Assembly (NCBI GenBank): GCA_965226885.1
Contig: CBDDEL010000017.1
Location: forward strand, 256,001 to 320,000
Length of the DNA: 64,000 bases
Direction of reading: 5' to 3'
Source of the DNA: Opitutales bacterium
Lineage (GTDB): Bacteria > Verrucomicrobiota > Verrucomicrobiia > Opitutales > UBA2987
Positions within the stretch are counted from its first letter, which is position 1. Every line of letters starts with the position of its first letter. Below the pieces are notes generated by a model that was not told the origin of the DNA, made no database searches, and worked only from the letters and a program-made list of their open reading frames with translations. Made by a program: the position numbers and the translations under genes. Of this stretch, positions 1-64,000 are shown piece after piece.

Positions 1-594
1 GGAACCAGAGTGCAGGTAATGCGCCCACACCAGAGGATCGATGCCAGCAACGCCAAGCATATCGCTAAAATGGAAGTCGAGGTCCGCAAATACCTTTTCG
101 ATTCCGCCCACGCCTTGAAGGCTAACGTGCCGGGTTATGAAAATTCTTACCTCATGATGGTTTCCCCATACCTGGCGGTGCGGGGCGGTCCTTGCATCGA
201 GGGGGAATACACCCTGACCTGGGAAGATTGCATGGAGGGAAAGCGTTTCGACGACGTAACCTATGTTTATGGCGAGACCAGGGCCTTTCACCGCACCCGC
301 ATGAAATATGGCGAACCGCGGTGGACGGACGTGCCTTACCGCGTCATGGTGCCGAAAAAAATCGATGGGCTCCTGGCCGTCGGCAGGGCCGCTTCCGGTG
401 TGCCCGACACGCTTTTACGCAATCGCATGGGCGTCATGCACATGGGTCAAGCCTGCGGAACGGCCGCCGCTCTTTGCGCCAAAAACGACTGCACACCCCG
501 CGATCTGGACGTTCACTCCTTGCAGGAACGCCTGATCGACGACGGATTCTATCTGGGCAACCGGGCTCGCTTGCGCGAACTAAAAATCAGTTGA
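1..594 (+). CDS. FAD-dependent oxidoreductase (FAD_oxidored/PF12831-like), 5'-truncated by the window edge
   Basis: Open frame from base 1; C-terminal motifs VPYRVMVPKKIDGLLAVGR, MHMGQACGTAAA and LQERL are typical of this family. Confidence 0.8.
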   Translation, partial: GTRVQVMRPHQRIDASNAKHIAKMEVEVRKYLFDSAHALKANVPGYENSYLMMVSPYLAVRGGPCIEGEYTLTWEDCMEGKRFDDVTYVYGETRAFHRTRMKYGEPRWTDVPYRVMVPKKIDGLLAVGRAASGVPDTLLRNRMGVMHMGQACGTAAALCAKNDCTPRDLDVHSLQERLIDDGFYLGNRARLRELKIS

Positions 595-631
595 ACATGG
601 CAAAGCAAAACAGGCTGTTTTGATTGCGCGC

Positions 632-3361
632 ATGGGAAACAAAAAACAGTCATGGAAAATTGAAGGATTCGAAGCCTTCGCCCGTGGCTCGTTTGGCAAC
701 AGCGGTCAAAACCTCTATGTTTCACGAGCCGGTATTTTGCAGCGCATTTACCAATATGATTTGACCGGAAACGGCTATGTGGACTTGGTCTTCTGCAATA
801 GCCAATCGCATTTTGAAAAACCAGATTCGCTTGTCTATTCCGATCTCTTGGGTAACTGCCACTGCCGCGGTATCCGCACCCATGGCTGCCGGGCGGCCAC
901 CGTGGCCGATTTAAATGGCGACGGCTACGACGATCTCGTTCTAGGCCATATCAAAGACGGATTGGCCACCGACCTCAATGCCTTCATCTATTACGGCTCC
1001 CCCCAAGGATTGACGGAGAATTACCACACCGAAATTCCAGCCCCCGGCTGCACCGCCGTTGCGGCGGGTGATTTTAATGGAGATGGCAGGATCGATTTGG
1101 CATTCATCACGAGGGGAAAACTGAGAATCTTTTACCAGACAGAACTGGGTTTTGAACTGAAAAAATTCACGGATTTTGACATCCAAGGACAGCAACTGGA
1201 TGCCTACGACCTGGATGAGGATGGATTTTTTGAATTGCTCATCCGATCCACCGATGGAACCGTAACGATTTATTGGGGAGGAACGGATGGCTTTCAGGAA
1301 TCTCGGAAAACAGAGATTCCCGCCTCAATAATGAACAGTTTTGTTAATGAAGAGGAATCGGTGGATGACGGCGCGGATGTATCGGATGAAGAGTTCGTGG
1401 CCGATGCGGATCCTCTCCTAAAAGTGATAGGCTTGGCGGGAAAACCGCATGTTTTCTGTCCATTTGCGCAAACCGTTTTATTAATCCCGGTAGATGCTGA
1501 AAGGAGCTTCGGAACACCGTTGGAATTTCGAGTGAGAAAGGCATATTCGGTGGCGGCAGGCGATGTTAACGGCAACGGTTTTACCGATCTCGTCTTCGCC
1601 TCTCGGGACAAATGCGATGGGACGGAATGCTCCTGGATTTATTGGTGTGGCGAAGAGGGTTATTCGGAGTTGAGAAGGGAGCATTTGCCCAGCAGCAGAG
1701 CAGCCGATGTTGCCGTGGCCGATCTCAACGGCAATGGTTTCTCAGATATTTTAATTGTCCAGAATCGCGATGCGGAATCTTTCACCACAGAGTCACTGAT
1801 TTATCCAGGAAACATGAATGGGTTAAGTTTCAAACCGGTTCGCCTCGTCTCTCACGATGCCCGCAGAGGATTCATCGCCCGAACTAGCGATGAGGAACTT
1901 CCCCAGGTAATCTTGACCAGCAATTTCGCCCGCAGCGCATCCGATGACTTAAAAAGCTGCATTTATTTTGGCTCCAAAGAAGGTTACTCGGCTGAAAATA
2001 AAAAGGAGATTCCCAGCTGGGGCGCCTTCAGCATGCTTTATGCCGACCTCAACGACGACGGTTTGGCCGATCTGGTTTTTGCCAACGGCAGTGAATTTTC
2101 AGCCCTTAAAGATCCGGGCTCCTATCTTTATTATAACAGCAATGACGGCATCGGAGACCGTCCAGACCAGGTGCTACCGACATCCGCCGGCACCGTAGCG
2201 GTTTGCGCAGACCTTGATCGTAACGGTTATCTCGACCTCGTGATGTGCGGTTTCCGAAGTCCGGAAGTGTTAATTTTTCCGGGAGGGCTCAACGGCTTCC
2301 AGGTTGATGATAAAATAACCATTCCCCTGGAACATGGGGGCAAGCCCTACGGTTTCCTATTTTCCCTTTTCCTCGTCGATCTGACGGGCGACGGCTGGTT
2401 GGACATGATCGTGGGCGGAGGAGTTGCCGACATGGCTCTCATTTTGTGGGGCAGGCCGGAGGGTTTTTCGGTGGCCAGGAGCCGAGCCCTGGCCACTTAC
2501 ATGCCCCGAACCATCACTGCCGCAGATCTCAGCGGAAATGGTTATCCCGACTTGATAATCGGTGGCAGAAACCCTCAGCTAACGGGTCCTCACGACGCTT
2601 TTCTGTATGTCTATTGGAATGGGCCGGAGGGCCTCCGAGAAGACCGGCGCACAATGCTTCCCGTGAAATCCACGAACGGGCTGGCGGTCGCGGATTTTAA
2701 TAACGATGGCAGTCTCGATATTTTTGCCGGCTCCTACGCCGACGGACGCGAGAGGGACCTGGAAAGCTACATCTACTGGAATCGACCTGGGCACGGGTTC
2801 ACCCTCCTGGATCGTTTGTGCCTGCAAACCCATGCCGTGGGCGGGTGCCTGGCCGCCGATTTCAATGAAAACGGCTGGGTTGACCTGGCGGTGGCGAATC
2901 ACAAGGTTCTGGGCGACCACAAGGGATATTCCGAAATCTGGTGGAACGGCCCGGACGGCTTCAATGTCTCCCGCACAGCTCAGTTGCCAACCTTAGGCGC
3001 TCGAGGCCCTTCGATAAATCATCCCGGCAACATTCTGGACCGGGGGGCGGAGGAATACTATGTTTCCGAACCCTTTTCGTTACCGGCAGACTCTTTCGTC
3101 GAAGGCATTACATGGAAAGCGAAAATTCCACAAAAAACCTGGGTTAAAGCACAGTTGCGAGTGGCAAATGATGCCGGCGAGCTGGAAAGGCTTCCCTGGC
3201 TGGGGCAGAACGGAGCGAATTCCTGGTGGGAAAAAGATGGAAGCGATTCCGGAATAGAATTATCGGGACGCTGCGTTCAGTTTCGGCTCGCCCTGGGAGC
3301 CATTAACTCCTGTTCGTCGCCTCGAATTAGTTCCGTTAGTGTTAATTATCGCGTTAAATAG
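632..3361 (+). CDS. FG-GAP/VCBS repeat protein
   Basis: More than 12 DxNxDGxxDL-type repeats with IYYG/IYWG strands; ATG at 632 (ORF open from 620); no obvious signal peptide. Confidence 0.85.
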   Translation: MGNKKQSWKIEGFEAFARGSFGNSGQNLYVSRAGILQRIYQYDLTGNGYVDLVFCNSQSHFEKPDSLVYSDLLGNCHCRGIRTHGCRAATVADLNGDGYDDLVLGHIKDGLATDLNAFIYYGSPQGLTENYHTEIPAPGCTAVAAGDFNGDGRIDLAFITRGKLRIFYQTELGFELKKFTDFDIQGQQLDAYDLDEDGFFELLIRSTDGTVTIYWGGTDGFQESRKTEIPASIMNSFVNEEESVDDGADVSDEEFVADADPLLKVIGLAGKPHVFCPFAQTVLLIPVDAERSFGTPLEFRVRKAYSVAAGDVNGNGFTDLVFASRDKCDGTECSWIYWCGEEGYSELRREHLPSSRAADVAVADLNGNGFSDILIVQNRDAESFTTESLIYPGNMNGLSFKPVRLVSHDARRGFIARTSDEELPQVILTSNFARSASDDLKSCIYFGSKEGYSAENKKEIPSWGAFSMLYADLNDDGLADLVFANGSEFSALKDPGSYLYYNSNDGIGDRPDQVLPTSAGTVAVCADLDRNGYLDLVMCGFRSPEVLIFPGGLNGFQVDDKITIPLEHGGKPYGFLFSLFLVDLTGDGWLDMIVGGGVADMALILWGRPEGFSVARSRALATYMPRTITAADLSGNGYPDLIIGGRNPQLTGPHDAFLYVYWNGPEGLREDRRTMLPVKSTNGLAVADFNNDGSLDIFAGSYADGRERDLESYIYWNRPGHGFTLLDRLCLQTHAVGGCLAADFNENGWVDLAVANHKVLGDHKGYSEIWWNGPDGFNVSRTAQLPTLGARGPSINHPGNILDRGAEEYYVSEPFSLPADSFVEGITWKAKIPQKTWVKAQLRVANDAGELERLPWLGQNGANSWWEKDGSDSGIELSGRCVQFRLALGAINSCSSPRISSVSVNYRVK

Positions 3362-4900
3362 ATGAGTTCAACAATTACCGTAGAAAAGGGAGAACCTCAG
3401 CTCTTCGTTGACGATTTACTCATTGAATCGCAGGAAAATCTTAAAAGAACCCTGCACCAGCCGAAAAAGGATAACGGCGGCAATTTTCCCATCCTGCAAT
3501 TACCGCCTGATTTTTTCGGTGATATTCTCGGGACATTGATGGCTAACGGCACCATCGGTTACGATCCGAAAATCAACAAATACGTTATGTTCGCGCTGGC
3601 CTGGGATGCAAAAGCTGTCGATGGCTGGAAAAGGGTAAAATTATTGCGCTACACTTCAGACGACGGCCTTGGCTGGAACACCAATCCCGATGGTTCCTGC
3701 GAGGTTGTTTACCCCATATCGCAAAAAGAAGTGCAATACGGAAAGTCTCTGCAAGAAACTTTTCACCTAGATCTTTTTTCCTGCCACTATGATTTGACTA
3801 ACGAAAAATACCCCTACCAGGGTTGGATCTTTCTGCGCGGGCGCGAGGAGGAAACGGGAATTTATCACATGCGGTCGACAGATGGAAAAAAATGGAAACG
3901 AGGACGTCTTGTGTTGCAACGATTTACACGTGAATTGAGGCAGGACGGGACATTCCTGATGGGGCCGGGCGATGTCTCCCTTTTTTCAGCAGATGCCAAG
4001 TCAAACCGGTTCTTGGGAAGTTTTAAATTCCAGAATTTTAAAGGAAAAGGCACAGAACATCTGCTACGCTCACGTGCCTATTTGTTTGTCGATCGGCTTG
4101 ATGCACTCATTGATCCCCGGAAATTTAAACGCGTCGATCAGGTGCCGCCACAGAAAAAACATAATGGGGATGAACCAAACGACGAATACTATGCCTCGAC
4201 GGCCTGGCGTTACGGTTCTCATTGGCTGGGCGGCCTGAAAGTATTTCACGTCAATAGCGACTATCCATATTCTTCTTCGGGATGCGCCTTTCTGAAAATG
4301 CATTGTAGCAGAAATGGATTGAACTGGAATAAACTACCCTTTGAAAATGATGATGGGGTTGCCGAAATTTTCTTGGCCAACGGCAAAGAGGGTGACCATA
4401 ACGGCCTCAATGATGGAGGATATCTAACGGAATTTACAAACGCTCCATTAATAATTAATAATGAATTGATTTTTTATTACGGAAACTCCTCCTACGGAAA
4501 AAATCACCCTGACGGTGTGCGAATGACGGGCGGAGGAATATTCCGCGCAAGATTAAAGAGAGATGGTTTTGTCTCGGTCGATAACGGTTCGCTGACGACG
4601 CATCCCTTCAATCTGCCGGGAAATGATCTTTATATAAACCATTGCGGAGAAATCCAAGTGAATGTCCTCAATCAATCGGGAAAACTGATTGCTTCGAGCA
4701 TAATAACCAGCAACGATTCAAGCATGGATACACCTGTTTTGTTTAGTCGAAAATCTCTTAAAAATCTTTTCCAGAAATCGACTCAAACAAAAAATATTTC
4801 AATTAAATTGCAAATTAATATCAAAGAGGGAAATGGGGAAATCACTTCTACTCATTCTATATTAAATAGTTATGCTATTCATTTTTTGTATTTTTTTTAA
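3362..4900 (+). CDS. Beta-propeller glycoside hydrolase-like hypothetical protein (GH32/43-like fold)
   Basis: QLFVDD N-terminus, Asp-box-like SxDGxxW repeats, RDGFVS motif; C-terminal tail may be frameshifted by a near-perfect 8-bp duplication at 4827-4842. Confidence 0.6.
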   Translation: MSSTITVEKGEPQLFVDDLLIESQENLKRTLHQPKKDNGGNFPILQLPPDFFGDILGTLMANGTIGYDPKINKYVMFALAWDAKAVDGWKRVKLLRYTSDDGLGWNTNPDGSCEVVYPISQKEVQYGKSLQETFHLDLFSCHYDLTNEKYPYQGWIFLRGREEETGIYHMRSTDGKKWKRGRLVLQRFTRELRQDGTFLMGPGDVSLFSADAKSNRFLGSFKFQNFKGKGTEHLLRSRAYLFVDRLDALIDPRKFKRVDQVPPQKKHNGDEPNDEYYASTAWRYGSHWLGGLKVFHVNSDYPYSSSGCAFLKMHCSRNGLNWNKLPFENDDGVAEIFLANGKEGDHNGLNDGGYLTEFTNAPLIINNELIFYYGNSSYGKNHPDGVRMTGGGIFRARLKRDGFVSVDNGSLTTHPFNLPGNDLYINHCGEIQVNVLNQSGKLIASSIITSNDSSMDTPVLFSRKSLKNLFQKSTQTKNISIKLQINIKEGNGEITSTHSILNSYAIHFLYFF

Positions 4901-5134
4901 TTTCAATCTAGCCCTGAAATTTACTATTTATATAATTTTATCTAAAAATTACTTTCCTCACCAGATGCCTCACCAGATGCGCTTTGCAAGAAGACGGGGG
5001 ACTGGTGATTCTGATGGAACTATCAATGTCCGTGTTTAGAATTGTAACATTTCCGCTGGGAAGATGTTGTTTTCTACTCATCTCGATAAACGGAAATGAT
5101 TTCCAAAAATATTCGATGGCACTTTTGATTTCAT

Positions 5135-6030
5135 ATGAGCAAAGACACGCATAAGAAGAAAGTTTTGATAACTGGCACATCAGGCTTGGTTGGCGGGGCA
5201 GTCTGGAACTGGATGGCCGGTTTTCCCGATAGGTACGATCTTTATGCGCTGGACCGGAGTGAGCACCAGTCGGACCGTACCATAGATGCCTCGCGGCCGG
5301 AAATTCCAGAGGGCCGGTTTTTTCGGACCGATATTTCAGATATTGAAGCGGTCAAACGGGTTATGCGTGGAATGGATGCTGTAGCGCACTTGGCAGCCGA
5401 TCCTAGACCACACGCTCCATGGGAGGTTCTTTTGAAGAGCAATATCATTGGCGTGTATAATATTTTAGAGGCGGGGCGGGAATGCGGCGTCAAGCGCGTT
5501 GTGTTCGCGAGTTCGATCATGGTTTCGTCCGGTTACCGGAAATCGGAGCCGTATTGTTCCTACAAGGAAGGCGTTTATGGTGATGCGTCGGGACCGTTTC
5601 CTTATCTCAGAGCAGATGCTCCCTCGCGGCCGGACACCATCCCGAGGCCCTATGCGAGCACCAAGCTCTGGGGCGAAGCACTTGCCCTGTAAACCGCGTA
5701 GACTGCTGCGTTCCTGATAGACTCGAAGGATCATTTCTTTTTGCTCTTCGGTGTATTTCACCGGTATATGGTTCGGAAGCTTACGGGATGTCGGCGATGT
5801 GTATACGGATCGGGAGTGTAACCGCGGCCAACACACCTATAGGCCGCAACAAAGACGTGTGGTGCAGCTTCCGCGATATCGGACAATTGTTTCAATGCTG
5901 TATCGAAGCTCCTGATACGGTCAAATTCGATGTTTTTTACAGCATATCTAACAGCCGTTACGGCTGGGTGGATATCGAACACGCTCGCAAGACCGTGGGT
6001 TATCAACCTCAAGATACAGTTGAAATTTGA
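5135..6030 (+). pseudogene. NAD-dependent epimerase/uronate dehydrogenase-like SDR, disrupted by an IS1 internal fragment
   Basis: GTSGLVG Rossmann motif and YASTK; stop introduced at 5690 by the insert; the C-terminal part (MCIRIG...VGYQPQD) resumes in another frame at about 5761. Confidence 0.8.
5687..5761 (-). mobile_element. 75-bp internal fragment of IS1-family insA, without IS ends
   Basis: Identical to 45407-45481; encodes VKYTEEQKEMILRVYQERSSLRGLQ on the minus strand. Confidence 0.9.
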
Positions 6031-6138
6031 AAACAGGTTGGACGAAATCCAGATGACTAAATGATTGAAGCCTACTTCGGTTCACTCGAAAAGCCGGGCC
6101 AATCAGAACCTTCTGTTTTCCCTCGCAAGTCTGAAGTT

Positions 6139-6636
6139 TCAGGAACCTTTTTGCCTCGCGGCAATTTTACGGAAAATACCTGGTCCATGAATTTGACGAA
6201 GCATTTTCCGCCGGAGGGCCACGGCGAGTTTTAATGCTTTTTCCTCCCCATATTTGCGAATCGAGATGGAAGTTGCCTTCTGAACTCCAGGAGCAGGCCT
6301 CCAACTGACCGAATAAACTTCGTGTATTGTCCCGTTAGGAGATTGTTTCGCTATGCGACTGACTCCCAACACACCGGTAGTATTGCGCACATCGCGGTAT
6401 ACGATCCTTCGGCCCCGAGGCTTGGTGGGAATTTGGGCCAGCTTTTCGTAAAGCTTATCGCGATAATCTCGCGCTGCCGCTTGCGCCTTTCTTTTTCCCC
6501 CGCACTTTAGGTCGCTGAAAAGTTTTGAGTAGGTTTTCCCATTTTTGTAACCTCTCACAAACCATCCGTGGGTTGAACCCGAATCAATGCGGCTGATTCC
6601 CTTGTTTTGGGGATTTTTCCTTTTTCTTTTTGCCAT
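6139..6636 (-). CDS. AP2-like DNA-binding domain protein (two AP2-like repeats)
   Basis: GISRID..GWFVR..SKLFSD..GG..A..AA..YRD and TGVLGVSR..W....SI.KYGEEKALKLA; very basic. Confidence 0.7.
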   Translation of the reverse strand: MAKRKRKNPQNKGISRIDSGSTHGWFVRGYKNGKTYSKLFSDLKCGGKRKAQAAARDYRDKLYEKLAQIPTKPRGRRIVYRDVRNTTGVLGVSRIAKQSPNGTIHEVYSVSWRPAPGVQKATSISIRKYGEEKALKLAVALRRKMLRQIHGPGIFRKIAARQKGS

Positions 6637-6731
6637 AACCTAGCTGATATAATAATTTAATTACTTGATATAATACTTATATTGCTCCTTCCAATAAGCT
6701 TTGGCAATCGTTTCTTCTGAATATCTGCTAG

Positions 6732-8298
6732 CCCGGATATTTCATGAAGGGTAAAGTTTGGCTCGTTATTGCTATTGGAGATGGATTTCTTTGTATTTTG
6801 AGCAGATCGTCTTGATTTTTAGGTGTTTTTCAGGGTGTAGAGACACTGCCCCCTTTCCCCCATTGGTTCGGTAGTGCCGGGGGCAGCACCAATGCACCCT
6901 TTAGGTTGGCACCAATCGGCGGGCCGCATGGTTGAAAAGACTGGCCCAAGGATAACTCTCACTTAGGTGAAAGTGAATCGTTCGGGTGTTGCGCACGATG
7001 ACCGCTCCGATCTTGATTAATTTGAGCCGCAGGGTGTGGCATTGGGCCCGCGCCCACTTCGTCCCTTTTAAGGCTAACCGGCGCATGGCTTCCATCAAGG
7101 TGTAGGCCAGCGCCGACAAGAGCAATCGGCACTGATTGGCCCACCATTGATGGGCGCTGGTGCGCTCGCTGAACAATTGCATCTGTTCCTTGATTCGGTT
7201 CTCCATTTCACCGCGGCCACAGTATACCTTGTCGTAAAGCTCCTGGGGATCGCCCGGCAGGTTCGTCACCACGAAGCGCGGGTTGGACCCCTGTGCGGTG
7301 TGTTCGGCTTTATGGATGACCAACCGCAGCCATCGCCACGAATCGGCAGCATAGACGAAGTCCTGGAATAACCGTTGTTTTTTACCCCTTAGTTCGAACC
7401 ATTCTTTGGCCTGCTTTTGCAACTGCTGGGCGTCTTGCTGCAAGCGTGCATTGCGAGCCATCCCCACGATGTAACTAACTTCGTTGCGGTCGCACCAAGA
7501 GAGTATCCGGTCTCGACAAAATCCACTGTCGGCGCGCCAAATAATCCGCGTACGGGGCCAGCTTTGGCGAATCCGTTTAACCAGCAATTTGAGGATGGCC
7601 CCGGCATGCTTGCTGGCATCGATCTTGCTCGGCCGCAGGTAGGCCACCAGCAGCTGATCACCGCAAAAAACATATAGCGGCAGAAAACAGTAATGATCAT
7701 AATAACCGTGGAAAAAACGTCCCTCCTGGAGCCCGTGCACCGGATTGTCGGTGCCGTCAAAGTCCAGGATGATCTCTTCGGGTTCCTCGGCAAAGGAGCC
7801 CATGAACTGTTCGACCAACAGCTCGTTTACCGCAAAGGCCGCCCGCCGATCCTGCCCGTTTTCAAAACGACACAAAGTCGGCGCGCTGGCCAACGTTTCA
7901 ATGCGCCCCGTTACCGTTTGCAACAATGGATCGTGGCGCAGGGTATCAAAGTCGTTCAAATCCTCATAGCCCGCCACCAGCCCGTAAACGCGCTGCCGCA
8001 GCATCCCCAAGACCTCATGGCGTACTTTGCCCTTCTGCCGTTTGTCCACTAACTGTCGGGCCGCTCGTTCGGTCAAGCCCAACTGCCGATCCACTTCCCG
8101 GATCAAAAGCAGTCCGGCATCCGAAGTAACCTCTCCGCCCTTGAAATCAACCCCCACACGGCGGCCTTTTACCCTTGTCAACTGTAGCTTTAATTGTTTA
8201 CCTTTTGTCATCGCTGATATTGCTTTAATTATTGATCTATCCTGCTGTATATCAGCAGTTAAGCATATCAACGATACTTTTTTTACGAAATATCCGGG
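6732..8298 (-). mobile_element. IS1380-family element, complete copy
   Basis: Terminal IRs CCCGGATATTTC/GAAATATCCGGG; CTAG on both flanks. Confidence 0.92.
6901..8211 (-). CDS. IS1380-family transposase
   Basis: FKGGEVTSDAGLLL, GYEDLND, LDFDGTD, RADSGF and YCGRGEMENRIKE motifs. Confidence 0.92.
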   Translation of the reverse strand: MTKGKQLKLQLTRVKGRRVGVDFKGGEVTSDAGLLLIREVDRQLGLTERAARQLVDKRQKGKVRHEVLGMLRQRVYGLVAGYEDLNDFDTLRHDPLLQTVTGRIETLASAPTLCRFENGQDRRAAFAVNELLVEQFMGSFAEEPEEIILDFDGTDNPVHGLQEGRFFHGYYDHYCFLPLYVFCGDQLLVAYLRPSKIDASKHAGAILKLLVKRIRQSWPRTRIIWRADSGFCRDRILSWCDRNEVSYIVGMARNARLQQDAQQLQKQAKEWFELRGKKQRLFQDFVYAADSWRWLRLVIHKAEHTAQGSNPRFVVTNLPGDPQELYDKVYCGRGEMENRIKEQMQLFSERTSAHQWWANQCRLLLSALAYTLMEAMRRLALKGTKWARAQCHTLRLKLIKIGAVIVRNTRTIHFHLSESYPWASLFNHAARRLVPT

Positions 8299-8558
8299 CT
8301 AGCGGCGCTGTACCACAGGGAAAGAACTTACTCCTCAATTGTAGAGTAGAGTAGACGAAATTTAAAAAAAAGACCGATTAAACCCTGCGAGAAGTCGGCT
8401 ACTTGCTGGTTTAATCTTCAATCGATAGAGATTACCCCGCGATGTCCAGAGTAAAAAAATCGCCTTCCGGCCCGCTATTTTAAACGGATTTCAAGGTTTT
8501 TAAGGAATAATCTCTGTTAGAACATTATTCTGCGAAGGGACACCAGGTTTTAAAAATC

Positions 8559-8635
<77 letters not shown>

Positions 8636-8977
8636 GAAATTAATAGCTTATTATCAACGATTTACAAATTTTTCCCTTAAAAAGGCGTCAGTTTTGTTAA
8701 TCTGAACGAACCGTAAATTCTGTTGAATTAAGCTAATTTGCGTCGAATCTGCTCCAGGTCAATTGTATTGTTTTAATCTACCACCTTTTTGAAGGAATGG
8801 CGAAAAAACCCAGGATAGCCTTGATCAACTTCAAAAATTTCCAGACTATCATGCCCCCATCCAATTTCAGTTTCGTTTGCTCCTGCTGAAGAGAACGGGG
8901 TAACTGTTGACAGTCAAATAAAACGGCGGTTATTTGGGAAGAGAAAATAATGCGGCAGAGGAGAACTTCACAAAAAA

Positions 8978-10096
8978 ATGATCATAATTAATATTAAGAC
9001 CACATTGTTGGTAAACGCTTGTTTCATTCTATTAACCTCAAGCATTTATGCGAAGGGACAGGAGATGTGGCACAAGGGTAATACTCATGCCCATACCACA
9101 CTTAGCGGGCACGCTGATTCGAGTCCTGAGGCAGTTGCTAAATGGTACCACGACCACGGATACAATTTTCTTATTCTGAGCGAACATAATATCTTTATCG
9201 ATCCATCTACGGTGAAACCGCCAAAAAACGCGCGGGAAGACTTTATCCTCATACCGGGTGAAGAAATTACCGGGCATCTGCGTGTCCATAGCACAGCGAT
9301 TAATATACCCAAACTTATCGATTGGACATTCCAGAGCGAGAGCGTGGCCGCTGTTATCCAAAACCATTTGGATAATACCAAGGCGTTGGGTGGGGAGCAT
9401 ATTCTCAATCATCCAACCTACCGCTATGCTGTCACTGCCGAAGATATGAAACAAGTCAAGGGTTTGCACTTGTTCGAGCTGCACAATGGGCACCCCAATA
9501 CCTATCGACACACCCATGAAGTGGATGAAGGGTATGTAACCACCGAAGACATGTGGGATGATATGCTGACTTCCGGCCTTGTCGTCTATGGGGTTTCCTC
9601 GGACGACACTCATACGCTAAAGGAATGGGAAACCGAGGCGAGCAATCCCGGTCGAGGCTGGATAATGGTTCGATCCAGGAGTTTGACGCCAGAGAGTATC
9701 ACAAAAGATATACGAGCCGGAAATTTCTATGCCACCAGCGGTGTCATTCTCAGTCGAGTCGATGCATCGGAAGATACCTATTCTGTCGAGGTGGATCGCA
9801 GTGCCACTATGGAGGAATTAAATTCTCCCTATAACCTGGGGCGAAAGCTTCCCGATGCCACGGGTGGATTCTTGATCGAGTTCATCGGTCCCACCGGATA
9901 TGTCGTCAAACACATTCATGGGACAAAAGGAACCTTTCGTATTCGACCGGAAAATGCCTACATCCGTTGCCGGGTTACCTACACACGACGTGCAACCCAT
10001 GGGTTTGAACAGTTTTTTGCCTGGACACAGCCTGCTTTTACGGACGACCGGTTGGCCAGAACGCAGGCCGAGGACCACGATTATTTTGGCGAGTAA
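8978..10096 (+). CDS. Secreted PHP-family (CehA/McbA-like) metallo-phosphoesterase
   Basis: Signal peptide; GNTHAHT, SEHN, GEEIT, NHP and SDDTH metal-binding motifs. Confidence 0.8.
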   Translation: MIIINIKTTLLVNACFILLTSSIYAKGQEMWHKGNTHAHTTLSGHADSSPEAVAKWYHDHGYNFLILSEHNIFIDPSTVKPPKNAREDFILIPGEEITGHLRVHSTAINIPKLIDWTFQSESVAAVIQNHLDNTKALGGEHILNHPTYRYAVTAEDMKQVKGLHLFELHNGHPNTYRHTHEVDEGYVTTEDMWDDMLTSGLVVYGVSSDDTHTLKEWETEASNPGRGWIMVRSRSLTPESITKDIRAGNFYATSGVILSRVDASEDTYSVEVDRSATMEELNSPYNLGRKLPDATGGFLIEFIGPTGYVVKHIHGTKGTFRIRPENAYIRCRVTYTRRATHGFEQFFAWTQPAFTDDRLARTQAEDHDYFGE

Positions 10097-10125
10097 TTAA
10101 TAAATTACAAAAGTCAAAATATTGG

Positions 10126-10189
10126 TTGACAGGGGCAGGAATTGGATAATATATTCTAAAAAGTTACTTAATATGGATAATATATCCAT
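10126..10189 (+). promoter_or_regulatory. Putative sigma70 promoter with paired operator sites upstream of the RpiR operon
   Basis: TTGACA at 10126, TATATT at 10150 (18-bp spacer); TGGATAATATAT repeated at 10143 and 10174; perfect ATGGATA-N3-TATCCAT at 10173-10189. Confidence 0.5.
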
Positions 10190-10221
10190 TCTGCATTCGA
10201 GAAATATTTCTTAACAAAGCG

Positions 10222-11124
10222 ATGAACAGGATTCCCGCCCCGGACACTCTGATGCCCCTACCTGAAACGGCATTGGAGGATAAGGCAATACCGCTGCAAG
10301 AATATTCCTTTCCGCTTCGTTTCAGCATCTTGCGCAACTCCCTCACCGAGGCTGAAAGAAAAGTGGGTGATTACTTCCTTAAAAACCCGAAGGCCGCCTA
10401 CCTATCCATAACAGAGGTAGCGCAGGACAGTTCCTTGGGCTATGGTAGCATCATCCGGTTTTGCCGCAAAATCGGGTGCACGGGGTTCCAGGATTTCAAG
10501 GTCCTGTTAGCTCAGGAATTGACTGCTTTCCAGCAAGCATCGAAAGGGAAAGATTCGGATTTGATCTTCGATTACGGGGAAAAAATTAAAACTGATTTAT
10601 TGAACACGATTCAGTTGCTGGACCGGAATGTCCTGCAAAAGATTGCCCGCTTGCTCAGCCAAACCCGATTCGTTCTCATTTCGGGAGTAGCCGGATCCGC
10701 TGCTTTGGGCCACGGCTTAAACTATCGCCTGAGCCGGGTGGGAATCTGTTCAACGGTGGATTGTGAAGGCTACACCATGGCGATCCGGGCAGCCGCCCTG
10801 GAACCGTGGGACATCTTCTTTGCTATTAGTTTTTCCGGTGCGACAAAAGATTTGCTCAGTTCTGTTGAAATCGCGAAAGAACGGGGCGCAAAAATCATTG
10901 CATTAACTAATTTTATCCAGTCGCCGCTGGTAGATTTAGCTGATTACAGCCTCTTTGGGGCCACCGACCGCGATCCCTTTTCCTGCGAGGTATTCTCCAA
11001 TGTGACGAGAGATTTTGTGCTCGATCTTCTTTTTGTTCAAATATGTGAAACCCATCCTCAAGCCCATGAAACAATACAGCGAACTTTCGAAGCGATTTCC
11101 GGGCGGCGCGGCGCATTTGAATAA
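10222..11124 (+). CDS. MurR/RpiR-family transcriptional regulator
   Basis: HTH LTEAERKV..SITEVA..IIRFCRKIGCTGFQDFK plus SIS domain (ISFSGATKDL, GAKIIALT). Confidence 0.92.
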   Translation: MNRIPAPDTLMPLPETALEDKAIPLQEYSFPLRFSILRNSLTEAERKVGDYFLKNPKAAYLSITEVAQDSSLGYGSIIRFCRKIGCTGFQDFKVLLAQELTAFQQASKGKDSDLIFDYGEKIKTDLLNTIQLLDRNVLQKIARLLSQTRFVLISGVAGSAALGHGLNYRLSRVGICSTVDCEGYTMAIRAAALEPWDIFFAISFSGATKDLLSSVEIAKERGAKIIALTNFIQSPLVDLADYSLFGATDRDPFSCEVFSNVTRDFVLDLLFVQICETHPQAHETIQRTFEAISGRRGAFE

Positions 11125-11138
11125 TTGTTTACAAAAAC

Positions 11139-12401
11139 ATGGCGAAAAGTATATCCAATCACCCAAAACCCGGTTTCCGGGCGGCCCAATGGAGAGTTCT
11201 CCTGGCCACCATGTTTTGTTACCTCTTCTATTATACGGGCCGCCAGACTTTGGGGTTCGCCATCCCGGGCATCGAGGCCGAACTCGGATTGAGTAAAAAA
11301 GAGATCGGCTGGATGATAACGGGGCTATTGTGGGCTTATGCCATGGGGCAGGCAGTCAACGGTAATCTGGGAGACAAATTTGGGGGCCGCCGGATGATGA
11401 GTCTCGGTGCCGTGCTCTCCTGTGGTTTTAATTGGATGGTCAGCTTTGGAACAAGTTTTACCGGTCTGTTAATGCCCTGGGTCGCCAATGGTTTTTCCCA
11501 ATCCATGGGATGGGCGCCGGGCAGCAGGGTTTTATCAAACTGGTGGGGCCACCATGAACGAGGGAAAGCCTTCGGGTTTTATGTTTTTGCCGCCGGCATG
11601 TCCTCGGTCCTGGCTTTTGTATCCTCCCTCATTATCCTTGATGTTTTATCCCTCAACTGGAGATGGATTTTTCGCCTTCCCGTTCTCCTCCTTCTGGTGG
11701 GGGGGCTGGCTTACTATTTAATCGTCCGCGACCGCCCGGAAGATCTTGGGTTCCAGTTGGATGAGGACGATGCAAACCATGGGCAAGGCGAGGAGAAAGT
11801 GGCCGTCGGCGAGACTTCCCTCCAACGCTACATGGCCGTGTTGAGCAATTGGCGATTTATGATAGCCAGCATTGGAATCGGGTTTCAGAGCTCCGCCCGG
11901 TATGGATTGATCTATTGGGTGCCGGTACATTTTTTAGGGGCCGATTGGAAAAATTCCGACGCCAAGTGGATCAGTATAGCCTTGCCCGTGGGAATGGCCC
12001 TCGGTGCCCTTACCGGGGGATGGGTATCCGATCGGGTATTTAATTCTGTGCGCTGGAAACTCTACTCTACATTCCTGATCCTGGCCGCGGTAGCTTCCTT
12101 TGCCATGTTCTTCATTCCACGTGACCATTGGGCAGGTATCCTGTTCCTGTTTTTCTGTGGGTTTTTTGCCTACGGATCGCAAGCCGGATTCTGGCCCCTG
12201 GCACCGGATTTACTGGGCTCAAAACGGGCCGGAACAGGCGTGGGAGTAATGAATTTTTTTGCCTACCTATTTGCCGGCCTGGTCAACCCCCTGATCGGGT
12301 GGGTGATCATCTCGAATAATGAAAATACCGCCCTCGTTTTTCCCATAGTGGGCGTAGCTTGTGTGGCCGGCGCAATAACCGGATTATTTGTCAGACGTTA
12401 A
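11139..12401 (+). CDS. MFS transporter, OPA (GlpT/UhpT-like) family
   Basis: YLFYYTGR (OPA Arg), QSMGWAP, WW...ERG and DRPEDLG motifs; about 12 hydrophobic segments. Confidence 0.88.
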   Translation: MAKSISNHPKPGFRAAQWRVLLATMFCYLFYYTGRQTLGFAIPGIEAELGLSKKEIGWMITGLLWAYAMGQAVNGNLGDKFGGRRMMSLGAVLSCGFNWMVSFGTSFTGLLMPWVANGFSQSMGWAPGSRVLSNWWGHHERGKAFGFYVFAAGMSSVLAFVSSLIILDVLSLNWRWIFRLPVLLLLVGGLAYYLIVRDRPEDLGFQLDEDDANHGQGEEKVAVGETSLQRYMAVLSNWRFMIASIGIGFQSSARYGLIYWVPVHFLGADWKNSDAKWISIALPVGMALGALTGGWVSDRVFNSVRWKLYSTFLILAAVASFAMFFIPRDHWAGILFLFFCGFFAYGSQAGFWPLAPDLLGSKRAGTGVGVMNFFAYLFAGLVNPLIGWVIISNNENTALVFPIVGVACVAGAITGLFVRR

Positions 12402-12433
12402 GAGAATTGGAGAAGGGAGAGAGTGCAAATGCT

Positions 12434-13360
12434 ATGAACGAAATAAAACAGAATAATAAAAAGAAAAATCGGGAGCCGATTCTAAAACGGAAGACCGCGA
12501 TTTCCTACAAAACGGAGGAAAAAACGGTCTTGCGCGGTTATAATTTAAGCGACCTGGCGGAAGAAGGTTATTCCTTTTGCGACGCCATGTATGTTTTATT
12601 CCAAGGCAGGATTCCAACCGAACCGGAGGAAAAAATGCTCAAATACGAGATGGGTGAATTCATGGAACACTCCATGTCGCCCTCGGCGGCTTCGGCCATA
12701 GCCGTTACCGCTGGCCGGCCCAACCTGCCTGCTGCCGTAGCTGCCGCCGTTATGACATTCGGCAGCGCCCACGGTCCCGGGGCGGCCCATGGATACATGA
12801 TGAACATCTACCTGGAGCGTGCCCGCAAAGAGGGAAAGTCCCTTGATGAAATGGCCAAAATTCTGGTCGATGAATACATGGATAACAATGTGCCCGTAAT
12901 GGGCATGGGCCAGCCGCAGCATCGCGACGGAGATCCTCGGGCCGAACCCACCCACCTCAAACAGGAAGAATTGGAGATCGACGGCCTCTACCTCGAATTT
13001 CAGCGGGCGATTGAAAAACACTTTCACGCCAGGAGAAAAAAAGAAAATCGCTCCTATGTGCCGGTCAACTGTGTGGGAGCGGGCAATACGGCCCTCTGCG
13101 ACATCGGGTTTGCCCCCAACGCGGCTTGGTGCATCGGCAGCGTGGTGCGTGGCTATAGTTGCGCCGCCCACGCCGTTTACACCTTGAAAAAAGGCCGGGC
13201 CTGGGCGGCCTCCAGAAATGAGCCCATGGTGCAGATGCTGGACCTTTCCATGATTAATTATATTGGCCCGGCAGATCGTCCGGTACCGACTCAGGAAGAA
13301 CGGCAAGAATATGCCAAAAAACAAAAAGAAGACGGAGAGTATAAAAAATGGGTAATTTAA
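12434..13360 (+). CDS. Citrate-synthase-fold (citryl-CoA-lyase-like) protein, subunit A, divergent active site
   Basis: TAIS..LRGYNL.DL, EHSMSPS, FGSAHG, MGMGQPQH..DPRA, VNCVGA and YIGPADRPVP. Confidence 0.75.
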   Translation: MNEIKQNNKKKNREPILKRKTAISYKTEEKTVLRGYNLSDLAEEGYSFCDAMYVLFQGRIPTEPEEKMLKYEMGEFMEHSMSPSAASAIAVTAGRPNLPAAVAAAVMTFGSAHGPGAAHGYMMNIYLERARKEGKSLDEMAKILVDEYMDNNVPVMGMGQPQHRDGDPRAEPTHLKQEELEIDGLYLEFQRAIEKHFHARRKKENRSYVPVNCVGAGNTALCDIGFAPNAAWCIGSVVRGYSCAAHAVYTLKKGRAWAASRNEPMVQMLDLSMINYIGPADRPVPTQEERQEYAKKQKEDGEYKKWVI

Positions 13361-14382
13361 ATGAGAAAAAAATCGGCAATCTCTCGGACCCGAAATTGCC
13401 CTATCCTTACATTGGCCGGGAATACGGCACGATTCCGCTGGACGCCTCCCGCCGACCCTTTCAATGGGTATCGGAAGTAGCCTATAAAAACATTCATCGC
13501 ATCGTTACAAGAGGATATGACACGACCGAACTGGTCGAGGAAGGCTATGGCGTAGTGGACATCCTCTTTGTCGATTTCCAGGCCAGGATTCCCACTCTTG
13601 AGGAAGAAAAAATGTTAAACTACATTATGATTCTTTCCCTCGAAGATGGTCTTTCCATGCCCGCCATCATGTCACGTCTGGTGGCCAAATCGAAAACCTT
13701 CCTGACTCAGGCTTGCGGCAGTGCCATCCTCGCTTTCGGTCATGCCTATGGGGCTTATTCGGCTTTCGGCGACATGCTCGGCGAATACCTGGCAAGGGCT
13801 CGAAAAGAGGATTTGTCCCTATCGCAGATGGCAGAAATTCTTGTGCGGGAACGACTGCCGGGTGAAATACTTGGAGTCTCCGACCTGATGCTGGAAGATC
13901 CCGCTGCCCAACGATTGCTGGCCAGAGCGGAAAAACTGGGAGTGGCCGGAGAGTCTATCGCCTTTCTCGGTGAAATCGCCAAATCCGCCCGGGAACAAGG
14001 AGAATCGCCCGTCGATGTGGACCTACTCGGGGCCATAGGTGCCACCATGATGGACCTTGGTTTTACTCCCGAAGCCACCTGGACGATTATCGCGGTGACA
14101 CGATCTTTTGGAGCTGGGGCTCATTTCATCGAGGAAATCGAGCGTGAGGACTTTAACCGTTTAGGTGAAACACTCACTCCCAAGGAGTTTTACGATGGTC
14201 CCGAGGACCGTCCCGTGCCGCCGCTGGCAGATCGCCACAAAACGGCCCAACCTGCCCAGACTCACACACTGGAGGACTGGAGGGAATCATTTGAGAAAAG
14301 AAAACAGCTTCCCGGAAGTGGATTCTCCATTGTGGAAGAAATTGAAGATCCGACCAAAAAAGGAGTTAAAGAGAAACGATGA
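13348..14382 (+). CDS. Citrate-synthase-fold (citryl-CoA-lyase-like) protein, subunit B, degenerate paralogue
   Basis: RGYDTTELVEEGY, RIPT.EEEKML.Y, FGHAYG, GAIGA.MMDLGF and YDGPEDRPVP align with subunit A; overlaps both neighbouring genes. Confidence 0.7.
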   Translation: MGNLNEKKIGNLSDPKLPYPYIGREYGTIPLDASRRPFQWVSEVAYKNIHRIVTRGYDTTELVEEGYGVVDILFVDFQARIPTLEEEKMLNYIMILSLEDGLSMPAIMSRLVAKSKTFLTQACGSAILAFGHAYGAYSAFGDMLGEYLARARKEDLSLSQMAEILVRERLPGEILGVSDLMLEDPAAQRLLARAEKLGVAGESIAFLGEIAKSAREQGESPVDVDLLGAIGATMMDLGFTPEATWTIIAVTRSFGAGAHFIEEIEREDFNRLGETLTPKEFYDGPEDRPVPPLADRHKTAQPAQTHTLEDWRESFEKRKQLPGSGFSIVEEIEDPTKKGVKEKR

Positions 14383-15770
14383 GAGGCAATATTGATGAAA
14401 TGTATGCCAGAGCCCGCCAAGCTTTTCGGGAGGTCGAATACTGGCCTCAGGAAAAAGTCGATGAAATGGTGGCGGCGGCCGGTTGGGAATGGCAAAAGGA
14501 AGAAAACCGAAAAACATTGGCCAAACTCGCGGTGGAGGAATCCCGCGGTATCGGTATTTACGAGGACAAAGTAGCCAAGATTCGCACTAAAGTGTGCGGG
14601 ACCCTGCGAGACCAGCTGGGCGCAAAAACTTGCGGTTTGGTTAATGAGGATAAAACCAAAGGCCTGAAAACTTTCGCCAAACCTATGGGCGTGGTCGCCG
14701 TTGTCGTCCCTTGCACCAACCCGGAATCGACCGTTTGCTGTCTCGGCCTGAGCCTCTTGAAAACACGCAATGCCATGATCGTTTCCCCGCATCCCCGGAC
14801 GCCGCAAAGTACCTGGCAAACAGTGGAATACGGGAGAGCAGCGCTACGTAAAGTGGGCGCTCCAGAGGATCTGTTGCAATGCATTGAGCTACCCAGCCAC
14901 GAAATGACCCATGAATTGATGGCGCGATGCGATTTTGCGGTGGCCACGGGGGGAGCGGCTCTGGTCAGGGTCGTTTACGAGGCTGGCAGACCTTGCCACA
15001 CTGTTGGGGCCGGGAACGTCGTTTCGATTATTGATAAAACGGTCGATCTCAAAGATACGGCAGCCAAAATCGTTAAATCCAAAGCAGCCAATAATTCAGC
15101 CTCCTGTTCCTCTGAAAACGCCGTTGCCATTGAAGAGGTCGTTTACGATGAAATGATGGAGGCACTGCAAAAAGAAGGCTGTTATCTATGCACAGACGAA
15201 GAACGTGAAAGGCTGAGAAAGTATTACTGGCCCGACGGCCAAAATCTTAACCGGGAGGTGGTGGCCAAGCCGGCTTCCGTTATTGCCGAAAAAGTGGGTA
15301 TCGAAATCCCCCACGGCACACGGGTTATCATGGTCATAGGCATTAAACCAGGCCCCGAAGACCGTTTCTCCGGCGAAAAGATTTCCCCCCTTTTAACGGT
15401 ATGGAAATGGCAGGATTTTAAAGAAATAATAGAGCGGGTAAAAGAAATCCTCCGGTTTTCCGGAGAGGGACATTCCGTTTCGCTGCACAGCAAACTGGAA
15501 GAGCGTCAAGACGAACTGGCTACGCAAGTCAATGTCGGCCGGGTCATTTGCAACATGGGTCACACGGCCGGCAACAGCGGTGGATGGGCCAGCGGAATTG
15601 CCACCACAGATAGTCTTGGATGCGGTTCCTGGGCCGGTAACATGACCTCCGACAATATCGACTGGAGGCATTTCCTCAACTACACTTGGGTATCAATCCC
15701 CATTCCCGAACGCATCCCGACAGATGAGGAGTTGTTCGGCCAATATCTGAAAAAATGGGAATCCGATTAG
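14379..15770 (+). CDS. CoA-acylating aldehyde dehydrogenase (SauS/SucD/EutE-like)
   Basis: PCTNP, SPHPR, ATGGAALV, GAGN, catalytic CSSEN, EKISP and LGCGSWAGN. Confidence 0.88.
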   Translation: MRGNIDEMYARARQAFREVEYWPQEKVDEMVAAAGWEWQKEENRKTLAKLAVEESRGIGIYEDKVAKIRTKVCGTLRDQLGAKTCGLVNEDKTKGLKTFAKPMGVVAVVVPCTNPESTVCCLGLSLLKTRNAMIVSPHPRTPQSTWQTVEYGRAALRKVGAPEDLLQCIELPSHEMTHELMARCDFAVATGGAALVRVVYEAGRPCHTVGAGNVVSIIDKTVDLKDTAAKIVKSKAANNSASCSSENAVAIEEVVYDEMMEALQKEGCYLCTDEERERLRKYYWPDGQNLNREVVAKPASVIAEKVGIEIPHGTRVIMVIGIKPGPEDRFSGEKISPLLTVWKWQDFKEIIERVKEILRFSGEGHSVSLHSKLEERQDELATQVNVGRVICNMGHTAGNSGGWASGIATTDSLGCGSWAGNMTSDNIDWRHFLNYTWVSIPIPERIPTDEELFGQYLKKWESD

Positions 15771-15776
15771 AAGCGG

Positions 15777-18047
15777 TTAATCGTAAAAGATAACGGTGGA
15801 ATCGGAATAGCGAAAGAAAGCTCGTCTTTCGGCCGGTTTGTCAAAAAAGAACATCCAACCCTGATCGTCAAAAAAGTAGAGAATTGGATATAATGAGCGA
15901 TTGGTGTAAATCCAGATTCCAATGACCGGATCGTATAAAAAAATATTTTCGCGGTCGGATAGCGGCGAGATGTAAGTGAACTTATGTTGCGGGTGATAAA
16001 TCCAGGGTTGGAAGCTGGTGTTGTAATCGCCGAACCAGGGGGACTGGAACCAATCCTCCAGCTCTAAAATGGGATTGCAGGCGCCTCCCAGCGGGATGAT
16101 ATCTTCGCGAAGGACCGCCTCACCTCCAATGATCGTCACTTTGTCGAATCCAAGAATTTCGTTGCCCGCGCCAGAGGTTGCTTTCAGGACGATTCGCAGT
16201 TGCAGCGTATTTCCGGTAGCGTTGACCAGGAATGACAATTTGCTAAACATATTGCCAATAGGGGTTTCCTCAGGAGAAATCAAGGGGCCATTTTCGACGC
16301 TGGATTGAAGACGCCCGATCTCCTCAAAGGGTCCATTGTCGATGCTCGCCTGGATTGCCATTTTGTCTCCGTTTGACATCGAGTTGTCGAAGCCGCCGGG
16401 ATCGGAAGCGGCCACCAGGAGGGTTACCTCAATGCCGGTAAGACCCGTGATCGGGAGCGGGTCAAAAACCACTGCGCCCATGCCTGAAAAGCCAAGCAAA
16501 GCATCTCCATCATCAAATCCGGTATAGCCCCCCTGTCCGTCGATATTTTCGGCCGAAAAATACCAGTCCCCGTCAGGGCTGGCAAAATTGCCATCCGCCG
16601 AAGAGCGATGAAAATAGGCATTGAAGCGCGTGATTGCCGCACCCATAATGTTGTAGCGAGTTCCATCGCCATCAGTCTCGAAAGATTCTTCGAGAAGCAC
16701 AACCGGCAACCCTGAAACACTGATTTGCCGGGAACTAGACGTGGTAGGCGCAAATACCTCATTACCCGTTTGTTCGGCCAGCAGATTAGTCGAACCCGTG
16801 CCGACAATCGTCAGCGTTGAGCCCGATACGGTGGCCACATCGGGATTTGAACTACTGTAGGTAATGGGCAATCCGGTTAGATTTCCCCTCATTTTGAGAT
16901 CCGCAATAAAGGCATGGTGGTCGGAAATATAGGATGTCGCCTGCTGCTCGGGATATCGATTCGCACCCGCCGCAATGCTGGGATGCGGTGATGGCATGGT
17001 CGTCGATGGGTCATCCTGGGCATGATATACCTCCACTCCGGTGGCGATAAACTCACTGTTTTCATGGACGACCCAGTCGATCCTTTTAGAGGACTCCCCG
17101 AAGACGTTTTGGCGGGTATGCAGTGAATCTGGTCCAGGCCCGAAACCGAGCCTGGGAACCACCCCGGAACTGACTGCCGAATCCATCAACCCGATATCCC
17201 AGAGCGGTTGGAGTTGCAGGGTGCCATCCGGCATCTTGTGCTGCGGTTCAACATTGAGATCGCCAATCAGGATAACCGGATTGTTGGCAGCGGCGAGGGC
17301 CGGAGCGGCATTGAGTTCACTGTATTGAATAGACCCATCGGCTGGTTCAGGAAGATCGACATCGAAATGGGCGGTAAAAACATCTATGGTTCGAGAACTG
17401 TTGGTCAAAGTCGTTTTAATCATCGACTTGATATCGCTGCCAAGACTTGTGGAATGGATGGAGGGATCGCCCACCAGAGTCCACGGAGAGCGGTAAAAGG
17501 TGGCCACCCCCCACCAGTCTCCCCCGGAGGAACCCGTTAAACCAATATTATGGGTCCAGAATTGATAGTCCCAGACATCCTCGCTCTCAAGATTGTTGAG
17601 TGTGGTTTTTATGATTTCCGACTGCTCTGAATCCCTTCTGCCAACGCGCCCGTCATTGACGGTTTTTTGCCCGCCGATCACCTCCTGAAGACCAAATATA
17701 TCCAGGTTTTGTTGAAAAATACGTTCCGCGATTTCAGGTATAATAAGCGGCCATAATTCCGGCTCAGTGTATTGGGTGGAAATGCCTCCCGAAGTGGTGG
17801 CGGCATACCCGCCGATACCGGTATGGATGTTGAAACTCATGACCCTGATGGCGTCCCCTTCGAAATCAAAACTTTCTGCTTCGAGTTCAATATCCTCGTC
17901 ATCGATGCAAAACCGCAAGGGCGGCTCAAAAATCACGGTTTGGGGTTTTTGTGAAAGGGCCAATGGGGCGGTAATTATTAAGAAAAGAAACGCCACACCA
18001 TAGGTATAAGCATTAGCATTTATACATTTATTTAAGAATAGAGTCAT
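15777..18047 (-). CDS. Secreted endonuclease/exonuclease/phosphatase (EEP) domain protein with Ig-like and Trp-rich C-terminal domains
   Basis: Signal peptide; MSFNI, LQEV, IGDLN, RIDW and SDH motifs; GLPITYSSSNPDVATVSG Ig-like segment; WFGD..PWIYH tail. Confidence 0.82.
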   Translation of the reverse strand: MTLFLNKCINANAYTYGVAFLFLIITAPLALSQKPQTVIFEPPLRFCIDDEDIELEAESFDFEGDAIRVMSFNIHTGIGGYAATTSGGISTQYTEPELWPLIIPEIAERIFQQNLDIFGLQEVIGGQKTVNDGRVGRRDSEQSEIIKTTLNNLESEDVWDYQFWTHNIGLTGSSGGDWWGVATFYRSPWTLVGDPSIHSTSLGSDIKSMIKTTLTNSSRTIDVFTAHFDVDLPEPADGSIQYSELNAAPALAAANNPVILIGDLNVEPQHKMPDGTLQLQPLWDIGLMDSAVSSGVVPRLGFGPGPDSLHTRQNVFGESSKRIDWVVHENSEFIATGVEVYHAQDDPSTTMPSPHPSIAAGANRYPEQQATSYISDHHAFIADLKMRGNLTGLPITYSSSNPDVATVSGSTLTIVGTGSTNLLAEQTGNEVFAPTTSSSRQISVSGLPVVLLEESFETDGDGTRYNIMGAAITRFNAYFHRSSADGNFASPDGDWYFSAENIDGQGGYTGFDDGDALLGFSGMGAVVFDPLPITGLTGIEVTLLVAASDPGGFDNSMSNGDKMAIQASIDNGPFEEIGRLQSSVENGPLISPEETPIGNMFSKLSFLVNATGNTLQLRIVLKATSGAGNEILGFDKVTIIGGEAVLREDIIPLGGACNPILELEDWFQSPWFGDYNTSFQPWIYHPQHKFTYISPLSDRENIFLYDPVIGIWIYTNRSLYPILYFFDDQGWMFFFDKPAERRAFFRYSDSTVIFYD

Positions 18048-18280
18048 GACAAATTGAATCAGTTTGATCAAGGAAGGTATTTTCGGATGACAGAGTACCA
18101 TACCTTATACCCCATCCCATTTAAGTGCAAACCCTCCGCAGTAAGATCCTTACGTAGCGAACCACTATCATCTTTAAAATGTGGAACCAAATCGACCCAG
18201 TTAACACCTGAAGTATCAGCAAGAGCCGCCAGTTCTGTATTTAATTGATCAATGGTGCCATTATTTCGAGAACCCCAGGT

Positions 18281-19613
18281 TGAAATGGACGGGGAAAACT
18301 GGACAGTGGAATAAGGTGGTCTTGAACCACTAAATCCGCTAACCTATGAATGTTATTAAATCACGAAAGAGAAGACAATACAGTGCTGAGTTTAAAGCCC
18401 GAGTGGCCCTGGAAGCCATCAGGGGCGCTCATACCATCAACGAGATCGCCGGTCGTTTTGAGGTGCATCCCAACCAGGTGACCCAATGGAAGAAGCAGCT
18501 TTTGCAGGGAGCAACGGAGCTGTTTTCGCGCCAGCGGCAGACTCTCAGCAAGGACAACGAGACGGAAAAAGATCACCTTTACCAGGAGATTGGAAAGCTG
18601 AAAGTAGAATGCGATTGGCTAAAAAAAAAGTCTGAACAATTCGGTTGGTGAGAGGCGCAAGATGGTGCAACCACTTCAAGGAAAAATCAGTATCGGCAGG
18701 CAATGTCAGTTGCTGGGGCTGGCCCGCGGCAGCTATTACTATCGGGCCCGTGCCCAGTGCGAGCAGAACGTTCTCTACATGCATCGCATGGATGAGCTCT
18801 ACACCCAATATCCGTTTTTTGGTTCTCGCCGGATGACCCAGTGGCTGCGTCGAGAGGGCCATGCAGTGGGACGAGGCCGCATCCAGCGGCTCATGCGCCA
18901 AATGGGCCTGGAGGCTATTTATCCGCGTCGAAACTTGAGCCAGGGGCACCGGCAGCACCGCATTTTCCCTTATCTGCTGCGGGGTTTGGCGGTCGAGCGG
19001 CCCGACCAGGTATGGTGCAGCGACATCACTTACCTGCGGCTGAGCCGAGGATTCCTTTTCTTGACCGTGGTGTTGGACTGGTTCAGCCGCTACGTGTTGA
19101 GCTGGCAGCTTTCCAACACCCTGGAGAGCCGCTTCTGTGTGCTCGCCCTGGAGGAAGCTCTGAGGCGGGCCCAACCTCAAATCTTCAACACCGATCAAGG
19201 CAGCCAGTTTACCGGCAGCGAGTTCACCTCGGTGCTGGGGCAAGCCGGGGTGCGCATCAGCATGGACGGGCGTGGCCGCTACCTGGACAACATATTTGTT
19301 GAACGCTTTTGGAGAACCCTCAAGTATGAAGACATTTACCTGCGCGAATACGCCACGGCAAAGGAAGCCAGCGAAGGGATAGCCCGCTACCTGGACTTCT
19401 ACAACCACCTGCGCCCCCACCAAGCCCTGGGCTACCGGACCCCGGCCGAAGTCCATGCAATCGGAGCAAAACCAACCTCCCCGCCAATACAGCTTGCGGG
19501 CACCTGCGTGCCCGTCTTTGGCTAAGGACAAAATATATTTTTAAAAAATAATATGAACACGATTTCCACCTTAATCCCACGTCAAAATTGTCCAAACAAC
19601 CCCGTCCACTTCA
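18281..19613 (+). mobile_element. IS3-family element type B, copy 1
   Basis: Ends TGAAATGGACGGGG / CCCCGTCCACTTCA; 3-bp TSD GGT; A9 frameshift run between orfA and orfB. Confidence 0.93.
18346..19525 (+). CDS. IS3-family transposase OrfAB (orfA 18346-18651, orfB to 19525; programmed -1 frameshift)
   Basis: HTH orfA; rve motifs WCSDITY, TDQGSQF, DNIFVERFWRTLKYE. Confidence 0.9.
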
Positions 19614-20103
19614 GGTATCATCCCAAACCGGTAGCACGCTCTGTAGGTAAACCTTCGTCTGAGGACTCTTTTTCTTAATAAATTCGAGGATTTCCCCTAT
19701 TTTATCCCGGACTTCAGTGACGGATTTTTCCCGGTCGAGGTCGTTGGTACCAATCATTAGAAAAACTATTGCCAGTTTGCCCTCGGTAACCTCTTCGATT
19801 CGTTTCATCACGCCCCAGGCAGTATCGCTGGAGATTCCACGGTTGGTTACCTGCTCCAATCCGGTCAATTCGCGCCATTCACAGCCATCGGTGATACTGT
19901 CCCCGAGAAAACATATTTCGCCTTCTGGATTGGGCAAACTTCGGAATAAAGAAACCCTGTGTTTCCAGTAACCCGAAAATTCTGTGATATTTTTCTGCCC
20001 AAATCCCGAATGGGAAATGAGAATCAGCAGTGTTATGGCCAACAGGTTGTACTTTAGTTTCATCATGGTTTAAAAAATTAATGGCGCATACCATAATTAC
20101 CTA

Positions 20104-20414
20104 GAGGCTGTCCCAAAAATATAAAGATTTTATAGTCAACTGGATGGGATGACGTTGATAAAAAGAGCCGGAAAGAGCAAGTTTTTGCTCGATCCGGCCA
20201 AAAAAGGGTTCTATAATTGAGTTAGCGAAAATCAATATAGCCCTTTCTATGAAAAATATAGCCATCCAATGCCTCCTGCGTCCAGCTTTAACTGTGGTCG
20301 ACCGGTGCCTCGATTACGATAACTTCCACGCCACCATTGATCGAATCGATCGGCTGCTGATCGACTCGGAGGTGGAATCGCAGGCCTTGGAGGGGTGGCC
20401 GCCAATGGGTCTAA
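20104..20414 (+). mobile_element. Truncated left end of the IS5/ISNCY-like element
   Basis: Near-identical to 62462-62788; cut at CTAA by IS1380. Confidence 0.85.
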
Positions 20415-21977
20415 CCCGGATATTTCATGAAGGGTAAAGTTTGGCTCGTTATTGCTATTGGAGATGGATTTCTTTGTATTTTGAGCAGATCGTCTTGATT
20501 TTTAGGTGTTTTTCAGGGTGTAGAGACACTGCCCCCTTTCCCCCATTGGTTCGGTAGTGCCGGGGGCAGCACCAATGCACCCTTTAGGTTGGCACCAATC
20601 GGCGGGCCGCATGGTTGAAAAGACTGGCCCAAGGATAACCACTTAGGTGAAAGTGAATCGTTCGGGTGTTGCGCACGATGACCGCTCCAATCTTGATTAA
20701 TTTGAGCCGCAGGGTGTGGCATTGGGCCCGCGCCCACTTCGTCCCTTTTAAGGCTAACCGGCGCATGGCTTCCATCAAGGTGTAGGCCAGCGCCGACAAG
20801 AGCAATCGCCACTGATTGGCCCACCATTGATGGGCGCTGGTGCGCTCGCTGAACAATTGCATCTGTTCCTTGATTCGGTTCTCCATTTCACCGCGGCCAC
20901 AGTATACCTTGTCGTAAAGCTCCTGGGGATCGCCCGGCAGGTTCGTCACCACGAAGCGCGGGTTGGACCCCTGTGCGGTGTGTTCGGCTTTATGGATGAC
21001 CAACCGCAGCCATCGCCACGAATCGGCAGCATAGACGAAGTCCTGGAATAACCGTTGTTTTTTACCCCTTAGTTCGAACCATTCTTTGGCCTGCTTTTGC
21101 AACTGCTGGGCGTCTTGCTGCAAGCGTGCATTGCGAGCCATCCCCACGATGTAACTAACTTCGTTGCGGTCGCACCAAGAGAGTATCCGGTCTCGACAAA
21201 ATCCACTGTCGGCGCGCCAAATAATCCGCGTACGGGGCCAGCTTTAGCGAATCCGTTTAACCAGCAATTTGAGGATGGCCCCGGCATGCTTGCTGGCATC
21301 GATCTTGCTCGGCCGCAGGTAGGCCACCAGCAGCTGATCACCGCAAAAAACATATAGCGGCAGAAAACAGTAATGATCATAATAACCGTGGAAAAAACGT
21401 CCCTCCTGGAGCCCGTGCACCGGATTGTCGGTGGCGTCAAAGTCCAGGATGATCTCTTCGGGTTCCTCGGCAAAGGAGCCCATGAACTGTTCGACCAACA
21501 GCTCGTTTACCGCAAAGGCCGCCCGCCGATCCTGCCCGTTTTCAAAACGACACAAAGTCGGCGCGCTGGCCAACGTTTCAATGCGCCCGTTACCGTTTGC
21601 AACAATGGATCGTGGCGCAGGGTATCAAAGTCGTTCAAATCCTCATAGCCCGCCACCAGCCCGTAAACGCGCTGCCGCAGCATCCCCAATACCTCATGGC
21701 GTACTTTGCCCTTCTGCCGTTTGTCCACTAACTGTCGGGCCGCTCGTTCGGTCAAGCCCAACTGCCGATCCACTTCCCGGATCAAAAGCAGTCCGGCATC
21801 CGAAGTAACCTCTCCGCCCTTGAAATCAACCCGCACACGGCGGCCTTTTACCCTTGTCAACTGTAGCTTTAATTGTTTACCTTTTGTCATCGCTGATATT
21901 GCTTTAATTATTGATCTATCCTGCTGTATATCAGCAGTTAAGCATATCAACGATACTTTTTTTACGAAATATCCGGG
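20415..21977 (-). mobile_element. IS1380-family element, copy 2, transposase pseudogenised
   Basis: Both IRs present; nonsense mutation at 21244, frameshift near 21585, 3-bp deletion near 20640; flanks CTAA/TTAG do not match. Confidence 0.92.
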
Positions 21978-22086
21978 TTAGGGGCATGGCCCCGTTTATC
22001 CCGGCTCCGACAATGAGCATATCGAAACTTTTTTTCTCCAACTGACTGAAGCGGTCTTCTCCTGGCATATCGAGAAGTAAAAATTG

Positions 22087-22902
22087 TCAATGGATTTGAG
22101 CTGCCAACCATTGTGGGCGATTAGTGGTGATACCATCCACGCCCGCTTGTTTTAACCTGCGGGCCACGGCGGGATCGTCAACCGTCCAGACATAAACCTC
22201 GAGCCCGTTGCGGTGGACCTCGGCGATGGAATCTTCATTGACGATGGCATCGATGGCTTTTACGTTGATGCCGTCTGCCCCCACCTTTTTCGCCCGTTCT
22301 ATCAGCTCTTCGATTGAAGGCTCCCAGGCATCGGTTTCTTTATTTTTCTTAAAGGAGGATAAGCCGTAGATTTTGTAATGGGGAAAGGCTTTTGTGGCGG
22401 CAGCCACTGTATCCCAGTTGAAACTGATAATGACAATTTGCTCAGGGTCCAGACCGGACCTGGCAATTGCCTTTTTCAGCTCTGGAATTATGTCGGGACC
22501 TATTTTTATTTCGACTACTATTTTTCGCCCTTCGGGAACGGTAGACAAAACTTGATTCAGGAGCGGAATTTTTTCACCTTTCCATTTTTCGCCTTTATGC
22601 TGGCCGGCATCAAGTTGCAGCAGCTCCTCGACTGTTTGATCTATCACATCCCGGTCGCGTCCATAAAGTTTGAGGGTATTAAAATCATGGAGGACGACCA
22701 ATTGCCCATCTTTCGAGAAGTGGATATCGATTTCTACCGCCGGGGCCTCTTTTTCCCAAGCCAGGTTCACGGAGGCCAGGGTATTTTCAGGCGCGTCATA
22801 GGATGCGCCGCGGTGGGCAATTATAAGGCATTCTTTTCCATTAACGATTACCATCGCAAGGATTGCTGAAATCAAAGTTAGTGTAATATTTCTGAACGGC
22901 AT
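22087..22902 (-). CDS. Glycerophosphodiester phosphodiesterase (secreted)
   Basis: IAHRGAS..APENTL, EIDI..SKDG..VVLHD, EIK, WTVD and GITTN. Confidence 0.92.
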   Translation of the reverse strand: MPFRNITLTLISAILAMVIVNGKECLIIAHRGASYDAPENTLASVNLAWEKEAPAVEIDIHFSKDGQLVVLHDFNTLKLYGRDRDVIDQTVEELLQLDAGQHKGEKWKGEKIPLLNQVLSTVPEGRKIVVEIKIGPDIIPELKKAIARSGLDPEQIVIISFNWDTVAAATKAFPHYKIYGLSSFKKNKETDAWEPSIEELIERAKKVGADGINVKAIDAIVNEDSIAEVHRNGLEVYVWTVDDPAVARRLKQAGVDGITTNRPQWLAAQIH

Positions 22903-23200
22903 GATCTTATGGTCTTAATGATCTTGGTGATGGTATTGGATAGCACAACGCACTCATTATCAACGACAAAAATAATTGGCATCTTTCAGAATTCAAATCC
23001 TTCCTTATTTATCGTAAATAGCTCCTAAACATCCCTCAAAAGCAATTACTAAGGAAATCCAGGCGTTATTAAAGGTCAACTGCTTTGCCTGAGCCGCATG
23101 AAAAAATTGCGGCGATTTTATTCGTCACTAAAAATACCTGGCATTGGGAATGAAATAATACCTTTTATCGATGGTTGCTTGTCTGAAATACGAGATTTAC

Positions 23201-23953
23201 CTACTGCAATCCGACGAAGACAAACAACCAGGCTCCGCCAACTCCACCCAGAATGGGGCCGAGAATTGGAACCCAACTGTATTTCCAGTCGGAACTTCCC
23301 TTTCCGGGTATAGGCAAAATAGCGTGGGCGATTCGTGGGCCGAAGTCCCTGGCCGGATTTATAGCGTAACCAGTGGGCCCTCCCAAGGAGATTCCTATTG
23401 CCAAGACAAGAAGCCCGACCAGTAGGGGTTGCAGCCCAGAGCTGAAAACTGCCGAGAGATCGAGATCACCGGGTTTGGCCAATTCCTGCGCATTGGCGGC
23501 TATGGCCAGAACCCCGAATACCAGCATAGCGGTTCCAATAATCTCGGTAATTAAATTGTTTGGGTAGTTGCGGATGGCGGGCCCGGTACAAAATACGCTT
23601 AATTTTGCATCCGCCCCCTCTGTTTCTTTCCAATGGGGGAAGTAGGCCAGCCATACCAGGATGGCTCCGGTCAAGGCCCCTGCTACCTGCGATGCAACAT
23701 ACCCGGCAACCTGACACCAGGGAAAGGCCCCGATTGAAGCCAACCCAATTGTGACTGCCGGATTGATGTGCGCGCCGCTGATCCGACCCACCGAATAAAC
23801 CGCAATGGCTACCGCTAGTCCCCACCCGACAGTGATGACTATCCAGCCGGAGCCTTCGCCCTTGGATTTTTTCAGAAGAACAGTGGCAACAGCGCCATCT
23901 CCCAAAAGAATTAGAATCAACGTTCCGGTAAACTCGGCTAAATAAGGTGACAT
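23201..23953 (-). CDS. glpF: Aquaglyceroporin, glycerol uptake facilitator
   Basis: SGAHINPAVT and GYAINPARD (glyceroporin NPARD signature). Confidence 0.92.
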   Translation of the reverse strand: MSPYLAEFTGTLILILLGDGAVATVLLKKSKGEGSGWIVITVGWGLAVAIAVYSVGRISGAHINPAVTIGLASIGAFPWCQVAGYVASQVAGALTGAILVWLAYFPHWKETEGADAKLSVFCTGPAIRNYPNNLITEIIGTAMLVFGVLAIAANAQELAKPGDLDLSAVFSSGLQPLLVGLLVLAIGISLGGPTGYAINPARDFGPRIAHAILPIPGKGSSDWKYSWVPILGPILGGVGGAWLFVFVGLQ

Positions 23954-24051
23954 GAGATTAATTCTTCTCCTTGCAAAGGAAACATGATAAGGTTTTTTAT
24001 TCCAGATCATTGCGGCTCTCAATCAGTCGGAGCCGCTTTTATTTTTAAAAG

Positions 24052-24117
24052 ACCAGAGCCAGAAAACATCTACCAGAGCCAGAAAACATTTATGTCAATG
24101 AAATTATGTCAATGAAA
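24052..24117. repeat. Two adjacent short tandem duplications
   Basis: ACCAGAGCCAGAAAACAT x2 (period 20) followed by TTATGTCAATGAAA x2. Confidence 0.9.
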
Positions 24118-25020
24118 TCATATTGGGCCAATCGCATTGGCTTTTATGCCTTGGAGGGGGGATTTCAGATTTCGGCAATGGCCCGGGTGATTGGGTATTG
24201 GTTCGCCTTTTCCACTCTTGGCAGTTTAACAATTCTTGCCCAAGACAGGGAAAATGGCTTGGTCGATGAGACGGCCATTCCCCACCGTGGCGTCACCGCT
24301 CATCGGGGAAACTCCGGTTCCTATCCTGAAAACACGCTCCCGGCTTTTGACTCTGCCCTGGCTTTAGGCGTCGATTGGATGGAATGCGATATTTTCAAAA
24401 CAAAGGACGGGAAAATTGTTGTCATTCACGATGCCGGGACCGGACGCATGGGTGACAGGAACCTTTTGGTCGCCGATTCAACTTACGAAGAACTTCTGCG
24501 GGTGGATGTCGCTACGGAATTTCGTCAAAAGCATGGCAAGACCCTGGCTGAGTGTCCCAAAGGAAAAATTCCTCTGCTTGAAGATGTGATCCGCCTGACG
24601 ATGACTCAGCGCCTTACACGACTATCCATTCAGCCGAAAAGGGATATCGTTGATGAAGCCATCGCATTGATTCGAGAGATGAAAGCTGAATCCTGGATCG
24701 GTTTCAACGAGGGCTCCATTTCACGTGTTCGACGGGTCAAGGAACTGGCCCCTGAATTACCGGGTTTTTATGACACCGATGGCAAAGACACCGATCTTCA
24801 TGTTTCCCGGGCTCTCGAATATGGATTTGAAAGCATCGTCATGAACCACCGGAATGTGACCGCAGAAGACGTTGAAAAAATTCATGCCGCCAAACTCGAA
24901 GCCGGTGCCTGGACCGTAAATGATCGCGAGGAAATGCGGCGATTGTTGATGGCAGGCGTAGATCGCATCTATACCGACCTGGCAGAGATTCTTATGGCAT
25001 TACAAGAGGAGGGAAAGTGA
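24106..25020 (+). CDS. Glycerophosphodiester phosphodiesterase family protein
   Basis: TAHRG..YPENTL, ECDI..TKDG..VVIHD, WTVN and IYTD; start uncertain (possibly 24178). Confidence 0.88.
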   Translation: MSMKSYWANRIGFYALEGGFQISAMARVIGYWFAFSTLGSLTILAQDRENGLVDETAIPHRGVTAHRGNSGSYPENTLPAFDSALALGVDWMECDIFKTKDGKIVVIHDAGTGRMGDRNLLVADSTYEELLRVDVATEFRQKHGKTLAECPKGKIPLLEDVIRLTMTQRLTRLSIQPKRDIVDEAIALIREMKAESWIGFNEGSISRVRRVKELAPELPGFYDTDGKDTDLHVSRALEYGFESIVMNHRNVTAEDVEKIHAAKLEAGAWTVNDREEMRRLLMAGVDRIYTDLAEILMALQEEGK

Positions 25021-27362
25021 GCGCTCAACCCCCAAATATTGGAGGCGGAGGAGTGACGGAGAGCCCGGTCTTAACCGATCGAACCCGGAAACTTTTGCAA
25101 CCTCTCCTTCATCTCGTTCTCGATGTGGATGGAACTCTCGCCCTCGACGACAACCTCTTTCCATCCACAATCCGTTTCCTGGTGATGTGCACTGGAAAAA
25201 GTGGACACGAGATTCTCCTAAATGGAGAATCGAAGCATGGGAAGAAGACGCTTTAGTATAGAGTTCAAAAATGAGGCAGTTCAACTGATGATACTCGATG
25301 GTCTGAGCGCCACCGAGGTATCGACCAAACTTGGGGTCAACACCAACCAATTGTATAGGTGGAAGAGGCTCTATCTGGACGATCAGCAGGGCGAAGCCAC
25401 CTCAAAGCGACAGAGCAGTCCGAAGGAGATGGCGGCCGAGATAGATCGTCTTCGCAAAGAGCTGCGCCGCTCGGAGCGGATCAACCAGATACTAAAAAAA
25501 ACGGTGGGCTACTTTGCCAAGGACGAACAATGAAGTACCAGTTTGTCAAAGACAACGAGGGGCGCTTCAAGATCGAGGAAATATGCTCGGCGATGGGGAT
25601 TTGTCGCAGTGGCTATTACTGCTGGAGGCACCGAGCGCCCTCGGCCCGGCGGATCGAGGACGAGGGAATCAAGGGGGCGATCCTGAAGGTACACAAAGAG
25701 GCCAAGGGCCCGCTATGGGCATCGGCCAATGCACCGCCATCTGAAGGATGATGAGGGCATCGATTGCGGCCGTGACCGGGCTCTGCGTCTGATGCGTGAA
25801 ATGGGAATCAAAAGCACCCAGAGTAAACGCTTTAAGCCATTAAAAACCAACAGTAACCATCCCTATGGTTACAGCCCCAATGTGCTTAAAAAGCATGGCC
25901 AGCCGACCCATATCGACGAGGTCTGGGTGGCGGACACGACCTACCTACGGACCCTGGCCGGTTGGATGTACTTGGCCACGGTGATGGACCTGTTCAGCCG
26001 ACGCCTGCTGGGCTGGAGCGTTTCCAACCACAACGACGCGAAGCTGGTTGGCAAGGCCCTCAAAGCCGCGGCCATGACCCGCGGCACACTGCGCACCGGG
26101 ATTATTCATCACAGCGATCGGGGCAGCCCCTACGCCAGCGACGACTATCAGAGGCTGGTCTCTGAACTAGGCATGAAGCCGAGCATGAGCGCCCAAGGCA
26201 ACTGCTACGACAACGCGGCCATGGAATCGTTCTACGGCCGCTTCAAGACCAGCACGATTCGAGGCCGCCACTTTGCCGACGAGCGCGAACTGCGATCAAC
26301 TGTCTTCGAATACGTGGAAATCTTCTACAACCGATATCGCAAACATTCCTCTCTGAGTTACCAAAGCCCAGTCCAATTCGAGGAAAATATTTGCCCCCCA
26401 TGGGGGGCAACGAGAAAACAAAACCCTTTACCAAAACAAGCCGCCTGACACACTAATCAATAAACAATGAATATAAGAGAATCCCGTGTCCAACAAATCC
26501 AGTACACGTCATATAAGAGAATCCCGTGTCCAACAAATCCAGTGCACATCACTAATCAATAAACAATGAATATAAGAGAATCCCGTGTCCAACAAATCCA
26601 GTACACGTCACTGGAGACACTCCACGGCCTTGGGATGTCCTTTACCATCATCACCAACAACTCCTCGAAGAGCAGGCGGGAACATTGCCAACGGCTGTGT
26701 CGAATGGGGCTGGAATTAAACGAAGAGAAGATACTGGTATCCACTCAGGCCACCCTGCTCTACCTTAAAGAAGCGCAACCCCAAATTAAGCGTCTTTTCG
26801 TGCTGGGAACACCCGGCTTGCAAGAGGAATTTAGCGAAGCCGGGTATGCTCTTTGCGACCATCGGGCGGATGACGAACCCGACGCCGTCATTGTCGGTTT
26901 CGACACCTCGCTTACCTATGAGAGGCTTTGTCGCGCCGCTTATTGGATTAAAAAGGGCAAGAAATATTTTGCCACTCATCCGGATTACGTTTGCCCTACC
27001 GATCAGCCGACGGTGCTGGTCGATTGCGGGTCAATCATCAGTTGCCTGAAAGCAGCTACAGGGCGGGAGCCCGACGCCATCCTGGGCAAGCCGAGCCCTC
27101 AGATGCTGGAAGTGATCCGGCAAAAGCATGGATTGGAAAAATCCCAAATTGCCATGGTGGGGGACCGTCTTTATACGGACATGGCAATGGCTTATGCAGG
27201 TGGGATAACCTCTATTCTGGTCCTTTGCGGTGAAACTACCCGCGGGCAGGCAGAATCGATTCAGCATCGCCCGATATCGTGGTAACCGATCCCGGCGATT
27301 TGGGCAGTTTGCTCGTCCTGGCAAAACGCGCTGAAAAAATTAGTGACGAAAAATCTTGTTAG
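25017..27362 (+). pseudogene. HAD-IIA (NagD-like) phosphatase interrupted by an IS3-family element
   Basis: LDVDGTL before the IS; TNNSSK, GKP and VGDRLYTD after it; rejoins as ...IRFLETLHG across the CTGG TSD; extra frameshift near 27270. Confidence 0.88.
25183..26610 (+). mobile_element. IS3-family element type A, copy 1, with a triplicated right end
   Basis: TGATGTGCACTGG left end; right ends at 26511, 26551 and 26610; TSD CTGG; orfA 25222-25533; orfB 25530-26448 frameshifted by +1 C near 25710. Confidence 0.92.
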
Positions 27363-27522
27363 TAAAATATGGGCCACTCTGCGGTAACTCTGGACAGGGG
27401 TATTATAATACCTCAAACATGGCAGGCTTTACTTTAGGCGAGCGCCAATGGTATTATAAAATATTGCTGACGACTATTTTTAAAATCGATATTCGGATAA
27501 TTTTCAGAAATTCAAAGACGCT

Positions 27523-28842
27523 ATGCTGAAATTTATTTCAAAATTTTACAGACCGGCCCCTGAAGTAGAACGTCTTCCTTCCGATGAGATTCCGCGTACT
27601 TATGGGCGGTTACGATGGCAAATTATGGAATCCACCTTTATCGGATATGCCGTATTCTACCTGGTTCGCAATAATTTGGCGCCGGTATCACTGGAAATAG
27701 GCGAGGCGGTTGGCTACACCAAGAGTCAAATTGGGGATTTTCTGGCCGTTACGGCGATTGCCTACGGGGTGGCCAAATTTATCATGGGTTCGGTTTCAGA
27801 CCGGAGCAACCCACGCCTTTTTATGCCCACCGGCCTGATTCTTACCGCCCTGGTCAATTTTGCTTTTGGCAGTGTTCAGAACTACCATCTGCACCTCGCT
27901 CTATGGGCTATGAATGGGTTGTTTCAGGGAATGGGCTGGCCTCCCTGCGGACGGTCCATCGGCCATTGGTATAGCGAGAATGAGCGAGGCATGAAATTTG
28001 CCATCTGGAATGTCGCGACCAATGTCGGCGGCGGACTGGCTGGAGTGATTGCCGCTTACAGCGCTGGTTGGCTCGGTTGGCAGTTTGCTTTTTTTGTGCC
28101 GGGTATTCTTGCCCTGATATGCGCGCTTTACCTGCTGCTGCGGTTGCGGGACACACCGCAATCGGTAGGTTTGCCGCCTATCGAGGAATACCGAAACGAC
28201 TATCCCGCAAACCATTCAACGGATCATGAGGCTGAGCTGACCACGCGGGATTTATTCGTCAATTACATCTTCAAGAACAAATACCTGTGGATCGTCGCCC
28301 TGGCCAATTTTTTTGTTTATATCACCCGCTACAGTATGCTGGATTGGGGGCCTACCTACCTGCGGGAAGTCAAGGGAGCCAATTTGGAAGACGGGGGGTG
28401 GAGCATTTTGGTCCTTGAATGGGGGGGCATCCCGAGCACCCTATTGATGGGCTGGTTGTCAGACCGATTGGGAGGCCGCCGGGGACTCGTCAGCCTGATG
28501 TGCATGATCCCTATATTCTTTGCTTTTCTGGGAATAAAAATGAACCCTCCGGGCATGCTATGGCTGGATATGACGTTGCTGGGGGTGATCGGTTTTTTTG
28601 TCTATCCTCCGGTCATGCTGCTGGCGGTTTCAGGACTTGATTTAACCTCCAAGAAAGCGGTTGGCACGGCGGCCGGGTTCATCGGGCTATGGGGCTACAT
28701 CGGCCGCACGGTGCAGGGAAAAGTGCTTGGGACGGTTGCGGAGGATTATGGCTGGGACGCCTCTTTGAACCTCATTCTGATGGCCGCTATAGGAGCGATA
28801 ATTTTATTGTGTTTTACCGTCAATATCAAACCCCGAGGATAG
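27523..28842 (+). CDS. glpT: Glycerol-3-phosphate/OPA-family MFS antiporter
   Basis: PAP..RLP..EI..TY.RLRWQI, YLVR.N, SDRSNPR, QGMGWPPCGR, RDTPQSVGLPPIEEY and DWGPTYL.EVKG closely follow GlpT/PgtP. Confidence 0.8.
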   Translation: MLKFISKFYRPAPEVERLPSDEIPRTYGRLRWQIMESTFIGYAVFYLVRNNLAPVSLEIGEAVGYTKSQIGDFLAVTAIAYGVAKFIMGSVSDRSNPRLFMPTGLILTALVNFAFGSVQNYHLHLALWAMNGLFQGMGWPPCGRSIGHWYSENERGMKFAIWNVATNVGGGLAGVIAAYSAGWLGWQFAFFVPGILALICALYLLLRLRDTPQSVGLPPIEEYRNDYPANHSTDHEAELTTRDLFVNYIFKNKYLWIVALANFFVYITRYSMLDWGPTYLREVKGANLEDGGWSILVLEWGGIPSTLLMGWLSDRLGGRRGLVSLMCMIPIFFAFLGIKMNPPGMLWLDMTLLGVIGFFVYPPVMLLAVSGLDLTSKKAVGTAAGFIGLWGYIGRTVQGKVLGTVAEDYGWDASLNLILMAAIGAIILLCFTVNIKPRG

Positions 28843-28874
28843 ATTCCGGGATTATTTAGAAAATCAAATGGCTG

Positions 28875-29627
28875 ATGAGTATGAACCAGCCGGGAGTAAA
28901 TATCCTTTCCTTTTGTAGGAGTATAGCGCTTTGCCTCCTCCTTTTCCAGGCATTGCAGAGGAATTTACAGGCTCAAACCGGCGTCGATGAGTTAAAGGAT
29001 CGTCCCCTTCGAATAAGGAACAAGGTAAAACCTGATTTCCCGGCCGCGCTACGCAACAGCCACTATTACCAAGGCTTTGCAAAAGTTGTTTTTATGGTCG
29101 ATACATCTGGCCGAAGTTATGATTTCATCTTGATCGAGGCCACGCACCCTCTTTTCGGTGTAGAAGCCATTAGCGCTTTGCAGCGGTGGCAGGTGGAACC
29201 GGCCATAATCGATAGTCGGATTAATCCATCCCGCCATACTGTCGAAGTGAAATTCAGGAATGTAGGTTTGGCCATAGAGAAAAGGCTTGGTGGAGGGATC
29301 CCGACCAGGGAAAAACCGGATTCGTCAGTTGGCACATACTACCACACATTTGATTTGAATGAATTGGACCGAATTCCGAAATATCTCGCGAAGGATTCTC
29401 CGGTTTTACCCACCGGAATTGAGCCCGCCGAAATGAGAGGCTTGGTCAAAATTGAGTTTTTCATCGATGAAAAAGGCAAGGTTCGGGCTCCCGGGGTTCT
29501 TATGAGCACAAATGACCGGCTTGATGATGCCGCCATCACGGCGGTAGTGAACTGGCAATTTGAACCGCCCCTAAAGGATGGCAAACCGGTTGTGGCCAGA
29601 GCAGTGCAAAGTTTCCTCTTCGAGTAG
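28875..29627 (+). CDS. TonB-family protein with two TonB C-terminal domains
   Basis: Two repeats: G.AKVVFMVD..A..RWQVEPA and GLVKIEFFIDEKG..A..NWQFEP..KDGKPV. Confidence 0.82.
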   Translation: MSMNQPGVNILSFCRSIALCLLLFQALQRNLQAQTGVDELKDRPLRIRNKVKPDFPAALRNSHYYQGFAKVVFMVDTSGRSYDFILIEATHPLFGVEAISALQRWQVEPAIIDSRINPSRHTVEVKFRNVGLAIEKRLGGGIPTREKPDSSVGTYYHTFDLNELDRIPKYLAKDSPVLPTGIEPAEMRGLVKIEFFIDEKGKVRAPGVLMSTNDRLDDAAITAVVNWQFEPPLKDGKPVVARAVQSFLFE

Positions 29628-29688
29628 TTGGCTTTAATCCAAGTCATTGCCACCAGAAACCTTATGACCAGCCGGGTAAATGCACTAA

Positions 29689-31016
29689 TGACGTGTACTG
29701 GATTTGTTGGACACGGGATTCTCTTATATTCATTGTTTATTGATTAGTGTGTCAGGCGGCTTGTTTTGGTAAAGGGTTTTGTTTTCTCGTTGCCCCCCAT
29801 GGGGGGCAAATATTTTCCTCGAATTGGACTGGGCTTTGGTAACTCAGAGAGGAATGTTTGCGATATCGGTTGTAGAAGATTTCCACGTATTCGAAGACAG
29901 TTGATCGCAGTTCGCGCTCGTCGGCAAAGTGGCGGCCTCGAATCGTGCTGGTCTTGAAGCGGCCGTAGAACGATTCCATGGCCGCGTTGTCGTAGCAGTT
30001 GCCTTGGGCGCTCATGCTCGGCTTCATGCCTAGTTCAGAGACCAGCCTCTGATAGTCGTCGCTGGCGTAGGGGCTGCCCCGATCGCTGTGATGAATAATC
30101 CCGGTGCGCAGTGTGCCGCGGGTCATGGCCGCGGCTTTGAGGGCCTTGCCAACCAGCTTCGCGTCGTTGTGGTTGGAAACGCTCCAGCCCAGCAGGCGTC
30201 GGCTGAACAGGTCCATCACCGTGGCCAAGTACATCCAACCGGCCAGGGTCCGTAGGTAGGTCGTGTCCGCCACCCAGACCTCGTCGATATGGGTCGGCTG
30301 GCCATGCTTTTTAAGCACATTGGGGCTGTAACCATAGGGATGGTTACTGTTGGTTTTTAATGGCTTAAAGCGTTTACTCTGGGTGCTTTTGATTCCCATT
30401 TCACGCATCAGACGCAGAGCCCGGTCACGGCCGCAATCGATGCCCTCATCATCCTTCAGATGGCGGTGCATTGGCCGATGCCCATAGCGGCCCTTGGCCT
30501 CTTTGTGTACCTTCAGGATCGCCCCCTTGATTCCCTCGTCCTCGATCCGCCGGGCCGAGGGCGCTCGGTGCCTCCAGCAGTAATAGCCACTGCGACAAAT
30601 CCCCATCGCCGAGCATATTTCCTCGATCTTGAAGCGCCCCTCGTTGTCTTTGACAAACTGGTACTTCATTGTTCGTCCTTGGCAAAGTAGCCCACCGTTT
30701 TTTTTAGTATCTGGTTGATCCGCTCCGAGCGGCGCAGCTCTTTGCGAAGACGATCTATCTCGGCCGCCATCTCCTTCGGACTGCTCTGTCGCTTTGAGGT
30801 GGCTTCGCCCTGCTGATCGTCCAGATAGAGCCTCTTCCACCTATACAATTGGTTGGTGTTGACCCCAAGTTTGGTCGATACCTCGGTGGCGCTCAGACCA
30901 TCGAGTATCATCAGTTGAACTGCCTCATTTTTGAACTCTATACTAAAGCGTCTTCTTCCCATGCTTCGATTCTCCATTTAGGAGAATCTCGTGTCCACTT
31001 TTTCCAGTGCACATCA
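29689..31016 (-). mobile_element. IS3-family element type A, copy 2 (intact)
   Basis: Same IRs as copy 1; 4-bp TSD CTAA. Confidence 0.93.
29752..30977 (-). CDS. IS3-family transposase (orfA 30666-30977, orfB 29752-30669)
   Basis: WVADTTY, HSDRGS and CYDNAAMESF motifs. Confidence 0.9.
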
Positions 31017-31166
31017 CTAAGCCGATTGACAGTCCGCAATAAAGGTAGGAGGTATTTACAAGAATCTAATTTTTTATGAAAAACAAAGGAACTTGAAAAT
31101 ATTCAATCTCAAGGCGATCCAGCATAGAGATTCGATAGTTCCTTGACACACTGGAGAAAAACCTTG

Positions 31167-32282
31167 ATGGCGAAAAAAACAGGAAATGCAATTTTTTTTA
31201 TGGGCGTGGGGAAACCGCTCGAAGACCGGGAATATCCGCTTCCGGACGAACTGGAACCGGGCGCCATCCTGGTAAAAACGAACATTGCCACGGTTTGCGG
31301 CTCCGATATGCACAGCTGGCAAGGGCGGCGGCCCTTCCCCACCCCTTCAGTCCTGGGGCATGAAGGGGTGGGGACGGTCATGCAGATGGGAAACGGCGAG
31401 GAAAGAGACTCTGCCGGGAGTCCTCTTAAAGAAGGCGATCGCATTACCTGGACGATTATGGCGGTCTGCGGGGAATGTGTTTTCTGCCGAGAATACGGGC
31501 TGCCGCAAAAATGCCTGCATCTCTTCAAATACGGGCATTCCGTCAGTGATGTTCCGCCCTATTTCCTGGGAACCTTCGGTCAATACGTCTACCTGAAACC
31601 GGGAACCGGAGTCTTTAAACTACCCAATGATTTACCGGATGAAACGGCTTCGCCCCTGATGTGCGCGGCGGCCACAGTGGCTGGCGGCCTCGATAGGATC
31701 GGCCTGAATCCGGGGGACAGTGTGGTGATTCAGGGTGCTGGCATGTTGGGTTTGTATGCGGCTGCCTTTGCCACCGCCCTGGGAGCGCGGCAGGTTATCA
31801 TGATCGATATCATGGACAAACGACTGGAGGAGACCAAGCGCTTTGGGGCGAATCATATTCTCAATGCAGAAAAGATGCCGCAGGAAGAACTGATTGAAGC
31901 CGTTAAGGAACTGACGGGTGGATTGGGCGCGGATTTAGCGATAGAGGTCACCGGGTTTGCCCCGGTGGTGGAAACAGGGGTCAAAATGTTGCGCATCGGC
32001 GGTAGGTATCTCCTTCAGGGCGCTGTCTACCCGAATGATTCTTTTACGCTGCAATCGCACGATGTCATCACCAAATGCCTGACCTTGCTTGGATTGCACA
32101 ATTACGAACCAAGACACCTTGGGATGGCTCTCGATCTGGTATATAAAAACCAGCAGAAGCATCCTTTTTTTGAACTGGCGGGACCGCGATTTCCTCTCAC
32201 CGCGGATGGGGTGACCGAGGCTATGGGCGCTTTGCACCGAAAAGAGGGAATCCGGCCCATCGTGGAGCCCTGCGCTCAGTAA
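31167..32282 (+). CDS. Zn-dependent alcohol dehydrogenase, HpnZ-like (phosphonate-catabolism associated)
   Basis: ATVCGSD.H...GRRP.PTPSVLGHE, CGECVFC...QKC, GAGMLG and G.HNYEPRHL. Confidence 0.85.
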   Translation: MAKKTGNAIFFMGVGKPLEDREYPLPDELEPGAILVKTNIATVCGSDMHSWQGRRPFPTPSVLGHEGVGTVMQMGNGEERDSAGSPLKEGDRITWTIMAVCGECVFCREYGLPQKCLHLFKYGHSVSDVPPYFLGTFGQYVYLKPGTGVFKLPNDLPDETASPLMCAAATVAGGLDRIGLNPGDSVVIQGAGMLGLYAAAFATALGARQVIMIDIMDKRLEETKRFGANHILNAEKMPQEELIEAVKELTGGLGADLAIEVTGFAPVVETGVKMLRIGGRYLLQGAVYPNDSFTLQSHDVITKCLTLLGLHNYEPRHLGMALDLVYKNQQKHPFFELAGPRFPLTADGVTEAMGALHRKEGIRPIVEPCAQ

Positions 32283-32320
32283 CTCTAATGATTTAGAAAA
32301 ATGTAACCCAGGAGGCGGAT

Positions 32321-33196
32321 ATGCCATTAGTGAGCATAAATCGGATATTGGCTGAGGCAGCCGAAGAAGGCTATGCGGTAGGTGCCTTTAACCCCGTTGA
32401 CTATGCTTCAATGAAAGCGATCGTGCACGCTGCGGAGGAAGAAAATGCTCCTGTCATTGTGCAAATATCAGCCAAAACGGTGCGCTATTATGGGCATGAG
32501 ACATTGGCCATGTGGATGCGGGAATTGGCAGAAAAATCCACTATCCCGGTAGTGCTTCATCTTGACCACGGGAAGGAACTGGAGATGATCCGGCGCTGCA
32601 TTGAAACCGGGTGGACCTCTGTCATGATCGATGCCTCGCACCTACCCTTCGAGCAAAATCTTGCCATGTCCAGAGAAGTTGTAGAAATGGCCCCAGCGGC
32701 TGGTGTGGGCGTAGAGGCGGAATTGGGAGAAATCGTAGGGGTCGAAGAAGAAATTTCAGTTAACGAGGAGGACGCCCATTTGGCCGACCCGGACAAGGCG
32801 GAGATTTTTTGCCGGGAACTTGAATTGGGTGTTTTCGCCCCGGCTATCGGCACCGCTCATGGGATCTATAAGGGAACGCCCAAAGTCGCTTTCGATTTGA
32901 TCGAGGAGGTCTACCGCCGCACAGCCACTCCCCTTGCCCTCCATGGGGGCACCGGATTGTCCGACGATATTATTCAGCGCTGTATCCGTTCAGGTTGCGC
33001 CAAGGTAAATATTTCTACTCAATTAAAGCACGCGTTTGTCGACGGGTTTTCCGATTATCACAAGGCTAATCCCGATGACTACGAACCGTTAAAAGTGCTG
33101 GAGGCTCAATTTGAATTTATGAAACAGTTTTTGCGGAAAAAAATCCGTCAATTCGGCGGATCGGGAAAGGGTCGGGAATTAACCGCTGTAATGTGA
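32321..33196 (+). CDS. Class II fructose/tagatose-bisphosphate aldolase family protein
   Basis: YAVGAFN, LHLDHG, SVMIDAS, EAELG, IGTAHG, LHGGTG and KVNIST. Confidence 0.92.
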   Translation: MPLVSINRILAEAAEEGYAVGAFNPVDYASMKAIVHAAEEENAPVIVQISAKTVRYYGHETLAMWMRELAEKSTIPVVLHLDHGKELEMIRRCIETGWTSVMIDASHLPFEQNLAMSREVVEMAPAAGVGVEAELGEIVGVEEEISVNEEDAHLADPDKAEIFCRELELGVFAPAIGTAHGIYKGTPKVAFDLIEEVYRRTATPLALHGGTGLSDDIIQRCIRSGCAKVNISTQLKHAFVDGFSDYHKANPDDYEPLKVLEAQFEFMKQFLRKKIRQFGGSGKGRELTAVM

Positions 33197-33939
33197 AAGC
33201 ATTAATCTTTGATTGTGACGGTGTGCTCGTCGATACCGAGCGGGATGGACATCGCAGGGCCTTTAATCGCGCATTTGCCCGAAAAGGGCTGGAGGCAAAA
33301 TGGAGTGTCGATGTTTATGGTCAACTATTGGCCATAGCGGGCGGCAAGGAACGCATGCGGCATTACTTCGATCATGCCGGTTGGCCGCCGGGGCTAAAGG
33401 ATCGCGAATCTTTCATAAAGGAGATGCATGCGCTTAAAACGGACTTCTTCATGAAAATCATCAAAGCGGGAGAACTGCCCTTGCGCAGCGGGGTTGCCCG
33501 ATTGATTGACGAAGCCATAGAGGCCGGCATTAAAATGGCAGTATGTTCCACCTCCCATGAGCGCTCCGTAAATCTGATTGTGGAGAAGTTGCTCGGTCCG
33601 CATAGACAAGCGAAATTCGAGGCCATTCTGGCCGGAGATGTCGTTACCCAAAAGAAACCAAACCCGGAGATTTACCTGCTTGCCCTGCGGAAACTCGGCA
33701 TAAAGGCAGATCAATGCGTTGTCATAGAAGACAATCGAAATGGTCTTCTGGCGGCCAAAGCCGCCGGCATACAATGTCTCGTAACCACCAGCGCCTACAG
33801 CATGGGAGAAGATTTTTCAGAGGCTGATAAGGTGATTGAGGAATTGGGCGATCCTCCGGGAAACTATGTCCGCCTTTCCGATTTAATGTTGATTAACGGA
33901 AACGACCAAGATCAAATTTCAACCGTTCGCTCAAGATGA
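33193..33939 (+). CDS. HAD-IA hydrolase, CbbY-like
   Basis: FDCDGVLVDTERDGHR.AFN, GGKERM, KKPNPEIY and IEDN. Confidence 0.9.
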   Translation: MKALIFDCDGVLVDTERDGHRRAFNRAFARKGLEAKWSVDVYGQLLAIAGGKERMRHYFDHAGWPPGLKDRESFIKEMHALKTDFFMKIIKAGELPLRSGVARLIDEAIEAGIKMAVCSTSHERSVNLIVEKLLGPHRQAKFEAILAGDVVTQKKPNPEIYLLALRKLGIKADQCVVIEDNRNGLLAAKAAGIQCLVTTSAYSMGEDFSEADKVIEELGDPPGNYVRLSDLMLINGNDQDQISTVRSR

Positions 33940-33961
33940 CAGGCATTGGATTGAATTGTTA

Positions 33962-35293
33962 ATGATGCAGAACCCGGAGAAAGAGGCCGCCAAAGACCCG
34001 CGCTACCAGCGCTGGCGGGCTATAACATTCGGCATTACCTGGTTGGCTTACGTTGGATTTTATTTTACCCGGAAATCTTTCCCGGTGGCCAAGATCGGCA
34101 TCCTGGAAGATCCTACAATCGAGATCACGAAGGCATCGTTGGGTTGGATTGATGGGCTCTACGGAGTTGCCTATGCTCTCGGGCAATTCATCTGGGGAAT
34201 GTGCGGAGACAAGTTCGGACCCCGCACAGTGGTCCTCACCGGCATGTTTTTTTCCGTAATAGTTGCAGTGGCCATGGGAATGTCCTCCACCGTGATTCTG
34301 TTCGGGGCGCTCTTTTTTTGCCAGGGCCTTTGTCAATCCACCGGGTGGGCGCCCCTGACCAAGAATGTCAGCTATTGGTTTTCCAGAAAAGAGCGGGGCC
34401 GAACTTATGGGTTTTGGGCCACCAACTATGCCATTGGGGGAATGCTGGCCAGTGCCTTCGCCGGTTCTATGGCCCTGGTTTTTTTGAATTGGCGCTTCGC
34501 TTTTTTCATGCCGGCAATTGTTCTGGCCGTTATTTGGTTGCTGTTTCTGCTTTTGCAGAAAAACCGGCCTGAGGATATCGGCCTCCCCTCCATTGAGGAT
34601 TACCACGGAGAAACAGTTGACGTTTTAGCCAAGGATGAAACGCCGGAAGATGAACCTGAAGGTTCCTGGAAGGTGATTGGTGAAGTATTCAGGAACCCGG
34701 TCATTCTTTCTCTCGGCGCAGTATATTTTTTTCTTAAGCCGACCCGTTATGCCATCCTTTTCTGGGGACCCCTCATCATAAACGATAAGTTGGGAACCAA
34801 TATCGGTGAATCGGCCATTATCAGCGCAGCATTTGAAGCGGCAGGTCCTTTAGGTGTCATCTTTGCCGGTTATGCGACGGACAAATGGTTTCATTCGCGC
34901 CGCATCCCAATAACCGTTATGGGATTATCAATTCTAGCGATCATCCTCTTTCTCTTCAACGGCCTGACGGAGGATGGAGGAAAGGGAACCATGGTTTTGC
35001 TACTCTTTGCCATGGGTTTTTTCCTATTCGGCCCGGATGCCATGATCTCATCGGCTTCGGCGGTGGACTTTGGAACGAAAAAGGGCGCCGCATCCTCGGC
35101 CGGATTGATTAATGGGATGGGTTCAACGGGGCAGATCCTGGGCTTGTCTTTACCCGGCATCATCTGGGCTCATTACGGGTGGGGAGTGCTCTTTAATTGC
35201 CTGGGAGCGTTTGTTCTGCTAGCGATTCTTCTCCTACTGCCAATGTGGAATGCATTGCCTGCAACTGTGAAAAAAGAAACTGATTCCAGGTGA
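33962..35293 (+). CDS. MFS transporter, OPA family
   Basis: YVGFYFTRKSF, QSTGW, WF...ERG and NRPEDIGLP motifs. Confidence 0.88.
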   Translation: MMQNPEKEAAKDPRYQRWRAITFGITWLAYVGFYFTRKSFPVAKIGILEDPTIEITKASLGWIDGLYGVAYALGQFIWGMCGDKFGPRTVVLTGMFFSVIVAVAMGMSSTVILFGALFFCQGLCQSTGWAPLTKNVSYWFSRKERGRTYGFWATNYAIGGMLASAFAGSMALVFLNWRFAFFMPAIVLAVIWLLFLLLQKNRPEDIGLPSIEDYHGETVDVLAKDETPEDEPEGSWKVIGEVFRNPVILSLGAVYFFLKPTRYAILFWGPLIINDKLGTNIGESAIISAAFEAAGPLGVIFAGYATDKWFHSRRIPITVMGLSILAIILFLFNGLTEDGGKGTMVLLLFAMGFFLFGPDAMISSASAVDFGTKKGAASSAGLINGMGSTGQILGLSLPGIIWAHYGWGVLFNCLGAFVLLAILLLLPMWNALPATVKKETDSR

Positions 35294-35701
35294 TTCAGCA
35301 CAATAACATGAAATTAAGGAAAGAAAAAATATGAGTAAAATCAGTATGGTCATGTTCGATCTCTCAGGGACCACTGTGTATGATGACACGGGCGTTCGGG
35401 ACTGCCTCTACAAAGCGGCCGTGGAGTTCAACCTGCAAACGACACCCGATGAGATACTCCTGCATATGGGCACCAACAAAATCCACCTCTATCAGTTTCT
35501 CATCGCCCGGTCACAAGGAAAGAAGGTCGAAATTGAAGATTTTGAAAAAACGATCTACCCGGAAACCCTGGATGAAGCCATGAAGGTCTTCCACCGTTAT
35601 TCGGAGATCATGGTCAACCATTACCGCAATGAAGTTCGCGAAATAGAGGGATCTGCAGACACCTTCCGGTGGTGTCATGATAACGGCATAAAAGTAGCCA
35701 C

Positions 35702-37034
35702 TGAAATGGACGGGGAAAACTGGACAGTGGAATAAGGTGGTCTTGAACCACTAAATCCGCTAACCTATGAATGTTATTAAATCACGAAAGAGAAGACAAT
35801 ACAGTGCTGAGTTTAAAGCCCGAGTGGCCCTGGAAGCCATCAGGGGCGCTCATACCATCAACGAGATCGCCGGTCGTTTTGAGGTGCATCCCAACCAGGT
35901 GACCCAATGGAAGAAGCAGCTTTTGCAGGGAGCAACGGAGCTGTTTTCGCGCCAGCGGCAGACTCTCAGCAAGGACAACGAGACGGAAAAAGATCACCTT
36001 TACCAGGAGATTGGAAAGCTGAAAGTAGAATGCGATTGGCTAAAAAAAAAGTCTGAACAATTCGGTTGGTGAGAGGCGCAAGATGGTGCAACCACTTCAA
36101 GGAAAAATCAGTATCGGCAGGCAATGTCAGTTGCTGGGGCTGGCCCGCGGCAGCTATTACTATCGGGCCCGTGCCCAGTGCGAGCAGAACGTTCTCTACA
36201 TGCATCGCATGGATGAGCTCTACACCCAATATCCGTTTTTTGGTTCTCGCCGGATGACCCAGTGGCTGCGTCGAGAGGGCCATGCAGTGGGACGAGGCCG
36301 CATCCAGCGGCTCATGCGCCAAATGGGCCTGGAGGCTATTTATCCGCGTCGAAACTTGAGCCAGGGGCACCGGCAGCACCGCATTTTCCCTTATCTGCTG
36401 CGGGGTTTGGCGGTCGAGCGGCCCGACCAGGTATGGTGCAGCGACATCACTTACCTGCGGCTGAGCCGAGGATTCCTTTTCTTGACCGTGGTGTTGGACT
36501 GGTTCAGCCGCTACGTGTTGAGCTGGCAGCTTTCCAACACCCTGGAGAGCCGCTTCTGTGTGCTCGCCCTGGAGGAAGCTCTGAGGCGGGCCCAACCTCA
36601 AATCTTCAACACCGATCAAGGCAGCCAGTTTACCGGCAGCGAGTTCACCTCGGTGCTGGGGCAAGCCGGGGTGCGCATCAGCATGGACGGGCGTGGCCGC
36701 TACCTGGACAACATATTTGTTGAACGCTTTTGGAGAACCCTCAAGTATGAAGACATTTACCTGCGCGAATACGCCACGGCAAAGGAAGCCAGCGAAGGGA
36801 TAGCCCGCTACCTGGACTTCTACAACCACCTGCGCCCCCACCAAGCCCTGGGCTACCGGACCCCGGCCGAAGTCCATGCAATCGGAGCAAAACCAACCTC
36901 CCCGCCAATACAGCTTGCGGGCACCTGCGTGCCCGTCTTTGGCTAAGGACAAAATATATTTTTAAAAAATAATATGAACACGATTTCCACCTTAATCCCA
37001 CGTCAAAATTGTCCAAACAACCCCGTCCACTTCA
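35702..37034 (+). mobile_element. IS3-family element type B, copy 2
   Basis: Same ends and identical ORFs as 18281-19613; 3-bp TSD CAC. Confidence 0.93.
35767..36946 (+). CDS. IS3-family transposase OrfAB (orfA 35767-36072, orfB to 36946)
   Basis: Translations identical to copy 1. Confidence 0.9.
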
Positions 37035-37430
37035 CACCGATACTGGCTTTCATCGCGATGTTACGGAGGCCATCATGGACGGACTCGGCTGGGTGCGCGA
37101 TGGTTTGGTGGATATCTCGGTCGATGTCGAGCATGCTCCCGGTGAGCGCGGGAGGCCGGCGCCCTTTATGATATACTACGCCATGATGCAATTGGATGTG
37201 CAGAGCGTCCATGAAGTGCTTAAAATAGGCGATACTCCGGCCGATATGCTGGAAGGTTACAACGCCGGATGCCGTGGCATAGTCGGAGTCCTCAGCGGCC
37301 CGCGGCCGGTGGAAGCTTTTGGAAAATGCCGTCACACCCATATAATACCCAGCGTAAGGGATCTGCCCGATCTAATCAATTCGGAGTTTTCCTAAAGCAA
37401 ATATTAATTCGTTCATTGAGAAACCATAAA

Positions 37431-38783
37431 ATGAAAATCCGTTATCTAATATTACTAACGATACCAGTTATACTTGGAGCCGAGCTTTTCTCTCAGAATT
37501 CGATCGGCTACACTCGTTTCATGCAGGGACCTATGGTGGGGGCCGTTGGGCCGAATGAAATTACCATCTGGGGCCGCCTCAATGGAACCTTTAGCGGGGA
37601 AATTGAATACGATACTTCAAAAGATTTCAGCCAATCGAAAAAACAGGCTCTTGCCGCCACCAAAGAAGAGGATTATACTTTAAGGTGGAAGCTGACTGGT
37701 TTAAAACCTGACACTCGTTATTATTATCGATTCAAGGTCGAGGGCGGGACTCCGAGATACCAACGCGGCCTGCCGCCTTTTTATACCAAGACCGCTCCGC
37801 CCGTGGGGAAAAAGGGGCACTTCAGCATCGCGTATGGTTCGTGCCCACGCTACCAACTGGACCGTACACAGGAGATTTGGACAACGGTTCTGCGGTTTCA
37901 ACCCGATCTGTTTTTCTGGATTGGCGATAATATTTATGGCGATTCGCAGGACCCGGAAATTCTGGCCGAGGAATGGCGCCGCCAGCGCGATGTCGCTACC
38001 CTTCAACCAGTCATTCATACCATCCCACAACTGGCAACCTGGGACGACCATGATTTCGGTCTCAACGATTATGACCGGCGGCATCCCCGCAAGGCCGATG
38101 CGCTCAAGGTATTCAAACGTTACTGGGCGAATCCGGCTTATGGCCTGCCGGGAACACCGGGCGTTTTTTTCAAATACACCTACGGCGGCATAGACTTCTT
38201 TTTTATCGACTGCCGCTACTATCGCGACCCCAATAAAGAACCGGACCATCCCGGCAAAACATTTCTCGGCCAAGAACAACGTGCCTGGCTTCAACAATCG
38301 CTTAAAAATAGTGCAACTCCTTTCAAAGTAATCATTTCGGGCAGCGGCTGGTCGAATGCCAAAGGACCGGGGGGAGATTCCTGGTCTTCCTATCTACATG
38401 AACGCGACGCCCTCTTCGATTTCATTCGAGACAGCCAAATAAGCGGGGTAATACTGCTTTCCGGAGATACCCATAAAGGTGAGCTCAATGCCATACCTTG
38501 GTCGGAAAAGGGTGGTTACGATTTCTACGATCTGGTCAGTTCGCCCCTCGGCCAGACACCGGGACAGGCCAATCCTAACCGCAAACCGGAAATACGCATT
38601 CGACCAGTTTTTACCCGGGAGGATAATTTCGGTCTGTTGGAGTTTGATTTAACCGGTGAGCCGGTGCTTCGTTTCAATCTCATCGGGACAAGCGGAAGAG
38701 TAGCTTGGAGACCGTTTGTTATCCGGGCCAACGAACTGGTCAATGGAGTTGTCTCCTGGAAAGATAAAATCTCAAGATATTAA
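37431..38783 (+). CDS. phoD: Alkaline phosphatase D family protein
   Basis: Signal peptide; GSC, GDNIYGD, WDDHDFG.ND, DCRYYRD and LSGDTH. Confidence 0.9.
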   Translation: MKIRYLILLTIPVILGAELFSQNSIGYTRFMQGPMVGAVGPNEITIWGRLNGTFSGEIEYDTSKDFSQSKKQALAATKEEDYTLRWKLTGLKPDTRYYYRFKVEGGTPRYQRGLPPFYTKTAPPVGKKGHFSIAYGSCPRYQLDRTQEIWTTVLRFQPDLFFWIGDNIYGDSQDPEILAEEWRRQRDVATLQPVIHTIPQLATWDDHDFGLNDYDRRHPRKADALKVFKRYWANPAYGLPGTPGVFFKYTYGGIDFFFIDCRYYRDPNKEPDHPGKTFLGQEQRAWLQQSLKNSATPFKVIISGSGWSNAKGPGGDSWSSYLHERDALFDFIRDSQISGVILLSGDTHKGELNAIPWSEKGGYDFYDLVSSPLGQTPGQANPNRKPEIRIRPVFTREDNFGLLEFDLTGEPVLRFNLIGTSGRVAWRPFVIRANELVNGVVSWKDKISRY

Positions 38784-38843
38784 ATGGCTCGCCTTCACTT
38801 TTGGCAGGAACCTTATTGGGAGCGTATCCAATAAATATAGCTT

Positions 38844-40103
38844 GTGACTGTAAATTCTCCGTCCACTCAATCTTTCACTGTAAACGAGCGGGATTACCAG
38901 CCGCCGGCCTGTCCCTTGGCCGTTATATGCATCGATGGATGCGCGGATGATTACCTGAACGTCTCTATCGAACGCGGTTGCATGCCCCATGTTGCAAGAA
39001 TGATTGCTCAGGGTTTTCGGCGATTGGCAAGAGGCGCGCTGCCTTCATTTACGAATGTTAACAACGCTTGCATCGTCACGGGCGTTCCACCTTCGATGAC
39101 CGGCATATGCGGTAATTTTTTTCTCAATCCGGAAACAGGTAAGGAAGAAATGATGAATTCGGCCGCTTATCTGCGATGCGAAACCATTCTTGCCGCAGCC
39201 GCCCGCAGCGGACGCAAAGTGGCCATGGTTACGGCCAAAGAAAAACTATTATCCCTGCTCGGAAAAAATCTCGAAGGAATAGCCTTTTCGGCGGAGAAAG
39301 CCCATGAGGCCACCGAATCTACCCACGGAATCGGGGACCTGGAACGCAGGGTGGGATTCCCCACTCCCAATATTTACAGCGCGGAGGCAAGCCTCTATGT
39401 TTTACGAGCAGGAGTTGCCTTGGTGAAAGAGGGCAAAGCAGATTTTCTCTACCTTTCCCTGACCGATTTTATGCAGCACAAATATGAGCCCGCCCATCCA
39501 GCCTCTCTTGATTTTTATAAATCGATAGATGTCGAAATCGGGAAGCTTCTCGATCTCGGAGTTTTGTTGGGAGCGACCGCAGACCACGGGATGAACGCAA
39601 AACAAAACGCGGATGGCACACCCAACGTTATTTATCTGGAAACCATTTTGCGGGAAAAATTCGGGGAGGGCATTCGAGTGATCTGTCCCATTACCGATCC
39701 CTATGTGCGGCATCACGCTGCCTTGGGCTCCTATGTGGAAGTCTATTTACCACCCGCGGTTTCTGCGCACAAGGCGGCAAAAGCCATACAGCTTATCATA
39801 CAGCTTATAAAAGGGGTAACGGAAGTTTACGACCGCCCGGCCGCCGCTGAATCTCTACAACTGCCAGCGGATCGGATCGGGGATCTGGTAGTCCTGGCAG
39901 CCAAAAACACGGTGTTGGGCCGAAAACCTGTCGATCATGATCTATCTCATGTCAAGGAAGGTCTCAGAACGCATGGGGGCAGATTTGAGGAAATGGTCCC
40001 ACTCCTATTGTCGAAGCCTCTGCAAATACCTGCACAAAAACGTTTTTCAACTGGAGGTATTAGAAACTTCGATATTTTTGAAATGGCCTGCAACTGCCAT
40101 TGA
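38844..40103 (+). CDS. phnA: Phosphonoacetate hydrolase
   Basis: VICIDG, PSFTNVNN, YLSLTDFMQHK, TADHGMN, PITDPYV.HH.ALGS, LP.DRIGDLVV and LRTHGG; in-frame 12-bp duplication at 39785-39808. Confidence 0.9.
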   Translation: MTVNSPSTQSFTVNERDYQPPACPLAVICIDGCADDYLNVSIERGCMPHVARMIAQGFRRLARGALPSFTNVNNACIVTGVPPSMTGICGNFFLNPETGKEEMMNSAAYLRCETILAAAARSGRKVAMVTAKEKLLSLLGKNLEGIAFSAEKAHEATESTHGIGDLERRVGFPTPNIYSAEASLYVLRAGVALVKEGKADFLYLSLTDFMQHKYEPAHPASLDFYKSIDVEIGKLLDLGVLLGATADHGMNAKQNADGTPNVIYLETILREKFGEGIRVICPITDPYVRHHAALGSYVEVYLPPAVSAHKAAKAIQLIIQLIKGVTEVYDRPAAAESLQLPADRIGDLVVLAAKNTVLGRKPVDHDLSHVKEGLRTHGGRFEEMVPLLLSKPLQIPAQKRFSTGGIRNFDIFEMACNCH

Positions 40104-40169
40104 AAATGACGGGGGCTTTCAGGCAAAAATTGACAGGCTTGGACTTTTATTTAATAGAACAAGCTGTAG

Positions 40170-41165
40170 ATGAATATTCCCGATCAGGAGAAGTTCAATG
40201 TTGAACTTATTAACGAGAGGAAGCTGGAAGTTACACCTGGCGAAACCCTGCTGGAGGCGTCACTCAAGGCTGGAATTGACTACCTTCATGCTTGCGGCGG
40301 CCAGGCAAAATGTTCCACTTGCCGGATCCTGGTGCAAAAAGGGGAGGAATTTCTTACACCTCCCACCGAAGCGGAAAAAGCGCTGGCCGCCCGCCAAAAA
40401 TTTCCCCCGGAAATTCGCCTTGCCTGCCAGGTAAAAGTTAAGGGCGGCCCCATCCGGGTCCATCGCCTCGTGCGCGATAAACTTGATCTCGACCTGATGT
40501 GCTGCCAGGAAGCTGTTTCCTCGGCCAAAAGTCTTGGGTGCGAAAAGGAGTTGGCTCTGATTTTCCTCGATATTCGTGATTTTACACCTTTTGCCCAAAC
40601 CCGCCTGCCTTTCGATGTAATTCATATCCTCAATCGGTTTCACCGCATGGCGCAAAACACTATCGAGCAAAAGAACGGCTCGGTGGTCGAGGTGGCCGGT
40701 GACGGGCTCTACGCCGCTTTCGGCCTGGAATGCCCATTATGCAATGCAGTCGCGGATGGCGTCCAGGCAGGACATGCGGTATTGAAAAACATAGAAACTT
40801 TCAATGAAACTTACCTGAAGCCCTATTTCGACCACCGGTTGCGGATTGGCATAGGCATTCACACTGGCAAGGTCATTTATGGGCAGCTCGGAATCGGTGT
40901 AGGAGGTGCCGCCAGTGTCATCGGCTATCCGGTAAACCTCGCCGCTCGTGTCGAGGCGGCCACCAAATCCCTCAATAACGACTTCCTGTTAACCGAAGCG
41001 GCATTTGTAACACTGCCCGAACCTCGACCCAAAACTATCTATAAAACCGTCAAATTGAAAGGCGTCACCGATCCGGTTGTTTTACACCTTTTAGGCAATC
41101 CTTATGAACTCGAAAGTAAAAGAAAAAGTGGAAAAACCGAACATCCTGTACATTCTGGCGGATGA
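40170..41165 (+). CDS. Class III adenylate/guanylate cyclase with an N-terminal 2Fe-2S ferredoxin domain
   Basis: CGGQAKCSTCR..RLACQ; FLDIRDFT, GDG, IGIGIHTG and IGYPVNLAARVE. Confidence 0.88.
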   Translation: MNIPDQEKFNVELINERKLEVTPGETLLEASLKAGIDYLHACGGQAKCSTCRILVQKGEEFLTPPTEAEKALAARQKFPPEIRLACQVKVKGGPIRVHRLVRDKLDLDLMCCQEAVSSAKSLGCEKELALIFLDIRDFTPFAQTRLPFDVIHILNRFHRMAQNTIEQKNGSVVEVAGDGLYAAFGLECPLCNAVADGVQAGHAVLKNIETFNETYLKPYFDHRLRIGIGIHTGKVIYGQLGIGVGGAASVIGYPVNLAARVEAATKSLNNDFLLTEAAFVTLPEPRPKTIYKTVKLKGVTDPVVLHLLGNPYELESKRKSGKTEHPVHSGG

Positions 41166-42432
41166 CCTCGGCTGGGGCGATGTCAGTTTTCACGGCTCCC
41201 CCATCAGGACTCCGAATATTGACCGTCTGGCCGGAGAAGGCATCGAATTACGTCTGCCCTTCTGCCCTATGTGTACGCCCACCCGTGTCTGCCTGTTGAC
41301 CGGCCGCCACCCCGGTCGTTTCGGGGCGCATGCCACCAAGCCCTGCAACCCGCCCGTCCTGCCCGACGGTTATGCGACCCTGGCCACTGTTTTGCGCGAA
41401 CAAGGCTACGACACGGGCATCTTCGGCAAATGGCACCTGGGCTCGTCCCCGCAATACGGCCCCAATCAATTCGGTTTCAACAGTTCCTATGGGAGTCTCG
41501 CCGGGGGGGTCGATCCCTACAATCATCGTTACAAGCAGGGAGAGTTTTCCGTCACCTGGCACCGCAACGGCGAGCTGGTAGAAGAGACAGGGCACGTTAC
41601 CGACATGATTGTGAAAGAAGCCCGGGAATGGATCAAGAGTCGCGACCGGCCCTGGTTTTGCTATGTGCCCTTTACGGCCGTGCATGTGCCGATCAAGCCC
41701 GCCCAAGCCTGGTTGGATAGGTATGAATCAGAGCGCTATGATGAAGATCCTTTAAAAGACCGCTCCTATAAAAAATATGCCGCCTATGCGAGCCACATGG
41801 ATTATGCCATCGGCCAATTGCTGGAATCCCTGGAGCGAACCTGCCAGAGAGAAAACACGATTATCGTATTCAGCTCCGATAACGGCGCCATTAACGATTG
41901 CCCGCTGGACAAAACCGATTTGTATCCTGGCTGGCAGGAAGAATACCCGCGACTGGGCTCGAATGGTCCCTTGCGAGGGGTTAAAGCACAACTCTACGAA
42001 GGCGGAATACGCACCCCCACCATAATCAACTGGCGAATCCGGCTGCCTTCAGGAACTATGGACCACCCTGTGCATATGGTGGACTGGATGCCCACTTTTT
42101 CGCATCTTACGGGCGCCGAACCGCAAGACGACCCACGTTGGGATGGCATCGACATCTGGCCGTTATTATCGGAAACGGAGGCGCAACCCGAGGAACGGGA
42201 ATTATTTTGGAGTTTCAGAGGCGGCACAAAACTGGGCATGAGGCGGGGAGATTGGAAAATGATCTCAATCCAGGATGAAGGCGAAACTGCGGTGGAGCTT
42301 TTCAATATCGCAAACGATCCCTATGAAAAAAAGGATATCTCCGCCGATTACCCCATTTTAGTGGGAGAACTCACGGAGGCAATCCGGGAACAGCGACAAC
42401 TCGACGACACATCCAACCGAGACTTGTTATAA
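41104..42432 (+). CDS. Arylsulfatase (formylglycine-dependent)
   Basis: PNILYILADDLG, CTPTR, GKWHLG, SDNG and K..LYEGGIR; true start may be GTG at 41128. Confidence 0.9.
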   Translation: MNSKVKEKVEKPNILYILADDLGWGDVSFHGSPIRTPNIDRLAGEGIELRLPFCPMCTPTRVCLLTGRHPGRFGAHATKPCNPPVLPDGYATLATVLREQGYDTGIFGKWHLGSSPQYGPNQFGFNSSYGSLAGGVDPYNHRYKQGEFSVTWHRNGELVEETGHVTDMIVKEAREWIKSRDRPWFCYVPFTAVHVPIKPAQAWLDRYESERYDEDPLKDRSYKKYAAYASHMDYAIGQLLESLERTCQRENTIIVFSSDNGAINDCPLDKTDLYPGWQEEYPRLGSNGPLRGVKAQLYEGGIRTPTIINWRIRLPSGTMDHPVHMVDWMPTFSHLTGAEPQDDPRWDGIDIWPLLSETEAQPEERELFWSFRGGTKLGMRRGDWKMISIQDEGETAVELFNIANDPYEKKDISADYPILVGELTEAIREQRQLDDTSNRDLL

Positions 42433-42890
42433 TCGAGGAATATTTTTCCAATGAGTTAGAAACAGGAATATCCCGATAAATTCAATGCCGAACCCAAAGG
42501 CTGTAAGATCTACACCTTTATCGGCTTGCTCGGAACGGGCGTTTTCAGCTATCAAGCGTATAATTGGATTGTTTGAGTATTATGAATAAGCATATTTTCC
42601 TGGTAATTTCGATTTGCTTGATTGCTTGCGCATATGGCTTTGGCGGAGATTTTAGAAACAACAATTGGGGAGACTCGAAATCGGATGTTCGCAAAGCGGA
42701 AAAATCACCCTTTCACCACGAACGAAGCAACGAATTGGCATACTTCAATTCCGAAATCCCGGGTATTATTGGAGGCGTGATTTACTATTTTAAAGACGAC
42801 CGATTGGACGGTGGAAAATTTGTTTCCAGAAACAGCAATCGAACCCCTGAGGAAACCTACCGTGATTACCTTAAACTTCAAACCTACTTT

Positions 42891-44215
42891 TGATGTGCAC
42901 TGGAAAAAGTGGACACGAGATTCTCCTAAATGGAGAATCGAAGCATGGGAAGAAGACGCAGTATAGAGTTCAAAAATGAGGCAGTTCAACTGATGATACT
43001 CGATGGTCTGAGCGCCACCGAGGTATCGACCAAACTTGGGGTCAACACCAACCAATTGTATAGGTGGAAGAGGCTCTATCTGGACGATCAGCAGGGCGAA
43101 GCCACCTCAAAGCGACAGAGCAGTCCGAAGGAGATGGCGGCCGAGATAGATCGTCTTCGCAAAGAGCTGCGCCGCTCGGAGCGGATCAACCAGATACTAA
43201 AAAAAACGGTGGGCTACTTTGCCAAGGACGAACAATGAAGTACCAGTTTGTCAAAGACAACGAGGGGCGCTTCAAGATCGAGGAAATATGCTCGGCGATG
43301 GGGATTTGTCGCAGTGGCTATTACTGCTGGAGGCACCGAGCGCCCTCGGCCCGGCGGATCGAGGACGAGGGAATCAAGGGGGCGATCCTGAAGGTACACA
43401 AAGAGGCCAAGGGCCGCTATGGGCATCGGCCAATGCACCGCCATCTGAAGGATGATGAGGGCATCGATTGCGGCCGTGACCGGGCTCTGCGTCTGATGCG
43501 TGAAATGGGAATCAAAAGCACCCAGAGTAAACGCTTTAAGCCATTAAAAACCAACAGTAACCATCCCTATGGTTACAGCCCCAATGTGCTTAAAAAGCAT
43601 GGCCAGCCGACCCATATCGACGAGGTCTGGGTGGCGGACACGACCTACCTACGGACCCTGGCCGGTTGGATGTACTTGGCCACGGTGATGGACCTGTTCA
43701 GCCGACGCCTGCTGGGCTGGAGCGTTTCCAACCACAACGACGCGAAGCTGGTTGGCAAGGCCCTCAAAGCCGCGGCCATGACCCGCGGCACACTGCGCAC
43801 CGGGATTATTCATCACAGCGATCGGGGCAGCCCCTACGCCAGCGACGACTATCAGAGGCTGGTCTCTGAACTAGGCATGAAGCCGAGCATGAGCGCCCAA
43901 GGCAACTGCTACGACAACGCGGCCATGGAATCGTTCTACGGCCGCTTCAAGACCAGCACGATTCGAGGCCGCCACTTTGCCGACGAGCGCGAACTGCGAT
44001 CAACTGTCTTCGAATACGTGGAAATCTTCTACAACCGATATCGCAAACATTCCTCTCTGAGTTACCAAAGCCCAGTCCAATTCGAGGAAAATATTTGCCC
44101 CCCATGGGGGGCAACGAGAAAACAAAACCCTTTACCAAAACAAGCCGCCTGACACACTAATCAATAAACAATGAATATAAGAGAATCCCGTGTCCAACAA
44201 ATCCAGTACACGTCA
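42891..44215 (+). mobile_element. IS3-family element type A, copy 3
   Basis: Same IRs; TSD CTTT; 3-bp deletion in orfA. Confidence 0.93.
42930..44152 (+). CDS. IS3-family transposase (orfA 42930-43238, orfB 43235-44152)
   Basis: OrfB identical to copy 2. Confidence 0.9.
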
Positions 44216-44560
44216 CTTTGATCTAAAATCCGGGTTTCACCAAAAAGAAGATTGGCAATGGAACAATGAGATTTATAAAGGCATGCCTGAGAAAACCGGA
44301 GAAGCGATCGCCAAAGGCCATCTCAAAATTATATCCCATTGGCAATACCAACACTGAGGTCAAGCTCGTCATAGAAAAGAGGCGTGAGAATATATCCGTC
44401 CGTGCTTTTTTTACAATCACTGAAAATGAGGCTGAATAATCCTTTAATTTTCAATCACGGATTGCACGAATAATTTTTTTTAAATGACGCTTTCTCTATT
44501 TGGGAAATCTGTGGTTTTATTTATAAAGCATTAGGGCTCAATTAAAAACCTGTATTAGGC

Positions 44561-46641
44561 ATGCCATTTATCCACGACAATTTTCTGCTTCAAAATAAGA
44601 CGGCGGAGCGACTTTATCACCAACACGCTGCCGACCGCCCCATCATCGATTACCACTGCCACTTGCTTCCGGCGGATTTAGCCGATAATCGGCGTTACCG
44701 GAATTTGACGGAAATTTGTCTGGAGGGCGACCACTATAAATGGCGGGCCATGCGGGCTCATGGCGAACCGGAGAGATTCATTACCGGAGAGGCCGATCCG
44801 AAGGAAAAATTTATGGCTTTTGCCCGAACAGCGCCCCACACCTACCGCAACCCTCTTTACCATTGGACGCACCTGGAATTGAAGGTAGTGTATTAAGTAG
44901 GAATGGTGGCTAATTCTTGATTATATTGATGAATGAAAAGTCTCAGACAGGTTTCATGCATACTCTTAAGCTTGGAAAAGGAGAGGGTTTTGCGTGTGAA
45001 ACGACCCAGTCGTTGGCGCAGGGTATTGTTCCATCGTTCCACATGGGCCGTTTCACCGGTTTCTTTTCCCACGGATCGGTTATGAGGAATGACTTCATCA
45101 TAAGTGCTCCAAAAGTCGCTGTAGGTGGCACATCTTTTGTAGGCCCGTGGCAGACGCTCGTAAAGTTCCCGGCAACGATACCAATCCCGAGGCCCAATGG
45201 CATAGGAGAGGATTTGACGGGTGCGTCGGCAAAGAGCGATCCAAACCCATTGGGCATCGCTCTTGCGCCCCACAAAAGACCACAGTTCGTCCAGTTCAAT
45301 GACATCATGGCGGCGGGCCGCAAGAATCGTGCTTTTGAGCGGTCGCAGCGATTGTCGTTTTTTTTAACCAACTCAAAACGGTGTTGGGACTCACCCCGAA
45401 GGCGCGCTGTAAACCGCGTAGACTGCTGCGTTCCTGATAGACTCGAAGGATCATTTCTTTTTGCTCTTCGGTGTATTTCACTGTGGGGTTTTCGCGGCTT
45501 TGTTTACCACAATCATGGCAGCGGTAGCGCTGTTTATGGTTGGGCGTCTTGCCAAATTTAATGATATTTTCACTTCCACAGTGCCGACAATTAATAATTT
45601 TAGTAACCATGCACTAAGAATAAACTGCCTAACGCTATTTGTACAGCTAAAAATACAAAATAACATTCTTTTTTTATACACTACCTAATTGAAGCGTTAT
45701 TTCGGAATTGATGATTTGCTCAACGAAGAGAGCGCCGAAGCAATCTGGGATCAGGCTAACGAGGCTCTGCAACAACCTCAACTATCGACCTGGGGCATCC
45801 TCGACAAATTTAAAGTGGAGGCAATCGGCACTACCGACGACCCGACCGATACTCTTGATCACCACGCCGCGTTGGGCAAAAGCGAATGCCCTGCCAGGGT
45901 GGTTCCAACCTTCCGCCCCGACAATGCCTTGAAAGTGGAAATTCCGCAAAACTGGAATGCCTGGGTGGACAAACTGGAACAGGCCAGCGGGCAAAATTGT
46001 TCAACTTTGAATGAATTTCTCGATGCTCTTGCTTCCAACCGGACCAGGCGGAAGGGTTTGCCGGTTTTATGCTCACCCAACTGGCCGAAATTTATTACGA
46101 AAAAGGCTGGGTTATGCAGTTTCACCTGGGCGCAATACGCAACGTGAATACCTACATCCTCAATACGCTCGGGCCCGACACTGGATGCGATTCGACGGGC
46201 GATTACCCTCAGGCTCAAGCCCTGGCGGCGTTCCTGGGCGAACTCTCCCAACGGGGCAAGCTCCCCAAAACTATCCTCTATAATTTGAACCCGTCCGACA
46301 ACTATCTCTTCGCCACCATGTGCGGCAATTTTTTTGAAGAAGGAGTTCCGGGAAAAATGCAGTTCGGCAGTGGCTGGTGGTTTCTCGACCAAATGGATGG
46401 AATGACCTGGCAATTAAATGCCCTCAGCAATACCGGGCTGCTCAGTCATTTTGTCGGCATGTTGACGGATTCCCGCAGCATTATGAGCTACCCCCGGCAC
46501 GAATACTTTCGCCGCCTGCTATGCAATTTAATCGGCGATGAAATCGAAAAACGTTTGCTGCCCGACGATATCGAAATGGCCGGAAAATTAATCGAAAGAG
46601 TTTGCTACAATAACGCCCTCAATTATTTCAAGTTCCGTTAA
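44561..46641 (+). pseudogene. uxaC: Glucuronate isomerase, IS1-interrupted with an internal deletion/frameshift
   Basis: IIDYHCHL, GDHYKWRAMR, NPLYHWTHLEL, TTDDP, GSGWWFLDQ and GMLTDSRS..YPRHEYFRR; break at 44883/45686 and frame change near 46040. Confidence 0.93.
44884..45685 (-). mobile_element. IS1-family element, copy 1 (insA 45305-45610, insB 44893 to about 45370)
   Basis: IRs GGTAGTGTAT/ATACACTACC; 8-bp TSD (G/T)AATTGAA; Zn-ribbon InsA and InsB SDFW..Y / T..VERWNNTLR. Confidence 0.92.
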
Positions 46642-46739
46642 TATGGATGAGTTGGCCAAGGTTGTTAGAACAACTTTGAGGTGAAATTAAGATGGACATG
46701 GCGCATTTTATTTGTGCAGATAATGAACCTAAAATTTAT

Positions 46740-47541
46740 GGTAGTGTATTAAGTAGGAATGGTGGCTAATTCTTGATTATATTGATGAATGAAAAGTCTC
46801 AGACAGGTTTCATGCATACTCTTAAGCTTGGAAAAGGAGAGGGTTTTGCGTGTGAAACGACCCAGTCGTTGGCGCAGGGTATTGTTCCATCGTTCCACAT
46901 GGGCCGTTTCACCGGTTTCTTTTCCCACGGATCGGTTATGAGGAAAGACTTCATCATAAGTGCTCCAAAAGTCGCTGTAGGTGGCACATCTTTTGTAGGC
47001 CCGTGGCAGACGCTCGTAAAGTTCCCGGCAACGATACCAATCCCGAGGCCCAATGGCATAGGAGAGGATTTGACGGGTGCGTCGGCAAAGAGCGATCCAA
47101 ACCCATTGGGCATCGCTCTTGCGCCCCACAAAAGACCACAGTTCGTCCAGTTCAATGACATCATGGCGGCGGGCCGCAAGAATCGTGCTTTTGAGCGGTC
47201 GCAGCGATTGTCGTTTTTTTTAACCAACTCAAAACGGTGTTGGGACTCACCCCGAAGGCGCGCTGTAAACCGCGTAGACTGCTGCGTTCCTGATAGACTC
47301 GAAGGATCATTTCTTTTTGCTCTTCGGTGTATTTCACTGTGGGGTTTTCGCGGCTTTGTTTACCACAATCATGGCAGCGGTAGCGCTGTTTATGGTTGGG
47401 CGTCTTGCCAAATTTAATGATATTTTCACTTCCACAGTGCCGACAATTAATAATTTTAGTAACCATGCACTAAGAATAAACTGCCTAACGCTATTTGTAC
47501 AGCTAAAAATACAAAATAACATTCTTTTTTTATACACTACC
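46740..47541 (-). mobile_element. IS1-family element, copy 2 (insA 47161-47466, insB 46749 to about 47225)
   Basis: Near-identical to copy 1; perfect 8-bp TSD AAATTTAT. Confidence 0.93.
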
Positions 47542-47592
47542 AAATTTATTAATCAAGATATAATAATCAAATTTAACTAACGGCGGATATTT

Positions 47593-48411
47593 GTGTTGAA
47601 AGCGGTAACGGAAAAACAATGGCTGCAGTTTAAAGACGAGGGCTGGCTCAAGCTGGACGAGCGTTTGGGCGAAAAACACCTCAAGGCCCTGCAGAACGAA
47701 ATTGATGCCATCATGCTCGGGAAGGCCGACCTTGATTACGATCGGATCATGATGCAGTTGGACACTTCTACCGGCAGCTATGGCGACATTGGCGAGCCAA
47801 CCAACGGGCACAAGGGCTCCACTCTGGATTACCGAAAAATTCAGAATCTCGAGTTCGACCCAGTCTTTTTGGCATACGCGCAGCGCCCTATTTTTAAAGA
47901 TTTTTGCTCCCGCCTCTACGGCCCCGATACTCCCATCACAACCTTTCGCTGCATGTTTATGAACAAGCCCGCCAAGCGCGGCACATGGCTGCCCTGGCAT
48001 CAGGACCGCTGGAATGTTCTCGACCGCGACCCCATTCTCACCGTTTGGACCGCCCTCGACCCGGCCACGATCGAAAACGGCTGTGTGCAAATCATACCGG
48101 GCAGCCATAAATTTGGCCTCATCAATCCTGAACACGCCTCAGGCTTTTTGACCAAAGCGCAGGGGGAAGAATTTTGCCCCGACAAGAAGCGTATCTACCT
48201 CGAACTGGAAGCCGCCGAGGTCGCTTTGCTTCACAACCATTTGCTGCATGCCTCCGATGTCAACCGCAGCAGCCAAAGCCGGCGCGCCTTCAGTGTTTGT
48301 TATATGGATGGAGCGACCAAGAACACAAAAAACGCAACGCCCTATACTCGAATTTTCGGCCCAAACGCGCTGACCGTGGAGGACCTTAAGGCAGCCAGAG
48401 CGTCCCGTTAG
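47593..48411 (+). CDS. Phytanoyl-CoA dioxygenase (PhyH) family Fe(II)/2OG oxygenase
   Basis: NKP...WHQD, WTALD...ENGC..IIPGSH, LLHAS and RRA. Confidence 0.88.
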   Translation: MLKAVTEKQWLQFKDEGWLKLDERLGEKHLKALQNEIDAIMLGKADLDYDRIMMQLDTSTGSYGDIGEPTNGHKGSTLDYRKIQNLEFDPVFLAYAQRPIFKDFCSRLYGPDTPITTFRCMFMNKPAKRGTWLPWHQDRWNVLDRDPILTVWTALDPATIENGCVQIIPGSHKFGLINPEHASGFLTKAQGEEFCPDKKRIYLELEAAEVALLHNHLLHASDVNRSSQSRRAFSVCYMDGATKNTKNATPYTRIFGPNALTVEDLKAARASR

Positions 48412-48597
48412 AAAAAAGAATTGCGGAGACAAGCCGTGGCGCCATGTCCTATGTCACCCAACTGGAATGCGCCCATTGCGGCAAATCATACGAAGCCGGC
48501 AGGGTGCACAATCTCTGCCCGGCTGTAAACGCCGGGGAAAAACCGGTACGGTAAAGAGGGCGCTTTAAAACCGGTACGCTTATCCTAGAAAGGAGGA

Positions 48598-50103
48598 GTG
48601 TATCGAGATATGAAGCAATGGACAAGAGTGCGGCACAAAGTGCTGCGGGACAAGCAGAGCAAGCGCTCTGTAATGCGAGAAGAGGGACTGCACTGGGAGA
48701 CCCTGGGAAAGATGCTGGCCTATTCCCAGCCGCCGGGATACCGGCGCAAGAAGAGGCGAGAGCGCAAGATCGATCCGTATGTGGGCTGGATCGAGGAGGT
48801 GCTCAAAGCGGACCGGAACGTGCCCAAGAAGCAGCGCCATACGGCCAAACGGATCTACCAGCGTTTGGGTCGGGAGAAGGGCTACCAAGGGGGCTACACG
48901 GCGGTCAAGGAGGTGGTGGCCGAGCTGCGAGCGAGGCGGCGGGAAGTGTTCGTGCCGCTGGAGCACCGCCCCGGGGAGGGACAGGTGGACTTCGGTCATG
49001 CCCTGGTGAAGGAGGCGGGGCAATTGCGTAGGCGGCCATTTTTTGCCATGAGCCTGCCCTACAGCGATGCCTTTTTCGTGCAGGTGTTCGAACGGGAGTG
49101 CACGGAGAGCTTCTGGGAGGGGCACCTGCGAGCTTTTGAGTTTTTCGGGGCGGTGCCCCGGCGCATCAGCTATGACAACTCGAAGGTGGCGGTGGGTAAG
49201 ATTATCGGTTCGCGTGAACGCAAGCTGACCGACGGGTTTCTGCAGCTACAGAGCCATTACCTGTTCGAGGAACACTTCTGTCTGCCCGCCCGGCCCAACG
49301 AGAAGGGCGTGGTCGAGGGGATCGTGCGTTATGCCCGGGCCAACTTCCTGGTACCGGTACCGCAGGTTCGGGACCTGGAGGAACTCAACGCAAAGCTGTT
49401 GGAGGCATGTGAGCGGGACATGGAGCGTAAATTACGCGGGAAAAGGGCGGTGAAAAAGGAACTGCTGGCCGAGGAGCGCGCCGTCATGCTGGCGTTGCCG
49501 CCCATACCCTTTGAAGCGAGCCGCAAACGCTCGACCTGCGTCAGCAGCCTCTCGCTGGTGCGCTTCGAGTGCAACGACTATTCGGTGCCGGTGCGCTGCG
49601 CCCACCATCCGGTGGTGGTGGAAGGGTCCTGTCGGCAGGTGGTGATCTTCTGTGGGGGCCAAGAGGTGGCCCGGCACCGCCGCATTTGGGATAAAGAGCA
49701 AGTCTCTTTCGAGCCGGTGCACTACCTGGCTTTGCTGGAGAAAAAACCGGGCGCTTTGGACTTCGCCCGCCCACTCTCGGGCTGGCAGTTGCCGCAGTGC
49801 CTGCAGGTCCTCAGACGCCGGCTCGAAAGCCAATGCGGGGGCGAAGGCACCCGGGAGTATATCCGGGTGCTGCGGCTGTTGGAGAAACACCCCATGGCGG
49901 CCTTGCAGCAGGCCGTCGTCTCGGCCCTGCGGGTGGGGGGACTGACTCGTGAGGCCATCGCCCAGTATCTCTATCCTCAGGAAGACTACGGGAGCAGAAC
50001 CTTCCGGCTGGACGGCCATCCACACCTGCGTCACGTCCGTGTGGCCGCCCCTGACCTCGGTGCCTACAGCGAACTGCTCAAGATTCCAGGAGGGGCTTTA
50101 TGA
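48598..50103 (+). CDS. istA: IS21 transposase IstA
   Basis: QVDFG, YDN and EKGVVE DDE motifs. Confidence 0.93.
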   Translation: MYRDMKQWTRVRHKVLRDKQSKRSVMREEGLHWETLGKMLAYSQPPGYRRKKRRERKIDPYVGWIEEVLKADRNVPKKQRHTAKRIYQRLGREKGYQGGYTAVKEVVAELRARRREVFVPLEHRPGEGQVDFGHALVKEAGQLRRRPFFAMSLPYSDAFFVQVFERECTESFWEGHLRAFEFFGAVPRRISYDNSKVAVGKIIGSRERKLTDGFLQLQSHYLFEEHFCLPARPNEKGVVEGIVRYARANFLVPVPQVRDLEELNAKLLEACERDMERKLRGKRAVKKELLAEERAVMLALPPIPFEASRKRSTCVSSLSLVRFECNDYSVPVRCAHHPVVVEGSCRQVVIFCGGQEVARHRRIWDKEQVSFEPVHYLALLEKKPGALDFARPLSGWQLPQCLQVLRRRLESQCGGEGTREYIRVLRLLEKHPMAALQQAVVSALRVGGLTREAIAQYLYPQEDYGSRTFRLDGHPHLRHVRVAAPDLGAYSELLKIPGGAL

Positions 50104-50867
50104 AGGAAGAAAAAAACCAGCTGCTGTTACACCATCACCTCAAGAAACTGAAGTTGCCCACCATCCTGCGCGAATGGCCGGCGGTGGCCGCGGCTTGTTC
50201 CCGGGACCGGCTCGATTACGCCGCCTTTTTGTTGCATCTGGTCGAACGGGAGCTCATTGAACGCGAACAGCGGGCCGCCCAGCGGCGGATCAAAAACGCC
50301 CGTTTCCCCGTGCTCAAGACCCTCGAGAGCTTCGCCTTTGAAGCGCAGCCCTCGATCAACGAAGCGCTCATCCGAGAGCTCATGCGCGGGGAGTATGTCG
50401 ACCAGCGCGAAAACGTGCTGCTCCTCGGTAACGCCGGTACCGGTAAAACGCACCTGGCCACCGCCCTGGGCTTTGCCGCCTGTGCCCAGGGCCGGCGGAT
50501 CCGTTTCTTCGGGGTCACCGCCCTGGTTACCCATATGCTCGAGCAACGCGACAACCACGACCTGCAGCGCTTCATGAAGCAACTCGAAAGGCTCGACCTA
50601 CTCATCCTCGACGAACTCGGTTACGTCCCTTTTTCCAAGACCGGTTCCGAACTGCTCTTCGACGTGGTCAGCCGCGCTTACGAGCGCACCAGTCTCATCG
50701 TCACCACCAACCTGCCCTTTGAGAACTGGATCGAAGTGCTCGGTTCCGAACGGCTCACCGGAGCTCTGCTGGACCGACTCACCCATCGGGTGCATATCCT
50801 CGAAGCCAACGGGCAAAGCTACCGCTTGCGCGATGCTCGACGCCGTCGCCGTGGCCCAAAACAATAA
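50100..50867 (+). CDS. istB: IS21 helper ATPase IstB
   Basis: GNAGTGKTH, LLILDELGY, TTNL and LDRLTH. Confidence 0.94.
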   Translation: MKEEKNQLLLHHHLKKLKLPTILREWPAVAAACSRDRLDYAAFLLHLVERELIEREQRAAQRRIKNARFPVLKTLESFAFEAQPSINEALIRELMRGEYVDQRENVLLLGNAGTGKTHLATALGFAACAQGRRIRFFGVTALVTHMLEQRDNHDLQRFMKQLERLDLLILDELGYVPFSKTGSELLFDVVSRAYERTSLIVTTNLPFENWIEVLGSERLTGALLDRLTHRVHILEANGQSYRLRDARRRRRGPKQ

Positions 50868-52193
50868 ACGCCTTGGGCCCGGCTCGTCGGCCTCCGGCCT
50901 CCTCACCGACCCCAAGCCAATCCCCAAAACCAACTCCCAAACCCTAAACCTTGACGTACCTGCAATTACTAACCTAAACCTTATTCCAAGCGTACCGGTT
51001 TTACCCCGACCCCCGTACCGGTTTCATCCCGGCGTTTACACCCGGCCTGCCAGCGGCCGCTTTGGGTCCGCTACGACCTTGAAGCGGTCAGGAAAAATCT
51101 CGATAAAAAGGACCTCAAGAACCGGCCGCATACCCTCTGGCGATACCTCGAGCTTCTGCTCGTCACCGACCCGGCTAACATTGTTTCGCTAAGCGAGGCC
51201 ATTACCCCGATCCTGGCAACGCCGCGGCTTGGCCGGCATTTCGGGCTGAAACGCCTGCTCATCAAGGATGAGAGCCGACTGCCAACGGGAAGCTTCAAAG
51301 CCCGTGGGATGGCTTTGGCCGTAACCATGGCCAAGGAGTTCGGGCTCAAAAAAATGGCCGTTCCGACGGCCGGAAACGCTGGTGGAGCATTGGCTGCTTA
51401 CGCCGCGCGCGCAGGAATGAAATCGTGGGTGTTCATGCCGGAGGATACCCCCGCCATCAATATGAAGGAATGCATTCTGGCTGGCGCTAAGTCCTATATC
51501 GTCAACGGCCTGATCGACGATTGCGGCAAAATCGTGGCCCAGGGGGAAAAAGAAAAAGGCTGGTTCAACGTCTCCACCCTCAAGGAACCCTATCGTATTG
51601 AGGGCAAAAAGACGATGGGGTTCGAACTGGCCGAACAACTCGACTGGAATCTTCCGGACGTCATCCTCTATCCCACCGGCGGAGGCACGGGATTAATCGG
51701 CATGTGGAAAGCCTTCGCAGAGCTGGAGGCGATGGGCTGGTTGAAATCGAAGAAAAAGCCCCGCATGATTGCCTGCCAGAGCTCCGGCTGCGCTCCAATC
51801 GTAAAGGCATTTGAGCAGGGTAAACGCTTCGCGGAATATTTTCAGAATGCCTCGACCATGGCCGCCGGATTGCGTGTGCCGTCGGCCATCGGCGATTTCA
51901 TGATTATCGACGCGGTGAAGGAAAGCAATGGCACTGCCATGGCTGCGCCCGAGGAAGACATTCCACGATGGATGCGTCTGGCGGCGACCCTGGAAGGCAT
52001 CACGCTATGTCCGGAGAGTGCCGTCTGCCTGGGCGTTCTCAATCGGCTGGTCGAAAAAGGCGCTATCGAGCGGCACGAGCAAGTGGTCATCTTCAATACC
52101 GGCGCGGCCCAAAAATACCCGCAAACTATCGAGGCAAAACTGCCCAAAATCAACTTCAACCACCCCATTCCCTGGAACAAAATCTGACGCCTT

Positions 52194-52481
52194 TTATTCG
52201 AGGATCAGAGCGTCCTCGATTTCCACGACGAGGCGCCAAGTCATTTCTTTGGAGTCATAGACGATATCGAAATACCTGTCGTCTTTTGTCCTGACCACGA
52301 AATGCACGCTGGTGGACTGGCCTACCCTGTCCGTGTAGCTTCGTCGAATCTCGACAATCCGGTAGCTTTCTCCCGAGGGCAGGTCAAAGCACAGTGGGGT
52401 AATTCTCCTGATAAAGCGGGGGGTTTTGTAGGCTGCAAAAACAGCCGTCACATTGATTTTTCTGATTTTCGAGTTGAACAT
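52194..52481 (-). CDS. Small hypothetical protein divergent from dinB
   Basis: 95-aa ORF that fills the gap exactly; beta-rich with an F.IVYD....W.L tail. Confidence 0.6.
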   Translation of the reverse strand: MFNSKIRKINVTAVFAAYKTPRFIRRITPLCFDLPSGESYRIVEIRRSYTDRVGQSTSVHFVVRTKDDRYFDIVYDSKEMTWRLVVEIEDALILE

Positions 52482-52516
52482 GGAGCGATACTGCCTTATA
52501 TGAACATTCGTTTACT

Positions 52517-53881
52517 ATGAAAGCGATGTCAAATTCTTTTAACATAATCGATGACTACGATCCCGAAGCCTACGACCTCACCCGGAATGTCCACAGGATC
52601 ACGCTTTACAACACCATAGCGTCTGATCAGCAGCACCCCAGCAACCAAACTCCGAGGCTTTACCTGCATGTGGACATGAATTGTTTTTATGCCCAGGTGG
52701 AACAGCAGTGCTACAATCTCTACGGTATTCCGGTCATTGTCGGGGGCTGGCGCAAGGGCAACGGAATCCCTCGCGGGATCGTGGCCACATCCAGCTATGA
52801 GGCCAGAGCCTTTGGGGTAAAGACCGGCATGAGCCATCTGGAAGCGCAGCAGTTGTGCCCGTATCTTGTGCCGCTACAGGTTCATTGGGACAAGTATCAG
52901 GCCATCTCGAAGGAGGTTGCCCGCATCCTTGCCCGGTATGCGCCGGAGGTGGAAGCTTATTCGTCCGACGAATCCTTTTTGAATATCAGCTACCTGCTCG
53001 GCCAGTCCCGGGAGAAACTGGCCGCTCTTGGAAAGAAGCTCAAAGGCGAGATTTGGGGCAAGACGCGGTTGATGTGTTCTGTGGGCATCTCCTATTCAAA
53101 AACCTATGCCAAGCTCGCCTCCGACCTGCAAAAACCGGACGGATTGAGTCTTGTTCTCACTCCCGAAGAAGCAGTGGAAGCTATCTACCCTTTGCCTTTG
53201 AATGAAGTTTGGGGGATCGGCCGCAAGAGATTTGCCAAGCTGGAAAAAGCGGGCCTAGCCACCATCCGGGAGGCCGTGGAAAAAGGGCCGGGAGTGTTTC
53301 AAAGGCTCTTTGGGGCTTATTTTGGCCGAATGCTGTGGGAAACCGCCACGGGCAAAGATTGCGCCCGGGTCATGGACAACTCCCATCACGTTCCCAGGGA
53401 AGTGACTTATATGCACACTTTCAGCGATTGGACGGTGAGCCTGGAAAGGGTAAAGGGGGAAATCGCCAAGGGGGTGCGGCAACTCTGCTATCGGCTCCGA
53501 GGCTACAACCGGAGGGCCCACAAATACAGTGGGTATATCCGGTTTCAGGATGTCGATTGGAACGGGGCCGGTTTTGCCTTTGCCACCAAGGGGCTGACCA
53601 ACCTCGATGATTATGTGTTGCCGGCGTGTTTGCAGATGGCTCTTCCCATGCTAAAGAGGTTTCTTCAGGAAGGGCATAAAATCCGGGGGTTCGGACTGTC
53701 CAGCATGGGGTTGGATGAAAGCCGCCAGCTTGAATTGTTCTTCCGGGAGGATGAGAAGCTGCACCGCCTGCATTATGCCGTTGACAGGATCAACAACCGG
53801 TTCGGGCTCGATACCGTCATGCCGGCGGCAACGAAATACGCGGTCGAGGGCAAGACGCATTTTCTGGAAAGGAGCGGATGA
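52517..53881 (+). CDS. dinB: Y-family DNA polymerase (DinB/Pol IV-like)
   Basis: HVDMNCFYAQVE, SYEARAFGVKTGM, YSSDESF, AKLASDLQKPDG and VWGIG. Confidence 0.88.
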   Translation: MKAMSNSFNIIDDYDPEAYDLTRNVHRITLYNTIASDQQHPSNQTPRLYLHVDMNCFYAQVEQQCYNLYGIPVIVGGWRKGNGIPRGIVATSSYEARAFGVKTGMSHLEAQQLCPYLVPLQVHWDKYQAISKEVARILARYAPEVEAYSSDESFLNISYLLGQSREKLAALGKKLKGEIWGKTRLMCSVGISYSKTYAKLASDLQKPDGLSLVLTPEEAVEAIYPLPLNEVWGIGRKRFAKLEKAGLATIREAVEKGPGVFQRLFGAYFGRMLWETATGKDCARVMDNSHHVPREVTYMHTFSDWTVSLERVKGEIAKGVRQLCYRLRGYNRRAHKYSGYIRFQDVDWNGAGFAFATKGLTNLDDYVLPACLQMALPMLKRFLQEGHKIRGFGLSSMGLDESRQLELFFREDEKLHRLHYAVDRINNRFGLDTVMPAATKYAVEGKTHFLERSG

Positions 53882-53898
53882 GGGAATCTGGTTTTGTT

Positions 53899-54984
53899 TT
53901 AAAACCGGTTCAATCGGGGGAAGTATTTTTTTTCATCCGCGTCCAGAGGGCGATAAGGTTTCCGGGGGTCGGGCTGGGTGAATCCGGGGGTTGCCTGGCC
54001 GGGCGCCGCGGGCACGGGATTAAGAGAGGGTAGAAGGCTTTCCTGGCTGTTTATGAGATTAGGAAGCAAGGGGGCGGCGGCCAGGTTTTGCAGGATGGCC
54101 GAGGCAAAATAGGGATTGTTTCCAGCCTGCATGGGGGAAAAGGATATATCATCGGTTAAAACCGAGCCTAGGCGGGGGCTGGGGCCGGGGTTTGCCGGGG
54201 CGTTGATTTTTGCCATTGAACTCCCGCTTTGAGCGGGCGATGTTTCGAAAAAACTGAATTCTTTAAATTGAAAATCGGAGGGGCCGATTGGCTCCAAATA
54301 AGGGTTTTTGGCTATTTTTCCCGCATCCGGCTCCGCTTCTTCAGTATTTCGTGCGGACGGGGCTTTTCTCAGGGCATCGGCCATAAATTTTTCTTCCAAC
54401 GCCTTGAGGGGATCCGTGGGCGCCGAGTTTGCCAAGCTCGGGATTTCTTGCCGAAATTCGACAGAGGCTTCATCTTCTTCGAAGGATTCCTTTTCGGCCA
54501 TCTTCATTTTTTCTTCCGCTTCTTCATTCTCCATCTGCTCCCGAAGGCGTTCCGCCACATAGCGATCGACGAGGTTCAAATCGCCGGAGAGGTTCTTCAG
54601 TTCTTCTTTTTCCTCGTCCGTAAGTTCCTGTTTTCCAGATAGTTTACGAACGCTGTCGAGGAGCCAATTGCGTTCTTTTTCCTCTTCCTCCTCTTTCTCC
54701 TTGTCTTTTTTTTCTTTGAGGCGGGCGGATGGACCCGGGCCGACGCCGATATAATGCGGCTGGTTGAAACCCTTGATATTTGGTTTCAATTCGAGGGACT
54801 CCTCCAGTTCCCCGGTTTCGCCCTGTTCCTGCAACCGGCCGACATCTTCACGGGCCATGTTTTTGAATTCTTCGGCGCCATCTTCCCCGGCCGTGAGAAA
54901 TCCGCACATAGCGTGGAGGCCAAGCAAAAAAATGGCCCAGCGGAGAGTCGACCTGCTTAGGGCGAACTTTGAGAAATCCGGCAT
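53899..54984 (-). CDS. Hypothetical exported protein (acidic, Pro-rich)
   Basis: 361-aa ORF with a signal-like N-terminus, directly downstream of pilT. Confidence 0.6.
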   Translation of the reverse strand: MPDFSKFALSRSTLRWAIFLLGLHAMCGFLTAGEDGAEEFKNMAREDVGRLQEQGETGELEESLELKPNIKGFNQPHYIGVGPGPSARLKEKKDKEKEEEEEKERNWLLDSVRKLSGKQELTDEEKEELKNLSGDLNLVDRYVAERLREQMENEEAEEKMKMAEKESFEEDEASVEFRQEIPSLANSAPTDPLKALEEKFMADALRKAPSARNTEEAEPDAGKIAKNPYLEPIGPSDFQFKEFSFFETSPAQSGSSMAKINAPANPGPSPRLGSVLTDDISFSPMQAGNNPYFASAILQNLAAAPLLPNLINSQESLLPSLNPVPAAPGQATPGFTQPDPRKPYRPLDADEKKYFPRLNRF

Positions 54985-55026
54985 GATAAGTATTTTAGAG
55001 AAATGGGCGGAAAGAGCCGTTTCTCA

Positions 55027-56156
55027 TTAAACGAGGCCTCCGGTGCTGAGAAAGATACCTTTGAGGTTCATTTCCAGAGCCTTCGCATTGGGGGAGAAGG
55101 CCAGCCCATCCTGCTTGGAGATTTTACCGGCTTTGATCAGTCGGTAAAGATCGGCATTGAAGGATTTCGAGCCGGAATCCTTGCCCGCGTCGATGACGGC
55201 GGGGATTTTTTCGTAGGTTCCTTCCTCAATCACTTTTCGGGCCAGGGAATCAACAATGAAAAGCTCGATAACGGGCACCCGCCCATTACCCTCAATGGAC
55301 GGCACCAGACGCTGGCTGACGGTGGCCCGCAGGGCGCCCGCGATCTGCCGCCTCATGCCGATCTGCTGTTCCGGGGGGAAAAATTCGAAAAGGCGCTGGA
55401 CAGCTTGCTGGGCGTTGGAGGAGTGCAGGGTGCCGAACACCAGGTGGCCTGTTTCGGCAGCCGAAAGGGCGGTCGTAAAGGTGTCTTTATCGCGCATTTC
55501 ACCGATCAGGATGATATCGGGGTCTTGGCGCAAAACGGCCTTCATGCCCAATTGAAAGGTTGGAGCGTCGATGCCGACTTCTCTCTGGTTGAAAACCGAT
55601 TTAACATCGGTGTAGTTGAACTCAATGGGGTCCTCCAGGGTGACTACGTGCTTGTCATGGTGATGGTTGATCCAGTTGAGCATGGCGGCCATGGTGGAGC
55701 TTTTGCCGGAGCCGGTGGCACCGCAAATGAGCAGGATGCCGTCTTTGTGGCCGCACAGGGCCGTCAAGCTGGAGCCGTCATGGCCGAGTTGGTCGAAGGT
55801 TGGGGGCTGGTCCTTGATGTGGCGGAAGACCATGCTGATGGTTCTGCGCTGGTGGAAGGCGTTGACGCGAAACCGGCCCAGTTCTTCCAAGGCGTAGGCG
55901 TAGTCAACCTGGTATTCGTCATGCCACAGTTGGATAAACGCTTTGGGGCATGTGGCAAAGATGAATTCCTCGATCATGGATTCCTGCAAGGGATCCATAT
56001 CGATGGCCTCAAGGTTCCCGTGCAATCGCAAATAGGCCGGACTATCAGGCCGGACTATCCGTTTTTATATGAATGTCGCTGGCGCCGTTTTCGACCGCCA
56101 GATGCAACATACTGTTAAAGGTATCCACACTTAAAGGTATCCACACTTTCGCTCAT
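55027..56156 (-). pseudogene. pilT: PilT/PilU retraction ATPase with its 5' end disrupted by two tandem duplications
   Basis: GATGSGKS, EDPIE, LRQDPD..LIGEMRD and ETGHLVFGTLH; removing the 16-bp and 13-bp duplicates gives MSESVDTFNSMLHLAVENGASDIHIKTDSPAYLRLHG. Confidence 0.9.
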
Positions 56157-56313
56157 AGTATTTTCCCTGCTTTAATTGAATTGATTTAAAGATAAATGGG
56201 TTTGCAATAATACGTGAAGAATTATTCTAGTATTGTTTATACAGTATCCGGAGGGAAGATTCAACCCGCTTCTTTCAATTCGGAGACTGTTGGCAATTTA
56301 TTTTTATTTAACC

Positions 56314-57201
56314 ATGAATACAACAAAATTATCGGGTGTATTAACGGCTTTGGTCACCCCTATGGCGGAGGGAAAGGTGAGTTCGGGGGATTTGATCAAG
56401 CTTATCCAATACCAGATTGACGAGGGAATCGACGGTCTCGTTCCAGTGGGCACTACGGGGGAATCACCGACCCTCAGCCACGAGGAACATGCAGAGGTTA
56501 TCCGCTGTGTGGTGGAGACGGCCGCAGGGAGGGTTCCGGTCATTGCCGGGACCGGCTCCAATGCCACCAGGGAAGCCGTTTCCCTGACCCGCCGAGCCCA
56601 CCAGGCGGGCGTCGACGGCATGTTGCAAGTGGCCCCCTACTACAACAAACCCACCCAGGAGGGGCTTTTCGAACATTTCAGCGCGGTGGCCGGGGTGACC
56701 GATAAAACCATCGTTCTCTACTCCATTCCGGGCCGGTGCGTGATCGATATCGGAGTGGAGACGGTTGTCCGGCTGCATTCCAAATACCCCCACATAAGCG
56801 TCATGAAAGAAGCGGGTGGAAGTTGCGACCGGGTGGCCGATTTGCGCCTGGCCCTGGGGGAGGATTTTACCATCCTAAGCGGTGACGACAGCCTCACCCT
56901 GCCCTTCATGGCGGCGGGAGCGCAGGGAGTCATAAGCGTAGTGTCGAACCTGGCGGTCAAAGAAATGGTGGCCCTGACCCGCGCGGTTTTCAACAGCGAT
57001 ATGAAGACGGCCAGCGATTGGCACCTCAAATTGTATCCGCTGGCCAAGGTTCTCCTTGAGGAACCCAATCCGGTGCCCATCAAGGCGGCCTTGCAGCGGG
57101 CAGGAATCCTGCAAAGCGCTGAGACACGGCGGCCTCTGAGCCCATTGACGGCAAAAACTAGGGACAGGCTCTTTGCAATCTTGTCCAACCTTGGTTATTG
57201 A
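56314..57201 (+). CDS. dapA: 4-hydroxy-tetrahydrodipicolinate synthase
   Basis: TALVTP, GTTGESPTL, PYYNKP, Y.IPGR, KEA and LSGDD. Confidence 0.96.
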   Translation: MNTTKLSGVLTALVTPMAEGKVSSGDLIKLIQYQIDEGIDGLVPVGTTGESPTLSHEEHAEVIRCVVETAAGRVPVIAGTGSNATREAVSLTRRAHQAGVDGMLQVAPYYNKPTQEGLFEHFSAVAGVTDKTIVLYSIPGRCVIDIGVETVVRLHSKYPHISVMKEAGGSCDRVADLRLALGEDFTILSGDDSLTLPFMAAGAQGVISVVSNLAVKEMVALTRAVFNSDMKTASDWHLKLYPLAKVLLEEPNPVPIKAALQRAGILQSAETRRPLSPLTAKTRDRLFAILSNLGY

Positions 57202-57222
57202 TCTATATCCCTTCTTTTTTAC

Positions 57223-57957
57223 ATGTCTCTAAAAATATTACTTAACGGGTGCAAGGGCCGCATGGGCCGGACGATCATGGCCATCGCTGCCCAACATGAT
57301 GTCGAGGAAGTTTTTCCTATCGATGTGGGCGATGATCCCGCCGCCGTTATCGGCGATAGCGACGCAGTGATCGATTTCAGCCTGCCGACGGCTACCCTGG
57401 CGCTTATTAAACTGGCCGCAGAGGCGCGTAAGCCGGCCATCATCGGCACCACCGGCCACAGTCCTGAGCAACGGCGGGAAGTCCGATCGGCAGCAGTTTC
57501 CATTCCCGTGGTGTGGGCGGGCAATTTTTCCGTGGGGGTCAACCTGTTGTTTCACTTGCTGGAAATAACGGCGTCGACTTTGGATTCGAGCTATAATCCG
57601 GAGGTGGTGGAAATACACCACCGCCACAAGGTGGATTCACCTAGCGGCACGGCGGTGCGGCTACTGGAAATCATCCGTCAAGCCAGGGGTCTAGAGCCCG
57701 ATTGCGAGCGGCATGGACGCGAGGGCATGACGGGGGAGCGGCCGGACGATGAGATCGGAATTCACGCTCTGCGGGGAGGCGATTCCGTGGGCGAGCACAC
57801 TATTTATTTCGCCGGAGAGGGGGAACGCCTCGAACTTACTCACCGCGCTTCCGACCGGGGAATTTTCGCCAGGGGAGCCTTGCGGGCCGCCCAATGGGTC
57901 ATCAACCAGCCCCCGAGTATTTACGATATGCAGGATGTTCTCGGCCTAAGGCCTTAG
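57223..57957 (+). CDS. dapB: 4-hydroxy-tetrahydrodipicolinate reductase
   Basis: GCKGRMG, GTTG, NFSVGVN, EIHHRHKVDSPSGTA and FARGA. Confidence 0.96.
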   Translation: MSLKILLNGCKGRMGRTIMAIAAQHDVEEVFPIDVGDDPAAVIGDSDAVIDFSLPTATLALIKLAAEARKPAIIGTTGHSPEQRREVRSAAVSIPVVWAGNFSVGVNLLFHLLEITASTLDSSYNPEVVEIHHRHKVDSPSGTAVRLLEIIRQARGLEPDCERHGREGMTGERPDDEIGIHALRGGDSVGEHTIYFAGEGERLELTHRASDRGIFARGALRAAQWVINQPPSIYDMQDVLGLRP

Positions 57958-57974
57958 GCCTTAAATGAGTTGTC

Positions 57975-58592
57975 ATGATTGTTTCCATTGAAGGCGTATT
58001 GACCGAGGTCCTTCCCTTGCTGGCCACAATCGAGACTCATGGGCTCGGCTACGAGGTGCATTTACCGCTCTCTACCATGGAGCAACTGCCGCCGCTGGGC
58101 TGCCCGGTGAAACTGTTCATCCACTCCGTCTATCGAGAGGATTCGCAAACTCTTTACGGTTTTCACCAGAGGGAGGATCGGGAGTTTTTTCGTCTTTTAG
58201 TGGAAAAAGTCTCCGGTATCGGGCCCAAAATTGCTTTGCGCATCATGAGCCGGCTTTCCGTTACGATGTTAAAGTGCGCTATCGGGGCGAGCGATGTGGC
58301 CCTACTTTCGAAATGCCCGGGTATTGGTAAAAAGACGGCCGAACGGCTAATAATTGAACTAAAGGACAAGGTCGGGCCAGAATTTGCGGTGGAATCAAAA
58401 TCGCCGTCTACCGCCGGCGCAGGGGCTTCACCCGTTTATGCCGGGGCCGACAGCCGTGTGCAGGATGCAGTGTCTGCGTTGATGACCCTCGGATACAAAG
58501 CGCCCGATGCCGACAAGGCGATTCGCAGGGTAATGAGCAAGCTTCCCGCCGATGCGCCCACGGAAGACTTGATTAAAAGCGCCTTGAGCTGA
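57975..58592 (+). CDS. ruvA: Holliday junction branch migration protein RuvA
   Basis: GLGYEV, REDSQTLYGF, VSGIGPKIA, PGIGKKTAERLIIELKDK and ALMTLGY. Confidence 0.96.
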   Translation: MIVSIEGVLTEVLPLLATIETHGLGYEVHLPLSTMEQLPPLGCPVKLFIHSVYREDSQTLYGFHQREDREFFRLLVEKVSGIGPKIALRIMSRLSVTMLKCAIGASDVALLSKCPGIGKKTAERLIIELKDKVGPEFAVESKSPSTAGAGASPVYAGADSRVQDAVSALMTLGYKAPDADKAIRRVMSKLPADAPTEDLIKSALS

Positions 58593-58607
58593 TCTGTAGG
58601 CCAGGGC

Positions 58608-59378
58608 CTAGCGCTGGAAATAAAAATTGGCCAATTCCGCCCGATAGGGATTTTCCTGCAATTGCGCATTGCGGGGGACAACCCGGGCAGAGGCCGATAG
58701 TGATTCTTCCTCGAAAAGGGGAAAAACGTGATCGCTGAGCATCGTTTGTATCTCCAGGATGGCGGGAGAAGTTTCTCCAAATTCGATCTCTCCGATTAAA
58801 ATGACGGGCTGGTCGAGCCCATTTAAAATATAGACCGCGGCCGGACCGGAACTGTCGTTGGCCTCAACCAGCTGAAGGGCTAAACTCTGGAAATCGGGGA
58901 AATGCGCTAATTGGGCAGGAGCGAGATTTCTGGATTGCCGGGAAGCAGGCTGCCCTTGGGTATCATTTGGTTGGTTTTTGACACCAACCAGAGGGAGATC
59001 CAGCGGTGGCGGGGGGAGATCCAGCGGTGGCGGGGTTTGCTCCAATTCCACCAGGGAGGGGCTGGAATTGCCGCTGTGGAAAAACGGAGCCAATACCACG
59101 AAGGCCAGGGCAAAACAGGCCGCGGCCATGCCGAATTGGGCCAGGTAATATATTTTCATACCGGTTTGACCCCGGCGATTTCTGGTTTCCCGCGACTGCC
59201 CCTTGCCACACCCTCGCAATGCGGCGCAGGATGCATTGTGCAAACGCCGGTGAAAGACAAACACCGAACGCCGCTCAAAACTGGAATTCAGCTCCTCCTT
59301 GAGGGTCTCGAATTCCTCAGCGTCGAGTTCGTCGTCCAGATATGAATTTACTAGTTCCTCAAACCTCTTGTCCGTCAT
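58608..59378 (-). CDS. Putative anti-sigma factor (single-pass membrane protein)
   Basis: FEELVNSYLDDEL N-terminus, one TM segment, overlaps the ECF sigma stop; in-frame 21-bp duplication at 58993-59034. Confidence 0.65.
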   Translation of the reverse strand: MTDKRFEELVNSYLDDELDAEEFETLKEELNSSFERRSVFVFHRRLHNASCAALRGCGKGQSRETRNRRGQTGMKIYYLAQFGMAAACFALAFVVLAPFFHSGNSSPSLVELEQTPPPLDLPPPPLDLPLVGVKNQPNDTQGQPASRQSRNLAPAQLAHFPDFQSLALQLVEANDSSGPAAVYILNGLDQPVILIGEIEFGETSPAILEIQTMLSDHVFPLFEEESLSASARVVPRNAQLQENPYRAELANFYFQR

Positions 59379-59977
59379 GAAAAGTCGCTCCCAATTTTTT
59401 CTCTCAAGCTTTCACGGGCTCTCGCAATGCGGCTTTTTACGGTGCCGATACTGATATCCAGGTGCTGCGCAATTTCCTCGTAGGTCATGTTTTGGACGAT
59501 CCGCAGGGTCAGGATTTCGTAATGCTTCTCGTTCAATAGAGGCATGCATTCGCTGACCCGATCCACCAACTCCTGAGTGGAGGCAGTTTGGCCGGGGTCC
59601 TCCCCTTCGGCGGGAAGTATATCAACGAGGGTGACAGAGCCTTCCCGGCTGATATTTTGATCAAGCGAGAAGGAAACGTCGCGTTTACGGCGCCACCAAT
59701 ACCAGTATTTATTGTGAGCCAGGTTCGTTGCGATCTGGAAAAGCCAGGTGGAAAAAGAAGAGTCCCCCCGGAAATTTTCCAGACCTTTGTGAGCCCGCAC
59801 GAAAGCGTCCTGAGTGACCTCCTCGGCATCCTGCCGGTTTTTCAGCAATTGCAGGACACGCGCGAAAATACGGTCCCAGTAGCGGCTGACGATATCGTCA
59901 AAAGCCGCCTGGTCTCCGCCTTTGAAGCGTGCCACAAGCATTTTGTCGAGGGCGATTTCTTTAGCTTTCGGTGCCAT
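59375..59977 (-). CDS. ECF RNA polymerase sigma-70 factor
   Basis: DAEEVTQDAF, FSTWLFQIATN and YEEIA..L.ISIGTVKSRIARAR. Confidence 0.93.
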   Translation of the reverse strand: MAPKAKEIALDKMLVARFKGGDQAAFDDIVSRYWDRIFARVLQLLKNRQDAEEVTQDAFVRAHKGLENFRGDSSFSTWLFQIATNLAHNKYWYWWRRKRDVSFSLDQNISREGSVTLVDILPAEGEDPGQTASTQELVDRVSECMPLLNEKHYEILTLRIVQNMTYEEIAQHLDISIGTVKSRIARARESLREKIGSDFS

Positions 59978-60296
59978 GTGATAACAACTTTTTGATAGGA
60001 GCGTTGAAAAACGTAAAATGTTCCCGTGTCGCGAAGGTTTTTCCTAAAATAAAACAGATTCCTTAATCATATAAACCCACTCCGCCCGAGTGTCGATTCA
60101 ATTTCCGGCGGACGGCATTGCTTTATATTTACTTAAAGGAAAAAGCTGCCAGCTTATATGGCCGCTCGGCAACACGGGGCATTCTTCTATTTTCTTTTTC
60201 ATTTTTCTTCAACCCTTAGAAACCCGAACCAAGCCAAATCGTTGACAATGAATTGGTGGGCCGGACACAAGATATTTAAGACGCGACTAAATTGAA

Positions 60297-60920
60297 TTAC
60301 AGATTCAGCATTCGCCAATCCTGGGCTTCGGCAGTCCAGACCAGGGGAAATAGCTCTCTTTGGGTCCAGAACCATCCCAATTCTTCGGACCAGAGCCACC
60401 AGGAATTTCTTTTTTCAATAATTTCGCTCGGACGGCAAAATAGCCAACCGAGTTCCCAGTGAAAAATCCACGGATAATGCTGTATGTTCAAATCGCCGAA
60501 GCCAATGGCGGACACCCAGCCCCCATTAACATTAAAATCAAAGGTAACAAAATCCACATTAGAAAGTACGTCGCTCCTTCCGACAGCATCATAAATCAAC
60601 GGTCCGAAAAGAATTCTGTCGATTACTCTCTCTGATTTCTCACTTAAAATCCAATTTATAGCGATGGATGGAGCTTCAACTTCTACGATATTCGATGGAA
60701 TGCCGAAATTTTCTTTAAAACGCCTGGAAATATCCATTTCGTTTTCTTCTCTGGTTACGACAATGATGCCTTTAGGCGACTGCTACATCCAGATAATAGT
60801 AGAAGTGGAATCCGAAAACTCGTTTGGTCCAAAAACCGTAAACTCCTCGCCAAAAGAAACCAAATGAATCAATGCAGACAGAATAAGTGGAACCTTTTTA
60901 ATAGTGTGTTTCATTTTCAT
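60297..60920 (-). pseudogene. Secreted protein with a Trp-rich C-terminal domain and one in-frame TAG
   Basis: MKMKHTIKKVPLILSALIHLVSFG signal is in frame with the 60297-60737 ORF, separated by TAG at 60785-60783. Confidence 0.65.
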
Positions 60921-60968
60921 GTTTGTAGATCAGTTGGCGAATTAACGCTGGAACGCAGAGGCAGCTAG

Positions 60969-61715
60969 CCCGGATATTTCATGAAGGGTAAAGTTTGGCT
61001 CGTTATTGCTATTGGAGATGGATTTCTTTGTATTTTGAGCAGATCGTCTTGATTTTTAGGTGTTTTTCAGGGTGTAGAGACACTGCCCCCTTTCCCCCAT
61101 TGGTTCGGTAGTGCCGGGGGCAGCACCAATGCACCCTTTAGGTTGGCACCAATCGGCGGGCCGCATGGTTGAAAAGACTGGCCCAAGGATAACTCTCACT
61201 TAGGTGAAAGTGAATCGTTCGGGTGTTGCGCACGATGACCGCTCCGATCTTGATTAATTTGAGCCGCAGGGTGTGGCATTGGGCCCGCGCCCACTTCGTC
61301 CCTTTTAAGGCTAACCGGCGCATGGCTTCCATCAAGGTGTAGGCCAGCGCCGACAAGAGCAATCGCCACTGATTGGCCCACCATTGATGGGCGCTGGTGC
61401 GCTCGCTGAACAATTGCATCTGTTCCTTGATTCGGTTCTCCATTTCACCGCGGCCACAGTATACCTTGTCGTAAAGCTCCTGGGGATCGCCCGGCAGGTT
61501 CGTCACCACGAAGCGCGGGTTGGACCCCTGTGCGGTGTGTTCGGCTTTATGGATGACCAACCGCAGCCATCGCCACGAATCGGCAGCATAGACGAAGTCC
61601 TGGAATAACCGTTGTTTTTTACCCCTTAGTTCGAACCATTCTTTGGCCTGCTTTTGCAACTGCTGGGCATCTTGCTGCAAGCGTGCATTGCGAGCCATCC
61701 CCACGATGTAACTAA
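60969..61715 (-). mobile_element. IS1380-family partial copy 3
   Basis: Matches copy 1 from the IR up to the internal CTAA; preceded by CTAG. Confidence 0.9.
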
Positions 61716-62461
61716 CCCGGATATTTCATGAAGGGTAAAGTTTGGCTCGTTATTGCTATTGGAGATGGATTTCTTTGTATTTTGAGCAGATCGTCTTGAT
61801 TTTTAGGTGTTTTTCAGGGTGTAGAGACACTGCCCCCTTTCCCCCATTGGTTCGGTAGTGCCGGGGGCAGCACCAATGCACCCTTTAGGTTGGCACCAAT
61901 CGGCGGGGCGCATGGTTGAAAAGACTGGCCCAAGGATAACTCTCACTTAGGTGAAAGTGAATCGTTCGGGTGTTGCGCACGATGACCGCTCCGATCTTGA
62001 TTAATTTGAGCCGCAGGGTGTGGCATTGGGCCCGCGCCCACTTCGTCCCTTTTAAGGCTAACCGGCGCATGGCTTCCATCAAGGTGTAGGCCAGCGCCGA
62101 CAAGAGCAATCGCCACTGATTGGCCCACCATTGATGGGCGCTGGTGCGCTCGCTGAACAATTGCATCTGTTCCTTGATTCGGTTCTCCATTTCACCGCGG
62201 CCACAGTATACCTTGTCGTAAAGCTCCTGGGGATCGCCCGGCAGGTTCGTCACCACGAAGCGCGGGTTGGACCCCTGTGCGGTGTGTTCGGCTTTATGGA
62301 TGACCAACCGCAGCCATCGCCACGAATCGGCAGCATAGACGAAGTCCTGGAATAACCGTTGTTTTTTACCCCTTAGTTCGAACCATTCTTTGGCCTGCTT
62401 TTGCAACTGCTGGGCGTCTTGCTGCAAGCGTGCATTGCGAGCCATCCCCACGATGTAACTA
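61716..62461 (-). mobile_element. IS1380-family partial copy 4 (nested)
   Basis: Restarts with CCCGGATATTTC and is cut at the same internal CTA(A) site. Confidence 0.9.
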
Positions 62462-64000
62462 GAGGCTGTCCCAAAAATATAAAGAATATAAAGATTTTAT
62501 AGTCAACTGGATGACGTTGATAAAAAGAGCCGGAAAGAGCAAGTTTTTGCTCGATCCGGCCAAAAAAGGGTTCTATAATTGAGTTAGCGAAAATCAATAT
62601 AGCCCTTTCTATGAAAAATATAGCCATCCAATGCCTCCTGCGTCCAGCTTTAACTGTGGTCGACCGGTGCCTCGATTACGATAACTTCCGCGCCACCATT
62701 GATCGAATCGATCGGCTGCTGATCGACTCGGAGGTGGAATCGCAGGCCATTGAGCTGGCCTTGGAGGGGTGGCCGCCAATGGGTCTAAAGGCCCGGCGGC
62801 AGCGGGCCAGTTTTGCCATCAAGGCACTGCGCATGGATACGCTGGGCCGTCTGCTCGGAGGGATTTCGTTTCGGCATTTGTCGCGGGCTCTGGGCAGCAG
62901 CGATCTGTTGGCCGACTTTTGCCGTGTCCGGCAGATCGATGGCATCAGGGGCATCTCCAAAAGCACCCTGGAGCGGGCCTCGAAGTTTTTCAGCGAAGAG
63001 CAGTTGAGGGCCTTGCACCGGACCTTGACTGAGGTGGTGGGCGATGCCCTTCTGGCCCGGCAGGTGGGATTGGACAAGCCGATTGACACCACCATTTGCC
63101 TGATCGACGGCACCTGTTTGGAGGCTAACATTCATTGGCCGACGGACTGGGTATTACTCAAGGATGTAGCCGGCACGTTGCTCAAAGCGATCCGGCTGAT
63201 CCGCGAGAAGGCCGGTGTGCGCCATCGCATGCCGATCGAACCGGAGCCCTTGGCTCGGCAGATGAATCGGCTGTGCATACAGATGACCCACAGCCGGCGG
63301 CGAAAGGACAGCGCGCGGCAGCGCAAGGGTATCTTGAGGCAGATGAAAAAGCTGCTCAAACGGATCGGGGAGCATGCCCGCAGTCACCGGGAATTATTGC
63401 AAGCCTGCTGGGAGCAAAGCGATTACAGCGAAAAACAGGTCCAACAGATCCTCGCCCGGATGGAGCGCATGAGCGAGCAAATCCCGGTGGTCATCAAACA
63501 GGCGCACGAGCGGATCATTGGCGGCCGCCAGGTGAAAAACGCAGAGAAAGTCTTGAGTGTTTACGAACTCGATGGGCAGGTGATTGTGCGAGGTAAAGCG
63601 GGCCAAGAGGTCGAGTTCGGCAACACCCTGTTTTTGGGAGAAAGCGTTGAAGGGTACCTGCTGGACTGGAAACTCTACGGCAGCCGAACTCCAAGCGAAA
63701 ATGAACAAATGCTAGAGAGTTTGCAAAGACAGAACCGCTTCAACCTGGAAGAACCCATAGCGGCCATGTGCGCGGACCGGGGATTTGCCTCCCAGCGGGC
63801 CCGCCGGCAGTTAGCCCAGGAGGGAATCTACGACGCGCTCTGTCCACGCGATCCGAAGCAGTTGAAAAAACGGATGGAGGAACCACTGTTCAGACAATTG
63901 CAAAAGCGCCGGGCCAGCACCGAAGGGCGGATCGGGGTATTGAAGAATCGCTGGCAGGCCGGGCGGTTGCGCAGCAAAGGCTTTGCCAACCGCTCGATCA
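62462..64000 (+). mobile_element. IS5/ISNCY-like element; transposase from 62611 runs past the window edge
   Basis: Left end GAGGCTGTCCC as at 20104; long open frame with IDGTCLEANIHWPTD, RGKAG..VEFG, ADRGF and RRASTEGRIG.LK. Confidence 0.85.

Follow-up and report, generated by a model that had tools for sequence, protein, structure and literature searches.

Which substrate, and which reaction, would bring together a regulator, a transporter, two citrate-synthase-fold proteins, and a CoA-acylating aldehyde dehydrogenase (ALDH) in one operon? These genes lie in a 64,000-nucleotide stretch of DNA from an Opitutales bacterium, hereafter the window. The original prediction was a CoA-dependent route for phosphonates or sulfonates, in which the ALDH makes phosphonoacetyl-CoA and the citrate-synthase-fold pair (CS-A and CS-B) releases acetyl-CoA. 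The window's open reading frame listing confirmed five intact, same-direction genes at 10222-15770 (+) with the predicted content, an RpiR regulator, an OPA-like MFS protein, the pair, and the ALDH.

Architecture and putative regulation of the operon

10222-11124, +, RpiR/MurR-family regulator (300 aa; Pfam HTH_6 62 bits, SIS 48 bits)
11139-12401, +, MFS transporter, OPA-like (420 aa; MFS_1 169 bits)
12434-13360, +, CS-A, citryl-CoA-lyase-fold protein (308 aa; Pfam Citrate_synt 66.5 bits)
13348-14382, +, CS-B, CS-A paralogue with the citryl-CoA-lyase fold (344 aa; Citrate_synt 34.2 bits)
14379-15770, +, CoA-acylating ALDH (463 aa; best match SauS NF047625)
6901-8271, IS1380 element flanking the operon block
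8978-10096, +, CehA/McbA-like metallohydrolase (372 aa; NCBIfam NF038032 79.7 bits, cut-off 80)
10126-10155, +, promoter-like site TTGACA-18-TATATT (consensus match only)
10143-10154 and 10174-10185, +, two copies of TGGATAATATAT, candidate RpiR operator (region 10126-10189)
15777-18101, -, endonuclease/exonuclease/phosphatase (EEP) domain protein, convergent with the operon (774 aa; Pfam PF03372 45.6 bits)
About 18545-19531, IS3 copy flanking the operon block
38844-40103, +, PhnA, phosphonoacetate hydrolase (TIGR02335 489.3 bits, cut-off 407.55)

Gaps of 14 nt (rpiR/transporter) and 32 nt (transporter/CS-A) separate the first three genes, and the predicted overlaps of the last three measured 13 nt (CS-A/CS-B) and 4 nt (CS-B/ALDH). 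CS-A was listed as a 333-aa frame at 12359-13360; the ATG at 12434, giving 308 aa, is taken as its true start because homologues measure 298 to 308 aa. All five gene lengths match those of homologues, and IS elements flank the block with none inside any of the five genes, in agreement with the earlier view that it carries no insertion or frameshift.

The TGGATAATATAT repeats, the second of which (10174-10185) sits within the palindrome ATGGATAATATATCCAT, form a putative RpiR operator. With one mismatch allowed, 2 matches were found in the window against 0.26 expected, a count reached in 4 of 100 shuffles, and both L001 and L002 carry one copy upstream of rpiR. Among 80 related loci (sampling described below), the RpiR family directly precedes the cassette in nine, seven of them Verrucomicrobiota, and RpiR would control the operon in the window's lineage. 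The transporter's best NCBIfam match was the OPA subfamily TIGR00881 (176 bits, cut-off 407.75), ahead of galactonate-type TIGR00893 (138 bits); since the former score is below cut-off, the "OPA transporter" of the original prediction keeps its nearest relative and loses its assigned membership, becoming OPA-like. Its family (cluster MFS8) recurs in 15/80 loci, and we propose that it imports the phosphonate substrate. AepP is a published GlpT-related MFS permease for 2-aminoethylphosphonate (AEP) (PMC8316502).

The CS pair, the ALDH, and their proposed chemistry

The best NCBIfam matches of both CS-A and CS-B were citryl-CoA lyase models, all below cut-off (122 of 212 bits). By sequence, CS-A matched the Hydrogenobacter thermophilus citryl-CoA lyase Ccl (PDB 6hxp) at E 2.6e-21 and CS-B did so at E 9e-12; the AF2 model of CS-A (pLDDT 92.2) returned 6hxp as its top Foldseek match (TM 0.81 normalized to the target, E 4e-13). 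CS-A thus has the fold and size of Ccl and of the corresponding ATP-citrate lyase module, and it retains the first, enolate-stabilizing histidine (H113) and two arginines (R169 and R239), but its second-histidine position is Q160 and its catalytic-aspartate position is V214. All three catalytic positions are replaced in CS-B (Tyr, Val/Ser, and Leu), and its DPR arginine is Ala. Most distant citryl-CoA-lyase-like relatives retain His and Asp. Ccl is moreover a single gene, whereas the cassette has two distinct, always-adjacent paralogues and no rTCA context. Because catalytic residues are lost, the pair is, judged from its sequence, not an ordinary citryl-CoA lyase, the identity that the original prediction had set against its own reading. 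With the aspartate gone, an enolate would lack an obvious final proton donor, a point against C-P cleavage by the pair. CS-A is extremely constrained, with 155 of 308 positions at least 97% conserved in 71 sequences and a median identity of 79% across phyla. We propose CS-A as the catalytic subunit and CS-B as its non-catalytic partner, which would be a degenerate structural one.

The window's ALDH scored 488 bits against SauS (NF047625; cut-off 600) and 373 bits against the N-terminal half of AdhE. SauS was also the top family for all 16 homologues tested (474 to 506 bits; 17/17 including the window's) and ranked ahead of acetaldehyde dehydrogenases in all 17; the motif NN[SA]ASCSSE occurs in 55/57 sequences. 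The substrate of SauS is the sulfonate counterpart of phosphonoacetaldehyde (PnAA), and the ALDH is proposed to be a sister of SauS within the same CoA-acylating class, namely a CoA-acylating PnAA dehydrogenase.

In the pathway that we propose, the ALDH would convert PnAA, CoA, and NAD(P)+ to phosphonoacetyl-CoA, which a CS-A/CS-B heterodimer would bind as citryl-CoA lyase binds citryl-CoA, with the phosphorus placed where C3 of citryl-CoA sits. The C-P bond would then break with the acetyl-CoA enolate leaving, stabilized by the retained histidine, to give acetyl-CoA and phosphate; in the citryl-CoA lyase family, too, a substituted acetyl-CoA is cleaved with release of an acetyl-CoA enolate. 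In citrate synthase the catalytic aspartate forms the enolate by deprotonation, a step that would be unneeded in the cleavage proposed here. Assigning the C-P-cleaving step to the CS pair seems to us somewhat probable.

Genomic context and alternative readings

The 80 loci were sampled by CS-A relatives (76 to 94% identical, from at least 10 phyla), with gene labels taken from one annotated representative per cluster. CS-A occurs in all 80, CS-B adjoins it in 79, and the ALDH follows the pair in 58 of the 60 loci having at least 3 kb downstream, a recurrence by which the string is not due to chance. PnAA is a common intermediate in the breakdown of AEP, hydroxy-AEP, and 2-hydroxyethylphosphonate (HEP). 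The neighbors anticipated by the original prediction (phnW, pbfA, hpnZ, and phosphonate transporters) were indeed present: at least one phosphonate gene lies in 62/80 loci and a PnAA-forming enzyme in 57 (PhnW in 41, PbfA in 18, and an HpnZ-like alcohol dehydrogenase in 19), with PhnA in 10 and PhnS2/T2/U2 or PhnD/E transporters in 8 to 9 each. Cluster representatives exceeded curated cut-offs for PhnW (424 bits against 361), PbfA (714/525), PhnA (479/408), PhnS2 (500/393), PhnU2 (713/593), and PhnE (287/217). Over the locus DNA covered, 18 of the 80, including the four nearest relatives (L001 to L004), had no phosphonate marker.

Fifty carrier genomes, which are metagenome bins of unstated completeness picked for longer loci, showed a related pattern. 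Over cut-off, PhnW was found in 37, PhnA in 14, and PhnX and PhnY in none; PhnW or an HpnZ-like dehydrogenase was present in 48. Twenty-six of the 37 PhnW carriers were without PhnA, and 22 of those 26 were also without a PhnX-like match of at least 98 bits. Among 201 control genomes from the window's phylum, PhnX was found in 8 and PhnW in 7, all seven PhnW genomes having PhnX, and CS-A occurred in the window's genome only. The pattern fits a third route from PnAA. Because the conserved trio sits among phosphonate-degradation genes in many phyla, an undescribed C-P cleavage through a CoA thioester is probable, and we hold it very likely that CS-A, CS-B, and the ALDH form a CoA-dependent PnAA sink distinct from PhnX and PhnY-PhnA. 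Context and carrier genomes thereby support the CoA route originally predicted, whose chemical steps we infer.

Such a sink would share upstream enzymes, transporters, and PnAA itself with the hydrolytic AEP and HEP routes (PhnW/PbfA/PbfG/PhpC to PnAA, then PhnX or PhnY plus PhnA), and a carbonyl beta to phosphorus enabling C-P cleavage would be a common principle. It differs in that no carrier of the 50 has PhnX or PhnY over cut-off, their position in the operon being occupied by the CoA-acylating ALDH and the pair, and in that its product would be acetyl-CoA rather than acetaldehyde or acetate. Literature text searches returned no paper describing such a pathway: "citrate," "citryl," "acylating," or a CoA thioester in such a context was found in none of the review PMC10574752, PMC12366243, and PMC10590968, nor was "citrate," "acylating," or a CoA thioester in the available part of PMC13576164.

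The ALDH and the pair might instead replace PhnY, the thioester being merely hydrolyzed before PhnA cleaves phosphonoacetate. The original prediction had seen the ALDH filling this role beside a phnA without phnY, and the gene pattern holds: PhnA is over cut-off in the window, as in 10 loci and 14 carriers, and PhnY stays under cut-off in every carrier and throughout the window's 5.48-Mb genome (best 283 of 635.65 bits), which fits a phosphonoacetate route. The role itself, however, fits only those 14 of the 50 carriers, PhnA being below cut-off in the other 36 and in 26/37 PhnW carriers. A thioester made and then wasted would bring no gain over PhnY, and the aspartate that citrate synthase uses in hydrolyzing citryl-CoA is absent from the pair. 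We regard this replacement as unlikely.

A HAD-type hydrolase, HAD2 or a PhnX-like one, could also cleave the C-P bond, leaving the CS pair a catalytic or regulatory part in some other role. It might act on PnAA, with the ALDH then a plain acetylating acetaldehyde dehydrogenase, or on phosphonoacetyl-CoA. HAD2 lies directly after the ALDH in 47/59 loci, an order found in most lineages other than the window's, and in 33/45 sequences its motif I reads FDFGQTL, with Gly two residues past the nucleophile and no usual second Asp. The C-P-cleaving PhnX is likewise not known to have Asp at that position, so by placement and motif HAD2 could be a C-P hydrolase; PhnX-like hydrolases (TIGR03351) occur in 5/80 loci and in the window's genome. 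Yet HAD2 is absent from the latter, 96% complete (best 51 bits), and from G001, G002, and G007, in all of which the trio is intact, and its representative had no match to TIGR01422 at E 1e-8. The ranking of SauS ahead of acetaldehyde dehydrogenases in 17/17 ALDHs speaks against this reading, and the most conserved part, the CS pair, would be left without a job. We consider cleavage by a HAD hydrolase improbable.

Cleavage could further be coupled to C-C bond formation, with phosphonoacetyl-CoA as a masked enolate, analogous to malonyl-CoA, that condenses with an oxo-acid, for example oxaloacetate or glyoxylate, as phosphate is released. The fold of CS-A is that of a Claisen enzyme, and its loss of the aspartate with retention of the enolate-stabilizing histidine and both oxo-acid-binding arginines would suit this chemistry, but the second histidine, which in citrate synthase polarizes the oxo-acid carbonyl, is Gln, and the loci show no recurrent gene for the synthesis or use of a condensation product, which makes condensation quite improbable. 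Least credible, and very improbable, is the sulfonate option of the original prediction (sulfoacetaldehyde to sulfoacetyl-CoA, then desulfonated or hydrolyzed): SauS is the best ALDH family and sulfatase-family genes occur in 4/80 loci and the window, but the SauS equivalog cut-off was missed throughout, the sulfatase-family proteins also match the phosphoric/sulfuric ester hydrolase model PehA, SauT/SauU-type partners were not seen in the cassette context, and the annotated recurrent clusters were phosphonate-specific over cut-offs, none of them being of a taurine, isethionate, or Xsc type.

A Verrucomicrobial form of the cassette and its probable substrates

Returning to the CoA-dependent PnAA sink, its source of PnAA in the window may lie in a second operon:

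31143-32282, +, HpnZ-like Zn alcohol dehydrogenase, first gene (TIGR03366 312.8 bits, cut-off 328.1)
32321-33196, class II aldolase
33193-33939, HAD-IA hydrolase
33956-35293, OPA-like MFS transporter

The next-best match of the dehydrogenase was threonine dehydrogenase. The available part of Piazza et al. (Protein Sci 2026, PMC13576164) describes PbfG as a pf00107, threonine-dehydrogenase-like HEP dehydrogenase with Verrucomicrobiota among its hosts, and PbfG/PhpC clusters without phnW, in Planctomycetota and Verrucomicrobiota, in which a Zn alcohol dehydrogenase leads from HEP to PnAA. The window and the 19 loci with an HpnZ-like gene resemble these clusters, which, as described there, end in phnX or phnY-phnA, whereas here the CS-A/CS-B/ALDH trio is found. 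The window's dehydrogenase is probably of the PbfG type, and we propose that it makes PnAA from HEP.

PhnW is missing from the window's genome, so the imported substrate is probably not AEP; a probable PbfA is present beside the PbfG/HpnZ-like dehydrogenase, on which grounds the OPA-like transporter would most likely import HEP or (R)-1-hydroxy-AEP, and either enzyme would produce PnAA. Two intact genes for PhnX-like hydrolases (TIGR03351, at 169 bits below cut-off) also occur in this genome alongside PhnA, so that an argument from the lack of any other sink fails here.

Two neighbors of the operon add to the picture. The CehA/McbA-like family adjoins the cassette in 4/80 loci, including L001 and L002 at the same position; by this placement the metallohydrolase, which had no Pfam match and no PDB sequence match, is part of the cassette's Verrucomicrobial form and is a possible accessory phosphonate-ester hydrolase. 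The 774-aa EEP protein, also with no PDB sequence match, is found after the cassette in just two of the 80 loci, L001 and L002, and we can guess at a phosphodiesterase role in releasing the head group of the phosphonate. Taken together, the window carries a Verrucomicrobial variant of the cassette that lacks PhnW and the HAD gene and is probably fed by HEP or hydroxy-aminoethylphosphonate. If the proposed chemistry is true, the module would be an undescribed means of cutting the C-P bond, by way of a CoA thioester and with acetyl-CoA as its product.

The operon and its citrate-synthase-fold pair

Five genes on the same strand make up the operon:

10222-11124, +, rpiR, RpiR/MurR regulator
11139-12401, +, OPA-like MFS transporter gene
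12434-13360, +, CS-A, citrate-synthase-fold protein (open reading frame from 12359, start set at the ATG at 12434)
13348-14382, +, CS-B, paralogue of CS-A
14379-15770, +, ALDH, SauS-like CoA-acylating aldehyde dehydrogenase

The start of CS-A was set at 12434 because its homologues are 298 to 308 amino acids long. The first three genes are separated by 14 and 32 nt, and the last three overlap by 13 and 4 nt. The original prediction of an intact operon of these families was borne out by open reading frame calls, by Pfam and NCBIfam searches, and by protein lengths, which match those of homologues for all five genes. The regulator has both an N-terminal HTH_6 domain (PF01418, 62.2 bits) and a SIS domain (PF01380, 48.2 bits) and reached no NCBIfam equivalog cut-off. 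The transporter scored above the cut-off for MFS_1 (168.7 bits), and its top family was the OPA subfamily TIGR00881 (176.1 bits, below the cut-off of 407.75). Upstream of rpiR lie a near-consensus promoter and a repeated/palindromic motif, TGGATAATATAT; both of the nearest relatives have this motif upstream of their rpiR as well. Megablast of the operon returned no match in E. coli genomes or a plasmid collection.

Both paralogues exceeded the Pfam cut-off of 27 bits for PF00285 (CS-A, 66.5; CS-B, 34.2), and the best NCBIfam model for each was citryl-CoA lyase (NF004869), whose cut-off of 212 bits was missed by both (121.9 and 94.2 bits). The closest solved structure by sequence was a citryl-CoA lyase, 6hxp (E 2.6e-21 for CS-A and 9e-12 for CS-B). 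CS-A was modeled with AF2 on a 99-row alignment (pLDDT 92.2), superseding a model from a shallow 14-row alignment (pLDDT 45.7); Foldseek ranked 6hxp first for the newer model, followed by the citryl-CoA lyase modules of ATP-citrate lyases and then by citrate synthases. Catalytic residues were compared in MAFFT alignments to the two canonical citrate synthases of the window genome and to 20 representatives of distant relatives; hhalign of the CS-A profile against one citrate synthase aligned 36 columns, and MAFFT was used for the comparison. HMMER alignments to 6hxp agreed with these assignments for both proteins.

Residues of CS-A and CS-B at the catalytic positions of citrate synthase

His of GPLHGG: His (H113) in CS-A, Tyr in CS-B
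His of GFGH: Gln (Q160) in CS-A, Val/Ser in CS-B
Arg of DPR: Arg (R169) in CS-A, Ala in CS-B
Asp of N[AV]DF: Val (V214) in CS-A, Leu in CS-B
Later Arg: Arg (R239) in CS-A, Arg in CS-B

The catalytic triad of citrate synthase (His, His and Asp; 274/320/375 in pig numbering) is complete in neither protein. The second His and the Asp are kept by most citryl-CoA-lyase-like relatives that are 25 to 33% identical. Because these catalytic residues are lost, the idea that the pair is a citryl-CoA lyase or citrate synthase of the ordinary kind was rejected.

CS-A forms an isolated, tight family. A library clustered at 50% identity held 28 representatives at E 1e-30, mostly fragments, and the closest full-length outgroups were 64% and 43% identical; the best 120 of 505 matches in a similarity search were all 77 to 96% identical. 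At least 97% conservation was seen at 155 of 308 positions of CS-A (71 sequences), and median identity to the window's proteins was 79% for CS-A, 67% for CS-B, and 68% for ALDH. ESM Atlas matches comprised only clusters automatically named citrate synthase. CS-B has a conserved C-terminal tail (consensus GSGFSIVEEIEDPSKK, window positions ~14290-14382), missing from CS-A and citryl-CoA lyase, that may serve as a docking peptide.

The best model for ALDH was SauS (NF047625, 488.3 bits, below the equivalog cut-off of 600), and SauS was also the top family, ahead of AdhE, for all 16 further ALDHs scored (474 to 506 bits, again below 600). Domain matches to PF00171 (76.7 bits) and the N-terminal half of AdhE (372.7 bits) place the window's enzyme in the CoA-acylating class. 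The motif NN[SA]ASCSSE, whose Cys is by analogy presumably the nucleophile, occurred in 55 of 57 sequences.

Gene neighborhoods of CS-A relatives

Scanning a single genome for each species yielded 235 loci; the 80 best were retained together with as much as 10 kb of DNA on either side. Open reading frames were clustered by BLASTP, one representative of each recurrent cluster was annotated, and the loci were recounted with HMMs of the clusters on six-frame translations. By labels assigned by hand from deposited names, the 80 loci came from Desulfobacterota or “delta” bins (25), Planctomycetota (16), Chloroflexota (10), Verrucomicrobiota (9), Gammaproteobacteria (7), Alphaproteobacteria (4), unspecified Proteobacteria (3), and Spirochaetota (2), with one each from Nitrospirota, Bacteroidota, Latescibacterota, and SAR324. 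The closest CS-A relatives (92 to 94% identical) were in Opitutales bacterium bins, which points to a verrucomicrobial host; on the same ground, an enterobacterial origin, considered because of a G+C content of 51%, was rejected.

The usual gene string was CS-A, CS-B, (PhnW), ALDH, and HAD2, a 243-amino-acid HAD hydrolase. CS-A was counted in 80/80 loci, CS-B in 79/80, ALDH in 71/80, and HAD2 in 53/80. Where at least 3 kb was available downstream of the pair, ALDH was present in 58 of 60 loci (exceptions, L029 and L055); where at least 1.5 kb followed ALDH, HAD2 was present in 47 of 59. Enzymes that form phosphonoacetaldehyde (PnAA) were represented by PhnW (41/80), an HpnZ-like Zn-dependent alcohol dehydrogenase (19/80), and PbfA (18/80). 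Other recurrent neighbors were MFS8 (15/80), LysR (14/80), a phosphonate-associated DUF6 membrane protein (13/80), PhnA (10/80), PhnD, PhnU2, and RpiR (9/80 each), and PhnE and PhnS2 (8/80 each). The Desulfobacterota form of the cluster had PhnW in 22 of 25 loci, together with LysR regulators and ABC transporters for 2-aminoethylphosphonate (AEP). The verrucomicrobial form had PhnW in none of 9 loci, RpiR in 7, and an OPA-like MFS transporter in 7. In many loci of Planctomycetota, Latescibacterota, and Verrucomicrobiota, the trio of CS-A, CS-B, and ALDH was paired with the HpnZ-like dehydrogenase.

At least one phosphonate marker was found in 62 of the 80 loci and a PnAA-forming enzyme in 57; the other 18 had no marker within the retained DNA (up to 10 kb per side), among them L001 to L004, the window's nearest relatives. 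These neighborhoods support the phosphonate-catabolic reading first proposed for the operon. They do not favor the sulfonate option offered alongside it: SauS is the best-scoring family for the ALDH, but the recurrent annotated neighbors belong to phosphonate families, and none supplied a sulfoacetate or sulfonate context. A biosynthetic role is unlikely, as the loci contain catabolic transporters, regulators, PhnW, and PbfA. A further cluster, unk29 (25 loci), was an antisense open reading frame over HAD2 and was dropped as an artifact.

Other genes recurred beside the cassette. MtmB-like proteins (321 bits to PF05369), often in tandem beside PbfA or PhnW, were seen in L015, L019, L020, L037, L042, and L047, MttB-family proteins in L030 and L071, and an 813-amino-acid fusion of FAD oxidase and aminomethyltransferase (DAO+GCV_T) in L076 to L078 and L065; these proteins may demethylate N-methylated aminoethylphosphonates in anaerobes. 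A 190-amino-acid protein with a weak Janus/Ocnus match (PF05005, 32.5 bits) lay near the cassette in 9/80 loci, in Desulfobacterota (for example, L080:16341-16913). The Janus/Ocnus family includes phosphohistidine phosphatase, and this neighbor could hint at a phospho-enzyme intermediate. In L076, PhnW was counted as two adjoining pieces on six-frame translation, and its genome, G047, had no PhnW at E 1e-70; the gene is probably frameshifted or split.

A 2026 paper (PMC13576164) shows that 2-hydroxyethylphosphonate (HEP) is converted to PnAA by two enzyme types: PhpC (pf00465) and PbfG, a Zn enzyme of pf00107 similar to threonine dehydrogenase. Their gene clusters, described from Planctomycetota and Verrucomicrobiota, are often without phnW. 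By inference, the HpnZ-like family of our loci is probably PbfG, and a cluster of Fe-dependent alcohol dehydrogenases (5 loci) is probably of PhpC type. The published clusters terminate in phnX or phnY-phnA, with no mention of CoA, citrate, or acylating enzymes in the text (PMC13576164), whereas many loci here have the trio beside the HpnZ-like dehydrogenase. Term searches of PMC12366243, PMC10590968, PMC10574752, and PMC13576164 returned no citrate-synthase-like or CoA-dependent step. Among the searched literature, phosphonoacetyl-CoA was named only in a preprint on flavophos biosynthesis, in which it is an expected product that did not form (10.64898/2026.01.15.699783). In agreement with the original prediction that no characterized pathway has this gene set, the literature searched (few subscription journals, supplements excluded) held no description of a CoA-dependent phosphonate route with these genes.

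Phosphonoacetaldehyde enzymes in carrier genomes and the window genome

Curated models were searched in the source genomes of 50 loci out of the 80, picked for longer surrounding DNA; in these metagenome bins, of unstated completeness, PhnW was above cut-off in 37/50, PhnA in 14/50, and PhnX and PhnY in 0/50. The PhnY cut-off was narrowly missed twice (488 and 506 of 636 bits), and sub-threshold PhnX matches of 98 to 155 bits occurred in 13/50. PhnA was absent from 26 of the 37 PhnW carriers, 22 of which also lacked any PhnX-like match of at least 98 bits. An HpnZ-like gene (E 1e-80 or better) was present in 29/50 carriers, and 11 of the 13 carriers lacking PhnW were among these; 48/50 can therefore plausibly make PnAA. 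In 201 control genomes from the window's phylum, each at least 90% complete, the same searches found PhnX above cut-off in 8 and PhnW in 7, all 7 of the latter with PhnX; CS-A was found in 1/201, the window's own genome. Carriers of the trio thus lack the enzyme that usually accompanies PhnW, whereas PhnW genomes without the trio have PhnX as well.

The window genome (5.48 Mb in 17 contigs, 96% complete; the window is contig C17:256001-320000) had no genome-wide match above cut-off for PhnW (best, 157 of 361 bits), PhnX (TIGR01422; 113.7 of 220 bits), or PhnY (TIGR03250; 283 of 635.65 bits). The last result extends to the entire genome the earlier remark that the nearby phnA has no phnY; PhnA itself scored 489 bits (TIGR02335), and the PhnY-PhnA pair was not jointly above cut-off. 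A candidate at C14:481107-482528 is probably PbfA, judged by its sequence match to a custom HMM (728 bits), and there were five HpnZ-like matches. Two intact paralogous operons lie outside the window (C14:496784-501307 and C17:749392-754695), each encoding an HpnZ/PbfG-like dehydrogenase, an OPA-like MFS transporter, a PhnX-like hydrolase (TIGR03351, 169 bits, below the cut-off of 219), and a D-2-hydroxyacid dehydrogenase. Several other carrier genomes likewise have the HpnZ/PbfG-like dehydrogenase and PhnX-like hydrolase genes near each other. Within the window, a second organophosphonate block (31143-40103) includes the following:

31143-32282, HpnZ/PbfG-like Zn-dependent dehydrogenase (TIGR03366, 312.8 bits against a cut-off of 328.1; second-best match, threonine dehydrogenase)
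32321-33196, class II ketose-bisphosphate-type aldolase, an odd member of such a cluster
33193-33939, HAD-IA hydrolase
33956-35293, OPA-like MFS transporter
~35340-35702 and 37006-37299, pieces of the genome's third PhnX-like hydrolase gene, interrupted by an IS3 copy
37269-38783, PhoD-like protein
38844-40103, PhnA

With two intact PhnX-like genes and PhnA, the trio is one of several possible PnAA sinks here, and the argument by exclusion does not apply to this genome; its phosphonate assignment rests on CS-A being 76 to 94% identical to copies in phosphonate clusters. From gene content, our guess is that the operon's substrates are HEP or hydroxy-AEP.

The following lie in or near a glycerophosphodiester block (22087-28842), which also includes an IS3 fragment:

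19611-20066, GDSL-like fragment (before the block)
22087-22902, -, GlpQ-like phosphodiesterase
23201-24022, -, MIP channel
24106-25020, +, GlpQ-like phosphodiesterase
26566-27285, HAD-IIA phosphatase
27523-28842, GlpT-like transporter (471 bits, below 633)

Together with an EEP protein flanking the operon and the GDSL-like fragment, this block suggests a role of the region in scavenging lipid head groups; neither the EEP protein nor the CehA-like protein, also flanking the operon, had a PDB sequence match. An Rfam search of positions 8000-19000 found only a tRNA gene (8562-8635, -, 65.7 bits). This tRNA gene, between an IS1380 transposase gene and the CehA-like gene, may be the boundary of an acquired island. 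The operon is free of insertions despite the heavy load of insertion sequences across the window:

6901-8271, IS1380, with fragments at 20584-21147 and 61138-61704
~18662-19525, 25729-26448, 29752-30840, 36083-36946, and 43064-44152, IS3 family
48598-50867, IS21 with helper
from 62611, ISNCY-like

A proposed CoA-dependent route and its alternatives

We propose that ALDH would convert PnAA to phosphonoacetyl-CoA and that the CS-A/CS-B pair would then cut the C-P bond, with the acetyl-CoA enolate leaving, to yield acetyl-CoA and phosphate. Consistent with this mechanism, the enolate-stabilizing His is kept, the deprotonating Asp is lost, and ALDH is akin to the enzyme for the sulfonate counterpart. 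The chemistry of the trio is unproven; the catabolic reading of the operon is supported. To the wider proposal, taken jointly, we give an even chance: that the pair is a new C-P-cleaving enzyme class, a phosphonoacetyl-CoA phosphonohydrolase, derived from citryl-CoA lyase by loss of the proton-abstracting Asp and using a thioester enolate as leaving group; that the pair and the SauS-like ALDH together constitute a third hydrolytic route from PnAA, saving the carbon as acetyl-CoA; and that this route predominates in anaerobic bacteria of sediments (sulfate reducers, Anaerolineae, and Planctomycetota among them) and has reached at least ten phyla through gene transfer.

Alternatively, the pair may hydrolyze only the thioester and leave C-P cleavage to PhnA, which would fit the 14 PhnA-bearing genomes among the 50 carriers and the missing PhnY. 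HAD2 may instead hydrolyze the C-P bond: 33 of 45 HAD2 sequences have no second Asp in motif I (4 of 45 have Asp), and PhnX likewise lacks it. However, HAD2 is missing from the window genome (best, 51 bits) and from G001, G002, and G007, and is therefore not strictly needed by the trio; in G026 and G039, it is encoded elsewhere in the genome. Finally, C-P cleavage may be coupled to condensation with an oxo-acid.

Phosphonates are a large organic phosphorus pool in the sea and in sediments, and to our knowledge only a handful of enzymatic ways of breaking the C-P bond have been described: PhnX, PhnA, PalA, PhnZ-type oxygenases, and C-P lyase. If true, cleavage of phosphonoacetyl-CoA by the CS-A/CS-B pair would represent new enzyme chemistry in an old fold and would explain AEP use by many anaerobes that have PhnW but neither PhnX nor PhnA. 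Gene-based estimates of phosphonate turnover would then also change, because surveys that count phnX, phnA, and phnJ would miss carriers of the trio.
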